This document shows, in pieces, positions 1-64,000 of a stretch of 64,000 nucleotides of DNA; position 1 is the stretch's first letter, and every line of letters begins with the position of its first letter. Both the position numbers and the translations under genes were made by a program. The DNA is taken from positions 124,001 to 188,000 of the IMG/VR virus record IMGVR_UViG_3300017763_000002. The stretch is one strand, 5' to 3'. The notes under the pieces were generated by a model that worked only from the letters and a program-made list of their open reading frames with translations, made no database searches and was not told the DNA's origin.

Positions 1-1967
1 CATACAAATCTACGCTTCCTATTGTATGGAGCAGGAGGAGTATACAAAAAAGATTTGTAACCTAAATGCGACTCTAAGAAATGTATTATTGCGTAAGCTT
101 CTTCAGCGCTTCTATTTTCAAATTTCAAAGTGAACTTCAATACATTAATATTAACTTTATTTCCGGGCAAGTATTGAGTATACGCAGAGTTATTACCAGA
201 TATTTCTATAATGTCAGGGTTATGCTGAACAGTAAATGTTGTAGATGGAAACCAGTGAAATTCTCTAGTCCATATATTTTGATTTATTGATGTAATTTTT
301 CCTGTAATAAAATGCGTGCTAATAGGCGGATCTCCTCTTGAAGTAGATTCTCCTACATGATAATAGTATCCATCATTCTCTTCTACATATACAACATCAT
401 TCTTTCTATATACTTTATCCTCGTCATATATATCAGGACGATTAACATACATATAATCATTTCTATTTAAAATGCTTGTGCTATTATTAAAAATACTTAA
501 ATTTATATTATGAACATCTTCTGTTTCTATTGTATGATCAAATTGAAAGCAATAAAATTTTCTTACTAAGTTTTCTGTATTAAGATATGGAAAAAATAAT
601 GTAGCACCATCAAGATAAAAACCTTCTATACCTTGATCATAGTCTAAAGTATATTGCCTACTTCCAGATTCTTCGTGTTGTCCTAATTTATTTTCTATAA
701 AATGAAGTATGGCATTAGCCTCTCTCGAGCTTCTGTTTGTAAAGTTTAAATCAAATGTTGCCTTTAAACTGTTTGGGCCTTTTGGTCGATGAGCTTTGTA
801 TCCGTCGCCGTATGCATTTTCTGTATTTTCTGAAGAGAATGTTACAGATGATCCGTAGTCTGGATCGAATATAAAATAATCTTTAGTCCAGTTTGCCTCG
901 AACGTATTATCTAAAAATGGATCTACATCTGGGTCTTCAACAACCTTAACTAATATTCTTAAACTTTCTGGAGTACTTATAACAGGCATTAGATCTTCCT
1001 TGGTTATTTGGTGATAGTACTCTCCGCTTGTAGAATAATGAGCAAGGACCATCACAGAATTAGTAAGCCTAGCAATAGAAAAAGTGCCCAAGATTACCTG
1101 ATTTGATCTCTGTATTTGTACGGTCTGTCCTACAGCGAAAGCGTTAACCAAAGGAGTTCCATCATTAGCATGAGTAAAGCCTGTTACGCTACGGTATATC
1201 AATGTTCCCACGTGATTTTCAACTAACGGAACATCTGGAGGATAACATTCACAATTAAAAGTCCTGTCTGTTTCGTCATTAAAATTACGAATATCTTTTT
1301 TGGCATAATAAAAACTATTACTTTCTCTGTGCCTAACTATATCAAATTTTTTATAATCATTAGCTTTACTCCAATATCCTTTATAGTTCTGAACAGAGGA
1401 TATATAATAGTTATCCGCCTCAAGTTCTCCTCCTTCTGGCGAGTCACTGATATTATCAAAATTTATTTGCTCTGTTGTTTCTGTGTTGTATAAGCCTACG
1501 CTGGTAGTTGCCCTGGTTGTGGCAGTAAATCTTTGGTTGTCAACTGAAGCTTGATCTATATTAGATTGCGAGGGGGTTAAACTTTTCTTTACCCAAAAAG
1601 CATTTTGAATTTCTAGGTTAGAACCATTAGGTCCAGTCCAATGAGTAGAGTGATACCATTGATAAGTAGTCCAATCCCCCGTCTCTGACATAAGCTGCGC
1701 AGTAATTTCAACAAGCTTGTGGCCTTCTGTTGGGTTCCAAGAGCTTGAGTCTATAACTTCTGGGGTCATGCCCCCGCTCAACACTGGCATTTGAAAGTTT
1801 TTCAGAGGGCAGCCGCTGTACCCCAAATTGTTTTTAACAGACGACACGTTTTTTGTGCATTCATAAAAACAAGTCAAATTATATCCTGCGTCATCATAAT
1901 ACGTGACGATGTCTCCAACATGATAGTTGCGCTGTGGGTTCCAAAAGCCTGTGTATTTATTACTCAT
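1..1967 (-). CDS. Minor/distal tail protein (lambda gpM-like motif), partial: runs off window start
   Basis: Not in ORF track because no stop in window. Hand translation from ATG 1967 (ATGA overlap with upstream stop): MSNKYTGFWNPQRNYHVGDIVTYY...; segments checked near 700-920 (AYGDGYKAHRPKGPNSLKATFDLNF, gpM-like) and 1-60 (YKSFLYTPPAPYNRKRRFV) are open in the same frame. Confidence 0.7.
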   Translation of the reverse strand, partial: MSNKYTGFWNPQRNYHVGDIVTYYDDAGYNLTCFYECTKNVSSVKNNLGYSGCPLKNFQMPVLSGGMTPEVIDSSSWNPTEGHKLVEITAQLMSETGDWTTYQWYHSTHWTGPNGSNLEIQNAFWVKKSLTPSQSNIDQASVDNQRFTATTRATTSVGLYNTETTEQINFDNISDSPEGGELEADNYYISSVQNYKGYWSKANDYKKFDIVRHRESNSFYYAKKDIRNFNDETDRTFNCECYPPDVPLVENHVGTLIYRSVTGFTHANDGTPLVNAFAVGQTVQIQRSNQVILGTFSIARLTNSVMVLAHYSTSGEYYHQITKEDLMPVISTPESLRILVKVVEDPDVDPFLDNTFEANWTKDYFIFDPDYGSSVTFSSENTENAYGDGYKAHRPKGPNSLKATFDLNFTNRSSREANAILHFIENKLGQHEESGSRQYTLDYDQGIEGFYLDGATLFFPYLNTENLVRKFYCFQFDHTIETEDVHNINLSIFNNSTSILNRNDYMYVNRPDIYDEDKVYRKNDVVYVEENDGYYYHVGESTSRGDPPISTHFITGKITSINQNIWTREFHWFPSTTFTVQHNPDIIEISGNNSAYTQYLPGNKVNINVLKFTLKFENRSAEEAYAIIHFLESHLGYKSFLYTPPAPYNRKRRFV

Positions 1968-2977
1968 CTTACAATTTGTGATACTGAAAACTCCCCGCTC
2001 AAATACCCTCCAGTTGAAACACTAAGACCCTGAGACATGACTTTGCCGTTGCACCCAAAAGAGGCGATATGCATTGACTCTCGTTCAGGGCCAATATACA
2101 TTGCTTGGTCTACAGCAGACATAGCTAGATATGTTGCCTCATCTATTTTTCTTTCAGGATCATTAACATTAGTATATACGTTTTCCTTTTTAGCGCCATA
2201 TAAATTAAGTTGCACAGCGATCTGTTCTGGAACTTCAGATGGATGCTGCATTTGTACAACTCCCTCGTGATTAATATAATTAATTATTTTATTTGATTTG
2301 ATATTACAATTAATTTCTATGTTACTTATTGCACTTCTGTACGGCAGAAGCCCAGTGCCAGAAAAACTTGACGCAGGCCCTTCGTTCATTCTAATACTGT
2401 AAGTTGTTCTTCTTGTAGCTTTAGCAGAATATTCTGCGCTTAACATTCTTAAATCAAATTTATTATTTTCGTCTTGTAGATCAATTCCTGTAGCGCTTAT
2501 TTCTCCATAACTCTTTAAACTCTCTGCAGGATTGACATCAGGAACTTCTGCTAACTTTTTATCTCCTATCTCATGTATAGTACCAAATATTTCATACTCA
2601 GCCTGAGCTCTGATTAATTGGAAGGGTTCCATGGTAAATGAAAAACTTGTAAGGTATGCGTTCCAGAACCTGTAGTTACCTATCCTACCCATAACTATAG
2701 AACTTTCTGTCATCGAGTTACTTATGTCAAATATTGTATGTATTGGATTAAAATGATCTTCGGAAATAATAAAATCGAAAGACAAACTTCCCTTGAGCGG
2801 CCCAGTAGGAACTAAAGTTGGATCGTTAACAGTAGCACCAACCTTATTTAAACTAAATCCATCAAACCGCACATCTCTTTTAAGTGACGGCGCCATTCTT
2901 AAGTTCGCAGCGGTTGCGTATATTTGCTGGTCGCCTAGCTCAATAAGGCATCTGTTAAAACTAGTAAACTCGCTCAT
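1964..2977 (-). CDS. Virion structural protein, tail-tube-like paralogue
   Basis: 337 aa ORF in operon with TMP; beta-strand pattern (PTGPLKGSLSFDFII) resembles 15331-16986. Confidence 0.5.
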   Translation of the reverse strand: MSEFTSFNRCLIELGDQQIYATAANLRMAPSLKRDVRFDGFSLNKVGATVNDPTLVPTGPLKGSLSFDFIISEDHFNPIHTIFDISNSMTESSIVMGRIGNYRFWNAYLTSFSFTMEPFQLIRAQAEYEIFGTIHEIGDKKLAEVPDVNPAESLKSYGEISATGIDLQDENNKFDLRMLSAEYSAKATRRTTYSIRMNEGPASSFSGTGLLPYRSAISNIEINCNIKSNKIINYINHEGVVQMQHPSEVPEQIAVQLNLYGAKKENVYTNVNDPERKIDEATYLAMSAVDQAMYIGPERESMHIASFGCNGKVMSQGLSVSTGGYLSGEFSVSQIVR

Positions 2978-3990
2978 AAACCACCAAACTTTCTTTCTTC
3001 CGACTCTGCCTGCTCTTCTTGAGTAATAAAATCGCCTTGTAGATCTGTACCATAGCTGGGAGTAGGGGTCTCGTTCTGGTAAACATCGGGGGTTCTTGGG
3101 TCGGTCTCAAAACCTACAAAGCTTAAACTGACGGTTGTTTCAGAATCTGTTTCTGAATTCTGATTTACAGATGAAATTTTAGCACGAGTAATATTATATT
3201 GATTTACAATCGTTCTGTTTTGCACAGGCTCGCCCATAGTCTCTGGGTCATATATAATTATATCTAAATTTTCTACAGCAGTTTCTATAGTATCATAATC
3301 CATCAACTCTCTCATCTGTAATATATTATAATTTTCTTGTGAGATAGTAAAATCTAATTTTGTCTCTACAGGATATATAATTTGAATGTCGTGCGCTTCA
3401 TAATCTTTTAATGTATTAACGTGTTCTTTATTTAATGCATATAACGCTTCAATGTTTAAAGTTCTATCGATAGCAAATCCAAGAATATCATAATCATTAC
3501 CACCAATTTGAACTACAATACTACCTTGTGTTGGAATTGTATAATTTCTATCTTCTTTTTCTACTTTAATTCCTTCGTATGAAGAGTTGTATCCTGGATA
3601 GCTTCCAGTAATCGCAGGAATTCCTCCGCCAAAGTTTCCGTAGACACGAATAGTATTATCGATTGTAGGAATGTCTCCAATATTACAAGCTACTCTTCTG
3701 GAAACAACCCTGCCCTTCGTAAATCCTGCTTCAAGAACTCCTTCTCCTAATACAAACCCTCCAGTAAGATCTTGATTGTCTCGCATGTTTGCGAGAATGT
3801 CAGGGCCAAGCATGTATCTTGTTATAGAAAGATCTCCTTCTACTGGCCCATTAATAAAACTATCTATGTATCCAATGCCAGCGAGGTATAATGGTTCTAC
3901 GCTAGATCCATAATTTAAAGATACAGAAGATACCCCACTAATAATTTGATCATTGATTACAAATTCTTGTTCATAACTTGAAAAACTCAT
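2974..3990 (-). CDS. Virion structural protein, tail-tube-like paralogue
   Basis: 338 aa; ISGVSSVSLNYGSSVEPLYLAG and IIYPVETKLDFTI align by eye with RVQSANYSFTINRQDVNQFG and LDFPITVNVSVSAI of 15331-16986. Confidence 0.55.
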   Translation of the reverse strand: MSFSSYEQEFVINDQIISGVSSVSLNYGSSVEPLYLAGIGYIDSFINGPVEGDLSITRYMLGPDILANMRDNQDLTGGFVLGEGVLEAGFTKGRVVSRRVACNIGDIPTIDNTIRVYGNFGGGIPAITGSYPGYNSSYEGIKVEKEDRNYTIPTQGSIVVQIGGNDYDILGFAIDRTLNIEALYALNKEHVNTLKDYEAHDIQIIYPVETKLDFTISQENYNILQMRELMDYDTIETAVENLDIIIYDPETMGEPVQNRTIVNQYNITRAKISSVNQNSETDSETTVSLSFVGFETDPRTPDVYQNETPTPSYGTDLQGDFITQEEQAESEERKFGGL

Positions 3991-6900
3991 TGATTTCCTC
4001 CCTTATCAAGCAGCCCTCCTGGTCTGCTTTCTTCCTTAATTACTGTTACCACTTGATCCTTAATCCTTGCAGACATTTTGTCCATTTTATCTTTTTTATC
4101 GTTAGAGCCTTCTTTTTCTTTGCTTTCACTAGTGCCACCGCTATCGCTTACGTTTACAGTTATAGATATGTTGTTACTCATGCTGCCGCCTGAGTCTTGT
4201 CCAGATGTTCCAGCAGAATTGCTAGCTACAATGCCTCCTGTATTGTATCTTCCAGAGTTTATTTGTTCTAGTGCTGGTCTTCCAATTTTTCTTGCGGCGT
4301 CAGCTCGTATAACATATTCTCCTTCGCTTAGCATGGCGGGTATTCTGTCGATTCCTGACTCGCCAGATACTGCACCACCAGAGTTCTTATTTTTTCTGGT
4401 ATATTTACTAGTCATCTCACTTATTCTATCTCCTAATGCAGTTATTCTTGGCTGTTTCGCTCCAGCGAGTGGCTTGTAATCTTTTGTTGTTCCATAATTT
4501 ATGCCATTGCTTTCTAACATTGATTTACTAAACCAGTCTTGATTATTACCAGTTCCCTTACCTACTAACGATCCGTGCATTTGACTTGCATCATCTAATT
4601 GCAAATTACCCAGTGGGCTCATGTATCCGCTGCCCGCTGGCCCATCTACCATTTTACCGAGCCCCATAGCTTTATCTCCACGATCAAATAATCCTCCAGC
4701 TTTACTAAATTTATTATGTAATTTTCCGGCAGCAAAATTGCCTACAAAACTTACTACTTGCCTGCCAAGTTGAGCTCGCTTTTCCATCTTTTGAATCCAA
4801 GCTTGTTCGTGTGCTTTCTTTTGAGCTCTAAGATCTTCAACGTATGCACCTACTCGATCGTTATTTTGCATATAATGAGCAGACATATTATGTTTTTTAA
4901 ATGCTCCGTCTGTTTCGAATTGATCTTTTTGTCTGGCGACGTGTTGTTTTTCTTCTTTCTTGCCGAACAATTTGCTTGCAGCCATTGACCCCAAAAATCC
5001 TGCTGTAGCTTGCCCAAAACTCATGCCTCCTCCTTCATTTCTGCGAGGCAAATGCCCTGCATTTACAGCGTCCATCATGCTTACTCCGTATTTGCTAACG
5101 GCTTTGGGGTTCATTCTGTATTCTCCGTTGGTTACTAGGCCAGGAACAAGCCCACCTTTATTTCTTCTAACTAAACCACCTCTATATTTTATTTGTGATG
5201 TATTAATTCCTGTGCCAAATATTGATTGAGTTAAATTTCTTGCCATTTGTTGCGCAAACATTTGGTTGATAGTACTAAGAAAGTTTATGGCTGCGTCTTG
5301 AAGAGTGTCTCCAAGATCTTTTCCTTGGCGAATAGAATTTGTCATTGCGTTACTCATTGAGTTTGCGAATGCGTTTGGTATAGCTTCACCGAGATTATAT
5401 TTAAATTCTCTGGATTCTTCGGTCATTTTAGCCATAGCATTATTAAGTCCATTACTAAATGCGCCTGCACCTTGGCGCATAGCTAATCTATCTTGAAGAA
5501 TTTGTTGTGTTTTTTGTATTTCTTCATCAAGAAAACTTAAATTTTCTGTGTGGGCTGCAGCTTGAGCGCTTCGCTCGTCCTCTCGAAGCTTGATTAGTTC
5601 GCCTAATCGATTTATTTCTTTTGTCATTCCTTGAGCTTCAGGAGAATCAGACTCCACACCCCTACGTTCGCTCATTAAAATTCTTCTTTTATCTTGCAAC
5701 TCTCCTTGATCAATACCAAATTGTCGCGCAGCAAAACCTTCTTGCTGAATCATACTATTTCTTCTGATCGCTCCAGAAGCTGCGATATCAGAGACTTCAT
5801 TAGATGTCTGAGTGCCAAGACTAATAAATCCTGGGCCTTGAGATGCTTGTCTACGTAACTTGGCTATCTCCAAACCCTTTTGTGCTTGTTGATTTTGTAT
5901 ATCAAAAAGTTTATTGTCTGAAGCAAGTCTTTCTGATAATTTTTTTCTTTCGTCTTCTTGGAATGCTAACGACGATTTTATTTTTTCCATTATGTCTAGC
6001 TGTTCAGTGGCCTCTGTATGCTCCAACCCAGCTAGCTCTAAAGAGTTCTCTCTAGCTTGTAGTATTTTCTCCATTGTGCTTCGCAACCCTTCGTTATTTG
6101 CAAATAGATCTGTTTGGTTATCTTTAGGATTGAGCATGCTTTCTAATTTTGCATTGTCAAGTCCAGCTATAGCATCCTCTACGCTTTTTTTATTTGCGGT
6201 GTCTGCGAATTTAGCAAAAGTTTTTTTACCAAGTACGTTCTCAAGTCCAGACTCCCTTGCTATTCCTTCTTTAAATTTAATGTTTCCATCTTTATCTCTA
6301 TCCGCTCCAAATACAGTTCTAAAAGATGATGAAGCAACGGTGTCTCCAGAAATCGCTTTAAATATACTAGACTTAAAATTTGCATTAGCTGTCGCGCTTG
6401 CTTTATCTCTCACGCTATCTATCTGCATGCTATCTTCTGCGGTTTGCATTCTCTGTCTGCCTGCTGCTGTTAAGTTTTGACCCATAATAGCAGTTAATGC
6501 TTTATTTTTATTGCTTAACTCTCTTGAAGAATGCGCTTGTTCTTGTAAAGTTTTGTTTAGTTGATGACGAATTTGCAACTCTACTTTTTGAAAGTTTAAA
6601 GTTTTAATATAATTTTCAGTTTGCTCTTTTGAAACTTGTAATTGTTGTAAAATTGCTTTTTTATTTTCTTCTTTAAAATTTTTAACATCCTCGTCGCTTA
6701 GTCCTAAATTTTGAGCTGTTTTAGATTTAGCTCCTAGATTGTGTAAATCTGCTATTTCACTTCCGGTAAGTTTCTTCTTTAAAGTCTCTGCATTTTTCCC
6801 CGAGCCTTTCTGTATGTTCACATCATGAACCTTAGAAGCTTCGCCTCCAGTGGTAAAAAGACTACTAATTAATCTGTCTTGATTTTGCTGAGCGTATCCG

Positions 6901-9900
6901 CTTAAATCTACATTTTGACTCTTTTTTAATCCTTTAAGAAAATCGGGTAGCGAATGATTCATAGCGAAAGCTCTTCTATTTTTTCTGGTTTCTTCATTTG
7001 GACTCATATCAAAAGCTCCCTTGCTTCTTACTTCTAAGTCGCGCAGACTTTCGTCGATTCCTTGCCCTTTATATTTTTTCTTAAGGTCGCTCATGCTTTT
7101 GGCGGTAGGGTTTTGAGCATGTTGTGTTGCGTCTGCAAAAAATTGTGATTTCACACCATCCATTCCATATGCTTTTGACAGTCGTTCATTAAAATCTTCA
7201 TCTCCTTTTCCAGCAGCAGTCATATCTAACTTTTCAATAGAATCCGCAAGACTCATTCCTTTAAAAATCTTCTTATCTCTTGCTGATGCCTCCGCAAGAT
7301 CAGAAATACCCATTGAATCTGCAGAAAATACGTTTCCGCTGGGCCCTGTTGCCAAACCAGTGGCTACGTTTATATTAGTTTTACTATTATACTTAGAAAG
7401 CATCTCAGATGTACCTCCTGCGGCATTACTCAAATTTAATAAATTAGTATTATTTGCAGCAGCTTTTCCTAGTGTTTGAGCGAATGAATTTCTATTAAAC
7501 GCTTCTGTATTTTTTCTTGCAGCTTCAGCAGCTTCTTTGACTGCTTTAGTTTCTTCTGCTTTAGCTTTATTAGCCGCGTTTATTCCTGATGTCATACCAG
7601 CAAGGCCCCCGACTAGCCCACCTATCGCAATTCCCGCTGGGCCTAGAAATGAACCCATCATTGCTCCTGTAGAAGCTCCTGTCAGAAATCCCGCTGCGCC
7701 GTGGGCTCCTTTATTAGTTGCATCTGCATTTTCAGTTATCTGCCCAGCGATCATACTTGCCGCGAACATAGCCCCCATGCCAGCTGCTGCGGATCTTCCA
7801 GATCTAACCTCACTATTTTTTGCGTTTTTTTGATCTTTAGCAGATTGATCAATTGCGCCCGACAACTTTCTTCTTGATGAATCTAATCTTTGTTGAGCGC
7901 TTTTGCTTTTGTTTTGAGAATCTTTAAGTCTTTTAGTGCTTTCATTTAGCTGTTGTTGAGTTATGTTTCCTTTTTGATGTTCTTTGTAGGCTTTCTTGCA
8001 TTCTTTTTTTAGTTGTTTTTGTTCTTTAGAATACTCTTTCAATTCTTTAGGTAAAGTTTTTAAGTTGGATTGTATTTTTCCTAATTCACCGGCAGATTTA
8101 CTAGCTTTTTCTTCGAGAGCAGCAAGCCCTTCACCTGTGTAGCTTTTTAGATATGCCAAGGCGCTGCCTCCCATAGAATAATTAGGAACAAAACCTTTAC
8201 CTTTAAATACATCAGACAATCCATTAGGCTCATCTTTTGTATTAGTAACTCCTATGCCCATAGGGTTGCCTTGATTTTGCAAACGCTTGTGAGATCCAAC
8301 TCTAATTTGAGACACAGGAACTCCAGCCCCTTTCTCTCTTTCTATTGCGTCGGTTAATGCATTAGAAGCAAAGTTTGGAATGTGTCCAAAAGCTTTATTT
8401 TTCTTTAAGAATTGTTCTTGCTTAGCTATTTTTCCATAGAAAGATTTTCGATTACCTACGGTACTAGAGTTGTTTTTGTAATCGCCCAATCGAAAAGCTC
8501 CCAGTCCTGCGCCACTCATATTAAATATTTTAGATAGTTTATTCTTATCTGCTCCTCGGACATCAAAGTCAGCTTGTCCATCAGGAACCTTACCTGCGTA
8601 ACTCATGGCTGCGTTAACAGCTGTTTCAAATACAGCACCAACTGCAGAATTATATGCCCCCATATTTCCTCCAGCTTTATCAGACTTGTATTTGCTCCAA
8701 AATTGCCCTTGACTTACTTTTCCGTCTGGATTTTCAATCATACTGTAAATTTTACTTGCATATTTAGAACCTGCATCTTTAAAAGATCTCTCTAGCATTT
8801 GACTTAAATTAGGATCTTTAAGCCCAAGTTTTGGTTTGAGTCCATATACAGGCCATGATACTTGCGGCCCTTTATTATCTTTGTAAAAAGATACTGGGCT
8901 CTTGTACCCTTCAGGAGGAACAAACATAGCGTATTTTTTATTCATTTGCTGCTTGGCTAAATAGCTTTTAAGAACGTTTGACGCTCCGACTTTATTAAGT
9001 TCGTTGCCGCTCATTATCTTAGAAGATTGGTTTTTTTCGAAGCGCATTAGATCTTTTTGATTGACCCCCTTCAAAGATTTGGCATTATCTTTAATCCACC
9101 TATTCGTAAATACAGAAAAATTAGGCACAAATCCATTCGCTGCATAAGGATCAAATCCATGTGTTGCTCCAAAAACTTTTTTGTAATTCTCTCCAGCTTT
9201 ACTTGACACAGGCGGCATAATTGCTGGTTGAGACAACCCAGGAAAATTCTTTACAGTTTCAGAGCTATTGTATATTACCCCTCCTTCGCCAGGTATGTTC
9301 ATGGATTTTAGGTGACCAGGAGCATAACCTCCTTCTCGCGCCATTTGTTTTTCATCTCCTCCTTCCGCAAAATTCGGAACAAATCCATACGCTCTTCTTC
9401 CGGGTCTTGAATATGATAAATTACCCCCAACTCCACTACGCATTAATCCTGGAGCCATTGATCTAGTTATACTTGAAAGCTTGGCAGCCTCGACAGTTTG
9501 CTGCTTGATAAGGTTTAGAATCATTCTTTCTTTATCTGCTCTAGACATATCGGTTCTTAACATTTGTTCTTGTATCGCTGCGTTTTGAGTAAGAACTTGC
9601 ATCAAGCTTTGTTCTACAGATTTTCTGGCAGCGGCCGCCTTGTTCATATTAAGCAGACTACCTAAACTACTTGTTGCGTACTTAGCTGCGTTAACAAATA
9701 ATTTTGTAAATAATGCTCCAAAAATTACAAGACCTGGGCCAGTTATAATATTTCCAATTCCCTTCAAAAGCCCTTTAGCGAAAGTGTTTCCTTGAGACTC
9801 TCCGTCTCCTAATAAACTTGTAGCTCCGTCGGCTAGTCCTTTGATTCCGTCTAAAACTTTATTAATTCCAGGAGCAAGAGCAATATCCCCGATTGTCTTC

Positions 9901-11018
9901 GCTAGTTGTTGCACTGCAACACCTGTTTCTCCAGCCAGAGCGGACATCGTTTGTCTCAGCTGTTCATTCTTTTTACTAGATTCATCAGTAGCGCTTGCGG
10001 CTATTTGAGTAGCCTGAGCTGTTACGCTGTTAGCTTTACCTAAATCTGCTAAAGCCGCTTTAAGAATGTTAACCTGAAATACGCCCGCAACATTTTGAGA
10101 AATATAAGCTCTTTGTGCATCATTAAGGTGATCATATTTTTTAGCTAGACTTTCAAGTATTTTAATAGCAGGCATTGTATTACCTTGTAAATCTCTCACA
10201 GCAATACCAATATTTTCAAGCTCATTAAGAGTAGAACTTCTTTGCACTCTTGTGAAAATAGTTTTAAAACTATTACCAATCACAGCACCACCACGAGCAG
10301 TACGCTCTTGTGCTGCGGTCACAAGGCCTATAAGTTGATTAATATCAACCCCTGCGTCTCTTGCGGCTTGACCAGATCTAGCAATAGCTTGAGCAAAATC
10401 TTCAGCACTAACAGCGAATTTAACATCTACAGCAGCGAATTTACTAACCAATGCTGTCGAGTCAGATATCTCACCTTTAAATGTATTCATTGCAGCTGTC
10501 AAAGACTTAACAGAATCCGCAGCCTTCATACCTGTCAGCCTAGTTAGAATCAAGGCGTCTTTTGTTCTCTTGAGTGTCTCATTAACACTTAAACCTTGTC
10601 GCGCAAATTCGGTCGCAGCTTCACTAGCAGCATCAAACCCTGCGCCAGTTTCTTTTGCTACTTTAAATAATCCTCCTCCAAATTTATCTAATTGTTTGTT
10701 CGTTAGACCCATAACAACATTTATGTCGGTAAGATTTTTTTCTACCTTCATGGTGCTCGTAACTAGCCCCTTGAAAGCTTCTGATACCGCATTAATTATT
10801 CCCACAGAAGCGCCAAATGCAAGAACACGAGCGTTAGAAGCTTCTAATGATTTTGTAAATTCATCAGCGCTACGGCGCATATTTCCAAGAGGTTGAGTAA
10901 CTCCCTTTTCATCTATGCGTATTTTAATTCCGCCTGTGCGATTTATTCGCTTAACAGCGGCCTGAACATCTCTTTCAAGAGGTGTTGTGTTACCTTGTAC
11001 GTCGATGTTTATACTCAT
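3987..11018 (-). CDS. Tail tape measure protein
   Basis: 2343 aa, Ala/Gly/Lys-rich helical; N-terminal TP901-type core (AATEFARQG...LTAAMNTF...LVSKFAAVD); C-terminal PAMLSEGEYVIRADA motif. Confidence 0.9.
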   Translation of the reverse strand: MSINIDVQGNTTPLERDVQAAVKRINRTGGIKIRIDEKGVTQPLGNMRRSADEFTKSLEASNARVLAFGASVGIINAVSEAFKGLVTSTMKVEKNLTDINVVMGLTNKQLDKFGGGLFKVAKETGAGFDAASEAATEFARQGLSVNETLKRTKDALILTRLTGMKAADSVKSLTAAMNTFKGEISDSTALVSKFAAVDVKFAVSAEDFAQAIARSGQAARDAGVDINQLIGLVTAAQERTARGGAVIGNSFKTIFTRVQRSSTLNELENIGIAVRDLQGNTMPAIKILESLAKKYDHLNDAQRAYISQNVAGVFQVNILKAALADLGKANSVTAQATQIAASATDESSKKNEQLRQTMSALAGETGVAVQQLAKTIGDIALAPGINKVLDGIKGLADGATSLLGDGESQGNTFAKGLLKGIGNIITGPGLVIFGALFTKLFVNAAKYATSSLGSLLNMNKAAAARKSVEQSLMQVLTQNAAIQEQMLRTDMSRADKERMILNLIKQQTVEAAKLSSITRSMAPGLMRSGVGGNLSYSRPGRRAYGFVPNFAEGGDEKQMAREGGYAPGHLKSMNIPGEGGVIYNSSETVKNFPGLSQPAIMPPVSSKAGENYKKVFGATHGFDPYAANGFVPNFSVFTNRWIKDNAKSLKGVNQKDLMRFEKNQSSKIMSGNELNKVGASNVLKSYLAKQQMNKKYAMFVPPEGYKSPVSFYKDNKGPQVSWPVYGLKPKLGLKDPNLSQMLERSFKDAGSKYASKIYSMIENPDGKVSQGQFWSKYKSDKAGGNMGAYNSAVGAVFETAVNAAMSYAGKVPDGQADFDVRGADKNKLSKIFNMSGAGLGAFRLGDYKNNSSTVGNRKSFYGKIAKQEQFLKKNKAFGHIPNFASNALTDAIEREKGAGVPVSQIRVGSHKRLQNQGNPMGIGVTNTKDEPNGLSDVFKGKGFVPNYSMGGSALAYLKSYTGEGLAALEEKASKSAGELGKIQSNLKTLPKELKEYSKEQKQLKKECKKAYKEHQKGNITQQQLNESTKRLKDSQNKSKSAQQRLDSSRRKLSGAIDQSAKDQKNAKNSEVRSGRSAAAGMGAMFAASMIAGQITENADATNKGAHGAAGFLTGASTGAMMGSFLGPAGIAIGGLVGGLAGMTSGINAANKAKAEETKAVKEAAEAARKNTEAFNRNSFAQTLGKAAANNTNLLNLSNAAGGTSEMLSKYNSKTNINVATGLATGPSGNVFSADSMGISDLAEASARDKKIFKGMSLADSIEKLDMTAAGKGDEDFNERLSKAYGMDGVKSQFFADATQHAQNPTAKSMSDLKKKYKGQGIDESLRDLEVRSKGAFDMSPNEETRKNRRAFAMNHSLPDFLKGLKKSQNVDLSGYAQQNQDRLISSLFTTGGEASKVHDVNIQKGSGKNAETLKKKLTGSEIADLHNLGAKSKTAQNLGLSDEDVKNFKEENKKAILQQLQVSKEQTENYIKTLNFQKVELQIRHQLNKTLQEQAHSSRELSNKNKALTAIMGQNLTAAGRQRMQTAEDSMQIDSVRDKASATANANFKSSIFKAISGDTVASSSFRTVFGADRDKDGNIKFKEGIARESGLENVLGKKTFAKFADTANKKSVEDAIAGLDNAKLESMLNPKDNQTDLFANNEGLRSTMEKILQARENSLELAGLEHTEATEQLDIMEKIKSSLAFQEDERKKLSERLASDNKLFDIQNQQAQKGLEIAKLRRQASQGPGFISLGTQTSNEVSDIAASGAIRRNSMIQQEGFAARQFGIDQGELQDKRRILMSERRGVESDSPEAQGMTKEINRLGELIKLREDERSAQAAAHTENLSFLDEEIQKTQQILQDRLAMRQGAGAFSNGLNNAMAKMTEESREFKYNLGEAIPNAFANSMSNAMTNSIRQGKDLGDTLQDAAINFLSTINQMFAQQMARNLTQSIFGTGINTSQIKYRGGLVRRNKGGLVPGLVTNGEYRMNPKAVSKYGVSMMDAVNAGHLPRRNEGGGMSFGQATAGFLGSMAASKLFGKKEEKQHVARQKDQFETDGAFKKHNMSAHYMQNNDRVGAYVEDLRAQKKAHEQAWIQKMEKRAQLGRQVVSFVGNFAAGKLHNKFSKAGGLFDRGDKAMGLGKMVDGPAGSGYMSPLGNLQLDDASQMHGSLVGKGTGNNQDWFSKSMLESNGINYGTTKDYKPLAGAKQPRITALGDRISEMTSKYTRKNKNSGGAVSGESGIDRIPAMLSEGEYVIRADAARKIGRPALEQINSGRYNTGGIVASNSAGTSGQDSGGSMSNNISITVNVSDSGGTSESKEKEGSNDKKDKMDKMSARIKDQVVTVIKEESRPGGLLDKGGNQ

Positions 11019-11058
11019 GCCTTGTTCCTTGACAAGGTATTACACGTATTTTATATAC

Positions 11059-12045
11059 TTAAACTCCAGAAAGCTTCATCATGTCCGCCATGCTTAATGA
11101 GCCACCCTTTTTCTTTGCTTCTTCGTGGAGATCAACTCCTCCCGCAGGCTTTTGTATTCCAAGGTATTCATAGTCTTCATCTTTAGCTCCGACTATGGTT
11201 GATCCATCGCTTTCTTCAAACTTAGATTTCATTTTTTCTTTTTCTTCAGTAGAAGTACTGCCATAATCTAACAGAGCCTGTGGATCTTTCTTGATCTTTT
11301 CTGGAATATTCTCGTTGCTTTCAAATATATTTTTAAATATTCTAGTATATACAATCATTCTAACTTGATTATATGTTAACACACAAAACGGCTTGCCATA
11401 AAATTGCATACTATCTTCAGCAAAATTTAAATACGGATGATAAAATTCTTCTAATATAAGATGCTGTATACTTTCTTCAGTAAAAGATGCAAATGTATCA
11501 TTATATAATTTAATTATTTTTGCTATTTTTTTAGCGTCTAATTCATCATACTCAGATTCAGTATATAATGGTTCTTTAAATTGATCATCTTTATAAAAAC
11601 TTTTTAATATATAAAAATCGTTTGTTCTTTGGGCTGCGTACTTTTCACATGTGTTGCCCATGAGGTTGTCTTTTTGTAATTTGAGAACCGCGAGCTTCTC
11701 TTTTTCTTCTTCAATGATTTTGTTTTGTTGATCTAACGCAGACTTTAATATAATTTTTTTCTTTGCGGTATTTAAGTTATCTAAAAAACTTTCTATTTTA
11801 GCTATCTTATCTTCATCCCTTTGAGTCCAGTCGCCCTCCTGTTCAAGAAAATCTAAAATCTCTTGATCAGTAGGTAGCCCTCGCTTCTTTGCTTTGGCTA
11901 CATAAAGATCAGTAATATCCTCTAGCTCCACTTGATCGTGCGGAGTCAGGTGTCTAATATATACAATACTTTCATTGTATATTTCTGAAGAGAAACCTCT
12001 TACAACATCCCTAAACGCCTTCCGGTGCTCAGTGGCGCTAGACAT
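11059..12045 (-). CDS. Hypothetical protein, probable tail assembly chaperone
   Basis: 328 aa acidic/helical ORF directly upstream of TMP; call from position only. Confidence 0.45.
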   Translation of the reverse strand: MSSATEHRKAFRDVVRGFSSEIYNESIVYIRHLTPHDQVELEDITDLYVAKAKKRGLPTDQEILDFLEQEGDWTQRDEDKIAKIESFLDNLNTAKKKIILKSALDQQNKIIEEEKEKLAVLKLQKDNLMGNTCEKYAAQRTNDFYILKSFYKDDQFKEPLYTESEYDELDAKKIAKIIKLYNDTFASFTEESIQHLILEEFYHPYLNFAEDSMQFYGKPFCVLTYNQVRMIVYTRIFKNIFESNENIPEKIKKDPQALLDYGSTSTEEKEKMKSKFEESDGSTIVGAKDEDYEYLGIQKPAGGVDLHEEAKKKGGSLSMADMMKLSGV

Positions 12046-12854
12046 TATACTTCTCCGTTGTCTATATCTTCTTGAAGTTTCTCAAAGTCCTCAGATAACA
12101 CAGCGCCTGCGCTATAGTACCAATAACTTACATAAGTCGTTAGCTTGTTAGAAATTGTATAATATATTTCGCTACCCTGTTCTTCTAGCCTGTAATATTC
12201 ATCAACTTTATCCTCAAAAGTCTCGCCTTTAAATATAGGTTCAGCTTCATCTTCTTCGTTCTTGCGAATATAAGATAGATTTAATAGATACCATGTGACA
12301 GCTTTGTTTGCCGCTCTAGAATCTGCTGTGTGATTAAACAATGACGCATAATTTGTTTCAACTGTGACAATATTTTTTCGTGTTTCTCCCAGCTTTGCGG
12401 ATAAATCTTTTATTTTATCCCTGTCTTTTTGTGTTCTAGAGGATTTTGTGTTTAGCCTACCGAGCTCAGTACTGTACTCTCCGAATTTCATATACAGTCT
12501 AGTTAACTCTTGAGCGTCTTCTTCTGGCATTAGCCCTCCGCTATCAGAGTATTTTTTAGCAAGCATAGCTTTCGTAAGAATTCCCTGCTTAACGCACTTA
12601 CTCATTTCTATACTATATTCAAGCTCAGCTTCTTCCATTTCCCTTCGGTTAGGCTGCTTGATAATAATTCTATATGGGACAGCTTGGTCGATTTCCTTAG
12701 TGACTTCCACTTCCTCCTCGCCGCCTTCTGTTTTTCTAAGTTCCTTTTCAGTTACCTTAACTTTTTCTGTTTGTTCCACGGTGAAACTATATACCTCTTT
12801 TAATTTATCGGCACTAACTTCCTCAGTGGGTTTTTCTTTTTCTAATAATTGCAT
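12045..12854 (-). CDS. Hypothetical protein, probable tail assembly chaperone
   Basis: 269 aa; TAATG overlap with next gene; call from position only. Confidence 0.45.
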   Translation of the reverse strand: MQLLEKEKPTEEVSADKLKEVYSFTVEQTEKVKVTEKELRKTEGGEEEVEVTKEIDQAVPYRIIIKQPNRREMEEAELEYSIEMSKCVKQGILTKAMLAKKYSDSGGLMPEEDAQELTRLYMKFGEYSTELGRLNTKSSRTQKDRDKIKDLSAKLGETRKNIVTVETNYASLFNHTADSRAANKAVTWYLLNLSYIRKNEEDEAEPIFKGETFEDKVDEYYRLEEQGSEIYYTISNKLTTYVSYWYYSAGAVLSEDFEKLQEDIDNGEV

Positions 12855-12878
12855 TCCTTGTTCCTTTCTTAATTATAT

Positions 12879-13166
12879 TTATTTAAATACAAAACCTATA
12901 GTAAAATTTTCTAGATCACCTTCAATATTCCTAATTGTTTCATTTCCAATGTCTAGTGTTCTTTTTCTTAGATGTTGTAATTTGTCTTGATCAAAATAAT
13001 CCGCTTGATCAATTAAACTTTTATATTCTTCTGGTAAATTTTGTTTTAATTTACTAAAATGAATTCTATGTTCTTCGTTTAAATCTTCTAACATCATTAG
13101 AAAGCCTTTAAACAAAGACTTCGTACTCCTCTCGCAATGACTGCGAAAAATATTTTCTGCTTCCAT
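12879..13166 (-). CDS. Hypothetical protein
   Basis: 95 aa ORF heading the leftward tail operon. Confidence 0.6.
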   Translation of the reverse strand: MEAENIFRSHCERSTKSLFKGFLMMLEDLNEEHRIHFSKLKQNLPEEYKSLIDQADYFDQDKLQHLRKRTLDIGNETIRNIEGDLENFTIGFVFK

Positions 13167-13219
13167 AACCTTATTCCTAATAGTTTATACACCTATTATT
13201 ATTTGGTGTAAAATAAAAT

Positions 13220-13678
13220 ATGGCAAGTTTTATTTCGGATCTAGCAAAAAAGGTTTTCGCTCAACAGTTCACCCATCTTCATGATACTTTCTCTAGAGAG
13301 ATCGTTGTATATAAAGAGGCGCAGAAAGTTGTAATCAATACAGATGTTAACTATAATTATATCTACAACAATACAGGAGCTGCGCCCAGCGTTCAAAATG
13401 TTCCGCAAAAATTTATATTTCAAGCTCGCATATTATATGACGACAATAGAGACACAGAATATTTCGGAGAGTTTGGTTCAAGCACTAAGATTAAAAGAGT
13501 TGACGGCAACAGTAGAGTGAGAATTAAATTAAAAAAAGATGATTACATGCAAATCAAAGATGTTAAAAGAATTGAATTTGATGAAAGAATGTTTATGGTC
13601 GATTCAGATCCAAGACCGCACGGATTATTTGAAATAGACTTTTATACATTATACCTCAAACCAGTTGAAGCAAAATGA
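13220..13678 (+). CDS. Putative head-closure/neck protein
   Basis: 152 aa beta-rich ORF, size and position typical of head-tail connector genes; GTGTA-N9 upstream. Confidence 0.45.
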   Translation: MASFISDLAKKVFAQQFTHLHDTFSREIVVYKEAQKVVINTDVNYNYIYNNTGAAPSVQNVPQKFIFQARILYDDNRDTEYFGEFGSSTKIKRVDGNSRVRIKLKKDDYMQIKDVKRIEFDERMFMVDSDPRPHGLFEIDFYTLYLKPVEAK

Positions 13679-14256
13679 TATCTAATTTAGCATTAAGAAG
13701 AGCATTAAAATCTCAAATACTAAAAGATAAAGTTGTTGAAAAGCAAATAGACACTAAATTATTTGCGCATTTTGATAGATGTAAAAAAAATTTATTAAAA
13801 GAGTACGACATGCACCCTGTCACAAGAGACTTAAACAATGAGTCTAATGCGGGTCTTGTCACCAAAGGAACTCTTTTTGGTTTCTTGGGATTTGAATCCG
13901 GCTCGGCGCCAGCGGAAGACTTCAGAAAATTTTTAGATAGATCAATTGCAATGCGTTTTATAAAAAACAATAACAGGCAAGGAGTCAGAACTTATCGAGT
14001 AGAAATACCCAATAAAGATGACATATATTCCGCCACACCGCTACCCTGGGCATCAGGTAGAAGCTGGGTTAAAGCTATAGAGCAAGGCATATCTGGCATG
14101 GGAAATTATATTCAATTAGAATCTTCGGTCAGTAGATCTGGAGAAGGTTTTCAAGCGAAAAATTCTTCTGGAGGTGTATTTAGAAATACATCTTATGTAT
14201 CTAGTATAATAAATAATTTTAAAGTTAAACTTCAATCATACGGCCTATCATTATGA
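13675..14256 (+). CDS. Putative neck/tail-completion protein
   Basis: 193 aa, overlaps neighbours by 4 nt; PLPWASGRSWVKAIEQG. Confidence 0.4.
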   Translation: MISNLALRRALKSQILKDKVVEKQIDTKLFAHFDRCKKNLLKEYDMHPVTRDLNNESNAGLVTKGTLFGFLGFESGSAPAEDFRKFLDRSIAMRFIKNNNRQGVRTYRVEIPNKDDIYSATPLPWASGRSWVKAIEQGISGMGNYIQLESSVSRSGEGFQAKNSSGGVFRNTSYVSSIINNFKVKLQSYGLSL

Positions 14257-15278
14257 AACCACAATTCCAACATGAAATTACAACAAGCTTCTCTTTATGG
14301 TTTGAAAACTATTTATTGAAAAAAGGAGATGCTTATGCAAATAAAACAGAATCCCTAACACACCTCGAAGATGATAGGCTTCCAGGTTTACAAACTTTTT
14401 CGAGCCCATACAAACAGTGGGTATTTGATAAGAGCATATCCAACGCAGATGTTCCATTCAATATTACTATCGATGGAGTCAGTATGCCGAAAAGTGGAGG
14501 CGTTGACCCCTCAACGCTATCCGCCTGGAGCGCAACAGCTAACTACCAACCTAGAGAATTTGTTTCCCACAACTCACAGTCTTGGATTGCAATGGAATAT
14601 ACAGAGCTCGCAGAAGAACCTGGTGTCTCTGATAAATGGGAGGACATCACATGGACAACCACTAGCCAGAACGGAGATATACTCTTTGTAGATTATGTAA
14701 ACGGAAGAGTTGTAACATCGCTTGGCTCATCAGCTTCTGTTGTTGAGGCGGAGTATTCAGTAAAAGATTTTAATATATATGTCACAAATGAAACAGAAGA
14801 AAATTTAATTGTTGAATCTAAATTTGATGTTAATAGTAGATTCGATCAAACATTAACACCGATACCCCCGTACGATCAAGTACTACCAGGAATATTTATA
14901 AATAATATTAGATCCACAAATGATCCTTTTTCTTTCGGAGGAGAAGAAAAAACCATGGCAGACATAAGATGTGTGGTTATGGCAGAGAACATCTATCAGT
15001 TAGATGCTGTCATGTCTATCTTTAATGACTCAACAAGAGAGTGTTTCGCCGCCTTAGCTTTTGAAGACTACCCCCTAAATGAATACGGAGATGCGTTTAG
15101 ATTTGATTACGAAGATTTAGCTGGACATAGATTAAAAAATAACCCATCAGCGTTACACTTTATCGACAGAGTAGATGTTTCTAAACTTAGTGATAGAGTG
15201 ACAAAAACAATTAGCCCAAATACTTTCGTTGGTTTTATAGATTTCGAGGTCAATACATATCGCTATCCAAGAATTTAA
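14253..15278 (+). CDS. Putative tail terminator-like protein with inserted CBM5/12-like module
   Basis: 341 aa upstream of major tail gene; insert AWSATANYQPREFVSHNSQSWIAM...EEPGVSDKWED. Confidence 0.45.
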   Translation: MKPQFQHEITTSFSLWFENYLLKKGDAYANKTESLTHLEDDRLPGLQTFSSPYKQWVFDKSISNADVPFNITIDGVSMPKSGGVDPSTLSAWSATANYQPREFVSHNSQSWIAMEYTELAEEPGVSDKWEDITWTTTSQNGDILFVDYVNGRVVTSLGSSASVVEAEYSVKDFNIYVTNETEENLIVESKFDVNSRFDQTLTPIPPYDQVLPGIFINNIRSTNDPFSFGGEEKTMADIRCVVMAENIYQLDAVMSIFNDSTRECFAALAFEDYPLNEYGDAFRFDYEDLAGHRLKNNPSALHFIDRVDVSKLSDRVTKTISPNTFVGFIDFEVNTYRYPRI

Positions 15279-15330
15279 AATTTCTCTTTTTTAAAAAGTT
15301 AATGTAATAAACAGAAGAATACTTATTATT

Positions 15331-16986
15331 ATGGCAACTAGAAATAGAGTTATTTATCAGAGTGAAGCGCTGTATGTGGGACAGCCTGAAGCTACAGGCC
15401 ACCACATCACTGCGAAAAGTAATAATGCTACCGACGCCAATGGCGACGATGTTAGCAGTAAAGTTTGGGGCCTGGTTAAGGAGCCAGATAATATCACAAA
15501 AAAATGTATTTTAGACAATACTAATTTTTGGGCATTGATCACCAAACCCACAGATCTTATAGATGCTGGTGGCAATCCTATAACCCCATTCAAAGGTGAT
15601 TTTGATAACACGGTAGACTATTCTGTCGAAGATGTTGTGAAAGTTACAGACGATGGACAGGACTGGTATTTCGAGGCCGCTCAAGCTAGCGGACCATCAA
15701 CAGCAGTCAAGGATCCATTAGTAGCATTAACTGACTATACAGATAATGGCAACTACGATTTAAGCAATAACGCGGACTTAACAGACTGGGACATCCTTCC
15801 AGCAGTTAAACAACTCAATCGAGTACAAAGTGCAAATTATAGTTTTACAATTAATAGACAAGACGTTAATCAGTTTGGACAACTTTCAAGAATTGATTCT
15901 GTTTCGATCGAACCACCAACAGTAAGTTTAGATTTTTCTTATTACCTAACAAACGGAGCTAACGAAAGCTTGATGGGATTTAATCTCGAAGACTTTGCCG
16001 CTCTCGATGGAGGTACCGCTGTAAACTTTGTAAAGACAGATAAACAAGAAGATGATTATGCTGGAAGAAACTATTTCATCTTAACTACAAAACAAGGTAC
16101 AGACGCTGTAGGTAACAACATATTTGATACTTATGGAGATTCAGATGATACCACGGCTTCGACTATTGCCCTTGGCAATGGTTACGTCACCAATTATTCG
16201 GTAGAAGCTTCAGTAGGTTCCATGCCCACAGCAAATGTTACCGTTGAAGGCTTAAACTTAAAATCTGACGCTGGTTTTCACAATATAGATATCCCTGCAG
16301 TCAACAATGAGCGTGGTACTCCAATTGAAGGGATGAAATACAGCCTACCTGCTCCTGTTAGTGGTGTTTTAGATGACAGCGCTACAGACCCAACACTTGG
16401 TGATGCAGATAAGCTCTCTGGTCAATCTGACGGTTTCTCTTGCTTGCGCCCAGGAGATATTGAAATGCACATGGGAACAGCAGGAGAGTCTGCTCTTATG
16501 AATACTTTGCCTGACGGAACACCTCCCACAGACAACAATGAAGGTAGCTGTCACGTACAAAGTTTCAGTATTGAGCTTCCGCTTTCGAGAACTCCATTGC
16601 AAAGACTTGGCACGCCTTATGCGTATACTCGTCCTTTAGATTTCCCGATCACTGTTAATGTAAGTGTGAGCGCGATTGTTTCAGATCTTAAATCTGGAAA
16701 CGTAGCAGACCACCTGTTTAATTTCCAAAACCACGACTTGCAGTTTATCCTGCGGGAACCACAAGCTGACGGAAAAGGTCCGGTCGCTATGGCTTTCTTT
16801 GTTAAGGGTGCGCAGCTAGAAGGAGAATCCTTTAGCTCTTCAATTGGAGATAACAAGTCGGTTGATATTACATTCAGCTGTCAAATTGGCGGGCCGGAAG
16901 ATACAACTCGAGGAGTTATGATAGGAGGATCTAGAGGTCCTATATTAAATACTTTCCTTGATCGTTTCGATCCAGCGACTAAGTGA
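15331..16986 (+). CDS. Major tail (tube) protein
   Basis: 551 aa; QLNRVQSANYSFTINRQDVNQFGQ...PPTVSLDFSYYL and a second similar half; followed by a terminator. Confidence 0.65.
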   Translation: MATRNRVIYQSEALYVGQPEATGHHITAKSNNATDANGDDVSSKVWGLVKEPDNITKKCILDNTNFWALITKPTDLIDAGGNPITPFKGDFDNTVDYSVEDVVKVTDDGQDWYFEAAQASGPSTAVKDPLVALTDYTDNGNYDLSNNADLTDWDILPAVKQLNRVQSANYSFTINRQDVNQFGQLSRIDSVSIEPPTVSLDFSYYLTNGANESLMGFNLEDFAALDGGTAVNFVKTDKQEDDYAGRNYFILTTKQGTDAVGNNIFDTYGDSDDTTASTIALGNGYVTNYSVEASVGSMPTANVTVEGLNLKSDAGFHNIDIPAVNNERGTPIEGMKYSLPAPVSGVLDDSATDPTLGDADKLSGQSDGFSCLRPGDIEMHMGTAGESALMNTLPDGTPPTDNNEGSCHVQSFSIELPLSRTPLQRLGTPYAYTRPLDFPITVNVSVSAIVSDLKSGNVADHLFNFQNHDLQFILREPQADGKGPVAMAFFVKGAQLEGESFSSSIGDNKSVDITFSCQIGGPEDTTRGVMIGGSRGPILNTFLDRFDPATK

Positions 16987-17007
16987 TTTAGTTTTGCACA
17001 ACTATTT

Positions 17008-17036
17008 AAAGAAGCTCGCTTTAAGCGAGCTTTTTT
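17008..17036. terminator. Bidirectional rho-independent terminator
   Basis: AAGCTCGCT-TTA-AGCGAGCTT stem flanked by A run and T run, between convergent genes. Confidence 0.85.
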
Positions 17037-18291
17037 ATGTGTGCTTAATTATTTGCATGCCAGTTTTCAATCCCACTTCGAATAAAAACTGAGCAGAAAT
17101 CTGAGCGAATCCGCCCACCGACATTGAATGTGACTCTGAAGATAATTTTGCGTCAGGGATTTTGATTGTAGCGTATTTTTTTCTATCATCCAGACCCGTC
17201 CTGCTGTATAATTTTATTTCTATATCCATAGAAACGTCGTCTTTAAATATATTAGCAATTTGCAGTTCGTCTTTTTCACTAAAATTTCTTAAAATAATTT
17301 CAGAAGACATAGATCCTGACATTGGGAACTGTATCTTCCTATCTTTGATGTAGTTAGATCCGAAAGCATTAATTTCTTGCCTTCCAATTTCAAGAGATAT
17401 ATCCAAAGATTGTATAGACATTGATTCTGGGTCAATATCAACCATGCTAAAACCTCCGCTAGAATTATTTTTATTGTTCGTCCAAGTGATTTCCATATCT
17501 CCAGGCCTTAATGCTAATGAAGAATCTGAAGTGTCGGTCTCAAGGGCTGCGTCTTCCAACTGCTGCCTGGTAATAATGACATCAGATTGAGATCTAGTTC
17601 CAGTGTTGTCCACAGCTGGAGCTTTTACTGTATTTATTAAGCCAGCAGCGTCAAAGTTAATTGTATCTAAACATATATTACTACAGTCATAAGCCACACT
17701 ACAACTTACAAACGATCCAACCTTAGCAGATATAGAGTAATTAGATAAATAACAATTACCAAGACCAACTAAATCTAAATTATTTTTAAATTCCTCTCCA
17801 GACTTATCACCTCTACCAAATAAATCAGCTCTAGCACTCGTTTGTTCGGCCAATAAATATAAATTTATATCACCTTTTTTAGCTTCTGCAGTAGACCCTT
17901 GATTACTCCAGTCAGGTTTGTTGTACAATTTAGAATAAGAAGAATTATCATACTCAAAAAGATACCCTCCTCCAACATTCATTCCTAAGTTCTCTTCATT
18001 TTTTGCGTCAAAAAATAAATATGAAAATTCTAAAGTAACAGTTGGTTGAACTACAATTGGTATTCTTGACTTCATTGGATCAGAATTTAATGCTGGAGTA
18101 CGATCTTTTATAAATTCCGAAGACCCTATTTCTTTTAACTGCATAGCTCCGTAATCAAAAGAATAAGAAACGTCTTGAATTCTGGAGATAGTCCGCACCG
18201 CTACAGATGGTTGGGTTTTAAATGCGGGGGCGGAATCCGCGAGTAAAACCATACGTTCATAACTTAAATGTAACCTTTTCCCAACTGGCAT
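17035..18291 (-). CDS. Tail-tube paralogue (inverted)
   Basis: ISRIQDVSYSFDYGAMQLKEIG...QPTVTLEFSYL and LGNCYLSNYSISAKVGS parallel 15331-16986 (LGNGYVTNYSVEASVGS); start moved to ATG 18291, 9 nt after GTGTA. Confidence 0.7.
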   Translation of the reverse strand: MPVGKRLHLSYERMVLLADSAPAFKTQPSVAVRTISRIQDVSYSFDYGAMQLKEIGSSEFIKDRTPALNSDPMKSRIPIVVQPTVTLEFSYLFFDAKNEENLGMNVGGGYLFEYDNSSYSKLYNKPDWSNQGSTAEAKKGDINLYLLAEQTSARADLFGRGDKSGEEFKNNLDLVGLGNCYLSNYSISAKVGSFVSCSVAYDCSNICLDTINFDAAGLINTVKAPAVDNTGTRSQSDVIITRQQLEDAALETDTSDSSLALRPGDMEITWTNNKNNSSGGFSMVDIDPESMSIQSLDISLEIGRQEINAFGSNYIKDRKIQFPMSGSMSSEIILRNFSEKDELQIANIFKDDVSMDIEIKLYSRTGLDDRKKYATIKIPDAKLSSESHSMSVGGFAQISAQFLFEVGLKTGMQIIKHT

Positions 18292-18369
18292 ATTGTTACT
18301 TACACAATAAAAATATACCAATAGTATTTTTAGCGTGTATAATAATAATGTTCCAACAACTTTTGAATT

Positions 18370-21300
18370 ATGCCAAATAGTAGAATTTCAGACTTATTCC
18401 AAGTACAGCGTTTAGACCAAGACGTCGACGCTGAAGCGTTGCTTTTGATAGCTAGAGCTAAGTCCCATAACGAGACGATGAGTTATCAAGATTTTAAAAA
18501 ATCGATTACAGACTATTGTGTTTTTATTACTGGCGATCAGCTAATTACTGGATTTAAAACTTTTGAAGATAATGCTTTATTCAAAAAAGATGTTTCTATA
18601 CAAGGAGATCTTTCTGTTAGGGGTGACATTTTTAACCTGAGGTTTGAAACTGGTGTTGACCCTGCTTTTCTTGATTCGTGGAAGTCAGTTATATACGCCG
18701 CAGATTCAGAAGTGTCATATGACTCAAAAGCCTGGCGGACACTCTCGAGAACATTGCCTTCAGATGTTCCTGGAGTGCCTGGAACAAAGTCTCAGGGTAA
18801 AGTTACAGTTATTGATCATGATCATATTTTAAATGGAGATATGGTCAATCTTGTGGCCTCTGACGGACAGCTCATAGGCTTTGTAGAAGGTACAAATTTC
18901 ACAGTTGGAGCCAATAAAGAAGCCACAGCAACAAATATCGCTAATGCTATTGACGCACACCCATTATTTACAGCGACCAGCGATATAAATTCTAATGAAA
19001 TTATTATCACTCAAGAAATTGTAGGCATCGCAGGCAACACCACAATTTTTATTGACACCGCCAACCCTCTTCAAATCAATAGAGAAAATTTTTCTGGAGG
19101 CTTAGGCAGCCCTGAAAACCCTTGGATAGATGTTACAAAAAAAGATGCGGATGACTATTTAACTCAACTTGATTCAAATTTAAACACACAAGGAGACTTA
19201 ACAGTAGAATCAAATTCAAAACTCGAAGGAATACTAGAAGTTGATGGAGATTCAGATCTTTACTCTAAGCTCACCGTACATAAAGACACATTATTAAAAG
19301 ATAACCTAACAGTCAATGAAGATACTTTTTTGAGCGGGCAGCTTAGTGTTAATACCACAGGACAAAGAGAACAAGTTACAATTCATGGGACTGTTGGGCT
19401 AACAGATGGATACGCAATTAGAGGTACTGGTGTTGATTTAATTTATGCAAGCGGAACCAGCGCTTTTATTGGAAATTCTGGAGCTTTTGAAATTGACAAT
19501 GACAAGAGCGCATATATTCTACATGACTCTAATGTTGGAAGAGATTTACTTGTATCAGGGCAAGCTGCATTTTTACAAAATTTAACTGTATTTAAAAATC
19601 TTGAAGTTAAAGAAGACACCCTATTAGGAGATGAACTCGAAGTTGTTGGTACTTCTGTCTTTAAAGATGATGTTGTTATGGAAAAAGATCTTATTGTTAA
19701 TAATGATTTAACGGTTCAAAATAATTTAACAGTAAGAGGGGATGTATTTAATATCAAATTCGAAGAAGGTGTTGATCCTTACAGCCTTTCGGAGCAATGG
19801 AGTCAAACTGGAGGAGTTAATCTTGACGGTTCTTATTCTCAGGGGGATCAAGTTGAATACAACGGCCAGGCGTGGGAAGCAGATGGATTAACAGCTTCTA
19901 CAGACGAGCCAGGCATTTCACCATTATGGAGAGATGTAACAAAAATAACCAAAGACGGATACAAAACAGAACTTGACTCTGACTTACTAGTTGAAGGAAA
20001 GCTTGGAGTTGGAACTGACACTCCTTCAGCTAAATTTCATATCAAAACTGACGCAGCTGATGCCAATTTAATTGTAGATAATAATGGCGCAGAGAATATA
20101 GAAGTTCAAAGTATTAATGATGCAAATGATTCACTCAGTAATTTAAATTTAAATAGTATTGTTTATATTAAAAAATCAAATTTTGTTGGAATCGGAACTA
20201 GTTCGCCAGGTTCATGGGTGGATCCTTTTAATTCTGAAGTGGTAGAACCTATTCTGCACATTAAGGGTGATGTTGCAGGAAAAAAAGGTGTTTACATTGA
20301 AGATGGAGATTTAAAAATTGAAAATAAATATGGATCTAAAACCGAACTTACTTTAAAAACTAACTCCAGCCCATATTTTTCTGACAGCGTAGCTACATTA
20401 TTGCTAGAGTCTGGAACTTCTAATGACACTTTTAAAATCAACCAATTCCAAAAAGAGCATGCTACTTTTGGAGGAACCACTATTTTTGATAAAAATATTG
20501 ATGGCGGTTACGTTAGTGAATTTTGGCAGTTAAAATCTGGAGCAGATGCCGATCCGAATGCGTCACCAAAAATTTCACAAACAGATTATGACTTGCTCCC
20601 AGTAGATGATGGAGGGGTTGCAGGCACAACAGACAAGACGGATTACGAAAAGAAAAACATTTTAACTTCAGTGTGGAGAACTCTTCCCGATCAAGACCCA
20701 GGAAATGGAGATGATTGGCAAAGCGAGTTTCTACCAAGCACATCTTACAGCTCAATTAGTCAAATATTCGGCCAGTTTGGCCAAGTTGCTTTTCTTGGAA
20801 ATAAAGGAGACAACCTACCAGAACTTAGTAAGCTTAATTCGGCATCAGACTCCTTCTTCACAATACATAGCTCAGAAGATTCTTTTGATAAAATATTTAA
20901 AGTTCAAGATTCGATACATCCAGACGCAACGCCATTTGTTATTACAAGTGGAGGAAAAGTTGGGGTTGGTACTGAAGATCCGATGTATAAATTAACAATT
21001 TCTGATAATGATGGCGGACATTTAAGATTAGAAAACAAAAGCGAAATTGCACTCGTTCGCTTGGTCGATGGAGGCAATTTGGACATTTGGTCTCATGGAA
21101 ATTCTGATACAATATTCAGAAGTGGTACGGGCGCCGGAAGTGAACTCGTAAGAATAAAACACGATGGAAGCGTTGGCATTGGCACTGATACTCCTGATTA
21201 TCCTTTAGATGTACAAGGCATTTTAAGAATAACTAAAACCACTGTAGACGGAGGAGATACAGCTTTATTCTTTAACCCTGGAGGGGGAGCTGACGAACCA

Positions 21301-23097
21301 GAACTGAACTTGTACGACAAGGATGGCAACCATGGAGTCAGAATATCTTCAGTTACAGACTCTTTCGTAAATGCGCTGGGCGGTAAACTTTCGGTTGGAA
21401 CCATTACTAATCCAGACTCAACACTTAAAGTTCATGCGGACGATGATTCTGCTGGAGCCAACGTTTTTTACGTTGTAAACAAAGCTCACGACACTTCAAT
21501 TATTACGGCTAAAGAATCTGGCGATGTCCAGATCGCTGGAGTGCACTTAAACTCACATACTCACGCAACAGAACCTTACAAAGTAGGAATCAATACCAAC
21601 ACCCCAGGCTATCTTTTAGAAATCAAAGGCGTAACCACTGGGGACATGTTTAGCCTAACCCATCCAAATCACACCAGAAAACTAAAACAAGGCATAAACG
21701 ATACAGAGTCATTTTTAGACTTTTCTACTGGAGATAATTTTGAGATTAAGCAAGCAGGAGTTATGGCTCTCAAAATACATAACGGAGGAGATATAGAATT
21801 TGCAAATGACCTACAAGTTAATAACAATTTGACAGTACAAAACGACTTAACTGTAAGAGGTGATATTTTTAATATTAAGTTTGAGAATTCTAATTTTGTA
21901 ACTGGCTTACCAGCATATGATCCTAATGAAACCTACATAGACCAAACCCAAGTACAGTACGACAATAAAGCTTGGATAAAACTAGGCAACCAAGGACACC
22001 CTCAACACCAAGCGCCTGGAATAAATCCATCGCAATGGCAAGAAGTTGCTGTGCCTCAATTTGATGATTATAAAACACATCTTGATTCAGACTTGATTGT
22101 AAAAGGCAAGTCTGGCTTAGGGGAAGAAAATCCTCTAGCAAAACTTCACATAACAAACGATGACCCAACACTTCCAACATTTATAATTGAATCGGGTTCA
22201 AAACATTTCGAAATTGACTTCGACGGAGATGTCAATATATACAACAAACTAAAAGTTGGCCCAAGAACTAATATAGGGTCATCAGATTCTTTTCAAATTT
22301 ATCAAGACGACCCCTCAGCTGTTGCAGGCGATGAAGAATACTTTTCAATCAAACACACAACTCAAACCAGCAGCGGACCAACAGGAGGCATGTTCCTTCG
22401 AGAAGATGGTAGAGCATCAATTGGCACTTGGACCGCCCAGAACATGCTTAATATTGACCAACAAGCAGGCGTCACAGGAATAGGGGTTTATTCTCAAGCT
22501 GGCGAAAGAGCCATGATCAATTTAAAAGAATCAGGATCATCTTCATATTTGCAAATTGGTTCAACAGCAACACTACCATCTTCACTACATAATTTATACG
22601 GAGCAGACGTATCTTATGTAAGATCCGTTGAACAAGACCTGGCCTTATTCTCTTCCATGAACGGAACTTCGGTCCACGTTGGTGCTGGAGACAAAAAGCT
22701 GTTGACATTTACAGGCACTACAGACTCTCATCCAGTGACAGGAGCCGAAGCAGGAAATGATATTTTATTTTCTGAACACGCAAACGTTGGAATTAATGTT
22801 CCAGTAGTAGAACTTTCTCCAACAAACAACGACAAGTATAAACTTCATGTATTAGGAGATGTTAAAATCGACGGAAGATTATTCGCTACAGACGTTTTCG
22901 AAACTTATCCTGTTATTCCTAAGGTTGGAGACACCCATCAGGGCAGCGCTGTAGTAAGACCGCAGCATTCTTATTCAGAAGGAGACAAAGGAACAATTTA
23001 TTTTGATGATGACTACATTTTTATCTGCACGCAAGATAGTGACGGCACAGACCCGTCTAGGATAGCGTGGAAAAGATTCGCAATTAGTGAGTGGTAA
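18370..23097 (+). CDS. Long tail fibre/adhesin with three CBM-like repeat modules
   Basis: 1575 aa; repeated (L/V)G(V/I)GTxxP and GDLxV-type fibre repeats; three GDxFNxxFE...AW...YxTxLDSxL modules. Confidence 0.75.
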   Translation: MPNSRISDLFQVQRLDQDVDAEALLLIARAKSHNETMSYQDFKKSITDYCVFITGDQLITGFKTFEDNALFKKDVSIQGDLSVRGDIFNLRFETGVDPAFLDSWKSVIYAADSEVSYDSKAWRTLSRTLPSDVPGVPGTKSQGKVTVIDHDHILNGDMVNLVASDGQLIGFVEGTNFTVGANKEATATNIANAIDAHPLFTATSDINSNEIIITQEIVGIAGNTTIFIDTANPLQINRENFSGGLGSPENPWIDVTKKDADDYLTQLDSNLNTQGDLTVESNSKLEGILEVDGDSDLYSKLTVHKDTLLKDNLTVNEDTFLSGQLSVNTTGQREQVTIHGTVGLTDGYAIRGTGVDLIYASGTSAFIGNSGAFEIDNDKSAYILHDSNVGRDLLVSGQAAFLQNLTVFKNLEVKEDTLLGDELEVVGTSVFKDDVVMEKDLIVNNDLTVQNNLTVRGDVFNIKFEEGVDPYSLSEQWSQTGGVNLDGSYSQGDQVEYNGQAWEADGLTASTDEPGISPLWRDVTKITKDGYKTELDSDLLVEGKLGVGTDTPSAKFHIKTDAADANLIVDNNGAENIEVQSINDANDSLSNLNLNSIVYIKKSNFVGIGTSSPGSWVDPFNSEVVEPILHIKGDVAGKKGVYIEDGDLKIENKYGSKTELTLKTNSSPYFSDSVATLLLESGTSNDTFKINQFQKEHATFGGTTIFDKNIDGGYVSEFWQLKSGADADPNASPKISQTDYDLLPVDDGGVAGTTDKTDYEKKNILTSVWRTLPDQDPGNGDDWQSEFLPSTSYSSISQIFGQFGQVAFLGNKGDNLPELSKLNSASDSFFTIHSSEDSFDKIFKVQDSIHPDATPFVITSGGKVGVGTEDPMYKLTISDNDGGHLRLENKSEIALVRLVDGGNLDIWSHGNSDTIFRSGTGAGSELVRIKHDGSVGIGTDTPDYPLDVQGILRITKTTVDGGDTALFFNPGGGADEPELNLYDKDGNHGVRISSVTDSFVNALGGKLSVGTITNPDSTLKVHADDDSAGANVFYVVNKAHDTSIITAKESGDVQIAGVHLNSHTHATEPYKVGINTNTPGYLLEIKGVTTGDMFSLTHPNHTRKLKQGINDTESFLDFSTGDNFEIKQAGVMALKIHNGGDIEFANDLQVNNNLTVQNDLTVRGDIFNIKFENSNFVTGLPAYDPNETYIDQTQVQYDNKAWIKLGNQGHPQHQAPGINPSQWQEVAVPQFDDYKTHLDSDLIVKGKSGLGEENPLAKLHITNDDPTLPTFIIESGSKHFEIDFDGDVNIYNKLKVGPRTNIGSSDSFQIYQDDPSAVAGDEEYFSIKHTTQTSSGPTGGMFLREDGRASIGTWTAQNMLNIDQQAGVTGIGVYSQAGERAMINLKESGSSSYLQIGSTATLPSSLHNLYGADVSYVRSVEQDLALFSSMNGTSVHVGAGDKKLLTFTGTTDSHPVTGAEAGNDILFSEHANVGINVPVVELSPTNNDKYKLHVLGDVKIDGRLFATDVFETYPVIPKVGDTHQGSAVVRPQHSYSEGDKGTIYFDDDYIFICTQDSDGTDPSRIAWKRFAISEW

Positions 23098-23125
23098 TTT
23101 TTCAAAACAGGTGTAATAAAATAAG

Positions 23126-26100
23126 ATGGCACAAAACGATATATATTTAGTAAGACAAAAAGCAGATGCAACCTTTGAAGAAATTGCGCATTCGCCATTT
23201 CAATATGACGCTGCGAACATAACCGACCTGCCAGATAAAACAAAAAACACCTTCCACATCAACACTAAGCTTAGGGTTGATGAGCTAGAAGTCAACGGCA
23301 AGACTACAGTTATACATACAGATACAAATACTAGCGAACAACTTCTGGTAACAAACGATGGCACTGGACCCGCAGCAGTAATTAATCAGCTTGGGCAGTT
23401 TCCATTGATCGACATTCAAGACGACGGAACTAGCGCTTTATTTATTCGCGGAGATTCGCCTTATGGTGGTTTTGTTGGGCTAGGAACCACTACGCCCGAC
23501 GAACAGCTGCATCTTACAGGCTCAATTTTACTAGAAAATGAACAACTTTTAATGGCTAAAAATATATCTGACACGAAAGTCAACATTCTCGGAATGACTA
23601 ATGCAGATATAACAAACCTAAACAATGTAGGAGATGGTATCACAATGTCTGTTGGAACCGCAACAGCAGACCCAAAACTCTTTATGCACCCAAGCGGAAG
23701 GGTTGGCCTGGGAATCGAGACAAACGATCCTGGGGCCGTCTTAGAGGTCAAAAGAGACGGTGACACGAACGTTTTATTTAGCCACAGAACTGCCTCTATA
23801 TTAGCTGAGATAAATGTTGACAAACCAGAAGATAAAGTTGTATTTAAAACATTAACAGATCACGCTCTATCTATCGGAACAAATGCCTTAGACTTCTTAA
23901 CGCTAACAAAAGAAGGAAATTTAAATTTAGAAAAGAAATTATCAGGAAGTACTTTAACTGGTGGAGATCTTACAATTGACGGAAACTTTACTTCTCATGG
24001 CGACATGGTTAGTTTCGGAACGGAAGAATTGCTTTTTAGTAAATCACTTACATCTTCAGGAGCCAATGTTTCAAAAACTTATAGAGTTCTAGAAGTTGGT
24101 TACAATACTCACCATTGGGATCACGGAACATCTTTTATTATAGAAGTTTATTCAAATCATTATAGCTCTCAAGGTTATCAAAAATATATATTAAATCATA
24201 CACAGCTAGATACTAGCGTAACCGGAAGTCAAGATGGTCTTGTAGACAAAACAGGGTCCAGAGATTACGTGTTAAAAATTTTAGAACACGAAGGAGACGC
24301 TGGGTCTTATGAATTTAGGGCGAGACTAGGAGTTCCAGAAGATACTGGAGTTAATGTATCAAATTATGATGTAGCGCTTGTGCCCTTATATATAGACGTA
24401 ACTAATTATGCTAATGTTCGGGTAAAAGTTACTTCTTTTAATTCTGATAGTTGTAAAAGAATTAGTATTGATGAAAATTGGGGCGCGAGCAGTGCTGATG
24501 ATGAATACAAATTTAATCCACTTCCTACAGCAGAAGATATAACTTGGTCAGATCATGCAGATCTTCCAGGCACTTTAGATTATACTTTTGCAGGAAGACA
24601 AGCACTTTATGCAGATGTATTATTTGGCGACGGAAGAATCAATAGAATTGGCGAGAGAACAACTCATCAAAATAATATCCAATGGGCTTTAAAATTAGCT
24701 GACACAGATACATCATTAACTGTTGCGGGTAAAGTAGGTATTGGTACTGCGACTCCTTCACAAATGTTAGATGTTCGTGGTAATGTTCGTATTGGTCATA
24801 ACGCAGACATTACTCCCGATGACACTCCAGAAGTCCCTAGTATTTTACAGATAGACGGAAATGGCTATCAAGGCTTTGTGTCGCTTGACCAAGATGCAAT
24901 GCACATTGGTCACAACTCTCGTGTCCGTGATTTATATCTTTCAACAAATGAAACTCCAAGACTAACAATCAAGGAGACTTCCGGCAATGTAGGTATTGGG
25001 ACTACGAGTCCTATTGCACCACTCGAAGTTGTAGGAGTAGTACATGCAACTGTGCCTACTGACACTAATGCTTATTCAAGACTTACATATGGAGGTGGAG
25101 ACACCAAGGTTAATGGTACTGGTAATAACAGAACCACTCAACCTGCTCTCGTCATGCATCGCGTTGGGGAAGATGGTAGTTCAGAAAGAACGGTTGAACT
25201 TCATTCCGACAAAAGATCTTTCTTTATGGGCGGCAATGTAGGTATTGGTACTACGGATCCTGGTGGTAAACTGACAACATTAATTGAAGATGATTCGACT
25301 TATGGCAATAGTACGCCTAACTCAGCAAATTCCGTTCTTACTTTAATAAACACTCCTACAAGTGAAGCAGCTAACAATCATGCGACTTTGCAATTCAATC
25401 TAAACGCAGGCGACCATAATCATGTGGGTAGTATAAGTTTGATTTCTGAGAGTGCAGCTTTAAGAAGAGGAGCACTTGCTTTCTGTACTGATAATGGAAC
25501 TTCTAGACCTGAGGCGATGCGCATCGACTCCGACGGCAACGTAGGTATTGGTACTACAAGTCCAGCAGAAAAATTAACTATAGGTGACGGTGACTTACAA
25601 TTCTTCCACTCAAATGCAGGTAACGCACATAGAACAACATTTATAGAATTTGGTAATAGTTCAAATAGGATTACGTCCGAAATGAACTATGGTTCAGATA
25701 ACAGTAGTAACTATACTGCTGGGCTAAAATTCACAACAAAGAATTTTAATGGTTCATCATTTCAAACTATTAATGCGTTAAATATTCAAGCCAATGGATT
25801 GGTAGGTATTGGAACACCCGCGCCTTCTGAAAAATTACATGTTTCAGCTGGTAAACTTTTGGTTGCGGCATATGATATTCCTATAGCTCCTGGAGATGGT
25901 CCGGTGGCAGGAGCCACATTCTTTAGTAGAAGAGAGCCTACGAATGGAGTCCGTTACGGATCAGGCATTGATATTGTTCCGATTTCAGAGGATGGTAATT
26001 GCTCTCCATTTATTCGTTTTTATGATTCTGCCGCAAATGCTGATTATGATGACACCATTGTTGGAGATAACAACTGGGCTATAGGCGCGGATGACAGTGG

Positions 26101-28624
26101 GGTTGCGAGCTTTAATATTAACTGGGGAGGTGGGGCCAATAGCGCTAAGCCTACTAGCATCTATGGGGGCAGTCCGAATTCAGGAACCAATCGCTTATCA
26201 ATTGATGGGCCAACAGGCGTCGCTACATTTTCCGGCCCGCTTTCGATAGCTGAAGTTATTAGACACACTGGGGATACGAATACATATTTTGGATTTCCTA
26301 ATAATGATCAGTTTTCTGTAGTCACAAATTCATCTACAAGACTACTGATTACAGACGCCTCAACAACTGTAAATAATGTTCTTCAGGCTCATGGAGGCAT
26401 GACGATCGCAACAAATGAAGATAATGATACTCCGGAATTAACTTTAAAAAGAACAGCATCTACTAGCGCAAGTGGCAGTGACGACATTGTTGATATTCGC
26501 GTTGCAGATAGCGCTCTGAATTTTATCATTAATAATAATTCTGACGGAGGTGGAGGAACATACAATTTCAGAAAAGTGCTATCAGGCCTGGAGGTGCCGG
26601 CGCCAATCGATTGCGACACTATCACAACTAACGGCATAATTCGAAAAAACGGAGATACAAACACATACCTTGAGTTTCATTCTGCAGATCGACTTCGCTT
26701 GGTAACTGGCGGAGTACAACAGCTCGAAGTTACAAATTCAGGGTTATTTATTCAGGACAACATCAAACATACTGGAGATGATAATACATATTTTGGATTC
26801 CATAATAATGATCAGTGGAGGGTTGTTACTGGTGGCTCAGAAAGACTTGAAGTTACAAATACAGCAATTAGCCTCAGTAGGAACACTAATATCTCAGGAA
26901 CTGCTAGGGTTGATTATACAGGTACGCATAGTGATGGTGCAGCGCTTACGGTTTCATCTCCTGGTTCAGGAATTAAGCTACATGATTCGACGAACACTAA
27001 TTCTATTAGCAGTACTGCATACATGGACATAGCCTGGCAAGCCGCGTCTAGCGCTACTACTACTAATGGTTTAAGATTCACAAGAACTACTCTAGAGAAT
27101 GCAGATTTTATTATAGACTTGAACGGTTCAGCAACCTTTTCGCACGACTTAACAGTTAATGGAGATCTTACAGTAAACGGTGACGTTGTAACTCTTAATA
27201 CAACCAATTTAGATATTGAAGACAAAGTAATTAAAGTCGCCAAAGGAGCCACAACTGACGCTGCCGCAGATGCTTCCGGAATTTCTTTCGGAGGTAGAGC
27301 TGAGCTGGTTTACAAATCAACTGGCGATAAACTGATGGCGCATAGCTGTTCATCATTTGAAATGGCTTCTACTGGACCAAAATTCATACTTAGGGACAGT
27401 AATGCAGGAACCGCAGTAACCCAAAGTGGGAATATTTCTTACCAATTATCCAACGGAACAGTTTCAGCAGAAATTGGACACATGTCTAATAGTAATTCAG
27501 ATTTTCGAATCCAAACAGTTGACGGAAATATTGATATCCGCCCTGGAGGTACAGGAAAGCAGCTTGAGTACAATGGTGAAGAGGTTGCAACAAGAAATTA
27601 TGTAACCACTAACTCTTACAGCCACCCACTATTTAGCACTGGCTCTGTAGACATTGACACTACACCAATGAGTGGAGCTACAGTTATTTCTGATTTAGAT
27701 TTTAAAATCCAAGTAAACGGTGAAGGTCACGTCTCAAATGCTAGCACCGGAATGGGAACAGTCTCTACTAGAGAATTAACTCTTGCGGATCTAGGCTATA
27801 CTGGAGCGACTAACGCTAACAATTATTCTCACCCAACAGGAGCAGGCAATAAACACATACCTTCAGGTGGTCAAGTGGGTCAATTCTTAAAATATTCATC
27901 AAGTGGTACGGCAGTATGGGCGTCAGATAATAATACCCAATATTCTGTAGGCGATGGCGGGTTAACACAGAAGAATTTTACTACTACGCTTAAAAATAAA
28001 TTAGACGGCATCGCTGCTGGAGCTACTGCGGTTACTGATAATAGTCAAATCGCTAACGGCAAAGGGTTTATAACTGCTGTGCCAAACAATACTGTTACAG
28101 ACGCCAGCGTTTCGGGGGATACTTTGACTTTAACAAGGCAAGGAACTACTGCTATAACTTTTACCGCAACCAACAGCCCAGGCGCAGTCGGCGGATCCAC
28201 TAACGCTGTAGAAAAAACTGGAGAACAAAGCATGGTCGGCCCGCTTATTATTACTGGAACAAACACAAGCAATCAAAGTTTACTTGCCGCAGGAGATGTT
28301 GTAGCAATGACCTCTTCTTCTGATGAACGTCTTAAGAAAAATATTTTAAAAGTTGACTCTGCACTCGATAAGATTTGCAGTCTAGAAGGCTTCACATTCG
28401 ATTGGAACGATAAAGCAAAATCTTTTGGAATTAAATCTGACGCAAGAGAGCTTGGATTATCAGCTCAAAAAACAGAAAAAGTTATACCAGAAGCAGTAAA
28501 GACTTTCGATGAATCAGACTACAAATACATTAACTATGAAAAATTAGTACCAGTATTAGTAGAAGCAATTAAAGAACTTAAATCTGAAATACAAGAATTG
28601 AAAAAGAATCAGTGCGATTGTTGA
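23126..28624 (+). CDS. Tail fibre with C-terminal peptidase S74 intramolecular chaperone
   Basis: 1832 aa; five VGIGTxxP repeats; C-terminal SDERLKKNI...F.F.W...LGLSAQ..EKVIPEAV...INYEKLVPVLVEAIKEL. Confidence 0.85.
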   Translation: MAQNDIYLVRQKADATFEEIAHSPFQYDAANITDLPDKTKNTFHINTKLRVDELEVNGKTTVIHTDTNTSEQLLVTNDGTGPAAVINQLGQFPLIDIQDDGTSALFIRGDSPYGGFVGLGTTTPDEQLHLTGSILLENEQLLMAKNISDTKVNILGMTNADITNLNNVGDGITMSVGTATADPKLFMHPSGRVGLGIETNDPGAVLEVKRDGDTNVLFSHRTASILAEINVDKPEDKVVFKTLTDHALSIGTNALDFLTLTKEGNLNLEKKLSGSTLTGGDLTIDGNFTSHGDMVSFGTEELLFSKSLTSSGANVSKTYRVLEVGYNTHHWDHGTSFIIEVYSNHYSSQGYQKYILNHTQLDTSVTGSQDGLVDKTGSRDYVLKILEHEGDAGSYEFRARLGVPEDTGVNVSNYDVALVPLYIDVTNYANVRVKVTSFNSDSCKRISIDENWGASSADDEYKFNPLPTAEDITWSDHADLPGTLDYTFAGRQALYADVLFGDGRINRIGERTTHQNNIQWALKLADTDTSLTVAGKVGIGTATPSQMLDVRGNVRIGHNADITPDDTPEVPSILQIDGNGYQGFVSLDQDAMHIGHNSRVRDLYLSTNETPRLTIKETSGNVGIGTTSPIAPLEVVGVVHATVPTDTNAYSRLTYGGGDTKVNGTGNNRTTQPALVMHRVGEDGSSERTVELHSDKRSFFMGGNVGIGTTDPGGKLTTLIEDDSTYGNSTPNSANSVLTLINTPTSEAANNHATLQFNLNAGDHNHVGSISLISESAALRRGALAFCTDNGTSRPEAMRIDSDGNVGIGTTSPAEKLTIGDGDLQFFHSNAGNAHRTTFIEFGNSSNRITSEMNYGSDNSSNYTAGLKFTTKNFNGSSFQTINALNIQANGLVGIGTPAPSEKLHVSAGKLLVAAYDIPIAPGDGPVAGATFFSRREPTNGVRYGSGIDIVPISEDGNCSPFIRFYDSAANADYDDTIVGDNNWAIGADDSGVASFNINWGGGANSAKPTSIYGGSPNSGTNRLSIDGPTGVATFSGPLSIAEVIRHTGDTNTYFGFPNNDQFSVVTNSSTRLLITDASTTVNNVLQAHGGMTIATNEDNDTPELTLKRTASTSASGSDDIVDIRVADSALNFIINNNSDGGGGTYNFRKVLSGLEVPAPIDCDTITTNGIIRKNGDTNTYLEFHSADRLRLVTGGVQQLEVTNSGLFIQDNIKHTGDDNTYFGFHNNDQWRVVTGGSERLEVTNTAISLSRNTNISGTARVDYTGTHSDGAALTVSSPGSGIKLHDSTNTNSISSTAYMDIAWQAASSATTTNGLRFTRTTLENADFIIDLNGSATFSHDLTVNGDLTVNGDVVTLNTTNLDIEDKVIKVAKGATTDAAADASGISFGGRAELVYKSTGDKLMAHSCSSFEMASTGPKFILRDSNAGTAVTQSGNISYQLSNGTVSAEIGHMSNSNSDFRIQTVDGNIDIRPGGTGKQLEYNGEEVATRNYVTTNSYSHPLFSTGSVDIDTTPMSGATVISDLDFKIQVNGEGHVSNASTGMGTVSTRELTLADLGYTGATNANNYSHPTGAGNKHIPSGGQVGQFLKYSSSGTAVWASDNNTQYSVGDGGLTQKNFTTTLKNKLDGIAAGATAVTDNSQIANGKGFITAVPNNTVTDASVSGDTLTLTRQGTTAITFTATNSPGAVGGSTNAVEKTGEQSMVGPLIITGTNTSNQSLLAAGDVVAMTSSSDERLKKNILKVDSALDKICSLEGFTFDWNDKAKSFGIKSDARELGLSAQKTEKVIPEAVKTFDESDYKYINYEKLVPVLVEAIKELKSEIQELKKNQCDC

Positions 28625-28660
28625 TTAGATAAAATTATTAATTAAACATATTATATATAT

Positions 28661-28879
28661 GTGAATGATTTTGAATTAATTAATACTGAAGAAGAATATC
28701 TTGAATACGAATCTAGAGTGCGCAGGCGTGGCGGAGTACATAGTATAGAAGTATGCAACAAGCCAAAAGAGTTTCCGAGTATAGTATGCAACACTTTAGT
28801 AAGTGACCTAAATGGAATTAGAGCAATATTAAAACATTTAAATAAACAACAAATCGAAGACTTTTTAAATAAATTATAA
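28661..28879 (+). CDS. Hypothetical protein
   Basis: 72 aa ORF filling the gap between fibre genes. Confidence 0.5.
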   Translation: MNDFELINTEEEYLEYESRVRRRGGVHSIEVCNKPKEFPSIVCNTLVSDLNGIRAILKHLNKQQIEDFLNKL

Positions 28880-30757
28880 TGCGCAGATTATAAAAGAATG
28901 AAGCTCTTCGTATCTTAACGAGTAAGCGTCGAAGGGTTCATAAGTAACTTCATCAGCAATACCAACAACCTTAGGCTTGGGAGGGGCTTGAAAAGTTTGG
29001 TTTGTGTTGGTTGTTTCTCCTATTTCTTGAGGATTAACTTCTTCAACTTCTTCGTATATTTTTTCAAGTTGATCGTATAATACTTCATCGTGTATTGCGC
29101 CTTTGGTTTTTTGGGTTACTCCTGTGTCTACTCCATTAACTATAATTTTATAATGAGTGTCCCTACAGAACAATCCATATCGTGAAGCGTCCAAACCTTC
29201 ACTTGAAAATGCTTCTTCTACTTCTTGAGCAATCCATCCAATATGAATACGAGCTTCTTCTCCTTTTTTCTCTACAGAGCTTTTGAGTCTGTATTTTTTA
29301 ACTAAATCTTTTAATTTAAATGCAACTTTCTTTTCTGTTTCATCAATAGGAGCAATATCTTGCTTGACTTTTTCATCAGAAACTACTGTAACAGGGTTCT
29401 GCGAAAATATATCTCTCCATTGAGAATCTGAATTCCCGAGGTCCATCTTATCTCCTTGAGGAACTAAAGCTCTTTTATTGTGGTTGCCGTCTGTGGTTGT
29501 TCCTAATCCTTCTCCGTAAATGTATATTCCTGCAATGTTACCAACATTACTACCGAGTATCATGGTAGCTGTTGGGCCTCCTGGGGAAGCAGTAAACTTG
29601 GTAGGATCTGTATGAGCCACATAATTTAAAGACAAACGTCCAACAGAAGCTTGTACTTGCATACTAGCTTGATGATCTGTTACGTGGCTACCTGGATAAT
29701 CTGTGGTTGTTCCGTAGTTTGTTCCTTGGCCTGAGCCACCACTGGATTGTACTCCTACGTTTCTTTTAATTTCAGCTTCAGGATTAAATCCGTCGCAGTT
29801 TTGTTCGATCTGTACAGTAGTTCCTCCCGCACCGTTAACACCTATCGTGCCAGCAGAGCCTTCGTTTTTAACAAAAAATCTATGATAATTTGCATCCTCA
29901 CGCATTCTAAAATTCCAACTTAATCCTTTATCTAAATACATGGCTCCGTTGCCATTTTCTAAAATTAATGAGTCGGTTACATCGCTTGTATCTAAGGGTC
30001 CAAAAACAAATGCGCCACCCCAATTAAATTGCCCCCATCTTTCAGCGGTCCCAAAACCAAGACCTCCTCCATTATCATCAATACCATTAACTGGCTTATG
30101 AGGATACAGAGCAAACAAAGAAGCGTAATCTGCATTATTCCAACCGACACTATCGATACCAAATTTTCCGTTACTAGTAACTATATTAAATGTTCTAAAA
30201 TCTTTTTCAACTTCACGCAATGCTTGATTTGACGTTCCAGCTGCAGCTTGTGAGCTGCTAACAATAGATGCAGCGTCAAAAGATCCTGGGGTATTGGCGT
30301 CGAAATCCCACTGCTGGAGGATACAAACACCTCCTTTTTGAGCAATTCCAGACAGACTGTTATCAGACTCAACGACTAACCCAGCCTGTGCGGAATTCTC
30401 ACCCAAAATATGTATACCAACATCACTATCATCGCTTTTAGGATCAACTAAGATCATATAATTTGGCTTGCGATAGTTTGAGTCGGACGCCAAGAAAAAA
30501 TCGCGCTGTGCATTAAGGCCTCCTGTTTTAAAATCTGCGAATCTAAACCCTGGTCCATTAGATATTGTGTCGTCTATAGGTCTTGACATTAAAATGTTTT
30601 TTGTGCTAGTTAAAACTCCATCATTATCTTGCATTAAACTTGTATACAAAAGATCTGATCTTTTTACTTTAAAATTAGCATTATCTTGTTCGATAGGAAT
30701 CTCTGCGTTATTGCTTGGAGATGTTTTTGATGTAAGTTCTGATATTTTTTTGCCCAT
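28874..30757 (-). CDS. Tail spike/fibre with peptidase S74 chaperone
   Basis: 627 aa; SDEKVKQDI...HIGWIAQEVEEAF...GLFC...SLRYEELHSFII. Confidence 0.85.
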   Translation of the reverse strand: MGKKISELTSKTSPSNNAEIPIEQDNANFKVKRSDLLYTSLMQDNDGVLTSTKNILMSRPIDDTISNGPGFRFADFKTGGLNAQRDFFLASDSNYRKPNYMILVDPKSDDSDVGIHILGENSAQAGLVVESDNSLSGIAQKGGVCILQQWDFDANTPGSFDAASIVSSSQAAAGTSNQALREVEKDFRTFNIVTSNGKFGIDSVGWNNADYASLFALYPHKPVNGIDDNGGGLGFGTAERWGQFNWGGAFVFGPLDTSDVTDSLILENGNGAMYLDKGLSWNFRMREDANYHRFFVKNEGSAGTIGVNGAGGTTVQIEQNCDGFNPEAEIKRNVGVQSSGGSGQGTNYGTTTDYPGSHVTDHQASMQVQASVGRLSLNYVAHTDPTKFTASPGGPTATMILGSNVGNIAGIYIYGEGLGTTTDGNHNKRALVPQGDKMDLGNSDSQWRDIFSQNPVTVVSDEKVKQDIAPIDETEKKVAFKLKDLVKKYRLKSSVEKKGEEARIHIGWIAQEVEEAFSSEGLDASRYGLFCRDTHYKIIVNGVDTGVTQKTKGAIHDEVLYDQLEKIYEEVEEVNPQEIGETTNTNQTFQAPPKPKVVGIADEVTYEPFDAYSLRYEELHSFIICAL

Positions 30758-30802
30758 GTTATTTTTCCCTAATTAAATATACACTATAATCACACAATAA
30801 TC

Positions 30803-33800
30803 TTAAAAAATTAATATTGAAGTGTTTTCTGGCTCTAATTGTATCTGGTAACAATTATTTTGATACCTTTGGTCGTTCTGAGTGATGTGAGAACTTAATA
30901 TTCCTGCTTTTAAATCTCCCCAAGTTTTACCTACCCAATATCCTCCGTCACCGTCAGAGCTACTTCCAGTAAATCCATGAGGAGTTAGATACAAATTGTA
31001 AGCCTGCAAAACATCATTAGAACTTAGCACTCTACTGAGATCCCAAGCAGATGGAGGAATAACATATCTTCCGTCGGCTTCCATTGCATTTTTTAAATGT
31101 CCCCAAGCCTGACCTATCCAATATCCTCCGTCACCGTCAGAGCTACTTCCAGTAAATCCATGGGGCGACATATGCAAGTCGTAAGCCCTCATAACATCAT
31201 CAGCATTAAGTACCCTATTAAGATCCCATGAAGCTGTTGAATTTTCAAGTAAAATATCTGCGCAAATTATTTCTCCGCCAGAAACCTCTATTTGATCAGG
31301 AACTTCTATGCTACCATCAGCATCAGTTATTGTTCTAAAAGAAAGCACTGTTGTTACTTGGTCTGCAATTAATAAATCAGCTGTAGTTTCTGTTATTTCT
31401 GTATCATTTGGCTGCGGTCCTACTGGTTCTGTTGGTTCGGTAGTTGCTGGTGCGCTAGGCCCTCCAACTGTTGTATTTGGGAAACTTCCAGGTCCAGATT
31501 TAAAATAGTCTTCTCCACCTTCACTAGCAAATGTTCCAAAAGAATTCCAAAACCACATCGATTTTGATTGAGAGAAAACCCATCCGTCCCCAGAGTTTGA
31601 AGAAGTTAATCTACCAAACCAAAACCAATCTGAATAATTCTGTATGTAAAACCATTCTTGACCAACGCTTCCCCAAACCCATCCGTACCTTAAAGTATAA
31701 AACCATCCGTAAGTTAAAGGGTCTTGATCTTGCATTACAATACACACTCCAAATACTGGATGCGTAAATATATGTGGGAAAACCATGCCCGTGTCTGTGC
31801 CTCCTTTAGATCCAGGAGTTCCATTTTGTTCTGTAGAAGATGTAGCAGGATCTGCGGTTGGGTCAGGTATAGTAAATGTATCTGATTCTATAGAAGTTCC
31901 TCCCCAAGCTAATTTCACAACTTGGCCAACAGCAGCAGAAGCTCCGGTATTTGCAGATGAAGTAATTAATCCAGACTGATATGCTCCAAAATTTTCCCAC
32001 GCATCAAAACCTCCGCCAGCCCTTTGTCTGTATAATATTAAACCCCTTGAATCGGTTCCGTTGTGATTACCACTAAAAGATACGGTTGCTGTATTGTCTG
32101 AGTTCATTTGAACGTTCAAAACTTGTAAAAATTCTTCTGTCGCTACTTGAATATCAATTGTAGATCCATCTGTTAAATCTATAGTTTCTCCTGTAGTAGT
32201 TACTAGATCATTAGTAGCAATAACTTCTGAAGGTTCAAAAGTATCGTTTTTCTTGTTTATAGTTACAGGCATTTGCCCTGTCAAAGGAGGTTCGGTTAAT
32301 GCAGGAGAGACTACGCACCCTGGGCCTCCATTATTGCCTGTTAAAATTTCAGTTACAGTGGTTTCTTGTTCGTTTGGTGGGTCACCAACAATAATTACGT
32401 CTCCAACTTTTAGCCCATGGCCATCGTTCAATCCTGTAATTGTGGTTCCATCTCCATTAGGCGGAAGATTTACAGTGCAAACTCCGGGCTCAACTGGTTG
32501 TGTGTGGCCTCCGCCACCGCCACCGCCACCGCTTGTAATTCGATAAATATTTGGAGACATCAGCCAATACCAAGCGCTAGTTGTTCCAAAATATATCCAC
32601 CCTATACCTCCATGCCCATCTTCTCCAAGTTCCCCTACATACCACCAGCCGTTCCATCGAGTAGAATAAAACCAAGGGTAAGCGTCAAAATAAGTACCAA
32701 AATGAGTAGAGCTATACCATCCTTCAGGCAACGGCGGCTCCAAAACTTTTTCTGGAGGGCATATAATAATTAGCTCTTCGTCTTTTTCGACTGGCTCTGG
32801 TTCATCAGGCTTTTTGTTTTCAATTCCAGGGGGTTGTGCTGGAACTATTGATCCATCTGGCTTTGTAAGTAGAGTTGGATTGCCAGTAAATGTACATCCA
32901 ATTGTGTCGTTGTCCCCTTCAGGAAACATGTTAACAACGACAGGAAAAGTTATATTCCAAGGGTCAAATGGAGACGGAAAAATAAACCACTTGCTATATC
33001 TAAAAATATAAATAATTCTAGAAACACCGTTCCATAAAAACCATCCCCACAACCTACTGTATAGCAAAAACAATCTTCCACCGCCTCCGGTTTCTTCATT
33101 TTCTGGAACCGTCTTGCTTCCTTTGAATCCTCCTGGACAGCCCCATGGATTGTGAGGTGTTGTTTCATTTTCTGGATTATCATTTATTTCTTTTCCTCCT
33201 CCACCGTCGCCAGGAACCTTTTTGGATATAGTAACAGGCATTTCTCCTGTCAAAGGAGGCGAGGTTAGCGGAGGAGAAACTACGCATCCTGGCCCAGGAG
33301 CGCCAGTTAAAATTTCAGTGATGGTTCTTTCTTGTTGGTTCGGCGGGTCACCAACAAGCACCACGTCTCCCACTTTTAGTCCTGTGATATTAATGCCAGT
33401 AATAAGAGTTCCGTCTCCATTAGGCGGAAGATTTACAGTACAAACGCCAGGGTTAATAATTGATTCTTCGGAGACAAGTTTTTTGTTTATAGTGGCAGGC
33501 ATAATTCCTGTCAAAGGAGGAACGGTAAAAGGTGGAGAAACTACACATCCTGGACCACCATTATTGCCTGTTAAAATTTGAGTAATAACTCTTTCTTGTT
33601 GGTTTGGCGGGTCGCCGACTATAATAATATCTCCAACTTCTAATCCATGGTCATCGTTCAATCCCGTAACAATACTTCCATCTCCGTTAGGCGGAAGATT
33701 AATTGTGCATACGCCAGGTTCAACCAGTTCTTTCTTACACACAATTGAAGTAGAAACAAATTCGTCTAGTTCCCCTGTTTTATCATCATCATCTGTACCC

Positions 33801-35134
33801 TGTTTGTTTATGTTGTCTTCTTCTTTTTCTGTTCCATCAGGTTTAAATGCTTTTCCGCCACCGATTGTGCACCATATACCATTAGGCAAAGGCCTAGAAA
33901 ACCAACACGGCCCGTATGGACTCCCGTTTAAAGTTTCCAATAATCCAATAAAGACCCAGCAATTATATTTATTACTCCACAACCAGTTTGGGTGTCGAGT
34001 GGTTACCCAAAACCAACCCCATAAACTACTGTAATACCATGAGCTGCCACTAGAAGTTGAAGTTACTTTTTTTACTGTTGTACCTCCACCTCCAGTCCCA
34101 GAAGTAAAAGGTTTTGATACTCTTACGCATGATCCTCCTAAAATTTCAGATATAACTCTGGTTTGAATTTCTGGGCTGAAATCATCTCCTACAATAATTG
34201 TATCTCCAACGCTTAAAGCAGAGGTGTCTAATCCACAAATTTTTGTTGCGTCGTCGTCTAAATCTATAGTTCCTTTTGGATTACCTACTGTAGTAGTGCC
34301 TTTCTTCTTGACTTTGATCCCAGTTCCGCCTCCATCTAGCGGAGGGCTTGTAAGCGGTGGGTCTACCTTTACTCCATCAGGCGGCAGAAGTTGTGTGATT
34401 TTTACTTCTAGTTCATTTGGCGGCTCACCGACAATTATAGTATCTCCGACTTCTAATTCTGAAGTATCAAGCCCAGTAATAACAGTACCGTCTCCACTGG
34501 GAGGAAGATTTATATTCCCGCCTCCTGTTTTCTTTTTGATTGTATACGGCGGATTAGTAGACAATGGTGGAATCGTTAAAGGAACACTTATTCTGCACCC
34601 TGGCCCTCCATTACTTGGGGCTAAAATTTCAGTTACAGTTCTTTCTTGTTGGTTTGGCGGGTCGCCAACAATAATTACATCTCCCACTTTTAAGTCATTT
34701 GTAATAATTCCGGTGATAGTTTTTCCGTCTCCTTCTGGAGGAAAATTGCATTGACAAGTTCCAGGTTCTAAAGTTTTTGTGCCAGGAATTTCTACATCTA
34801 AAGGAGGATCTCCTGGAATTCCTCCTCCTGCCCCTCCACCAGTATCTATTATAAGACTAGAATCATTTCCTTGTCCATTCCCCGACTCTTCTCCTCCGCC
34901 GTCACCTACTCCAGAGTTGGGTTCAACGTGAAGATTAACAACATCATTTAAAGATCTTGGGTATACATCTTGTAAAGAGGACAGCATGGCAGCTCTATTC
35001 AGCGAAAACGATCCGCCCTCAAGATCTCCAGTCACCAATTGACCAATTGAATTTAATGCTGCATCATTATCTGGATCAACAAAATCTCGGAATGCTTGAA
35101 TTTTATTAAACAAGGCTATAAAGTTTTTGGACAT
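30803..35134 (-). CDS. Large repetitive virion/surface protein (Pro/Gly repeats plus Trp-rich modules)
   Basis: About 1443 aa from ATG 35134 (9 nt after GTGTA); six PPxGDG..ITG..LxVGD.I.VG-type repeats. Confidence 0.65.
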   Translation of the reverse strand: MSKNFIALFNKIQAFRDFVDPDNDAALNSIGQLVTGDLEGGSFSLNRAAMLSSLQDVYPRSLNDVVNLHVEPNSGVGDGGGEESGNGQGNDSSLIIDTGGGAGGGIPGDPPLDVEIPGTKTLEPGTCQCNFPPEGDGKTITGIITNDLKVGDVIIVGDPPNQQERTVTEILAPSNGGPGCRISVPLTIPPLSTNPPYTIKKKTGGGNINLPPSGDGTVITGLDTSELEVGDTIIVGEPPNELEVKITQLLPPDGVKVDPPLTSPPLDGGGTGIKVKKKGTTTVGNPKGTIDLDDDATKICGLDTSALSVGDTIIVGDDFSPEIQTRVISEILGGSCVRVSKPFTSGTGGGGTTVKKVTSTSSGSSWYYSSLWGWFWVTTRHPNWLWSNKYNCWVFIGLLETLNGSPYGPCWFSRPLPNGIWCTIGGGKAFKPDGTEKEEDNINKQGTDDDDKTGELDEFVSTSIVCKKELVEPGVCTINLPPNGDGSIVTGLNDDHGLEVGDIIIVGDPPNQQERVITQILTGNNGGPGCVVSPPFTVPPLTGIMPATINKKLVSEESIINPGVCTVNLPPNGDGTLITGINITGLKVGDVVLVGDPPNQQERTITEILTGAPGPGCVVSPPLTSPPLTGEMPVTISKKVPGDGGGGKEINDNPENETTPHNPWGCPGGFKGSKTVPENEETGGGGRLFLLYSRLWGWFLWNGVSRIIYIFRYSKWFIFPSPFDPWNITFPVVVNMFPEGDNDTIGCTFTGNPTLLTKPDGSIVPAQPPGIENKKPDEPEPVEKDEELIIICPPEKVLEPPLPEGWYSSTHFGTYFDAYPWFYSTRWNGWWYVGELGEDGHGGIGWIYFGTTSAWYWLMSPNIYRITSGGGGGGGGHTQPVEPGVCTVNLPPNGDGTTITGLNDGHGLKVGDVIIVGDPPNEQETTVTEILTGNNGGPGCVVSPALTEPPLTGQMPVTINKKNDTFEPSEVIATNDLVTTTGETIDLTDGSTIDIQVATEEFLQVLNVQMNSDNTATVSFSGNHNGTDSRGLILYRQRAGGGFDAWENFGAYQSGLITSSANTGASAAVGQVVKLAWGGTSIESDTFTIPDPTADPATSSTEQNGTPGSKGGTDTGMVFPHIFTHPVFGVCIVMQDQDPLTYGWFYTLRYGWVWGSVGQEWFYIQNYSDWFWFGRLTSSNSGDGWVFSQSKSMWFWNSFGTFASEGGEDYFKSGPGSFPNTTVGGPSAPATTEPTEPVGPQPNDTEITETTADLLIADQVTTVLSFRTITDADGSIEVPDQIEVSGGEIICADILLENSTASWDLNRVLNADDVMRAYDLHMSPHGFTGSSSDGDGGYWIGQAWGHLKNAMEADGRYVIPPSAWDLSRVLSSNDVLQAYNLYLTPHGFTGSSSDGDGGYWVGKTWGDLKAGILSSHITQNDQRYQNNCYQIQLEPENTSILIF
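30935..31162. repeat. 45-bp exact direct repeat, 183-bp period
   Basis: CCAATATCCTCCGTCACCGTCAGAGCTACTTCCAGTAAATCCATG at 30935-30979 and 31118-31162. Confidence 0.9.
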
Positions 35135-35205
35135 GGTATTATATACACAAATAAACAAATTTAAATTTTTTTTTATTTTAAAATGTTTTCAGTGTATTAT
35201 GTATT

Positions 35206-38200
35206 ATGCCAAACAAAACAATTCGTAATCTTAATACCGCTGATCAGTTAAATGGTGGTGACTTTTTGGTTATCGCGCAAACCGATGGTTCAACAAAAAA
35301 AATTCCTGTTTCTCGTTTTTCATCCGAGATGGGAGTTGTTACTGACAGTAACGGCAGAGCAGTAACTACCAATAGATTTAAAATTCCTGTTGGAATTGAT
35401 AGCCACGTAAAAGGACTTGATGGAGTTGAGCGTAGCGCAAGTAATAGTCATAGCGACAAAGCTTTTATGCTTGTTACTCCTCAGTCAGGAACAGATGAAG
35501 AATCCGTTAGACAAACTGATTTTTGTTATTTTTGTGCAGAAAGTCAGCCAGTAACTTGTTTAATTCTTAATAGACCTTTTGTGAACCTTGATGAAGCAAT
35601 GGTTTGGGCTCGATATAATATTCCTGCTGGAGCAGATGTGCAATTTGAAATGTGGGGCAACACATGCGCTTTGCATTTAGCAGACAGTCTTGGACAGTTT
35701 AGTACTGGTATTACTTCAGCGATGAAATACAATTCTCTTATACTTGTTCCTAAAATGAGGTGGATTGGAGTTTATAATTCGAGCACTGGATTCTGGGATG
35801 TTAATCCATACATAGGTCGCAGATGGATTGCTGATTTTAATCGAGGTCCGATAACTGCTGGCTTTGGACTAACGAACCGTTCTGGCTATCATGGAATGGG
35901 AAGCACGTCCGACCACGTAAACTATAGAACTCGTGGCGGAGACGGAGCAGGCATGCTTTTAAATAGCCTTGGAACTTCTAGAGGATTTAAAAACCATTTG
36001 ACGGGCATGACCAGAAATTCAAATTTTTGGGACTACGGAGGTATGGGCCACGTACCTATAGATGACCATGGAAACGCAGATGGAGATCTGGGGCAACCAT
36101 TAAATGCTCAATTGATGCATATACCTGATGATATTAACATTCATGTTGGAGGCAGTGGCGCCGCATTAAGATTTTGGTTTAGATATATTCCTCAAGTATA
36201 TATTATTGGAATGAATTTTTGCGATTATGCTTTTGGAAATCGGATGGTTAATCAAAGATTTTTTAGAATATCTAATGGTATTTGTCACGTTTTGGGAGAG
36301 CCGAACCCGAATTATGATGGAGGTCAATACATAATGGCCAACGAAAGAGGCCCTGGATTTTATACTAAACATGATTCGTCACATATTTTTGAAACAACAG
36401 AAAGCGGCATGGTTTATATCATGACAAATATTAGACAGTATACTGTTGGCTCAACAAGATCTGGATACAATCAGTTAGTTGCCAAAAGAGCAGAAATGGA
36501 CGCCTTAGGATTAACTTTACAAGACGAAACTTACGGTGATGGTAGATGGGGCGGTCACGTTTTAGGGTCAACTGTTTACGATTATTGGCTGCCTGCAGTT
36601 CGCCAAGCAATTAGTATTGGTAAATGCGGAATCGGAGGTTCTGGAGCAAATACGCAGAGCTATGTTATTTTTGATCCTCTTGCTAGTGGATGGAGAAGGT
36701 TCATGGGCCAACTTTGTCTTGATAATGGAGATTTAAGCTATAGCAACGGAGAAAAAATGATAGGTTGGGCAAGAAGCAACGTTTTTGAAACTACAAATGG
36801 ATATGGTGGAAACGGTCAGGTTCGTCCGGTAACGGATTTTCCAAATTCTGTAGACGGAATTAGGAACCATATGTTTAGAGGCGACGAACAATTAATTGCT
36901 TATGATCCGCCCGACAATGATACTCTAGGATTTTTTGATCTTCCTGCGATTGATTGGGGAGAAACCCACGCAACAGATGGTAGGTTTTTGCCAGACGGAG
37001 GGCCTTTTGGATGGTTAATGGGAGACAATACGGCTACTGCGATGTCGCTGGAAGGAACTCCGGGAACTGGCCTGAGTGTTCCCCTTTATCGTAGCTGGGG
37101 TAATACGACTACTCCATTCAATGCAGGTATATACAATTACCACCACGGGAAAGTTAAGCCAGACAATAATAGTTTCATTTGGAATATGGGCGGAGGAAGT
37201 CATCATGCCCCGTGTTGCACTTGGCAGATCGCAAAAATTAATGACAATGGACATTTTGTTCAAACTACACCTGGAGTTAATACCGGCCCCGGACAAGGTT
37301 GGGCGTTAACAAACGACAATACTGCTTATTATAACAACAGTGGAGATAGAGTGTATAGTAACAGAGGATACAGACACTTTTATATTGGCCGTCAGAGTCA
37401 GTACAATGATGATTATCCCAACAATCACACTCCAACAGATCCTGACAATTGGAAATATTTAAACGCAGGAGGAGGAACAGATTTCTTACAGGGGTATACA
37501 ACAGGAGCTGCTTGCAGGCTTGGAGCTTCAATTTGGTTCAGTCCAGAAAGTGCTTTTAATTTTTCAACAGATAATGGATCAATTTACATGAATAAATTTT
37601 ATAATGTAAATAATTACAATGGATATAACGCAGTTTATTCAAGTCCCTCACTTGGCAACATGCATGGCGCGCCGCTGCTCTCCGGATTCGGCGGGGACGC
37701 AGGAATCATGAGTACTTCAATGAACTCTAACAAATCTTCTGTACTTTCTTGGTTTCACCCTAGTAAGTATGGTAGAGTTTTAACGCTTCCAACAAAAGCT
37801 GGGGGAACGCATTCAGGAACTCTTGCGGATCATCCAGATGGATTTTTTGGTGCGCCAGGCGGACAAATCAGAAGCGGAGTTAATTTTCTTCCGATGATAG
37901 AGGCTTCTTTTGATAATATAACCGATGCCACCGCTGGAGCTGTTGATGATAATGCTTTTCCTGCGAAAAGTTGGGGCGGCTTTTGGTTTAATCCGCACGA
38001 CATGTTTAAATATCATCCGGGTCAAGGATCTCATATCACTGAACAACATTTTATAGAAACTCCTAATGGAAGCTCTATTACAATTGGCGGCGGCCAAAAA
38101 GTAAGCAACTCTTCTTATCCTGGGTTATTAAAAGAAAGGGTAAATCTTGCGAAAGCTTTGGGCAACAATAGATTAATTTTTCATCCGCTTTCTAACGCTA

Positions 38201-38550
38201 TGTATATAAATTCAAACGGCAGCCCCTCAGAGGGCAGCTGGTGGTCTTCAAATACTACCGCCGGCAATTCGTATGGGCTTCCTGCAGACAGAGATGGGGT
38301 CGCCCCAGAAGTGCCTGGCGTAAACAGGATCGGAAGTCAGGCGGTCGGGACTAAACCATATAATATAGTTTTCAACCTTGAAGCGTACAGAGAAATTCAA
38401 CATTGTCCTCCAAATTTTTCTGTCAGAAGCGACGGACATAGAAATAATCCTTATCACGGAACAGTTTATGTTAGAGATGTTTATGGTATTAACGGATCGC
38501 ACCCAGCAGCAGGCGCACAACTTAATCAGTTTCCAGGAACAGCGCAGTAA
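35206..38550 (+). CDS. Putative tail fibre/receptor-binding protein
   Basis: 1114 aa Gly/Asn/Trp-rich; N-terminus PNKTIRNLNTADQLNGGDFLVIAQ resembles N-termini of other fibres; followed by a fibre-assembly gene. Confidence 0.55.
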   Translation: MPNKTIRNLNTADQLNGGDFLVIAQTDGSTKKIPVSRFSSEMGVVTDSNGRAVTTNRFKIPVGIDSHVKGLDGVERSASNSHSDKAFMLVTPQSGTDEESVRQTDFCYFCAESQPVTCLILNRPFVNLDEAMVWARYNIPAGADVQFEMWGNTCALHLADSLGQFSTGITSAMKYNSLILVPKMRWIGVYNSSTGFWDVNPYIGRRWIADFNRGPITAGFGLTNRSGYHGMGSTSDHVNYRTRGGDGAGMLLNSLGTSRGFKNHLTGMTRNSNFWDYGGMGHVPIDDHGNADGDLGQPLNAQLMHIPDDINIHVGGSGAALRFWFRYIPQVYIIGMNFCDYAFGNRMVNQRFFRISNGICHVLGEPNPNYDGGQYIMANERGPGFYTKHDSSHIFETTESGMVYIMTNIRQYTVGSTRSGYNQLVAKRAEMDALGLTLQDETYGDGRWGGHVLGSTVYDYWLPAVRQAISIGKCGIGGSGANTQSYVIFDPLASGWRRFMGQLCLDNGDLSYSNGEKMIGWARSNVFETTNGYGGNGQVRPVTDFPNSVDGIRNHMFRGDEQLIAYDPPDNDTLGFFDLPAIDWGETHATDGRFLPDGGPFGWLMGDNTATAMSLEGTPGTGLSVPLYRSWGNTTTPFNAGIYNYHHGKVKPDNNSFIWNMGGGSHHAPCCTWQIAKINDNGHFVQTTPGVNTGPGQGWALTNDNTAYYNNSGDRVYSNRGYRHFYIGRQSQYNDDYPNNHTPTDPDNWKYLNAGGGTDFLQGYTTGAACRLGASIWFSPESAFNFSTDNGSIYMNKFYNVNNYNGYNAVYSSPSLGNMHGAPLLSGFGGDAGIMSTSMNSNKSSVLSWFHPSKYGRVLTLPTKAGGTHSGTLADHPDGFFGAPGGQIRSGVNFLPMIEASFDNITDATAGAVDDNAFPAKSWGGFWFNPHDMFKYHPGQGSHITEQHFIETPNGSSITIGGGQKVSNSSYPGLLKERVNLAKALGNNRLIFHPLSNAMYINSNGSPSEGSWWSSNTTAGNSYGLPADRDGVAPEVPGVNRIGSQAVGTKPYNIVFNLEAYREIQHCPPNFSVRSDGHRNNPYHGTVYVRDVYGINGSHPAAGAQLNQFPGTAQ

Positions 38551-38565
38551 ATTATTTTAAATATT

Positions 38566-39471
38566 ATGAGTGATGAACAATATAAATTAAGTGACGAAGA
38601 AGCCACAAGGCTTTTAAAAATTGCGGGCAGCAATTCAGACTCTGCAGAAGGCTATATTAATAAGGCAGATATTAGACTTCATGAACGACTTACTGAATTA
38701 GATCGATTAATTTATGCAGAAGATGAAGAAGATTTTTCTGACCAGCCAGAACGTGGAGATCCAGAGTGGGAAGAATGGAACGCTAGAAGATTAGAATCAA
38801 TCAATAAAGCCGATCGTGAACTCAGAGAACGCAAATTAAGATCTCAAAGAAATGAACTTCTTAAGCATACAGATTGGTTTATACAACCAGATGTAGATCT
38901 TACAGAAGAAGATAAAACTTTAGTTAAAAACTGGCGCCAGGCACTAAGAGACGCGCCAGATTCATCTGCTTGGCCTAAAGAATTGCCTTTAGCTCCAGAT
39001 GTAAAAGGAATTTATAATATTATATTAGAAGTATTTAATTTACAACCAGCAGAATCAGTTATCAAAGAACTAGAAATACCCGACGATGAAATTGTTAAAA
39101 AATTTACCAAAGGAGGAGAACAATATGATCCTGATACGTTTGAAAAATGGAAAAAATCAAGCGAAGAAAAAACCGCTGCATTTTTAGAAGAAAATAAGCC
39201 AGAAGAAGTAAAATCAAAAACTTTTAAACCTTTATTTAATACAGAAATTGTAGAAGAAAAAGAAATAGACGGGGTTAAATGTTGTTTAAATAAAGATGGC
39301 GTTTGGGTCACTGCCGGGGAAATAGAGTCTTCAAAAAAATACGAAGAAAAATATAAAGCAGAACCTAAACCCAAACGGGCTAGAGATGAAGACGGAAAAT
39401 TTATTCCTGACGATCCAGAGACTCCAGACCACAACGAAGCCTGGGAAGGCGGCAAAGCTCCCGAAAAATAA
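38566..39471 (+). CDS. Tail fibre assembly chaperone domain protein
   Basis: LRSQRNELLKHTDWFIQPDV...WRQALRDAP (Phage_tail_APC-like); C-terminal RARDEDGKFIPDDPETPDHNEAW. Confidence 0.7.
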   Translation: MSDEQYKLSDEEATRLLKIAGSNSDSAEGYINKADIRLHERLTELDRLIYAEDEEDFSDQPERGDPEWEEWNARRLESINKADRELRERKLRSQRNELLKHTDWFIQPDVDLTEEDKTLVKNWRQALRDAPDSSAWPKELPLAPDVKGIYNIILEVFNLQPAESVIKELEIPDDEIVKKFTKGGEQYDPDTFEKWKKSSEEKTAAFLEENKPEEVKSKTFKPLFNTEIVEEKEIDGVKCCLNKDGVWVTAGEIESSKKYEEKYKAEPKPKRARDEDGKFIPDDPETPDHNEAWEGGKAPEK

Positions 39472-39474
39472 TGC

Positions 39475-39503
39475 TTGACAAATCTTTACTTATATAGTAA
39501 AGT
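39475..39503 (+). promoter_or_regulatory. sigma70-type promoter, leaderless
   Basis: TTGACA-17-TAAAGT, ATG 6 nt downstream. Confidence 0.7.
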
Positions 39504-39509
39504 TAAAAT

Positions 39510-40049
39510 ATGTCAGACTTATTATACAAAACAAAAACATATCTTGTTGGGCATATGCAATATCTCTCTGGTAGAAACTGGAGAGAAGAAGTAACTGAAA
39601 AATTACAACCGTTGAATATAACCTGCTTTGATCCATACAAAAAGCCTTTCATGAAAGATGTCGAAGAAGATGAAGCATCTAGACAAGAAATGGAAACATG
39701 GATGCGTACAAAACAATACGATCGAGTTACAGACAGAATGAAAACAGTACGTTCTTACGATTTAAATCTTGTTGATAGAAGTGATTTTATTATTGCTCAT
39801 CTAGTTCCAGATGTAGCTTCTTGGGGCAGCGCAGAAGAGATTGTTACGGCGGTACGCATGAAGAAGCCTGTCTTTATTAGCATGGAAGGGGGTAAAGCAA
39901 AGACCCCTCTTTGGATGCTAGGAATGCTTCCTCACAAATTTATATATAATAGTCTTGACGAAATTATAGAAATGTTGTATGCTATTAATAATGGAAACAA
40001 AGAAATCGATTCAGATAGATGGAGACTTTTACGAAAGGAATTTAGATGA
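39510..40049 (+). CDS. Nucleoside 2-deoxyribosyltransferase-like protein
   Basis: TYLVGHM...WREEV...CFDPY...DLNLVDRSDFIIAHL...SWGSAEEI...MKKPV. Confidence 0.8.
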   Translation: MSDLLYKTKTYLVGHMQYLSGRNWREEVTEKLQPLNITCFDPYKKPFMKDVEEDEASRQEMETWMRTKQYDRVTDRMKTVRSYDLNLVDRSDFIIAHLVPDVASWGSAEEIVTAVRMKKPVFISMEGGKAKTPLWMLGMLPHKFIYNSLDEIIEMLYAINNGNKEIDSDRWRLLRKEFR

Positions 40050-40210
40050 TTGAAATACTAGCAACATTGCCAGACAAAGAGTACATCTCTTTTTTCACAG
40101 GAGACTGGCTTGTATTTTCTATTGTAGGTGGCATCGTATGGGCTTATAAAGATAAATTTAAATTCAACCTCAGTGGTAGAGAAGAAGAGGACGAATGGCG
40201 TCATTTTTAA
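40046..40210 (+). CDS. Small membrane protein
   Basis: Hand-translated 54 aa, below track cut-off: MIEILATLPDKEYISFFTGDWLVFSIVGGIVWAYK...; overlaps both neighbours. Confidence 0.5.
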   Translation: MIEILATLPDKEYISFFTGDWLVFSIVGGIVWAYKDKFKFNLSGREEEDEWRHF

Positions 40211-41166
40211 CTGACATTGTAAGACTACCTTATCTTGAGAAGCCAACTCAAGAAGAGTTTTTAAATATCAGATCTAATCCAGCAGTATTTAAAAACGCCA
40301 TAGAGAATAAGAATGCATTAAATCTTACATTTGATAAAATCAAAAATGAAATATCAGATGTAGATATTAAACTCAGGCGATCTTTATGCAACAAGTCTGA
40401 GCGCATAATGACTACGCTGCATACATATGTAGATTATATTTTAAATCATCAGCCGCTAACAAATTGTTATGCAGAAAACCCAATGACAGGAGAGGCATCC
40501 TTTCATGACTATACAATTGAAGACAAACTTTATTGTTTAGAAATGGACGCAAATTATGATCCCGAGCTGGCCAAGTTCTTTTCTTGTCCTAGTTTTATGG
40601 GGGACTGGTATGACAAATATTTACCACTAATGAAAAGATCCGTGCTAGAAGGCAAGCGGCACACATGGTTTTTTATTGGCCCAGAAGATACTTTAAGTGA
40701 GTTGCACACAGACCACGATTCAATCCACACAACTATACAACAATGCGACGGCAAGAAAAGGTTTTTTATTATTAAGCCCGAAGAGCAAATTTGGTTAGAA
40801 GGCAGGCATTCTGAAGAAGTTATAGAGTCAGTAAGATTTGAAATCCTGAACGACAAACTTTCGGTGTCTTCAATTCTAAACAATAAAGAATCTGAAGCGA
40901 TCCTTAAAGACCTTCAAACAATACAAATCCATGTTAACGATTTAGTGCGTGGAGATGTAATATATATACCATCCATGACGGGGCACTGCGCTGTTAGTTT
41001 AACAAACTCAATCGGAGTTAGTAGAGATTTTATAGATGATACAAACATAGACAAGTATTTATTTTCGTGCCTTTTTTCCAGTCAAGTGTTTGAAGTAGCT
41101 CACAATATTATTCCTTACCCTCTATTACAAAATTTACAAAATGAATATGAAAGCATTAAAGTATAA
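40195..41166 (+). CDS. JmjC/cupin Fe(II)-2OG oxygenase
   Basis: WFFIGPEDTLSELHTD (HxD), DGKKRF, GDVIYIPSMTGH (distal His). Confidence 0.85.
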   Translation: MASFLTDIVRLPYLEKPTQEEFLNIRSNPAVFKNAIENKNALNLTFDKIKNEISDVDIKLRRSLCNKSERIMTTLHTYVDYILNHQPLTNCYAENPMTGEASFHDYTIEDKLYCLEMDANYDPELAKFFSCPSFMGDWYDKYLPLMKRSVLEGKRHTWFFIGPEDTLSELHTDHDSIHTTIQQCDGKKRFFIIKPEEQIWLEGRHSEEVIESVRFEILNDKLSVSSILNNKESEAILKDLQTIQIHVNDLVRGDVIYIPSMTGHCAVSLTNSIGVSRDFIDDTNIDKYLFSCLFSSQVFEVAHNIIPYPLLQNLQNEYESIKV

Positions 41167-42112
41167 CGACATTTGTTTAATAGCTAATTATAGCGAATTG
41201 TTTAGTCGCTCAGACGCAGACACAGAGATCGAATTGTTTGGCGAGAAGTATAAATTGCCAGTGATGCCTGCGAATATGAAATCAGTTATAGATATGCATA
41301 TTGCAAAATGGATGAGTGAAAATAATTATTTTTATATTATGCATAGATTTGATAATGATCTTAAAGATGTCGTCTCACAAATGAATGACGAAAATTGGGA
41401 AACTATATCGGTGAGCATGGGAATTAAAATAAATGACAAAAAAGACGTAGTTGCTCTTGCAAAATACAAACAAAGAGTTGATTATATAACTATTGATATT
41501 GCTCACGGACATTGCAGCAGAATGAAGTCAGCTATCGATTGCATTAAAAAATTTATGCCTAAGACTAGAATTATTGCCGGCAATGTGTCAACTCCTACTG
41601 CTGTAAGAGATTTAGCTTCTTGGGGTGCAGATATAGTTAAAGTTGGCATTGGTCAAGGCTCGCCTTGCACAACAAAAGACAAGACAGGGTTTACAATGCC
41701 TATGTTTAGTTGCGTTCAATGGTGCGCCAATGAATTTGTTGATGATGATGGAGATTCTATACCCATCATAGCAGATGGTGGTGTTAAATGTAATGGAGAC
41801 ATTGCTAAAGCTCTAGTCGCTGGAGCAAAAATGGTTATGTCTGGAGGTATGTTTGCAGCTTGTACAGACAGTCCAGCAGCGACAAGCGTAGTAAATAATG
41901 TTCCCTATAAAGCCTATTTTGGTTCGGCCAGCGCAGAGAATAAAGGGCATAATAATCATATTGAAGGCAAGCTCACTAATGTTGTAACTAACAGCATGTC
42001 TTATGAAGAAAAGTTAAATGAAATTCAGCAAGACCTGCAGAGTGCCATTTCATACGCAGGAGGTAGTAATTTAAATGCCTTAAACTATGTAGATTATGAG
42101 CGTGTCGATTAA
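41141..42112 (+). CDS. guaC: GMP reductase
   Basis: PVMPANM, IDIAHGH, IAGNV, VKVGIGQGSPCTT, IIADGG, YFGSAS, DLQSAISYAGG. Confidence 0.92.
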   Translation: MNMKALKYNDICLIANYSELFSRSDADTEIELFGEKYKLPVMPANMKSVIDMHIAKWMSENNYFYIMHRFDNDLKDVVSQMNDENWETISVSMGIKINDKKDVVALAKYKQRVDYITIDIAHGHCSRMKSAIDCIKKFMPKTRIIAGNVSTPTAVRDLASWGADIVKVGIGQGSPCTTKDKTGFTMPMFSCVQWCANEFVDDDGDSIPIIADGGVKCNGDIAKALVAGAKMVMSGGMFAACTDSPAATSVVNNVPYKAYFGSASAENKGHNNHIEGKLTNVVTNSMSYEEKLNEIQQDLQSAISYAGGSNLNALNYVDYERVD

Positions 42113-42581
42113 TGTTGTAAAAGTTGAAGACGAATCAGAATCTAAAAGGCTGATTAGGTTGGCGCTACTATCGGACGCTTTGCCTTTTTCGTTTATTGAC
42201 ACAGCCCAGAACATAGAAAGGTTTTATAGCTTTGATGTTAGGCCCGCAATCCTCAACCAAGACCCTGTCTTATTTTGCAGTGTTAATGGAAAAAATGTTG
42301 GAATGAGTTGCGTATCAACTTGTATGAGCAAAATTTATGAACTGCAAGAGCCTTTAGCAATAGGAATTTTTACTTTCGTTCAAGAATCTTTCAGAAAGCG
42401 TGGCCTCGCTTACCAAATGCATGTAAAAGCTCTTGACATGCTTAAAAAAGACGGTTACAATAAAGTAATAGGAGAAATTATGAATAAAAATCAAGACTCA
42501 CTAAATAGCTGCAATTACCTATCCAAAGAAACAGGTATAGATTTTAACATTTACAGCACAAGATATGAATGTAAAATATAA
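42096..42581 (+). CDS. GNAT-family acetyltransferase
   Basis: FVQESFRKRGLA acetyl-CoA motif; NQDS motif B. Confidence 0.7.
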   Translation: MSVSINVVKVEDESESKRLIRLALLSDALPFSFIDTAQNIERFYSFDVRPAILNQDPVLFCSVNGKNVGMSCVSTCMSKIYELQEPLAIGIFTFVQESFRKRGLAYQMHVKALDMLKKDGYNKVIGEIMNKNQDSLNSCNYLSKETGIDFNIYSTRYECKI

Positions 42582-43206
42582 TTTTCTAGATACGGTTTGG
42601 CGTTACGCCCAAGATGATGATGCTAAAATATTACCTAAAAACCCTAGGGTCTTAGAGCTGCTGAATTGTGTCTGTGAGATATTTATCGAGTTCCCTAACG
42701 ACGAAATTGAACCTCCTAGCTCTTGCGTTATGGCTTTAGCTGCTAACTCTGGCGCAAGTTTCTCTGGAGCGGCCTCGGCCTCCCTAAACTGCATCACAGA
42801 TCAGCATTTACTACTAGAAAGAATAGCAGATTTCATTGAAGATAATTTTAATAACACTTACTCAAAAGTTATTGATGAAAATAAAATCATTCCAGGATTT
42901 GGACACCCATCAATCAAGGGAGAGGATGATAGAGTAAACTTTTTACTGAAAGAGTTTGATGATTTATGTGGCCCTAGAGTTAACTTTTGTAGATATATTG
43001 AAGTAAGACTTCCCGTCAAAATGAATATCGGTTCAGCTATAGCGTCTCTTCTGCTGGATAACGACATCAAGAAAGAATATATATTATATTTTCCTCTAAT
43101 AGGAAGGTTATTTGGTTGGAATAAAATTTATAATTCAGTAAAAAATAATTTCCCAAAAGTTGTTCCCTCCAACGAGCTAACAAGCTCTTATGCTTCTTCT
43201 GAATGA
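42565..43206 (+). CDS. Citryl-CoA lyase/citrate synthase-like small protein
   Basis: EPPSS..ALAANSGA, IPGFGHP...DDRV, MNIG, IGRLFGW. Confidence 0.7.
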   Translation: MNVKYNFLDTVWRYAQDDDAKILPKNPRVLELLNCVCEIFIEFPNDEIEPPSSCVMALAANSGASFSGAASASLNCITDQHLLLERIADFIEDNFNNTYSKVIDENKIIPGFGHPSIKGEDDRVNFLLKEFDDLCGPRVNFCRYIEVRLPVKMNIGSAIASLLLDNDIKKEYILYFPLIGRLFGWNKIYNSVKNNFPKVVPSNELTSSYASSE

Positions 43207-43660
43207 CATTTTAGAATTAGAATCTATGGTTCCGCAAGATTTTGCGGCGTATAATGTATATGATTCTATGTTACAGAAGAATTCTTTTATAGATGGATTG
43301 GCAAAAAAAATATGTCACGAGTTTTCTATAAATCAAAGTAATTTGGGGGTGATTGTAAATAGTTTTCTTACTCACGGTTTACCTCTAGGGCCGCATGATT
43401 ATAAAACTCACTATGATCGCTCAATTAACCAACATTGGATTTATTTTTGCACCCGATCCCAAATAGTTAAAGGAGGAGAGATGATAATGCTAGAAGATGA
43501 TCCTTCGTTTGATTTATTTGATAAACCTACAGATTATAAACAATATTCTATAGAACATAACAAACTAATACAAATTGGGCCAGCAGTAAAAAGATTATTT
43601 AATTCAATTTCTGCTTGTAGTTATCCTGTTTTTCATATAAACTTATATACTTATGACTAA
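43190..43660 (+). CDS. 2OG-Fe(II) oxygenase-like protein, possibly degenerate
   Basis: THYD (HxD) and KGGE motifs; no clear distal His. Confidence 0.4.
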   Translation: MLLLNDILELESMVPQDFAAYNVYDSMLQKNSFIDGLAKKICHEFSINQSNLGVIVNSFLTHGLPLGPHDYKTHYDRSINQHWIYFCTRSQIVKGGEMIMLEDDPSFDLFDKPTDYKQYSIEHNKLIQIGPAVKRLFNSISACSYPVFHINLYTYD

Positions 43661-44327
43661 AAATTTACTTTCTATTGATATTGATTATTGCCTACATGCA
43701 AATGATATTGTAGATTTATTTGACATACTAACATCTAAATGTGTTAATGTTGACGAAGATAAAATATTATTTAGTCAGTATCATATTGATGTATTAGATT
43801 TAATAAAAAAAATTCATCACCCATTATCAATTTATAATGTTGATTTGCATCATGACATTTTTTATGAAAACCAAACCTCAATTGCAGAAGTAAAATCAGG
43901 AGTAGTAAGTTCTGCGGATTGGGTATTGTGGTGTCTACTAAACAAAAGAGTAGAGAGTTATACTTGGATCAAACAACACAACTCTGAAGAATTTTCTGAG
44001 GACATGCTAGAACTATTTAACAAAGCGTCAAACCATGAAGATAACTATGGCATTGTAGACTCTAGAAACGTTGTATTTTCTAGCAAGAAAGCTTTTGCTC
44101 ATAAGCGTGACGAAAATTTTATCAAACAGAAGCCAAAAATTTTTACAGAGACCAGAGCTCTACAAAGTTTACAAAATTTAGATTTTGATTATATATTTGT
44201 ATGCTTGTCGCCAGACTACACACCCAAAGAAAATTTTTTCTTGTATGATTTATGCAAGCTAGGAGTCGAGAGAATTATTGAAAATCGAAATATCGTAAAA
44301 AAAATCCGAGAAGGGGTTGAGCTGTAG
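43653..44327 (+). CDS. UPF0489-like (arginase/deacetylase fold) metallo-hydrolase
   Basis: LLSIDIDY, NVDLHHDIFY, ADWV, FVCLSPDYTP. Confidence 0.65.
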   Translation: MTKNLLSIDIDYCLHANDIVDLFDILTSKCVNVDEDKILFSQYHIDVLDLIKKIHHPLSIYNVDLHHDIFYENQTSIAEVKSGVVSSADWVLWCLLNKRVESYTWIKQHNSEEFSEDMLELFNKASNHEDNYGIVDSRNVVFSSKKAFAHKRDENFIKQKPKIFTETRALQSLQNLDFDYIFVCLSPDYTPKENFFLYDLCKLGVERIIENRNIVKKIREGVEL

Positions 44328-45115
44328 TGGACTATATACAAAGTGAAATAGAAAATTGCTTTAAAGAAGATATATTTAAAGTTTTCGCGAAAAATTCTCA
44401 GCAAATGAAAATTATGCACAGATCGCTAGACGGAATTGGTGTGAATTACAATAAAAAACAAATAACTAAAGTAAAAGCATATTGTAAAATATTAGATTAT
44501 TTTCCAAAGTTTTCAGATGAGTTTTTAAATTCTTTTTTATTTAATATCGAAGAAAGGCGAGTGTTTTTTAATTTTTGTGACAGCCACTCAGAGTGTTTAC
44601 TAGATCGCTCTACTGGGCTTTCGGGATTTAATTTATCCGTAAAAAAAGATATGACAACTGGAAAGATAACAAGATCAATATATTTAAAAAAAGATAAAAT
44701 GCGCACGGTCTTACTTAACTTTGAAGATAATATATCTTATTCTAAATACTTTTATGTATTTTCTCCCAGTTGGGTGAGTTTTTTATCTCGCATGTTTGGT
44801 GCGCCACAGCACGAGCACGGGCTAGAGCTCTCTATAAAAGACTTCAACGCATTTGCCACCATATACCCTCAGTTTTCATTTAAGTCCGTTTTAAAGCCCT
44901 CAAGCATGAGGTTTTCATTTAACGATTTTTTCTACAATTTAAGCAAGCACAAACCATGGAACATAGAAGACGAGATATTATTATATTTCTATAACAACAA
45001 CACATATTTAAGACCTATAACTAAAGGTTACGGATTACTAGGAGACAATAGAAAAATATATATTGGAGCTTTTTCTTATAAACATTCTGCTTTCAAAAAT
45101 TTTATAACAAATTAA
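44327..45115 (+). CDS. Hypothetical protein
   Basis: 262 aa GTG-start ORF, last gene of the overlapping enzyme operon. Confidence 0.55.
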   Translation: MDYIQSEIENCFKEDIFKVFAKNSQQMKIMHRSLDGIGVNYNKKQITKVKAYCKILDYFPKFSDEFLNSFLFNIEERRVFFNFCDSHSECLLDRSTGLSGFNLSVKKDMTTGKITRSIYLKKDKMRTVLLNFEDNISYSKYFYVFSPSWVSFLSRMFGAPQHEHGLELSIKDFNAFATIYPQFSFKSVLKPSSMRFSFNDFFYNLSKHKPWNIEDEILLYFYNNNTYLRPITKGYGLLGDNRKIYIGAFSYKHSAFKNFITN

Positions 45116-45410
45116 TTATTTTTTCAAAATTATGATATCCAATTTTTCTAACTTTTACGTTACCCTTGAGCAGTTTATTAAACTTATACCTTATAACAAA
45201 TCCATCTTCTTTGCCATAGGATACAATTTCTTTGACGAAATCATAAGCTCCCCTAGACTTTAACCATTTATAATAAAAATCCTTCATGTCTTTTTCGCAT
45301 TCAAGTATCACTTCTCTATCTTTAAATACGCTTGCATACAAGGTTATGTCTCTGAATAATGTTGTTTCAGAGGGCGGTTCGCAAAGTATTCCATCTATAA
45401 TAAGAAGCAT
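45102..45410 (-). CDS. Hypothetical protein (HAD-like N-terminus)
   Basis: Start reassigned to ATG 45410 (MLLIIDGIL), 10 nt after GTGTA. Confidence 0.5.
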   Translation of the reverse strand: MLLIIDGILCEPPSETTLFRDITLYASVFKDREVILECEKDMKDFYYKWLKSRGAYDFVKEIVSYGKEDGFVIRYKFNKLLKGNVKVRKIGYHNFEKIINLL

Positions 45411-45436
45411 TATTATTAAATACACAAAAAAAATGC

Positions 45437-45465
45437 TTGACTTTTGCATGAAAATTTCGTATACT
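45437..45465 (+). promoter_or_regulatory. sigma70-type promoter
   Basis: TTGACT-17-TATACT, ATG 8 nt downstream. Confidence 0.75.
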
Positions 45466-45473
45466 TTATAACA

Positions 45474-45767
45474 ATGGATAATACATCAAATAATAACTCA
45501 GAGTGGCGTGACAGAGAGCTAGGAGCTCTTTGGGTGCGTCAAGGCAAGGGACAAAAGTATCTTACTGGTCACTTGGAAATCGAAACTATGCCTGGCGTTA
45601 ACGAAAAAGTTAAAGTCGTGGTATTTTCTAACAAAGGAAAGCAAAAGAACGAAAACGCCCCAGATTACGTGGTCTATCGCTCTCAGCCCGCTCAAGACTC
45701 AGCAGCAGAAGCTACAACTTCTACAGCAGAGGCAACTTCTAACGAACTTCCAGAAGCTTTAGTGTAA
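45474..45767 (+). CDS. DUF736-like protein
   Basis: ELGALW...KYLTGHL...VVFSN...NENAPDYVVY; start at 45474 by promoter position. Confidence 0.65.
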   Translation: MDNTSNNNSEWRDRELGALWVRQGKGQKYLTGHLEIETMPGVNEKVKVVVFSNKGKQKNENAPDYVVYRSQPAQDSAAEATTSTAEATSNELPEALV

Positions 45768-45775
45768 TGTTTCTT

Positions 45776-46138
45776 GGGGGTGTTTTGGATTCGATTGTTA
45801 TTTGAAAGTTTTAGTGCAGTACGAAGAGATGCCTGGCTTCGTTAAAAGGCATAAAGAAATAAATGCTAAAAACATTGTTTCGTTCGAGGACTTCGTTCAT
45901 AGCGAAGAACTCGCTCTTGCAGCTTAGAGCTGCACCTCTTGTTAATGGACGCAGATAAATTATCAAGGGGTCATCAATCTGCAAAAACAGACCAAAGGTT
46001 TGCTTGTTCATAAACTGAAAATAATTGTAACAAGACGTTAGATGTTTATATCCCAACGTTAAAAAAAATAAACTATTACTGTAGACCTAATTCCGAATAA
46101 TCAACAAGACGCGGGTTCAAATCCCGCCACCTCCACCA
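45776..46138 (+). ncRNA. ssrA: tmRNA; tag (A)AKNIVSFEDFVHSEELALAA
   Basis: 5' GGGGGTG pairs with CACCTCC-A-CCA 3' including the G3:U70 wobble; T-arm GCGGG-TTCAAAT-CCCGC; tag ORF 45865-45927 ends ALAA. Confidence 0.95.
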
Positions 46139-46143
46139 ACATC

Positions 46144-46491
46144 GTGATAAAAAAGTTAATCAATCTTTTCTCAAAAAAACCAAAGTCTAATCTTCCAGAT
46201 TTATCTAAAGATTCAGTCAAAAAAAGTATTTTTGGATTCAAGAAAAAACAACCGCCAATACTAGAGCTAATTCAACAGCTAGTAATTAATAAAGTTGACT
46301 TTGATTCCCTTAAAGACTCTATGTCTGAAACAGACTGGAAACAGCTATCAATATTAAAAAAAGATTTTAATAAAGCAGTAAAAACAGCAGGAATGCATAA
46401 AGGTAATAAAGCTGCGAAAAACAAATCTAAAATTATTAATTTTATAGCATTTTTAGTAGAGAAAAATTATTTAATAAAAATTAAAAAATAA
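46144..46491 (+). CDS. Hypothetical protein
   Basis: 115 aa basic ORF. Confidence 0.5.
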   Translation: MIKKLINLFSKKPKSNLPDLSKDSVKKSIFGFKKKQPPILELIQQLVINKVDFDSLKDSMSETDWKQLSILKKDFNKAVKTAGMHKGNKAAKNKSKIINFIAFLVEKNYLIKIKK

Positions 46492-46536
46492 CTTTATAAA
46501 CACTAAGTTTGCATACATTATATAGTATATTTAATT

Positions 46537-46818
46537 ATGAATGACGAAGACAAAAACAAAGTAACCTTAGCTTTAGCTAATTCCTTCCTACAGACTGCAA
46601 CGCTTCAGCAGACTTTACAAATTGTACAAGAAAAAGCGCTTGAAAGAGCAAAAGAAGAAGTCGAAAGCATGAACGAAGAACAGATGGAAGAAATTTTAAC
46701 AAGCATTAAAGCTCAGGAAATCGCTCAAGATTTAAAGAAACAAAAATCTGGAGAAACTGAAACGCCCGACAACGAAGTTGCAAAAACTTCAAAGTCAAAT
46801 AAAACTACTAAAAAGTAA
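46537..46818 (+). CDS. Hypothetical protein
   Basis: 93 aa coiled-coil-like ORF. Confidence 0.6.
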   Translation: MNDEDKNKVTLALANSFLQTATLQQTLQIVQEKALERAKEEVESMNEEQMEEILTSIKAQEIAQDLKKQKSGETETPDNEVAKTSKSNKTTKK

Positions 46819-47023
46819 AGTGCCTTCTAAAGAAATCTCCGTCTTCGCTGTGACAAAAAACGGCAGAAGATACGAAGATGTAAATTATATCTCTAGAGAA
46901 TCTGCGTTGAAAAAAATTGAACAAATTAAATCTTCTATGCAAAAATCTAAAGGCCATTTTATGAAACAAAGTTTTGTAAGATTTGATATTGTCGAAACCC
47001 AGAAACCAAACAAAGTTTGGTAG
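46778..47023 (+). CDS. Hypothetical protein
   Basis: 81 aa; true start uncertain. Confidence 0.4.
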   Translation: MQKLQSQIKLLKSKVPSKEISVFAVTKNGRRYEDVNYISRESALKKIEQIKSSMQKSKGHFMKQSFVRFDIVETQKPNKVW

Positions 47024-47028
47024 GGTTA

Positions 47029-47535
47029 ATGGAAAAACAAAACCTATCTCAGTTTTCTTTTTTTGAACTAGCTAATCGAAGAAAATATAGAATCGAAAAA
47101 TCTAGTAACGAACATATAAAGCTCGGTGTTGACTTCTACGTTCATGGAAAATACCAAAAAACCCAAAGAGAAGTTAAAATGTTATTTGCGGTTAAACGCA
47201 GAAAAAACAAGCAGAGCTCTACTTATCATGACCGTTGGATTTGGATAGAATATAAAAAGCACAAAAACCAAGAAGGCTGGATTTACGGGCCTTCGCATTT
47301 TGTCGCTTTTGAAAGATCTAAAGATTTTTTAATTATTAATCGCAAAGTGTTGCTTGATTACTTAAATAGTAATAAATGCAAAGTGCGATGGGATAAACCT
47401 TTTGTTCCAGAGCCCAAGGATGCAAAGTACAGGATATATCAAAATCCTAAAAACGGATCGCAAATTTGTCAAATATTAGCAAAAGATATTCTCAAGCTTA
47501 AAGGAGTTGCAATATGGCTAAAAAACGGGGAATAA
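47029..47535 (+). CDS. Putative PD-(D/E)xK-like phage nuclease
   Basis: GVDFYV...WIWIEY...EGWIYGPSHFVAFE; family recognised by eye only. Confidence 0.4.
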   Translation: MEKQNLSQFSFFELANRRKYRIEKSSNEHIKLGVDFYVHGKYQKTQREVKMLFAVKRRKNKQSSTYHDRWIWIEYKKHKNQEGWIYGPSHFVAFERSKDFLIINRKVLLDYLNSNKCKVRWDKPFVPEPKDAKYRIYQNPKNGSQICQILAKDILKLKGVAIWLKNGE

Positions 47536-47955
47536 ATGAAGATAAAATTTAAAAAATTAGATCAACTTGCAGATATACCAAACTACGCCCAAGCAGGAGA
47601 TGCTGGAATGGATTTAAAAGCCGTTTCACTGACTGCGCTCGCTGGTTTCTGGGAGTATGGAACAGGTTTAGCCTTAGAGATTCCATTAGGATACGTAGGG
47701 CTTGTTTTCCCTCGTTCAAGCATATCCAAGACAGATCATTCACTAAGGAACTCTGTAGGGGTCATAGACGCAGGCTATCGAGGTGAAATCAAACTGAGAA
47801 TGAGCTCGCCTGTTTTAGGCTCAGATTGTTACGGAATTGGAGATAGAATTGGGCAGTTATTAATTTTAAAATTGCCTTGGGTAGAAATAGAAGAAGTGAA
47901 AGAATTATCGCCCACCTCCAGAGGTGAAGGCGGTTTTGGCAGCACTGGAAAATAA
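47536..47955 (+). CDS. dut: Trimeric dUTPase
   Basis: All five motifs: AGMDL, PRSS, GVIDAGYRGEI, GDRIGQL, RGEGGFGSTG. Confidence 0.97.
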   Translation: MKIKFKKLDQLADIPNYAQAGDAGMDLKAVSLTALAGFWEYGTGLALEIPLGYVGLVFPRSSISKTDHSLRNSVGVIDAGYRGEIKLRMSSPVLGSDCYGIGDRIGQLLILKLPWVEIEEVKELSPTSRGEGGFGSTGK

Positions 47956-48000
47956 TTTGATTGACTTTAAGTCAAATATAAACTAATATTATAATTAACA

Positions 48001-48177
48001 ATGAAAAAACCAATGACCACAGAAGTAATTAAAAGAGTTATTAGCCAATACAAGCGCTATAAACTTTCTTTAGGAGAAGAAGCTTTAGTAGAACTTCTTT
48101 CAACAGAAATAGCAGATGAACTAAGAAGGAATTTTGTTATAGAGCCCTTGTATTCTAGAAAGCAAAAAACAAGATGA
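48001..48177 (+). CDS. Small hypothetical protein
   Basis: Hand-translated 58 aa (MKKPMTTEVIKRV...), preceded by TTGACT-17-TAATAT at 47961-47989. Confidence 0.5.
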   Translation: MKKPMTTEVIKRVISQYKRYKLSLGEEALVELLSTEIADELRRNFVIEPLYSRKQKTR

Positions 48178-48365
48178 TTGTGAGTTTCTGTTTAAATAAA
48201 TTCATGCCTACAGTATTGATTGCAATATTGTGCTTTTATAGCTTCGGCTTCTACAAAATTGAACCATATTTTATTATGGCTCTGCTATTATTTTCGCAAA
48301 GATTTCATTATAAAGCTGGTTACGCTATGGCTTATTGCGAATCAAATAATGTAAATTTAGATTAA
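48174..48365 (+). CDS. Small membrane protein
   Basis: 63 aa, two hydrophobic stretches. Confidence 0.5.
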   Translation: MIVSFCLNKFMPTVLIAILCFYSFGFYKIEPYFIMALLLFSQRFHYKAGYAMAYCESNNVNLD

Positions 48366-48366
48366 C

Positions 48367-48738
48367 ATGGATCTAGATTTCGTTTGTATAGGATTTGCGT
48401 GTTTAGGTGTTTTATTTTATTTAATTAATAAAAAACAAAAAACCTTAATACTCAACCTTCAAAAAGAAAAATCTAAATTAATTTCAGCAAAAAAAAGTAC
48501 GGAAGTCAGAACTGGACATATTGTAGAAAAGTTTGCTCCTTTCTTGAAGACCTTCCCGCATGACCCTGAAAAAGCGGTTTTCTTGGGGCAGCCTATAGAT
48601 TATATAGTTTTCGAGGATACAGGAGTAACTTTTTCTGAAATAAAAAGCGGTAACTCGCAGTTGAGCCAAAAACAAAAAGCTATAAAACAAAACATTCTTA
48701 ACGGAAACGTATTTTGGGAAGAAGTCAGGGTAAAATAA
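48367..48738 (+). CDS. Holliday junction resolvase-like endonuclease (Endonuc_Holl family)
   Basis: N-terminal TM; GHIVEKFAPFL...FLGQPIDYIVF...EIKSGNSQLS. Confidence 0.85.
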   Translation: MDLDFVCIGFACLGVLFYLINKKQKTLILNLQKEKSKLISAKKSTEVRTGHIVEKFAPFLKTFPHDPEKAVFLGQPIDYIVFEDTGVTFSEIKSGNSQLSQKQKAIKQNILNGNVFWEEVRVK

Positions 48739-48844
48739 AATTTATGAATCAATTAAAATACATTAAACTAAAATCAGAAGTTTCTGCTCTAAGAAGAGAG
48801 GTTGTTTCTCTTAAGAAAATTGTATGTAAATTAAAAAAGCAAAA

Positions 48845-49261
48845 TTGGAAACAAAAAGACACATTTTCTCGGGTGAAATAAATAACTATTTTGCGGACAA
48901 ACTTCATGGTTTTCACGATCAATTTGTGGAAACCATGTTGCTTTGTGGAGTAGACGAGCCGGGCACAGCATTAGATGAAATCAAAATGACAAAAAATCCT
49001 AGCTTTACAATGACTTATTATAAAAAAATTGTAGGTGGTTTATTAAAATTTCAGCCAGAAATATATATTTGCTGTATTGATGAAAATTATGAACTATTAG
49101 CGGAGTGCTATCTCACTCACCTAGATAACAAAAAAGACATAGATGATATCTATTTATTACAAAATGTTTTCAATTGGGACCGAACTGGATTGTTTTGCGC
49201 CCAAGTTTGGAAGCTAAAAGAAAATAATATGTGTAATATAAATAGATATTGGAATGAATAG
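48845..49261 (+). CDS. Hypothetical protein
   Basis: 138 aa ORF; start uncertain. Confidence 0.45.
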   Translation: METKRHIFSGEINNYFADKLHGFHDQFVETMLLCGVDEPGTALDEIKMTKNPSFTMTYYKKIVGGLLKFQPEIYICCIDENYELLAECYLTHLDNKKDIDDIYLLQNVFNWDRTGLFCAQVWKLKENNMCNINRYWNE

Positions 49262-49454
49262 AAAAGACAGAAGATCCCCTTGGTTGCTATCTTGGAATGA
49301 AAGATTTTTAAGAAACGGTAAAACCAAAAAAACAGAAGCTCAAATTTTAGAAGCTAAAAGACAGGGTAATTGGGCTGAAGTTATTAAGCTAAAACACTTG
49401 CTTAGAAAAGTTTGGTGGGGATACAAAAAAATCATAAATAATAGAAATGATTAA
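49254..49454 (+). CDS. Hypothetical protein
   Basis: 66 aa basic ORF. Confidence 0.5.
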   Translation: MNRKDRRSPWLLSWNERFLRNGKTKKTEAQILEAKRQGNWAEVIKLKHLLRKVWWGYKKIINNRND

Positions 49455-49499
49455 TATTTTTCATGGAATATTTTTGTGTTCATATGTGTAATACTGAAT

Positions 49500-50870
49500 A
49501 TGACCTCAAATGAAAAACAACTTAACTGTTCCTGCGAAAAAATGATTCCAATTTTGTTATCTAAAGTTACTGATTTAGAACGAGAAATTATGAATTTAAA
49601 AAAAGACGAAATTAAAGTTATTCCAGAAGTTGTACAAAAAAGTAAAGTTGCTGTTATTGCTTGGCAGTTTCCCAACAGATCAAACACATTCATTGTTAGT
49701 GAAATGATGGAGTTACATCGCGCGGGTATAGACATTACAATATACAGTTTAAGCAAGCCGACAGCAGAGTGCGAAGAAATATATAAAGAAGAGCTCAAAG
49801 TGCTTAGGGAGAAAATTATTAATATTCCTGAATTAAGATTGCTTGATTATAAGGCTGCCAAAGACAACCAAATACCTTTTTTTAGAAATTATTATAGACA
49901 AACTCTTGAGCTTTGCAAAACAATTGATCCTTCTTCTGAAAATAATTATAACCAACAAGAACAAGAGGCGGTGCAAAATTCAAAAGGTTTTTTAAAAGAT
50001 TTAATTAAACACATTCAAGACTCAGGAGTCAATAAAATATACGCTCCCTTTGCTGGCGGAGATGCAGAGAAAGCCATGATGATATCTTATCACACTGGAA
50101 TACCTTATTATTTTACAGCGCATGCATTTGATTTATTTTCAAGCTACTATTACCAAAGAATGAAAGCTAAAACAGTAGAGCATGTTTTTGTTATTTCTGA
50201 ATACAACAAAAAGTACATGATAGAAAACTTAGGAATGCCAGAAGAAAAAATTACAGTTCGTAGAGTTAATTTTCTGGCTCCAGACGAAAAAAATATTAAA
50301 AGCAAAGATTTAGGTGTGAAATATATTTTTAGTGCAGGCAGGCTTGACGAAATGAAAGGTTATGAATATTCTATTAAAGCTTTTGCTGAGTTTCATAAAA
50401 TCTTCCCAGATGTTTATTATTTAATTGTTGGCAGTGGAGATCTGGAGCTTAGTTTGAAACAATTAGTAAAAGATTTAAAGCTTGAAGGCTTCGTTCATTT
50501 TTTGGGACACGTATCAAATCACACTGTTTTAGAGTTCGCGAAAGACGCAGAATTCTCTATTTTAAGCTCTATAGAAACAAATGATAAAGACAAAGAGGGT
50601 TTGCCCACTTGTTTTGTTGAAAGTATGTCCCTGGGCACGCCCTGCATAGGAACAGACTATTCTGGCGTCCCAGAGTTAATTGATCATGGAGTCAACGGCA
50701 TGCTTGCAAAACAAAAAGATATTCAAGATATTACTTCTAAAATGACACAGCTTTACAAAATGATTGAAAATGATCGGAGCGGCGAAATATCAAAGTCTTG
50801 TAAGATAAAAATTACAACAATGTTTGACAATCAAAAGAATATTAATTTACTAGTAAATCATTTAAAATGA
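49500..50870 (+). CDS. Glycosyltransferase family 4 (WcaL-like)
   Basis: FPNRSNTFIVSE, FTAHAFDLF, AGRLDEMKG, EGLPTCFVESMSLGTPCIGT; start ATG 49500 is 9 nt after GTGTA. Confidence 0.9.
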   Translation: MTSNEKQLNCSCEKMIPILLSKVTDLEREIMNLKKDEIKVIPEVVQKSKVAVIAWQFPNRSNTFIVSEMMELHRAGIDITIYSLSKPTAECEEIYKEELKVLREKIINIPELRLLDYKAAKDNQIPFFRNYYRQTLELCKTIDPSSENNYNQQEQEAVQNSKGFLKDLIKHIQDSGVNKIYAPFAGGDAEKAMMISYHTGIPYYFTAHAFDLFSSYYYQRMKAKTVEHVFVISEYNKKYMIENLGMPEEKITVRRVNFLAPDEKNIKSKDLGVKYIFSAGRLDEMKGYEYSIKAFAEFHKIFPDVYYLIVGSGDLELSLKQLVKDLKLEGFVHFLGHVSNHTVLEFAKDAEFSILSSIETNDKDKEGLPTCFVESMSLGTPCIGTDYSGVPELIDHGVNGMLAKQKDIQDITSKMTQLYKMIENDRSGEISKSCKIKITTMFDNQKNINLLVNHLK

Positions 50871-58229: not shown

Positions 58230-58268
58230 GTTGACTTTTAATTAAGAATACTACAGACTTAAATAATC

Positions 58269-58445
58269 ATGAAAAATACAGAATTCATTAAATTGACAGA
58301 GATGTGGCAAGACGGAGATTATTTCGGTGTCGCAGAGATTATAAGAACAGAAGATTGGGAGCATTCAACCTTAGCAGAGTTTTGCTCTTATTTCGTAAAA
58401 TATTTAGGAACAAGAGAGTTTCACCTTTTATATAAGTTTTTATGA
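58269..58445 (+). CDS. Small hypothetical protein
   Basis: Hand-translated 58 aa MKNTEFIKLTEMWQDGDY...; ATGA overlap with next gene. Confidence 0.55.
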   Translation: MKNTEFIKLTEMWQDGDYFGVAEIIRTEDWEHSTLAEFCSYFVKYLGTREFHLLYKFL

Positions 58446-58807
58446 GTAGCGAGTTAGATTTATTATGGGACACATACGATTTCGTTCTCGATAAAGTTGT
58501 CGTTCTTGAAGATGAATTTGCGGACTTATTTAAACAGATAAATGAACAAATTGAAAAAAATTCTAAAATTAATCGTGCGACTAAAGGTTCTTTTTTAAAA
58601 AACGCAAATGAACTCAAAGGTTTATATAACAAACAGATAAGAACCATAAATGAATTGCGAGTTTTTTACAAGCGAAATAAGACTGACATTCCTCGTGAGA
58701 GAAAAGTATCTATTGACTCTTTTGAAGAGTTAGCTCAAGTTACCGAAGAATTGCTAAGTGTCTTAAATCAATCTCTTGAAGATGTAGAAAATATGCTTGA
58801 CTATTAA
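58442..58807 (+). CDS. Coiled-coil hypothetical protein
   Basis: 121 aa heptad-rich. Confidence 0.6.
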   Translation: MSSELDLLWDTYDFVLDKVVVLEDEFADLFKQINEQIEKNSKINRATKGSFLKNANELKGLYNKQIRTINELRVFYKRNKTDIPRERKVSIDSFEELAQVTEELLSVLNQSLEDVENMLDY

Positions 58808-58831
58808 GATTATTTGCTTTAGATTTAAATT

Positions 58832-59095
58832 ATGAAACGAGGAAGACCAAAAGGCTACTCTCCATATGTGGAGATTTCTTACGAAGATTTGTCAGATTAT
58901 GTTGGCAAAAAAACATTAATAAAAGTTTGCAAAAATTGGGCAACTACTATTGGGTTGCACCCGACCCAACAAGATAATACTAAAGATTTATTAAATAATT
59001 TAAATACAGAACAAGTATCAATTACAAAAGTGGCGAATGAGGAGCTTGAACAAAGCCCAAAAATAGAATTTAATATTACAAATTTTGATGAATAA
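58832..59095 (+). CDS. Hypothetical protein with AT-hook-like RGRPK
   Basis: MKRGRPKG; preceded by TTGACT-17-TAGATT at 58797-58825. Confidence 0.6.
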   Translation: MKRGRPKGYSPYVEISYEDLSDYVGKKTLIKVCKNWATTIGLHPTQQDNTKDLLNNLNTEQVSITKVANEELEQSPKIEFNITNFDE

Positions 59096-60023
59096 TTACT
59101 TTCCAGATTTAATTGGTCAGAAAGCAGTCAAGAAGAAGCTCTCATTTTATATTGAAGCTTTCAATCAGACAGGCGTCTGTCCCTTTCTTCTCTTAACAGG
59201 AGCTAAGGGTTTGGGCAAAACTCAATTTTCAAAAGCTTTTGGCAAAAATTTAAATAATAAAGATGGAAGTAAAAGGACTTTTATAGAGATTAATTGCTCT
59301 ACTATACGAAATAACGAGCAGTTTTTTGAGCAAATATTTCTTCCTGTTATATGTGACAATGAAGTAACAATATTGTTTGACGAATGTCACGCTCTTCCAA
59401 AAGATTTAACAATGGCTTTTCTGACAATATTTAATACAGAAACATCTACTAAGAAAAAATTTGAATGGGATGAGATGTCTTTTGAATTTGATTTTAAAAA
59501 ACAGACTTTTATTTTTGCCACAACAGAAAGTGATCAAATCTTTCCCCCGCTCAAAGATAGATTAACCAATGTAGATTTTGAACCTTACTCCCAACTTGAG
59601 CTTGGTCAAATATTAAGATTGTGTGCCCCAAAGACTGTGATTCAAGATGATTGCCTTAAAGAAGTCTCTAAGTCCGTTCGGAATAATGCAAGAAATGCAG
59701 TAATGAGGGCAAAAGAAATATCACTATATTGCGGAGCCAAGAAAAAGTTTTTGTTTTCCTTAAAAGATTACGAAGACTTATGCGATCAGGTGAGTATATT
59801 GCCATTAGGATTAACATATACTGAAAAGCAAATACTCGAAGTGCTTAACAAGCAAGGTTCTGCGACATTAACAGGTCTTGCTGCAAAATTAGGTTTAAGT
59901 AAGACATCTATTCAAAAAGATCACGAATTATATCTTTTAAATAAAAATTTAATAGAGATTGATGGTAAACGCAAAATCACATCAAAAGGCATAGATGTTT
60001 GTAAAATCTTAGAATCAGTATGA
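59085..60023 (+). CDS. ruvB: RuvB-like AAA+ ATPase
   Basis: LIGQKAVKKKL, Walker A GAKGLGKT, Walker B DECH, ATTE, PLKDRL, C-terminal winged helix GLTYTEKQIL...ELYLL. Confidence 0.85.
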   Translation: MMNNYFPDLIGQKAVKKKLSFYIEAFNQTGVCPFLLLTGAKGLGKTQFSKAFGKNLNNKDGSKRTFIEINCSTIRNNEQFFEQIFLPVICDNEVTILFDECHALPKDLTMAFLTIFNTETSTKKKFEWDEMSFEFDFKKQTFIFATTESDQIFPPLKDRLTNVDFEPYSQLELGQILRLCAPKTVIQDDCLKEVSKSVRNNARNAVMRAKEISLYCGAKKKFLFSLKDYEDLCDQVSILPLGLTYTEKQILEVLNKQGSATLTGLAAKLGLSKTSIQKDHELYLLNKNLIEIDGKRKITSKGIDVCKILESV

Positions 60024-60265
60024 TTTTAAATAAAAAACAAAAAAAGATTTTTCTTAAATGTGCAGAGGAGCTTAACGAGCTTTCAACAAAATTATTACAA
60101 GAAGTTAATAAAAAAGACAAATGCAGGTACAATGATATTGTGCTTGAGTCTCAAGATGTTGACGCTAGGTTATTAGAGCTTAAACACATATTAAGAGTAG
60201 ATGATAATTTCCCAAATTATAACGAGCATAAATTAATTCTAGGTAATGCAGAAGATTTATCTTGA
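60020..60265 (+). CDS. Hypothetical protein
   Basis: 81 aa. Confidence 0.5.
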   Translation: MILNKKQKKIFLKCAEELNELSTKLLQEVNKKDKCRYNDIVLESQDVDARLLELKHILRVDDNFPNYNEHKLILGNAEDLS

Positions 60266-60296
60266 CTTTTAACCTTAAATAAATTATATTAATACA

Positions 60297-60488
60297 ATGA
60301 ATATCGAACAAAAAAATACTCCTATATATAAATATAGGCTTTATGACTTCGCTCAGTCCGAAGGTAAAGAATTAACTTCTGGGGTGCATTTATTAACTGC
60401 AAGAGAAGCTAGTATTAAAAATCGAGCTTTTGCTATGAATGGATTGCAAAAAAAATATATTAAAAAAAATAAACATGATAATAGATGA
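60297..60488 (+). CDS. Hypothetical protein
   Basis: 63 aa; TTGACT-17-TATATT at 60262-60290, ATG 6 nt downstream. Confidence 0.55.
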   Translation: MNIEQKNTPIYKYRLYDFAQSEGKELTSGVHLLTAREASIKNRAFAMNGLQKKYIKKNKHDNR

Positions 60489-60990
60489 ATCACAAAAAGC
60501 TAATGTAAAAGGGTTTCTAGGCGACTTGTTGGATTTCCCAAATGGAATTAACCGCATAGCTCATTGTTGTAATACTCATAATGTTATGGGGGCGGGAATA
60601 GCTAGAAGTATTAAAGCTCATTTTCCTTACGCTTGGCAAGCGGATTGCATCGCTCACCAAAATAAAAAAAATACTTTAGGTTCGTATTCTTTTGGTTGGG
60701 CGGATATAGACTCAGGAGAGTGCCAAAAAGGGGTTTTTAATCTTTACACACAGGATACTATTGGTAGCGGAAGAGAAGTTAATTATGAAGCATTTTACCA
60801 ATCTTTATCAAAAGTAAGAGACGCTTTAGAAAAAGATCAAATGCATAATGGAGAAGATATGATTTTAGGTCTTCCTTACGGAATTTCTTGCGGTCTCGCA
60901 GGTGGAAGTTGGAGAGTAATATATTCTATGATTTTAGATGTTCTCTTACATTCTCCGATTAAAACATATATTGTAAAACTTGATGACTGA
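60475..60990 (+). CDS. Macrodomain (ADP-ribose-binding/hydrolase) protein
   Basis: GDLL, IAHCCNTHNVMGAGIA, VFNLYTQ, PYGISCGLAGGSW. Confidence 0.88.
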   Translation: MIIDESQKANVKGFLGDLLDFPNGINRIAHCCNTHNVMGAGIARSIKAHFPYAWQADCIAHQNKKNTLGSYSFGWADIDSGECQKGVFNLYTQDTIGSGREVNYEAFYQSLSKVRDALEKDQMHNGEDMILGLPYGISCGLAGGSWRVIYSMILDVLLHSPIKTYIVKLDD

Positions 60991-61165
60991 TTCTCAAATG
61001 TTAAAATCTTTAATAACTAAAGAAATTGATCGGCTATCAATAAACCATGATCCAAAAAATATATTATTAATAAATAATGTTTTAAAAAGAATGTTGCTTT
61101 TTATTGACGATCACGATAGAATGGTCGCGGAAATTTTAAGAATCGGAGGTAAACATACATTATAA
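60980..61165 (+). CDS. Hypothetical protein
   Basis: 61 aa. Confidence 0.5.
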   Translation: MMTDSQMLKSLITKEIDRLSINHDPKNILLINNVLKRMLLFIDDHDRMVAEILRIGGKHTL

Positions 61166-61395
61166 TGTTTGACAATGGAATAAATAACGAATTTGAGGAA
61201 GCCCATCAAAAAGGTTTAAGACGAGGCTTTGATCTTGGGTGGTCTTATAAAGGTCGATATTACCGACAAATGATTAAAGATATGCTAAACGACAAAGACT
61301 ATTTAAATTCGGGATCAAAAACCCTCAAAAGACTTTTAAATAAAATGGAGAATGATGAAGATAACAGAGAGAACATAACAATTAATACTTTCTAA
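61165..61395 (+). CDS. Hypothetical protein
   Basis: 76 aa. Confidence 0.5.
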   Translation: MFDNGINNEFEEAHQKGLRRGFDLGWSYKGRYYRQMIKDMLNDKDYLNSGSKTLKRLLNKMENDEDNRENITINTF

Positions 61396-61396
61396 A

Positions 61397-61693
61397 ATGA
61401 GCAAAAAATTAGACCCTTTTTATGACGAGGACTTAAACGAAACTTGTCCGATTACAAATAAAGATGTATTAGATGACTGCCATGTTGTGATTGAGTTCGG
61501 ATATGGTAGTGATTGGGATATGACAACTTATACTTTCTCTACCATACATGATGAGGTGGGCAAGAAAATTGTAGCTTACATTCAATCCCTAATGCCAAAG
61601 GGTCATTCAGTAGAAGAGTTTTCCACCAATGTCATGGAAGACCTTTTTAATAAAGAATGGACTGATGAAGATAAAAATAATCATGGATTATGA
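61397..61693 (+). CDS. Hypothetical protein
   Basis: 98 aa; IEFGYGSDWD. Confidence 0.6.
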   Translation: MSKKLDPFYDEDLNETCPITNKDVLDDCHVVIEFGYGSDWDMTTYTFSTIHDEVGKKIVAYIQSLMPKGHSVEEFSTNVMEDLFNKEWTDEDKNNHGL

Positions 61694-61847
61694 GAACACT
61701 ATTAAGTATAATATTATATCATGTGGGAGATTTGGTTTGTTGGTTTTTGCGTTTTAGTTGCTTTAGTTGGCTGTATCCATTTTATTCAAAAATTATGATT
61801 TTAAGTTCTGAGCTTGACAAAGAAGGCGAAGTATGGGAGAATAAAAA

Positions 61848-62066
61848 ATGATGCACGAAGCAATGACAGAAGAAATTAATTATAACAAAGGCTACGATAA
61901 AGGATATACAGACGCACAAGAATATCTCGCAAAAAAATTTGAAAAAGTTTTGAGTAAAAATGCAAACCAATCATACGACAAAGGATACGACAAAGGCTTT
62001 AGAGAAGGAGCAAATGAAAAAGATAACAAGCCATGCGTTTGTGGATTTTGGGGAGCAAAAAAATGA
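61848..62066 (+). CDS. Hypothetical protein with YxKGY repeats
   Basis: YNKGYDKGY and YDKGYDKGF. Confidence 0.55.
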   Translation: MMHEAMTEEINYNKGYDKGYTDAQEYLAKKFEKVLSKNANQSYDKGYDKGFREGANEKDNKPCVCGFWGAKK

Positions 62067-62338
62067 AAATATCGGTTACTAATTATAATAAAACTTATAG
62101 TGTTGAATCTGATGAAGATTTAGATGCGGAAGATTTAGCGGATGTATTTAAAGGCTTGATGGTAAATATGGGGTTCCATCCTAAAAATGTAGATGAATTA
62201 TTTAATACAGAATATGAGTGGTTTCCCGAAGACGAATTAAGAACTGAAATTGACGAAGAAGTAGTAAAAAAAGGATTAGAAGATTTTTCAAATAGTCTTG
62301 TAAATAAATGGCATAAGGATTGCCAAGAAGGAAAATGA
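62063..62338 (+). CDS. Hypothetical protein
   Basis: 91 aa from ATG 62063. Confidence 0.55.
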   Translation: MKISVTNYNKTYSVESDEDLDAEDLADVFKGLMVNMGFHPKNVDELFNTEYEWFPEDELRTEIDEEVVKKGLEDFSNSLVNKWHKDCQEGK

Positions 62339-62652
62339 TTAATTGGATTAAAATTGAAGACGAAATGCCCGAAGAGGGAAAGAGATTGCTTTACTTTTTT
62401 GAAGGCACAGGTGTTTGGGTGGGCTTTTATTATGGCAGAGACGAAGAGTATCCCGATTCAAATAATCATGTATTTGGTTGCGAAGCAGGATTTTTAACAG
62501 GAGATGTCACCCATTATTGCTACATTGATTATCCCGAAGGTGGAGAATGGAGAGCAGAATCAGATAAAGAATTTTCTAAAGAAGCCAAAAAAGAAATGTT
62601 GGAAATACAAAAAGAACAGAATCAAATATTCAATAATTTATTTAAACAATGA
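62335..62652 (+). CDS. DUF551-like protein
   Basis: WIKIEDEMPE...VTHY pattern. Confidence 0.65.
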   Translation: MINWIKIEDEMPEEGKRLLYFFEGTGVWVGFYYGRDEEYPDSNNHVFGCEAGFLTGDVTHYCYIDYPEGGEWRAESDKEFSKEAKKEMLEIQKEQNQIFNNLFKQ

Positions 62653-62930
62653 AAACATTACATAATACTAAAAATTGCAAATACAGAAGATACTTGTATA
62701 AAAAATTAAAGCATGGCAAAATAAGTGGCAAGTTTTATAAGTTTCTTTGCAGAAATTTCCCTTATCGAATTAATGCAAGAGAAGTGACAATTTGCGTTAG
62801 CATGGTGCTTGATGGGAGAATGACCGAAAATAAAGCCATTACTACCTTACAAGGAGCAACTACTGAACTTAGACGACAACAAGAGTTGTACAAATCAAAT
62901 GTGGAGTGCAGAAAGAAAATAGGTTGGTAG
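62649..62930 (+). CDS. Hypothetical basic protein
   Basis: 93 aa. Confidence 0.5.
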   Translation: MKTLHNTKNCKYRRYLYKKLKHGKISGKFYKFLCRNFPYRINAREVTICVSMVLDGRMTENKAITTLQGATTELRRQQELYKSNVECRKKIGW

Positions 62931-63697
62931 TAAAATTAAATGCTGAAAGATATATTTCTGAAATAGATTTTTCTGAAATAGAATGTTGTAGAATTGATGC
63001 TAATGTTAATAACAATTACCCTCCGATACATTCTTTTGTAACATCTATGGAAGATCACAAAATGTCTGCTATGTCTAAAAAACTAAAAGACAATTTTACC
63101 ATTTTAGAGGGAGAGCCTTTCGACCCCTCTTTCACCCATAAAGAAAAAATGTTTGGAGTCTACGAGAATCATTTAAAATGTATTCAATTAGCATATGATA
63201 ATAATTTAGACCATGTGTTTATTTTTGAAGACGATGTATATTTTATCAAAAATTGGAGAAATATTGTTAATGAATTTATATATAATAATGAAGTTGACAT
63301 TCTCAAGTTTGATTTATTACCTTATAATGTAGAAAGTAATTGTTCAGATAATAAAATTGTTTTTTACAAAAGAGATATGGGGTGTTGTTTAGGCGGTTAT
63401 TATTTAAGTAAAAACGCAATCAATATCATGTTATCAAGACACTCAAGGCTTTTAAAATTACTAGAAAGCCATGAAGGAGATTCAGGAACAGAAACTTTAT
63501 GGGGATTTCTTGCAGAACCTTTTGAGGATGAAATATATACTTCATTGCCTAGAATTTGCATACAAGATTGGTTCTCTCAAAATAAAAGCAATTTACAAAC
63601 AAATGATCATTTAAAAAATTTAGTAGAGATGCAAGAAAAATATTATCTACCTAAATATAAACACTTTTACCCCGAATTACAAGATGAAAATATTTAA
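62906..63697 (+). CDS. Glycosyltransferase family 25-like
   Basis: NHLKCI...VFIFEDDV...GGYYLSKNA. Confidence 0.75.
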   Translation: MQKENRLVVKLNAERYISEIDFSEIECCRIDANVNNNYPPIHSFVTSMEDHKMSAMSKKLKDNFTILEGEPFDPSFTHKEKMFGVYENHLKCIQLAYDNNLDHVFIFEDDVYFIKNWRNIVNEFIYNNEVDILKFDLLPYNVESNCSDNKIVFYKRDMGCCLGGYYLSKNAINIMLSRHSRLLKLLESHEGDSGTETLWGFLAEPFEDEIYTSLPRICIQDWFSQNKSNLQTNDHLKNLVEMQEKYYLPKYKHFYPELQDENI

Positions 63698-63795
63698 ATG
63701 GATATACGAAACTTTTTCAGCAATTTTTGTACTTTGTTATTGCGTTTTTGCTAGTTTCATGTTATTATTTAAGGATGAAGACTGAATTATATAAT

Positions 63796-64000
63796 ATGTT
63801 AAAAAGTTCTGCACAAGCAGAGTTGGACAAGTCAAAGCTTACGCTTGACTTGTTATCTAATCATGCAGTTGGCATTGGAGATCACTCTACCGATGACTAC
63901 TACAAGAATGCAGAGCAAGCTCTCTGTATGTACATTGACGCTATTGATCGTTTAGAAGGTTTAGAAAAATATTTTAAAAATGAAGGGTGCAAAGACAAAG
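63796..64000 (+). CDS. Hypothetical protein, partial (runs off window end)
   Basis: Hand translation MLKSSAQAELDKSKLTLDLLSNHAVGIGDHSTDDYY..., no stop in window. Confidence 0.55.
   Translation, partial: MLKSSAQAELDKSKLTLDLLSNHAVGIGDHSTDDYYKNAEQALCMYIDAIDRLEGLEKYFKNEGCKDK

Follow-up and report, generated by a model that had tools for sequence, protein, structure and literature searches.

Does the compact row of enzyme genes at 40195–45115 encode one modification pathway, or does it consist of unrelated auxiliary genes? In the window (the whole stretch of 64,000 nt that was analyzed), seven plus-strand ORFs lie here head to tail, each overlapping the next by 1–26 nt; a check of the ORF coordinates gave exactly the positions listed in the first-pass annotation. 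A gene for an NDT-like protein and a 54-aa ORF precede them. The overlaps are 4 nt between the NDT-like gene (39510–40049) and the small ORF (40046–40210), 16 nt between the small ORF and the JmjC gene (40195–41166), 26 nt between the JmjC and GMP reductase (GuaC) genes (41141–42112), 17 nt at each of the following junctions with the GNAT gene (42096–42581), the citryl-CoA-lyase-like (CCL-like) gene (42565–43206), and the 2OG-like gene (43190–43660), 8 nt between the latter and the UPF0489-like gene (43653–44327), and 1 nt between the UPF0489-like gene and the last, PT-barrel gene (44327–45115). Since short overlaps are frequent elsewhere in the phage (4-nt overlaps at 1964–3990 and at 50867), the tight packing is real but by itself is no evidence for shared function. 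Comparison with the close relative L029 gave dN/dS values of 0.03–0.08 for all nine genes, from the NDT-like through the PT-barrel gene; thus, all nine are real and under strong purifying selection. The values for the NDT-like gene, the small ORF, and the 2OG-like gene were 0.035–0.05, 0.043, and 0.053, respectively.

The promoter placed at 39475 in the first-pass annotation corresponds to an existing plus-strand site, TTGACA-17-TAAAGT (39475–39503, 10/12 consensus matches), 5′ of the NDT-like gene. Such matches are no commoner in the region than in shuffled sequences (29 vs. 31.3), so that by itself the similarity carries no weight. The TTGACA element, however, is invariant in seven of eight aligned relatives; the eighth, L013, has TTGATT in this column and TTGAC a few bases upstream. 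A 7-bp palindrome (hairpin) at 39484–39502 overlaps the site, and compensatory changes were found in 4/7 of its stem pairs among the eight aligned relatives. This putative promoter may serve the NDT-like gene and, via read-through, the genes downstream.

Comparison of approximately 45 related loci showed that region 40046–45115 is a discrete, optional gene island in a clade of uncultured marine jumbo phages. The island always lies between the hyper-conserved NDT-like gene and a downstream gene named g107. Because relatives whose NDT-like protein is 89% identical (L023–L027) pass directly from the NDT-like gene to the g107 homologue, without the island, the genes from the small ORF through the PT-barrel gene behave as one insertion/deletion unit. 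Twenty IMG/VR island loci were collected with a CCL-like profile. In all 20, the order runs from the NDT-like gene and the small ORF to the PT-barrel gene, with g107 next wherever the downstream flank was recovered, and gene order and close spacing are kept down to ~30% protein identity. All loci compared belong to one broad phage lineage, and the shared gene order partly reflects common descent. The junction between the NDT-like gene and g107 is itself variable, with UvdE and an APS kinase nearby in other relatives.

The invariant core of the island comprises the small membrane peptide, GNAT, CCL-like, and PT-barrel genes, which are never apart in the 20 IMG/VR loci and in ~15 further assemblies. 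Three nested versions occur: the core alone (nine of the 20 loci), the core with GMP reductase (eight loci), and an eight-gene form with JmjC, 2OG-like, and UPF0489-like genes added (three loci); more assemblies of each kind were found. The fullest version is the one in the window. Thus, the proposal that these genes form a pathway is supported in part: with their constant order and joint insertion or deletion they are no chance series of auxiliary genes, and the synteny expected in relatives holds for the core four, whereas the NDT-like gene lies outside the unit, guaC varies, and the JmjC, 2OG-like, and UPF0489-like genes are only additions. The PT-barrel and CCL-like families were met almost only in the island context, no cellular counterpart of the gene cluster was found, and the island-bearing contigs are of marine metagenomic origin (Tara and JGI samples). 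It is a previously undescribed island with a narrow distribution.

As for the flanks, the NDT-like or YtoQ-like protein (179 aa; PF15891, 30.8 bits, cut-off 30) is 85–97% identical across all loci. The stop codon of its gene overlaps the start of the small ORF (ATGA), and the two are translationally coupled. In metagenomes this family forms 1811 clusters at 90% identity vs. ~26 clusters for the PT-barrel gene; the NDT-like gene is a flanking gene outside the island, hyper-conserved in a far larger phage group. On the other side, a convergent minus-strand gene (45102–45449, 115 aa, hydrophobic N-terminus) overlaps the 3′ end of the PT-barrel gene by 14 nt. Its product has no family match. It accompanies all eight-gene islands as well as L014 and L129, and is absent from the other four- and five-gene islands and from island-less relatives. 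A dUTPase gene, joined in relatives by that of dCMP deaminase, is located 2–3 kb downstream.

The last island gene (GTG start, 262 aa), left as unknown in the first-pass annotation, can now be assigned a fold. Structure prediction, suggested there for the products of 43190–43660 and 44327–45115, gave a 2OG-oxygenase fold and a PT-barrel fold, respectively. The AlphaFold model of the latter has ten strands (pLDDT 91.8, pTM 0.90) and matches known structures with a Foldseek probability of 1.00. Its top ten structural matches are all prenyltransferases of RiPPs, that is, ribosomally made, post-translationally modified peptides; DciF, KgpF, PirF, PatF, PagF, and LimF have VIA Z 14.5–13.5 (rmsd ~3.9 Å, 210–219 residues aligned), while small-molecule ABBA and DMATS enzymes follow at Z 10.8–12.2. 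The protein is therefore confidently predicted to have the ABBA/PT-barrel prenyltransferase fold, nearest to RiPP peptide prenyltransferases. Invariant Lys, Arg, Tyr, and Glu residues stand at alternate positions along the strands (K50, K54, K106, Y119, Y141, Y143, E167, Y180, K233, Y235, R242, and K243). The protein has no Pfam or PHROG match, no sequence link of its family to known prenyltransferases was found, and among 1.84 billion proteins the family accounts for only 20 representative clusters.

Other family names given in the first-pass annotation were upheld by profile or fold analysis, weakly so for UPF0489. The GNAT N-acyltransferase (161 aa; PF00583, 23 bits against a cut-off of 20.7) has an acyl-CoA motif R-x-x-G (R100, G103) invariant in ten homologues, and the matches of its profile in PDB include N-alpha-acetyltransferases. 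The CCL-like protein (213 aa) corresponds to the C-terminal part of citrate synthase; its family profile matches citryl-CoA lyase 6hxp (E 3e-11) and CCL modules of ACLY (E 1e-10), and the PG(F/M)GHPSI motif with His114 is invariant, as are D121/R123. Its gene is always directly 3′ of the GNAT gene, both products belonging to CoA-thioester enzyme families. The small single-pass membrane peptide, encoded by the first island gene in every version, is 54 aa long here and ~40 aa in the shorter versions (~40–55 aa overall). It has a conserved N-terminus, MIEILA..Y..FF.GD(W/F), followed by a hydrophobic stretch and a basic-acidic tail with, in most versions, aromatic residues at its end (..DDFY.. / ..DEWRHF). 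The peptide is a candidate substrate or membrane anchor, with no conserved Arg for arginase-like or JmjC enzymes. It has the look of a transmembrane protein rather than that of a classical leader-core precursor.

The JmjC, 2OG-like, and UPF0489-like genes form one co-inherited, lineage-specific set: all three are present or all absent, though the JmjC gene is placed apart from the other two, and in the tree of GNAT, CCL-like, and PT-barrel proteins the eight-gene form is a single group (one change). The JmjC gene, absent from the four- and five-gene versions, encodes a JmjC/Cupin_8 Fe(II)/2-oxoglutarate hydroxylase (323 aa; Pfam Cupin_8, 47.4 bits, cut-off 27.4). Its triad is intact, with H171, D173, H264, and K188 unchanged in all 19 homologues compared, and among solved structures the arginyl hydroxylase JMJD5 is nearest (E 3e-5). 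The 2OG-like protein (156 aa) is a small double-stranded beta-helix protein assigned by fold only. The Atlas structure supports the oxygenase fold (TM 0.69–0.72 to 2OG-FeII_Oxy_3/5 and AlkB clusters), but seven homologues have no conserved HxD/E...H iron triad, the only invariant residues being D25, N57, F59, G67, G95, G96, and P146; it is predicted to be a degenerate oxygenase-fold protein lacking that conserved triad. The UPF0489-like protein (224 aa), a putative arginase-superfamily metallohydrolase, matches PF12640 below the cut-off (E 0.002, 18.9 bits vs. 27), as do four of eight homologues. Its model (pLDDT 76.5) has the peptide arginase OspR (8brp) as its best, middling fold match (Z 7.8), with many ureohydrolases next at Z 5–5.8. 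Residues D9, D11, H44, D46, D64, H66, H67, and D68 are invariant, as are the DxHxD-type motif DLHHD and the SIDIDY motif.

The GMP reductase (GuaC type 2, 323 aa) scores 341.7 bits with NF003966 (E 4e-102), 2.3 bits short of the equivalog cut-off of 344, and aligns over its full length with B. anthracis GMP reductase 1YPF (E 1e-77), the catalytic C-x-T loop and EGK motif being retained. The suspicion of a separate guaC insertion proved justified: the gene is missing in 9/20 IMG/VR islands and in L022, and its distribution takes at least three gains or losses on well-supported branches of the GNAT, CCL-like, and PT-barrel tree. GMP reductase is a facultative passenger of the island. Its most likely role is an independent one, namely conversion of G to A nucleotides for a genome of 33–37% GC, beside the dUTPase and, in relatives, dCMP deaminase.

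What might the core genes do together? Our tentative preference, rated somewhat short of probable, is a pathway that tailors a peptide or protein with the help of acyl-CoA and prenyl diphosphate. Both would be drawn from the host and used to acylate and prenylate (lipidate) the target: the CCL-like protein, a partner of GNAT in this scheme, may make, trim, or present the CoA thioester, and prenyl transfer would fall to the PT-barrel protein. Of the encoded products, only the small membrane peptide is a dedicated substrate candidate, its conserved acidic tail being a possible acceptor site. In the eight-gene version, the added set could deguanidinate arginine to ornithine, together with hydroxylation, as in biphenomycin RiPP maturation. 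The nearest characterized relatives of the PT-barrel, UPF0489-like, and JmjC proteins act on peptides, not nucleobases, this substrate class resting on fold neighbors at 6–15% identity. We saw neither a RiPP recognition element nor a protease or exporter, and we know of no role of CCL-like proteins in peptide tailoring. The product could function in membrane remodeling, exclusion of competing phages, counter-defense, or modification of virion or host proteins.

The same enzymes could instead prenylate and N-acylate a free metabolite (an amino acid or guanidino compound such as arginine/ornithine, an aromatic, or a purine base) to give, e.g., a signal, chelator, or toxin, with the membrane peptide only as anchor or exporter. 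ABBA prenyltransferases mostly use small aromatics, and such small-molecule enzymes reach Z 10.8–12.2 against the model; GNAT and citrate-synthase-like proteins are ordinary small-molecule enzymes, the arginase-fold matches are mostly small-molecule ureohydrolases, and a precursor-like peptide with a conserved Arg is lacking. However, the top matches of the PT-barrel and UPF0489-like proteins are peptide-acting subfamilies, the JmjC relative JMJD5 modifies arginyl residues, and no scaffold-forming enzyme (NRPS, PKS, or ligase) occurs in or beside the island. JmjC-only hydroxylases act mostly on protein residues. We consider this explanation rather unlikely, and one in which the genes are independent cargo of a variable slot, kept together only by descent and compact packing, improbable. 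The presence of UvdE and APS kinase near the slot in other relatives, the erratic occurrence of guaC, lone GMP reductases in unrelated phages (Bacillus phage G, XacN1, Cr30, and Mel-JY01), and the single lineage behind all loci fit such cargo; it is opposed by the inseparability of the core despite divergence to 27–30% identity, the near-confinement of the PT-barrel and CCL-like families to the island, and the perfect co-variation of three added genes at two positions.

Hypermodification of a nucleobase, DNA, or tRNA, with GMP reductase and the NDT-like protein making or exchanging a modified purine that the other enzymes decorate, appears very improbable. The near-equivalog GMP reductase within the island, the coupled NDT-like gene directly upstream, and the dUTPase and dCMP deaminase downstream would suit it, and GMP-reductase homologues act on 7-deazapurine nucleotides in the toyocamycin/tubercidin pathways. 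Yet neither gene defines the pathway, because many relatives have the NDT-like gene but no island and about half of the islands lack guaC; moreover, DNA or tRNA base modification offers no known precedent for GNAT, CCL-like, and PT-barrel proteins. Of the modification activities envisaged in the first-pass annotation, peptide or small-molecule tailoring is thus the stronger branch, and the DNA/tRNA branch is weaker and unsupported, because the nearest characterized relatives of the PT-barrel, UPF0489-like, and JmjC products modify peptides and the phage genome contains neither TGT/DpdA nor a deoxynucleoside kinase. Most improbable is rewiring of host carbon and nitrogen in nitrogen-poor seawater, with NH3 released by GMP reductase, urea by the arginase-like enzyme, 2-oxoglutarate used by the JmjC and 2OG-like proteins, and acetyl-CoA and oxaloacetate formed by the CCL-like protein. 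The contigs are indeed marine, and several enzymes touch nitrogen-rich guanidino/amidine groups or TCA-cycle intermediates, but the invariant PT-barrel, GNAT, and small peptide are left unexplained, the nitrogen-releasing enzymes are the dispensable ones, and the 2OG-like protein has no conserved catalytic triad.

Among known systems, bacterial GuaC (type 2, 1YPF) and stand-alone phage GuaC resemble the island enzyme in full length and retained catalytic residues, whereas here the gene lies inside a tailoring island to which it is dispensable. Citryl-CoA lyase and the CCL module of ATP-citrate lyase (6hxp, 6hxn, and 6qcl) are homologous to the phage protein across ~180 residues, including the G-x-G-H catalytic-loop histidine and D-P-R motif; unlike them, the phage protein is shorter (213 aa vs. 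260–280 aa), scores far under the NCBIfam cut-offs (30.7 vs. 245), and is paired constantly with GNAT, not with a citryl-CoA synthetase; its lyase activity is putative.

PF12640 is a peptide-arginase family (PMC12703449), and the biphenomycin pathway combines the UPF0489 arginase BipC with the JmjC ornithine hydroxylase BipG and the alpha-KG hydroxylase BipH (PMC12707348). The added set represents the same three enzyme families, and its UPF0489-like protein retains the arginase-type DxHxD motif, as in biphenomycin and in OspR of landornamide. The differences are the UPF0489 match under the Pfam cut-off, the 2OG-fold protein without an iron triad, and an island without MNIO, radical-SAM, or TldD protease genes and without a detected precursor with conserved Arg. 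PT-barrel-like proteins of cyanomyophages (Synechococcus phage ACG-2014e A0A0E3HAV3, S-CAM1, and S-CAM3) are likewise viral, marine, and uncharacterized; their fold likeness to the island protein is weak (Foldseek E 2e-3 to 0.1, TM 0.36–0.45), and no sequence relation was found. From the cyanobactin F-family (DciF, KgpF, PirF, PagF, LimF, and PatF), the phage protein, a predicted prenyltransferase only, differs in sequence (6–10% identity; no Pfam PTase_Orf2, Trp_DMAT, or DUF5838 match) and in a gene neighborhood without cyanobactin protease or heterocyclase. Nevertheless, this family provides its best structural matches, with ~215 residues aligned, and shares with it the ten-stranded PT-barrel, strand positions occupied by invariant Lys/Arg/Tyr/Glu, and the small size (262 aa in the phage vs. 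~280–300 aa).

The overlapping genes drawn by the first-pass annotation downstream of the NDT-like gene (39510-40049) were recovered with exactly the same ORF map. A 54-aa ORF (40046-40210) is followed by seven ORFs (40195-45115), namely those encoding a JmjC protein (40195-41166), a GMP reductase (guaC, 41141-42112), a GNAT (42096-42581), a citryl-CoA-lyase-like (CCL-like) protein (42565-43206), a 2OG-like protein (43190-43660), a UPF0489-like protein (43653-44327), and a protein with a prenyltransferase (PT-barrel) fold (44327-45115). The successive overlaps from the 54-aa ORF to the last gene are 16, 26, 17, 17, 17, 8, and 1 nt. In the comparison with the close relative L029, a locus from a 191.7-kb Tara scaffold, dN/dS was 0.03–0.08 for all nine genes (dS 0.18–1.36), indicating that all nine are real and under constraint. 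A promoter-like site (TTGACA-17-TAAAGT, 39475-39503, plus strand) is located upstream of the NDT-like gene. Such sites are no commoner in the region than in shuffled sequence; the TTGACA of this one is invariant at its position in seven of eight aligned relatives. A 7-bp inverted repeat with a 5-nt loop (CTTTACT/AGTAAAG, 39484-39502, plus strand) falls inside this site, between the -35 element and the NDT-like start. It shows compensatory changes at four of the seven pairs across eight relatives and could act either as a palindromic operator or as a hairpin in the 5' RNA.

Marine metagenome contigs bearing the block were found through homologues of its JmjC and PT-barrel proteins, and scanning IMG/VR with a CCL-like profile provided 20 loci. 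Single-sequence IMG/VR scans with the JmjC and PT-barrel proteins gave no match, and profiles were required. Synteny across related phages, which the first-pass annotation had named as a check on its proposed operon, was found: the whole block occurs in the same order on marine contigs down to 29–34% identity. All 20 IMG/VR loci begin with the NDT-like gene and the small ORF and end with the PT-barrel gene, which is followed by the flanking gene g107 (45444-45767 in the window) wherever that flank was recovered. Nine of the 20 contain a four-gene form (small ORF, GNAT, CCL-like, and PT-barrel genes), eight contain the same genes plus guaC, and three, together with the window and about ten other assemblies, contain an eight-gene form that adds the JmjC, 2OG-like, and UPF0489-like genes. 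These nested four-, five-, and eight-gene versions represent a natural deletion series, so that the roles of the add-on genes are testable by heterologous expression.

In five related metagenome loci (L023-L027), an 89%-identical NDT-like gene stands directly before the g107 homologue, with no island genes between them. Hence, the stretch running from the small ORF through the PT-barrel gene is an island that may be present or absent at a conserved site; the NDT-like gene, since it occurs without the island, is its neighbour and not a member of the module. A maximum-likelihood tree was constructed for the concatenated GNAT, CCL-like, and PT-barrel proteins of 24 loci and was rooted at the midpoint for display only. 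The eight-gene form is compatible with one origin on this tree; the presence of guaC can be explained only by three or more changes on branches that are well supported. Because of these changes and because the four-gene islands lack guaC, this gene is dispensable to the island; its absence from nine of the 20 IMG/VR islands bears out the earlier caveat that guaC could be an independent insertion. The view of guaC as an invariant core gene, based on the loci L013 and L014, was overturned by the wider IMG/VR sample. No cellular counterpart emerged when GTDB genomes were scanned with profiles of the PT-barrel and CCL-like proteins, the one weak match being a citrate-synthase-like protein of a Terriglobia MAG.

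The NDT-like protein remains 85–97% identical even between loci in which the adjacent genes have fallen to ~30% identity, and 125 of its 179 residues are invariant in seven diverse sequences (dN/dS ~0.04). At 90% identity, it forms 1811 metagenome clusters, the PT-barrel protein ~26, and the JmjC protein 24. Its match to PF15891 is marginal (30.8 with a cut-off of 30), and YtoQ is its nearest relative of solved structure (E 0.08). This NDT-like/YtoQ-like gene appears to be a hallmark of a large group of marine phages. Its one distant match among phage records is a lone gene with unrelated neighbours in an uncultured phage of 595 kb. The INPHARED phages gave no match to the island or the JmjC protein in DNA and tblastn searches. 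The sole hint of the host comes from one NDT-like homologue that was binned in a Flavobacteriia MAG. A conserved Arg-rich peptide motif, PKRAR(D)..GKF..DDP.TPD(H/Y)NEAWEGGKAP (39376-39468, plus strand), is located upstream at the C-terminus of a tail-fibre-assembly-like protein (38566-39471). In the window the motif is fused to a Phage_tail_APC protein, and in the loci L006 and L009 it is encoded by a separate 62-aa ORF. The possibility that this peptide is dedicated to the arginase-like and JmjC proteins as their substrate was considered and rejected: its motif was detected in 381 or more IMG/VR loci, chiefly in small 90–150-aa ORFs of unrelated small contigs, and the island is present in two of the best 80.

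The source record (204,906 bp, rated complete by CheckV), of which the window covers bases 124001-188000, belongs to an uncultured jumbo phage with a GC content of 31–42%. It required no alternative genetic code, and the majority of its proteins have no PHROG family match. No gene for TGT/DpdA, deoxynucleoside kinase, or polyprenyl synthase turned up in searches of the phage genome. Tail-fibre genes are located upstream of the island, and genes for a dUTPase, a Holliday-junction endonuclease, a glycosyltransferase, and a sulfotransferase downstream. A convergent gene on the minus strand (45102-45449), overlapping the 3' end of the PT-barrel gene by 14 nt, encodes a 115-aa protein with a signal/TM-like N-terminus and no family match; it accompanies all eight-gene islands and two five-gene islands and is missing from the rest. 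A tmRNA (45776-46138, plus strand; Rfam RF00023, 139.8 bits with a gathering score of 47, full-length model) follows the island at a distance of ~660 nt; ARAGORN predicted its tag peptide as AKNIVSFEDFVHSEELALAA. In relatives, as a comparison with positions 15340-16186 of L002 showed, a dCMP deaminase gene is located between the homologue of the downstream gene g172 and the dUTPase gene; in the window, g172 (47017-47535) abuts the dUTPase gene (47536-47955) with no deaminase between them. Farther downstream on the plus strand, a GT1-family glycosyltransferase gene (E 8e-33) and a sulfotransferase-like gene overlap by 4 nt (49476-51754). The corresponding region of relatives contains GT25, GT90, and Sulfotransfer_2 genes, or APS kinase, which suggests a second, separate glycan/sulfation module. 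A tRNA-Thr(TGT) (55633-55708, plus strand) is located just upstream of a transposase-like ORF (56484-57812, plus strand) that matches phrog_506 in its C-terminal part only (E 3e-19).

The last gene of the island, left as unknown in the first-pass annotation, proved to encode a PT-barrel protein once its structure was predicted (pLDDT 91.8, pTM 0.90). The ABBA/PT-barrel fold consists of ten antiparallel strands arranged as five alpha-beta-beta-alpha repeats around a central barrel, and the model has the ten strands and the barrel of these enzymes. It matched more than 50 solved PT-barrel enzymes (Z 14.5–10.8). RiPP peptide prenyltransferases fill all of the first ten places in the structural ranking (DciF, KgpF, PirF, PatF, PagF, and LimF among them), with Z 13.5–14.5 over ~215 residues and an rmsd of ~3.9 Å. 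In such barrels, Lys, Arg, and Tyr residues of the interior bind the prenyl diphosphate, together with a catalytic acid/base. Residues K50, K54, K106, Y119, Y141, Y143, E167, Y180, K233, Y235, R242, and K243 are invariant and lie on strands, occupying alternate strand positions as judged from the model. At the sequence level, no Pfam match at E <=0.1 (PTase_Orf2, Trp_DMAT, and DUF5838 included) and no PHROG match were obtained, the profile found nothing among PDB sequences, and an exhaustive profile search recovered only the protein's own small family, 20 representative clusters among 1.84 billion proteins. The protein is thus an orphan by sequence; according to the model it has a prenyltransferase fold, with putative transfer of a prenyl group from DMAPP or GPP to an acceptor. 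Uncharacterised proteins of the Synechococcus cyanomyophages ACG-2014e, S-CAM1, and S-CAM3 gave weak PT-barrel-like fold matches in BFVD; marine phages may encode more proteins of prenyltransferase fold than their annotations show.

Among the other island enzymes, the JmjC protein scored 47.4 bits with the JmjC/Cupin_8 profile (cut-off 27.4). Its iron triad (H171, D173, and H264) and 2OG-binding Lys (K188) are invariant in 19 homologues, and it is nearest to, and was aligned with, the arginyl hydroxylase JMJD5. The GMP reductase matched NF003966 (E 4e-102, 341.7 bits, 2.3 short of the equivalog cut-off of 344), aligned over its full length with 1YPF, and keeps the GSPCTTK (catalytic Cys-x-Thr loop) and EGK sequences. 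The GNAT matched PF00583 (23 bits, cut-off 20.7) with invariant R100 and G103 of the R-x-x-G motif, the R/Q-x-x-G-x-G/A motif of GNATs being the binding site of the acyl-CoA pyrophosphate. The CCL-like family profile found citryl-CoA lyase 6hxp (E 3e-11) and the ACLY CCL modules (1e-10), and the His of the G-H-P catalytic loop is invariant; the protein is short and falls under the cut-offs of both Pfam Citrate_synt (26.8, cut-off 27) and NCBIfam CCL (30.7, cut-off 245).

The 156-aa protein of 43190-43660 has the 2OG-oxygenase fold foreseen for it (Atlas model, pTM 0.82; TM 0.69–0.72 to 2OG-FeII_Oxy_3/5 and AlkB clusters) but not the triad. It has no Pfam match, and seven homologues share no His/acid (HxD/E...H) facial triad: H69 is absent in the locus L018, and the following residue is D, N, or S. 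The protein is a degenerate or atypical member of this fold. The UPF0489-like protein (224 aa) scored 18.9 bits with PF12640 (cut-off 27), and four of eight homologues matched at E ~0.002. An exhaustive VIA search of 48,161 chains with its model (pLDDT 76.5) gave the peptide arginase OspR (8brp) as the best match, with a middling Z of 7.8 over 149 aligned residues, and 13 of the top 20 matches are ureohydrolases (Z 5–5.8); arginases were indicated by this search only, Foldseek finding nothing at E <=1e-3. The arginase DxHxD motif is present and invariant as D64-L-H66-H67-D68, the DIDLD-like motif reads S7-I-D9-I-D11-Y, without the third Asp, and the EEHxE-like motif reads Q-Y-H44-x-D46. PF12640 has been described as a peptide-arginase family (PMC12703449).

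The small ORF (40–55 aa) leads the island and is present in every version (dN/dS 0.043). Its conserved N-terminus, MIEILA..SY.EFF.GD[F/W], precedes a hydrophobic stretch of ~15 residues and a tail that is basic, then acidic, with an aromatic end (..DDFYGK; ..DEWRHF in the window). No Arg is conserved across the island versions. From its sequence, the product looks like a single-pass membrane peptide. The predicted complex of the PT-barrel protein with this peptide scored 0.02, which counts neither for nor against an interaction. Scans of the island and its neighbours with Pfam, NCBIfam, and PHROG found no RiPP recognition element, leader protease, or exporter.

The island is real, narrowly distributed, and undescribed. 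It joins enzyme families that are already known into a new arrangement centred on a sequence-orphan protein with a prenyltransferase fold; the earlier suggestion of an undescribed pathway is supported in part. Since the closest characterised relatives of the PT-barrel, UPF0489-like, and JmjC proteins modify side chains of peptides or proteins, we tentatively favour an acylation/prenylation pathway for a peptide or protein, at somewhat less than even confidence. The substrate classes here are inferred from the folds. The GNAT and CCL-like proteins would use CoA thioesters, and the PT-barrel protein, by its fold, prenyl diphosphate; because the phage encodes no polyprenyl synthase, these donors would come from the host. 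The co-encoded membrane peptide would be the only dedicated candidate substrate. The GMP reductase would act separately, as a nucleotide-pool enzyme of this AT-rich phage. The fuller scheme, in which the orphan and previously unrecognised PT-barrel prenyltransferase family, with the GNAT and CCL-like proteins, would during infection prenylate and acylate this peptide, or else a protein of the host or of the virion, extended in some lineages by Arg-to-Orn conversion and hydroxylation, is possible but rather doubtful.

Tailoring of free small molecules by the same enzymes is unlikely; small-molecule ABBA and DMATS enzymes also match the PT-barrel model, with Z 10.8–12.2. That the genes are unrelated cargo seems improbable. 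Because the loci all come from a single broad phage lineage, common descent accounts for part of the conserved gene order; the small peptide, GNAT, CCL-like, and PT-barrel genes were never seen apart, and the add-on trio (JmjC, 2OG-like, and UPF0489-like), placed at two separate positions, is always gained or lost jointly. Hypermodification of DNA or tRNA, one of the possibilities raised in the first-pass annotation, is quite improbable: the NDT-like gene and guaC are not constant partners of the island, and the genome contains no transglycosylase or nucleoside kinase. Rewiring of carbon or nitrogen metabolism is very improbable. As a correction to annotation, the NDT-like gene and the GMP reductase should not define a nucleotide-modification pathway here.

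Natural-product pathways of bacteria and fungi are known to use ABBA/PT-barrel prenyltransferases, peptide arginases, and JmjC hydroxylases, and literature searches found no description of these enzymes as a phage-borne unit. Should the island serve to lipidate a peptide or protein, this would represent new chemistry in the action of a phage on host cells or on its own components. Such a phage lipidation pathway would give viruses their first RiPP-like prenylation system, based on a compact, sequence-orphan prenyltransferase family, and the citryl-CoA-lyase fold might be put to a new use, the citrate-synthase-fold protein supplying or handling the acyl donor. By analogy, the add-on set of the eight-gene form might convert Arg to Orn, followed by hydroxylation. 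In the maturation of biphenomycin, a UPF0489 arginase, a JmjC hydroxylase, and a second 2OG-type protein convert Arg to Orn and hydroxylate it (PMC12707348), which is the same combination of enzyme families as in the add-on set of the island.
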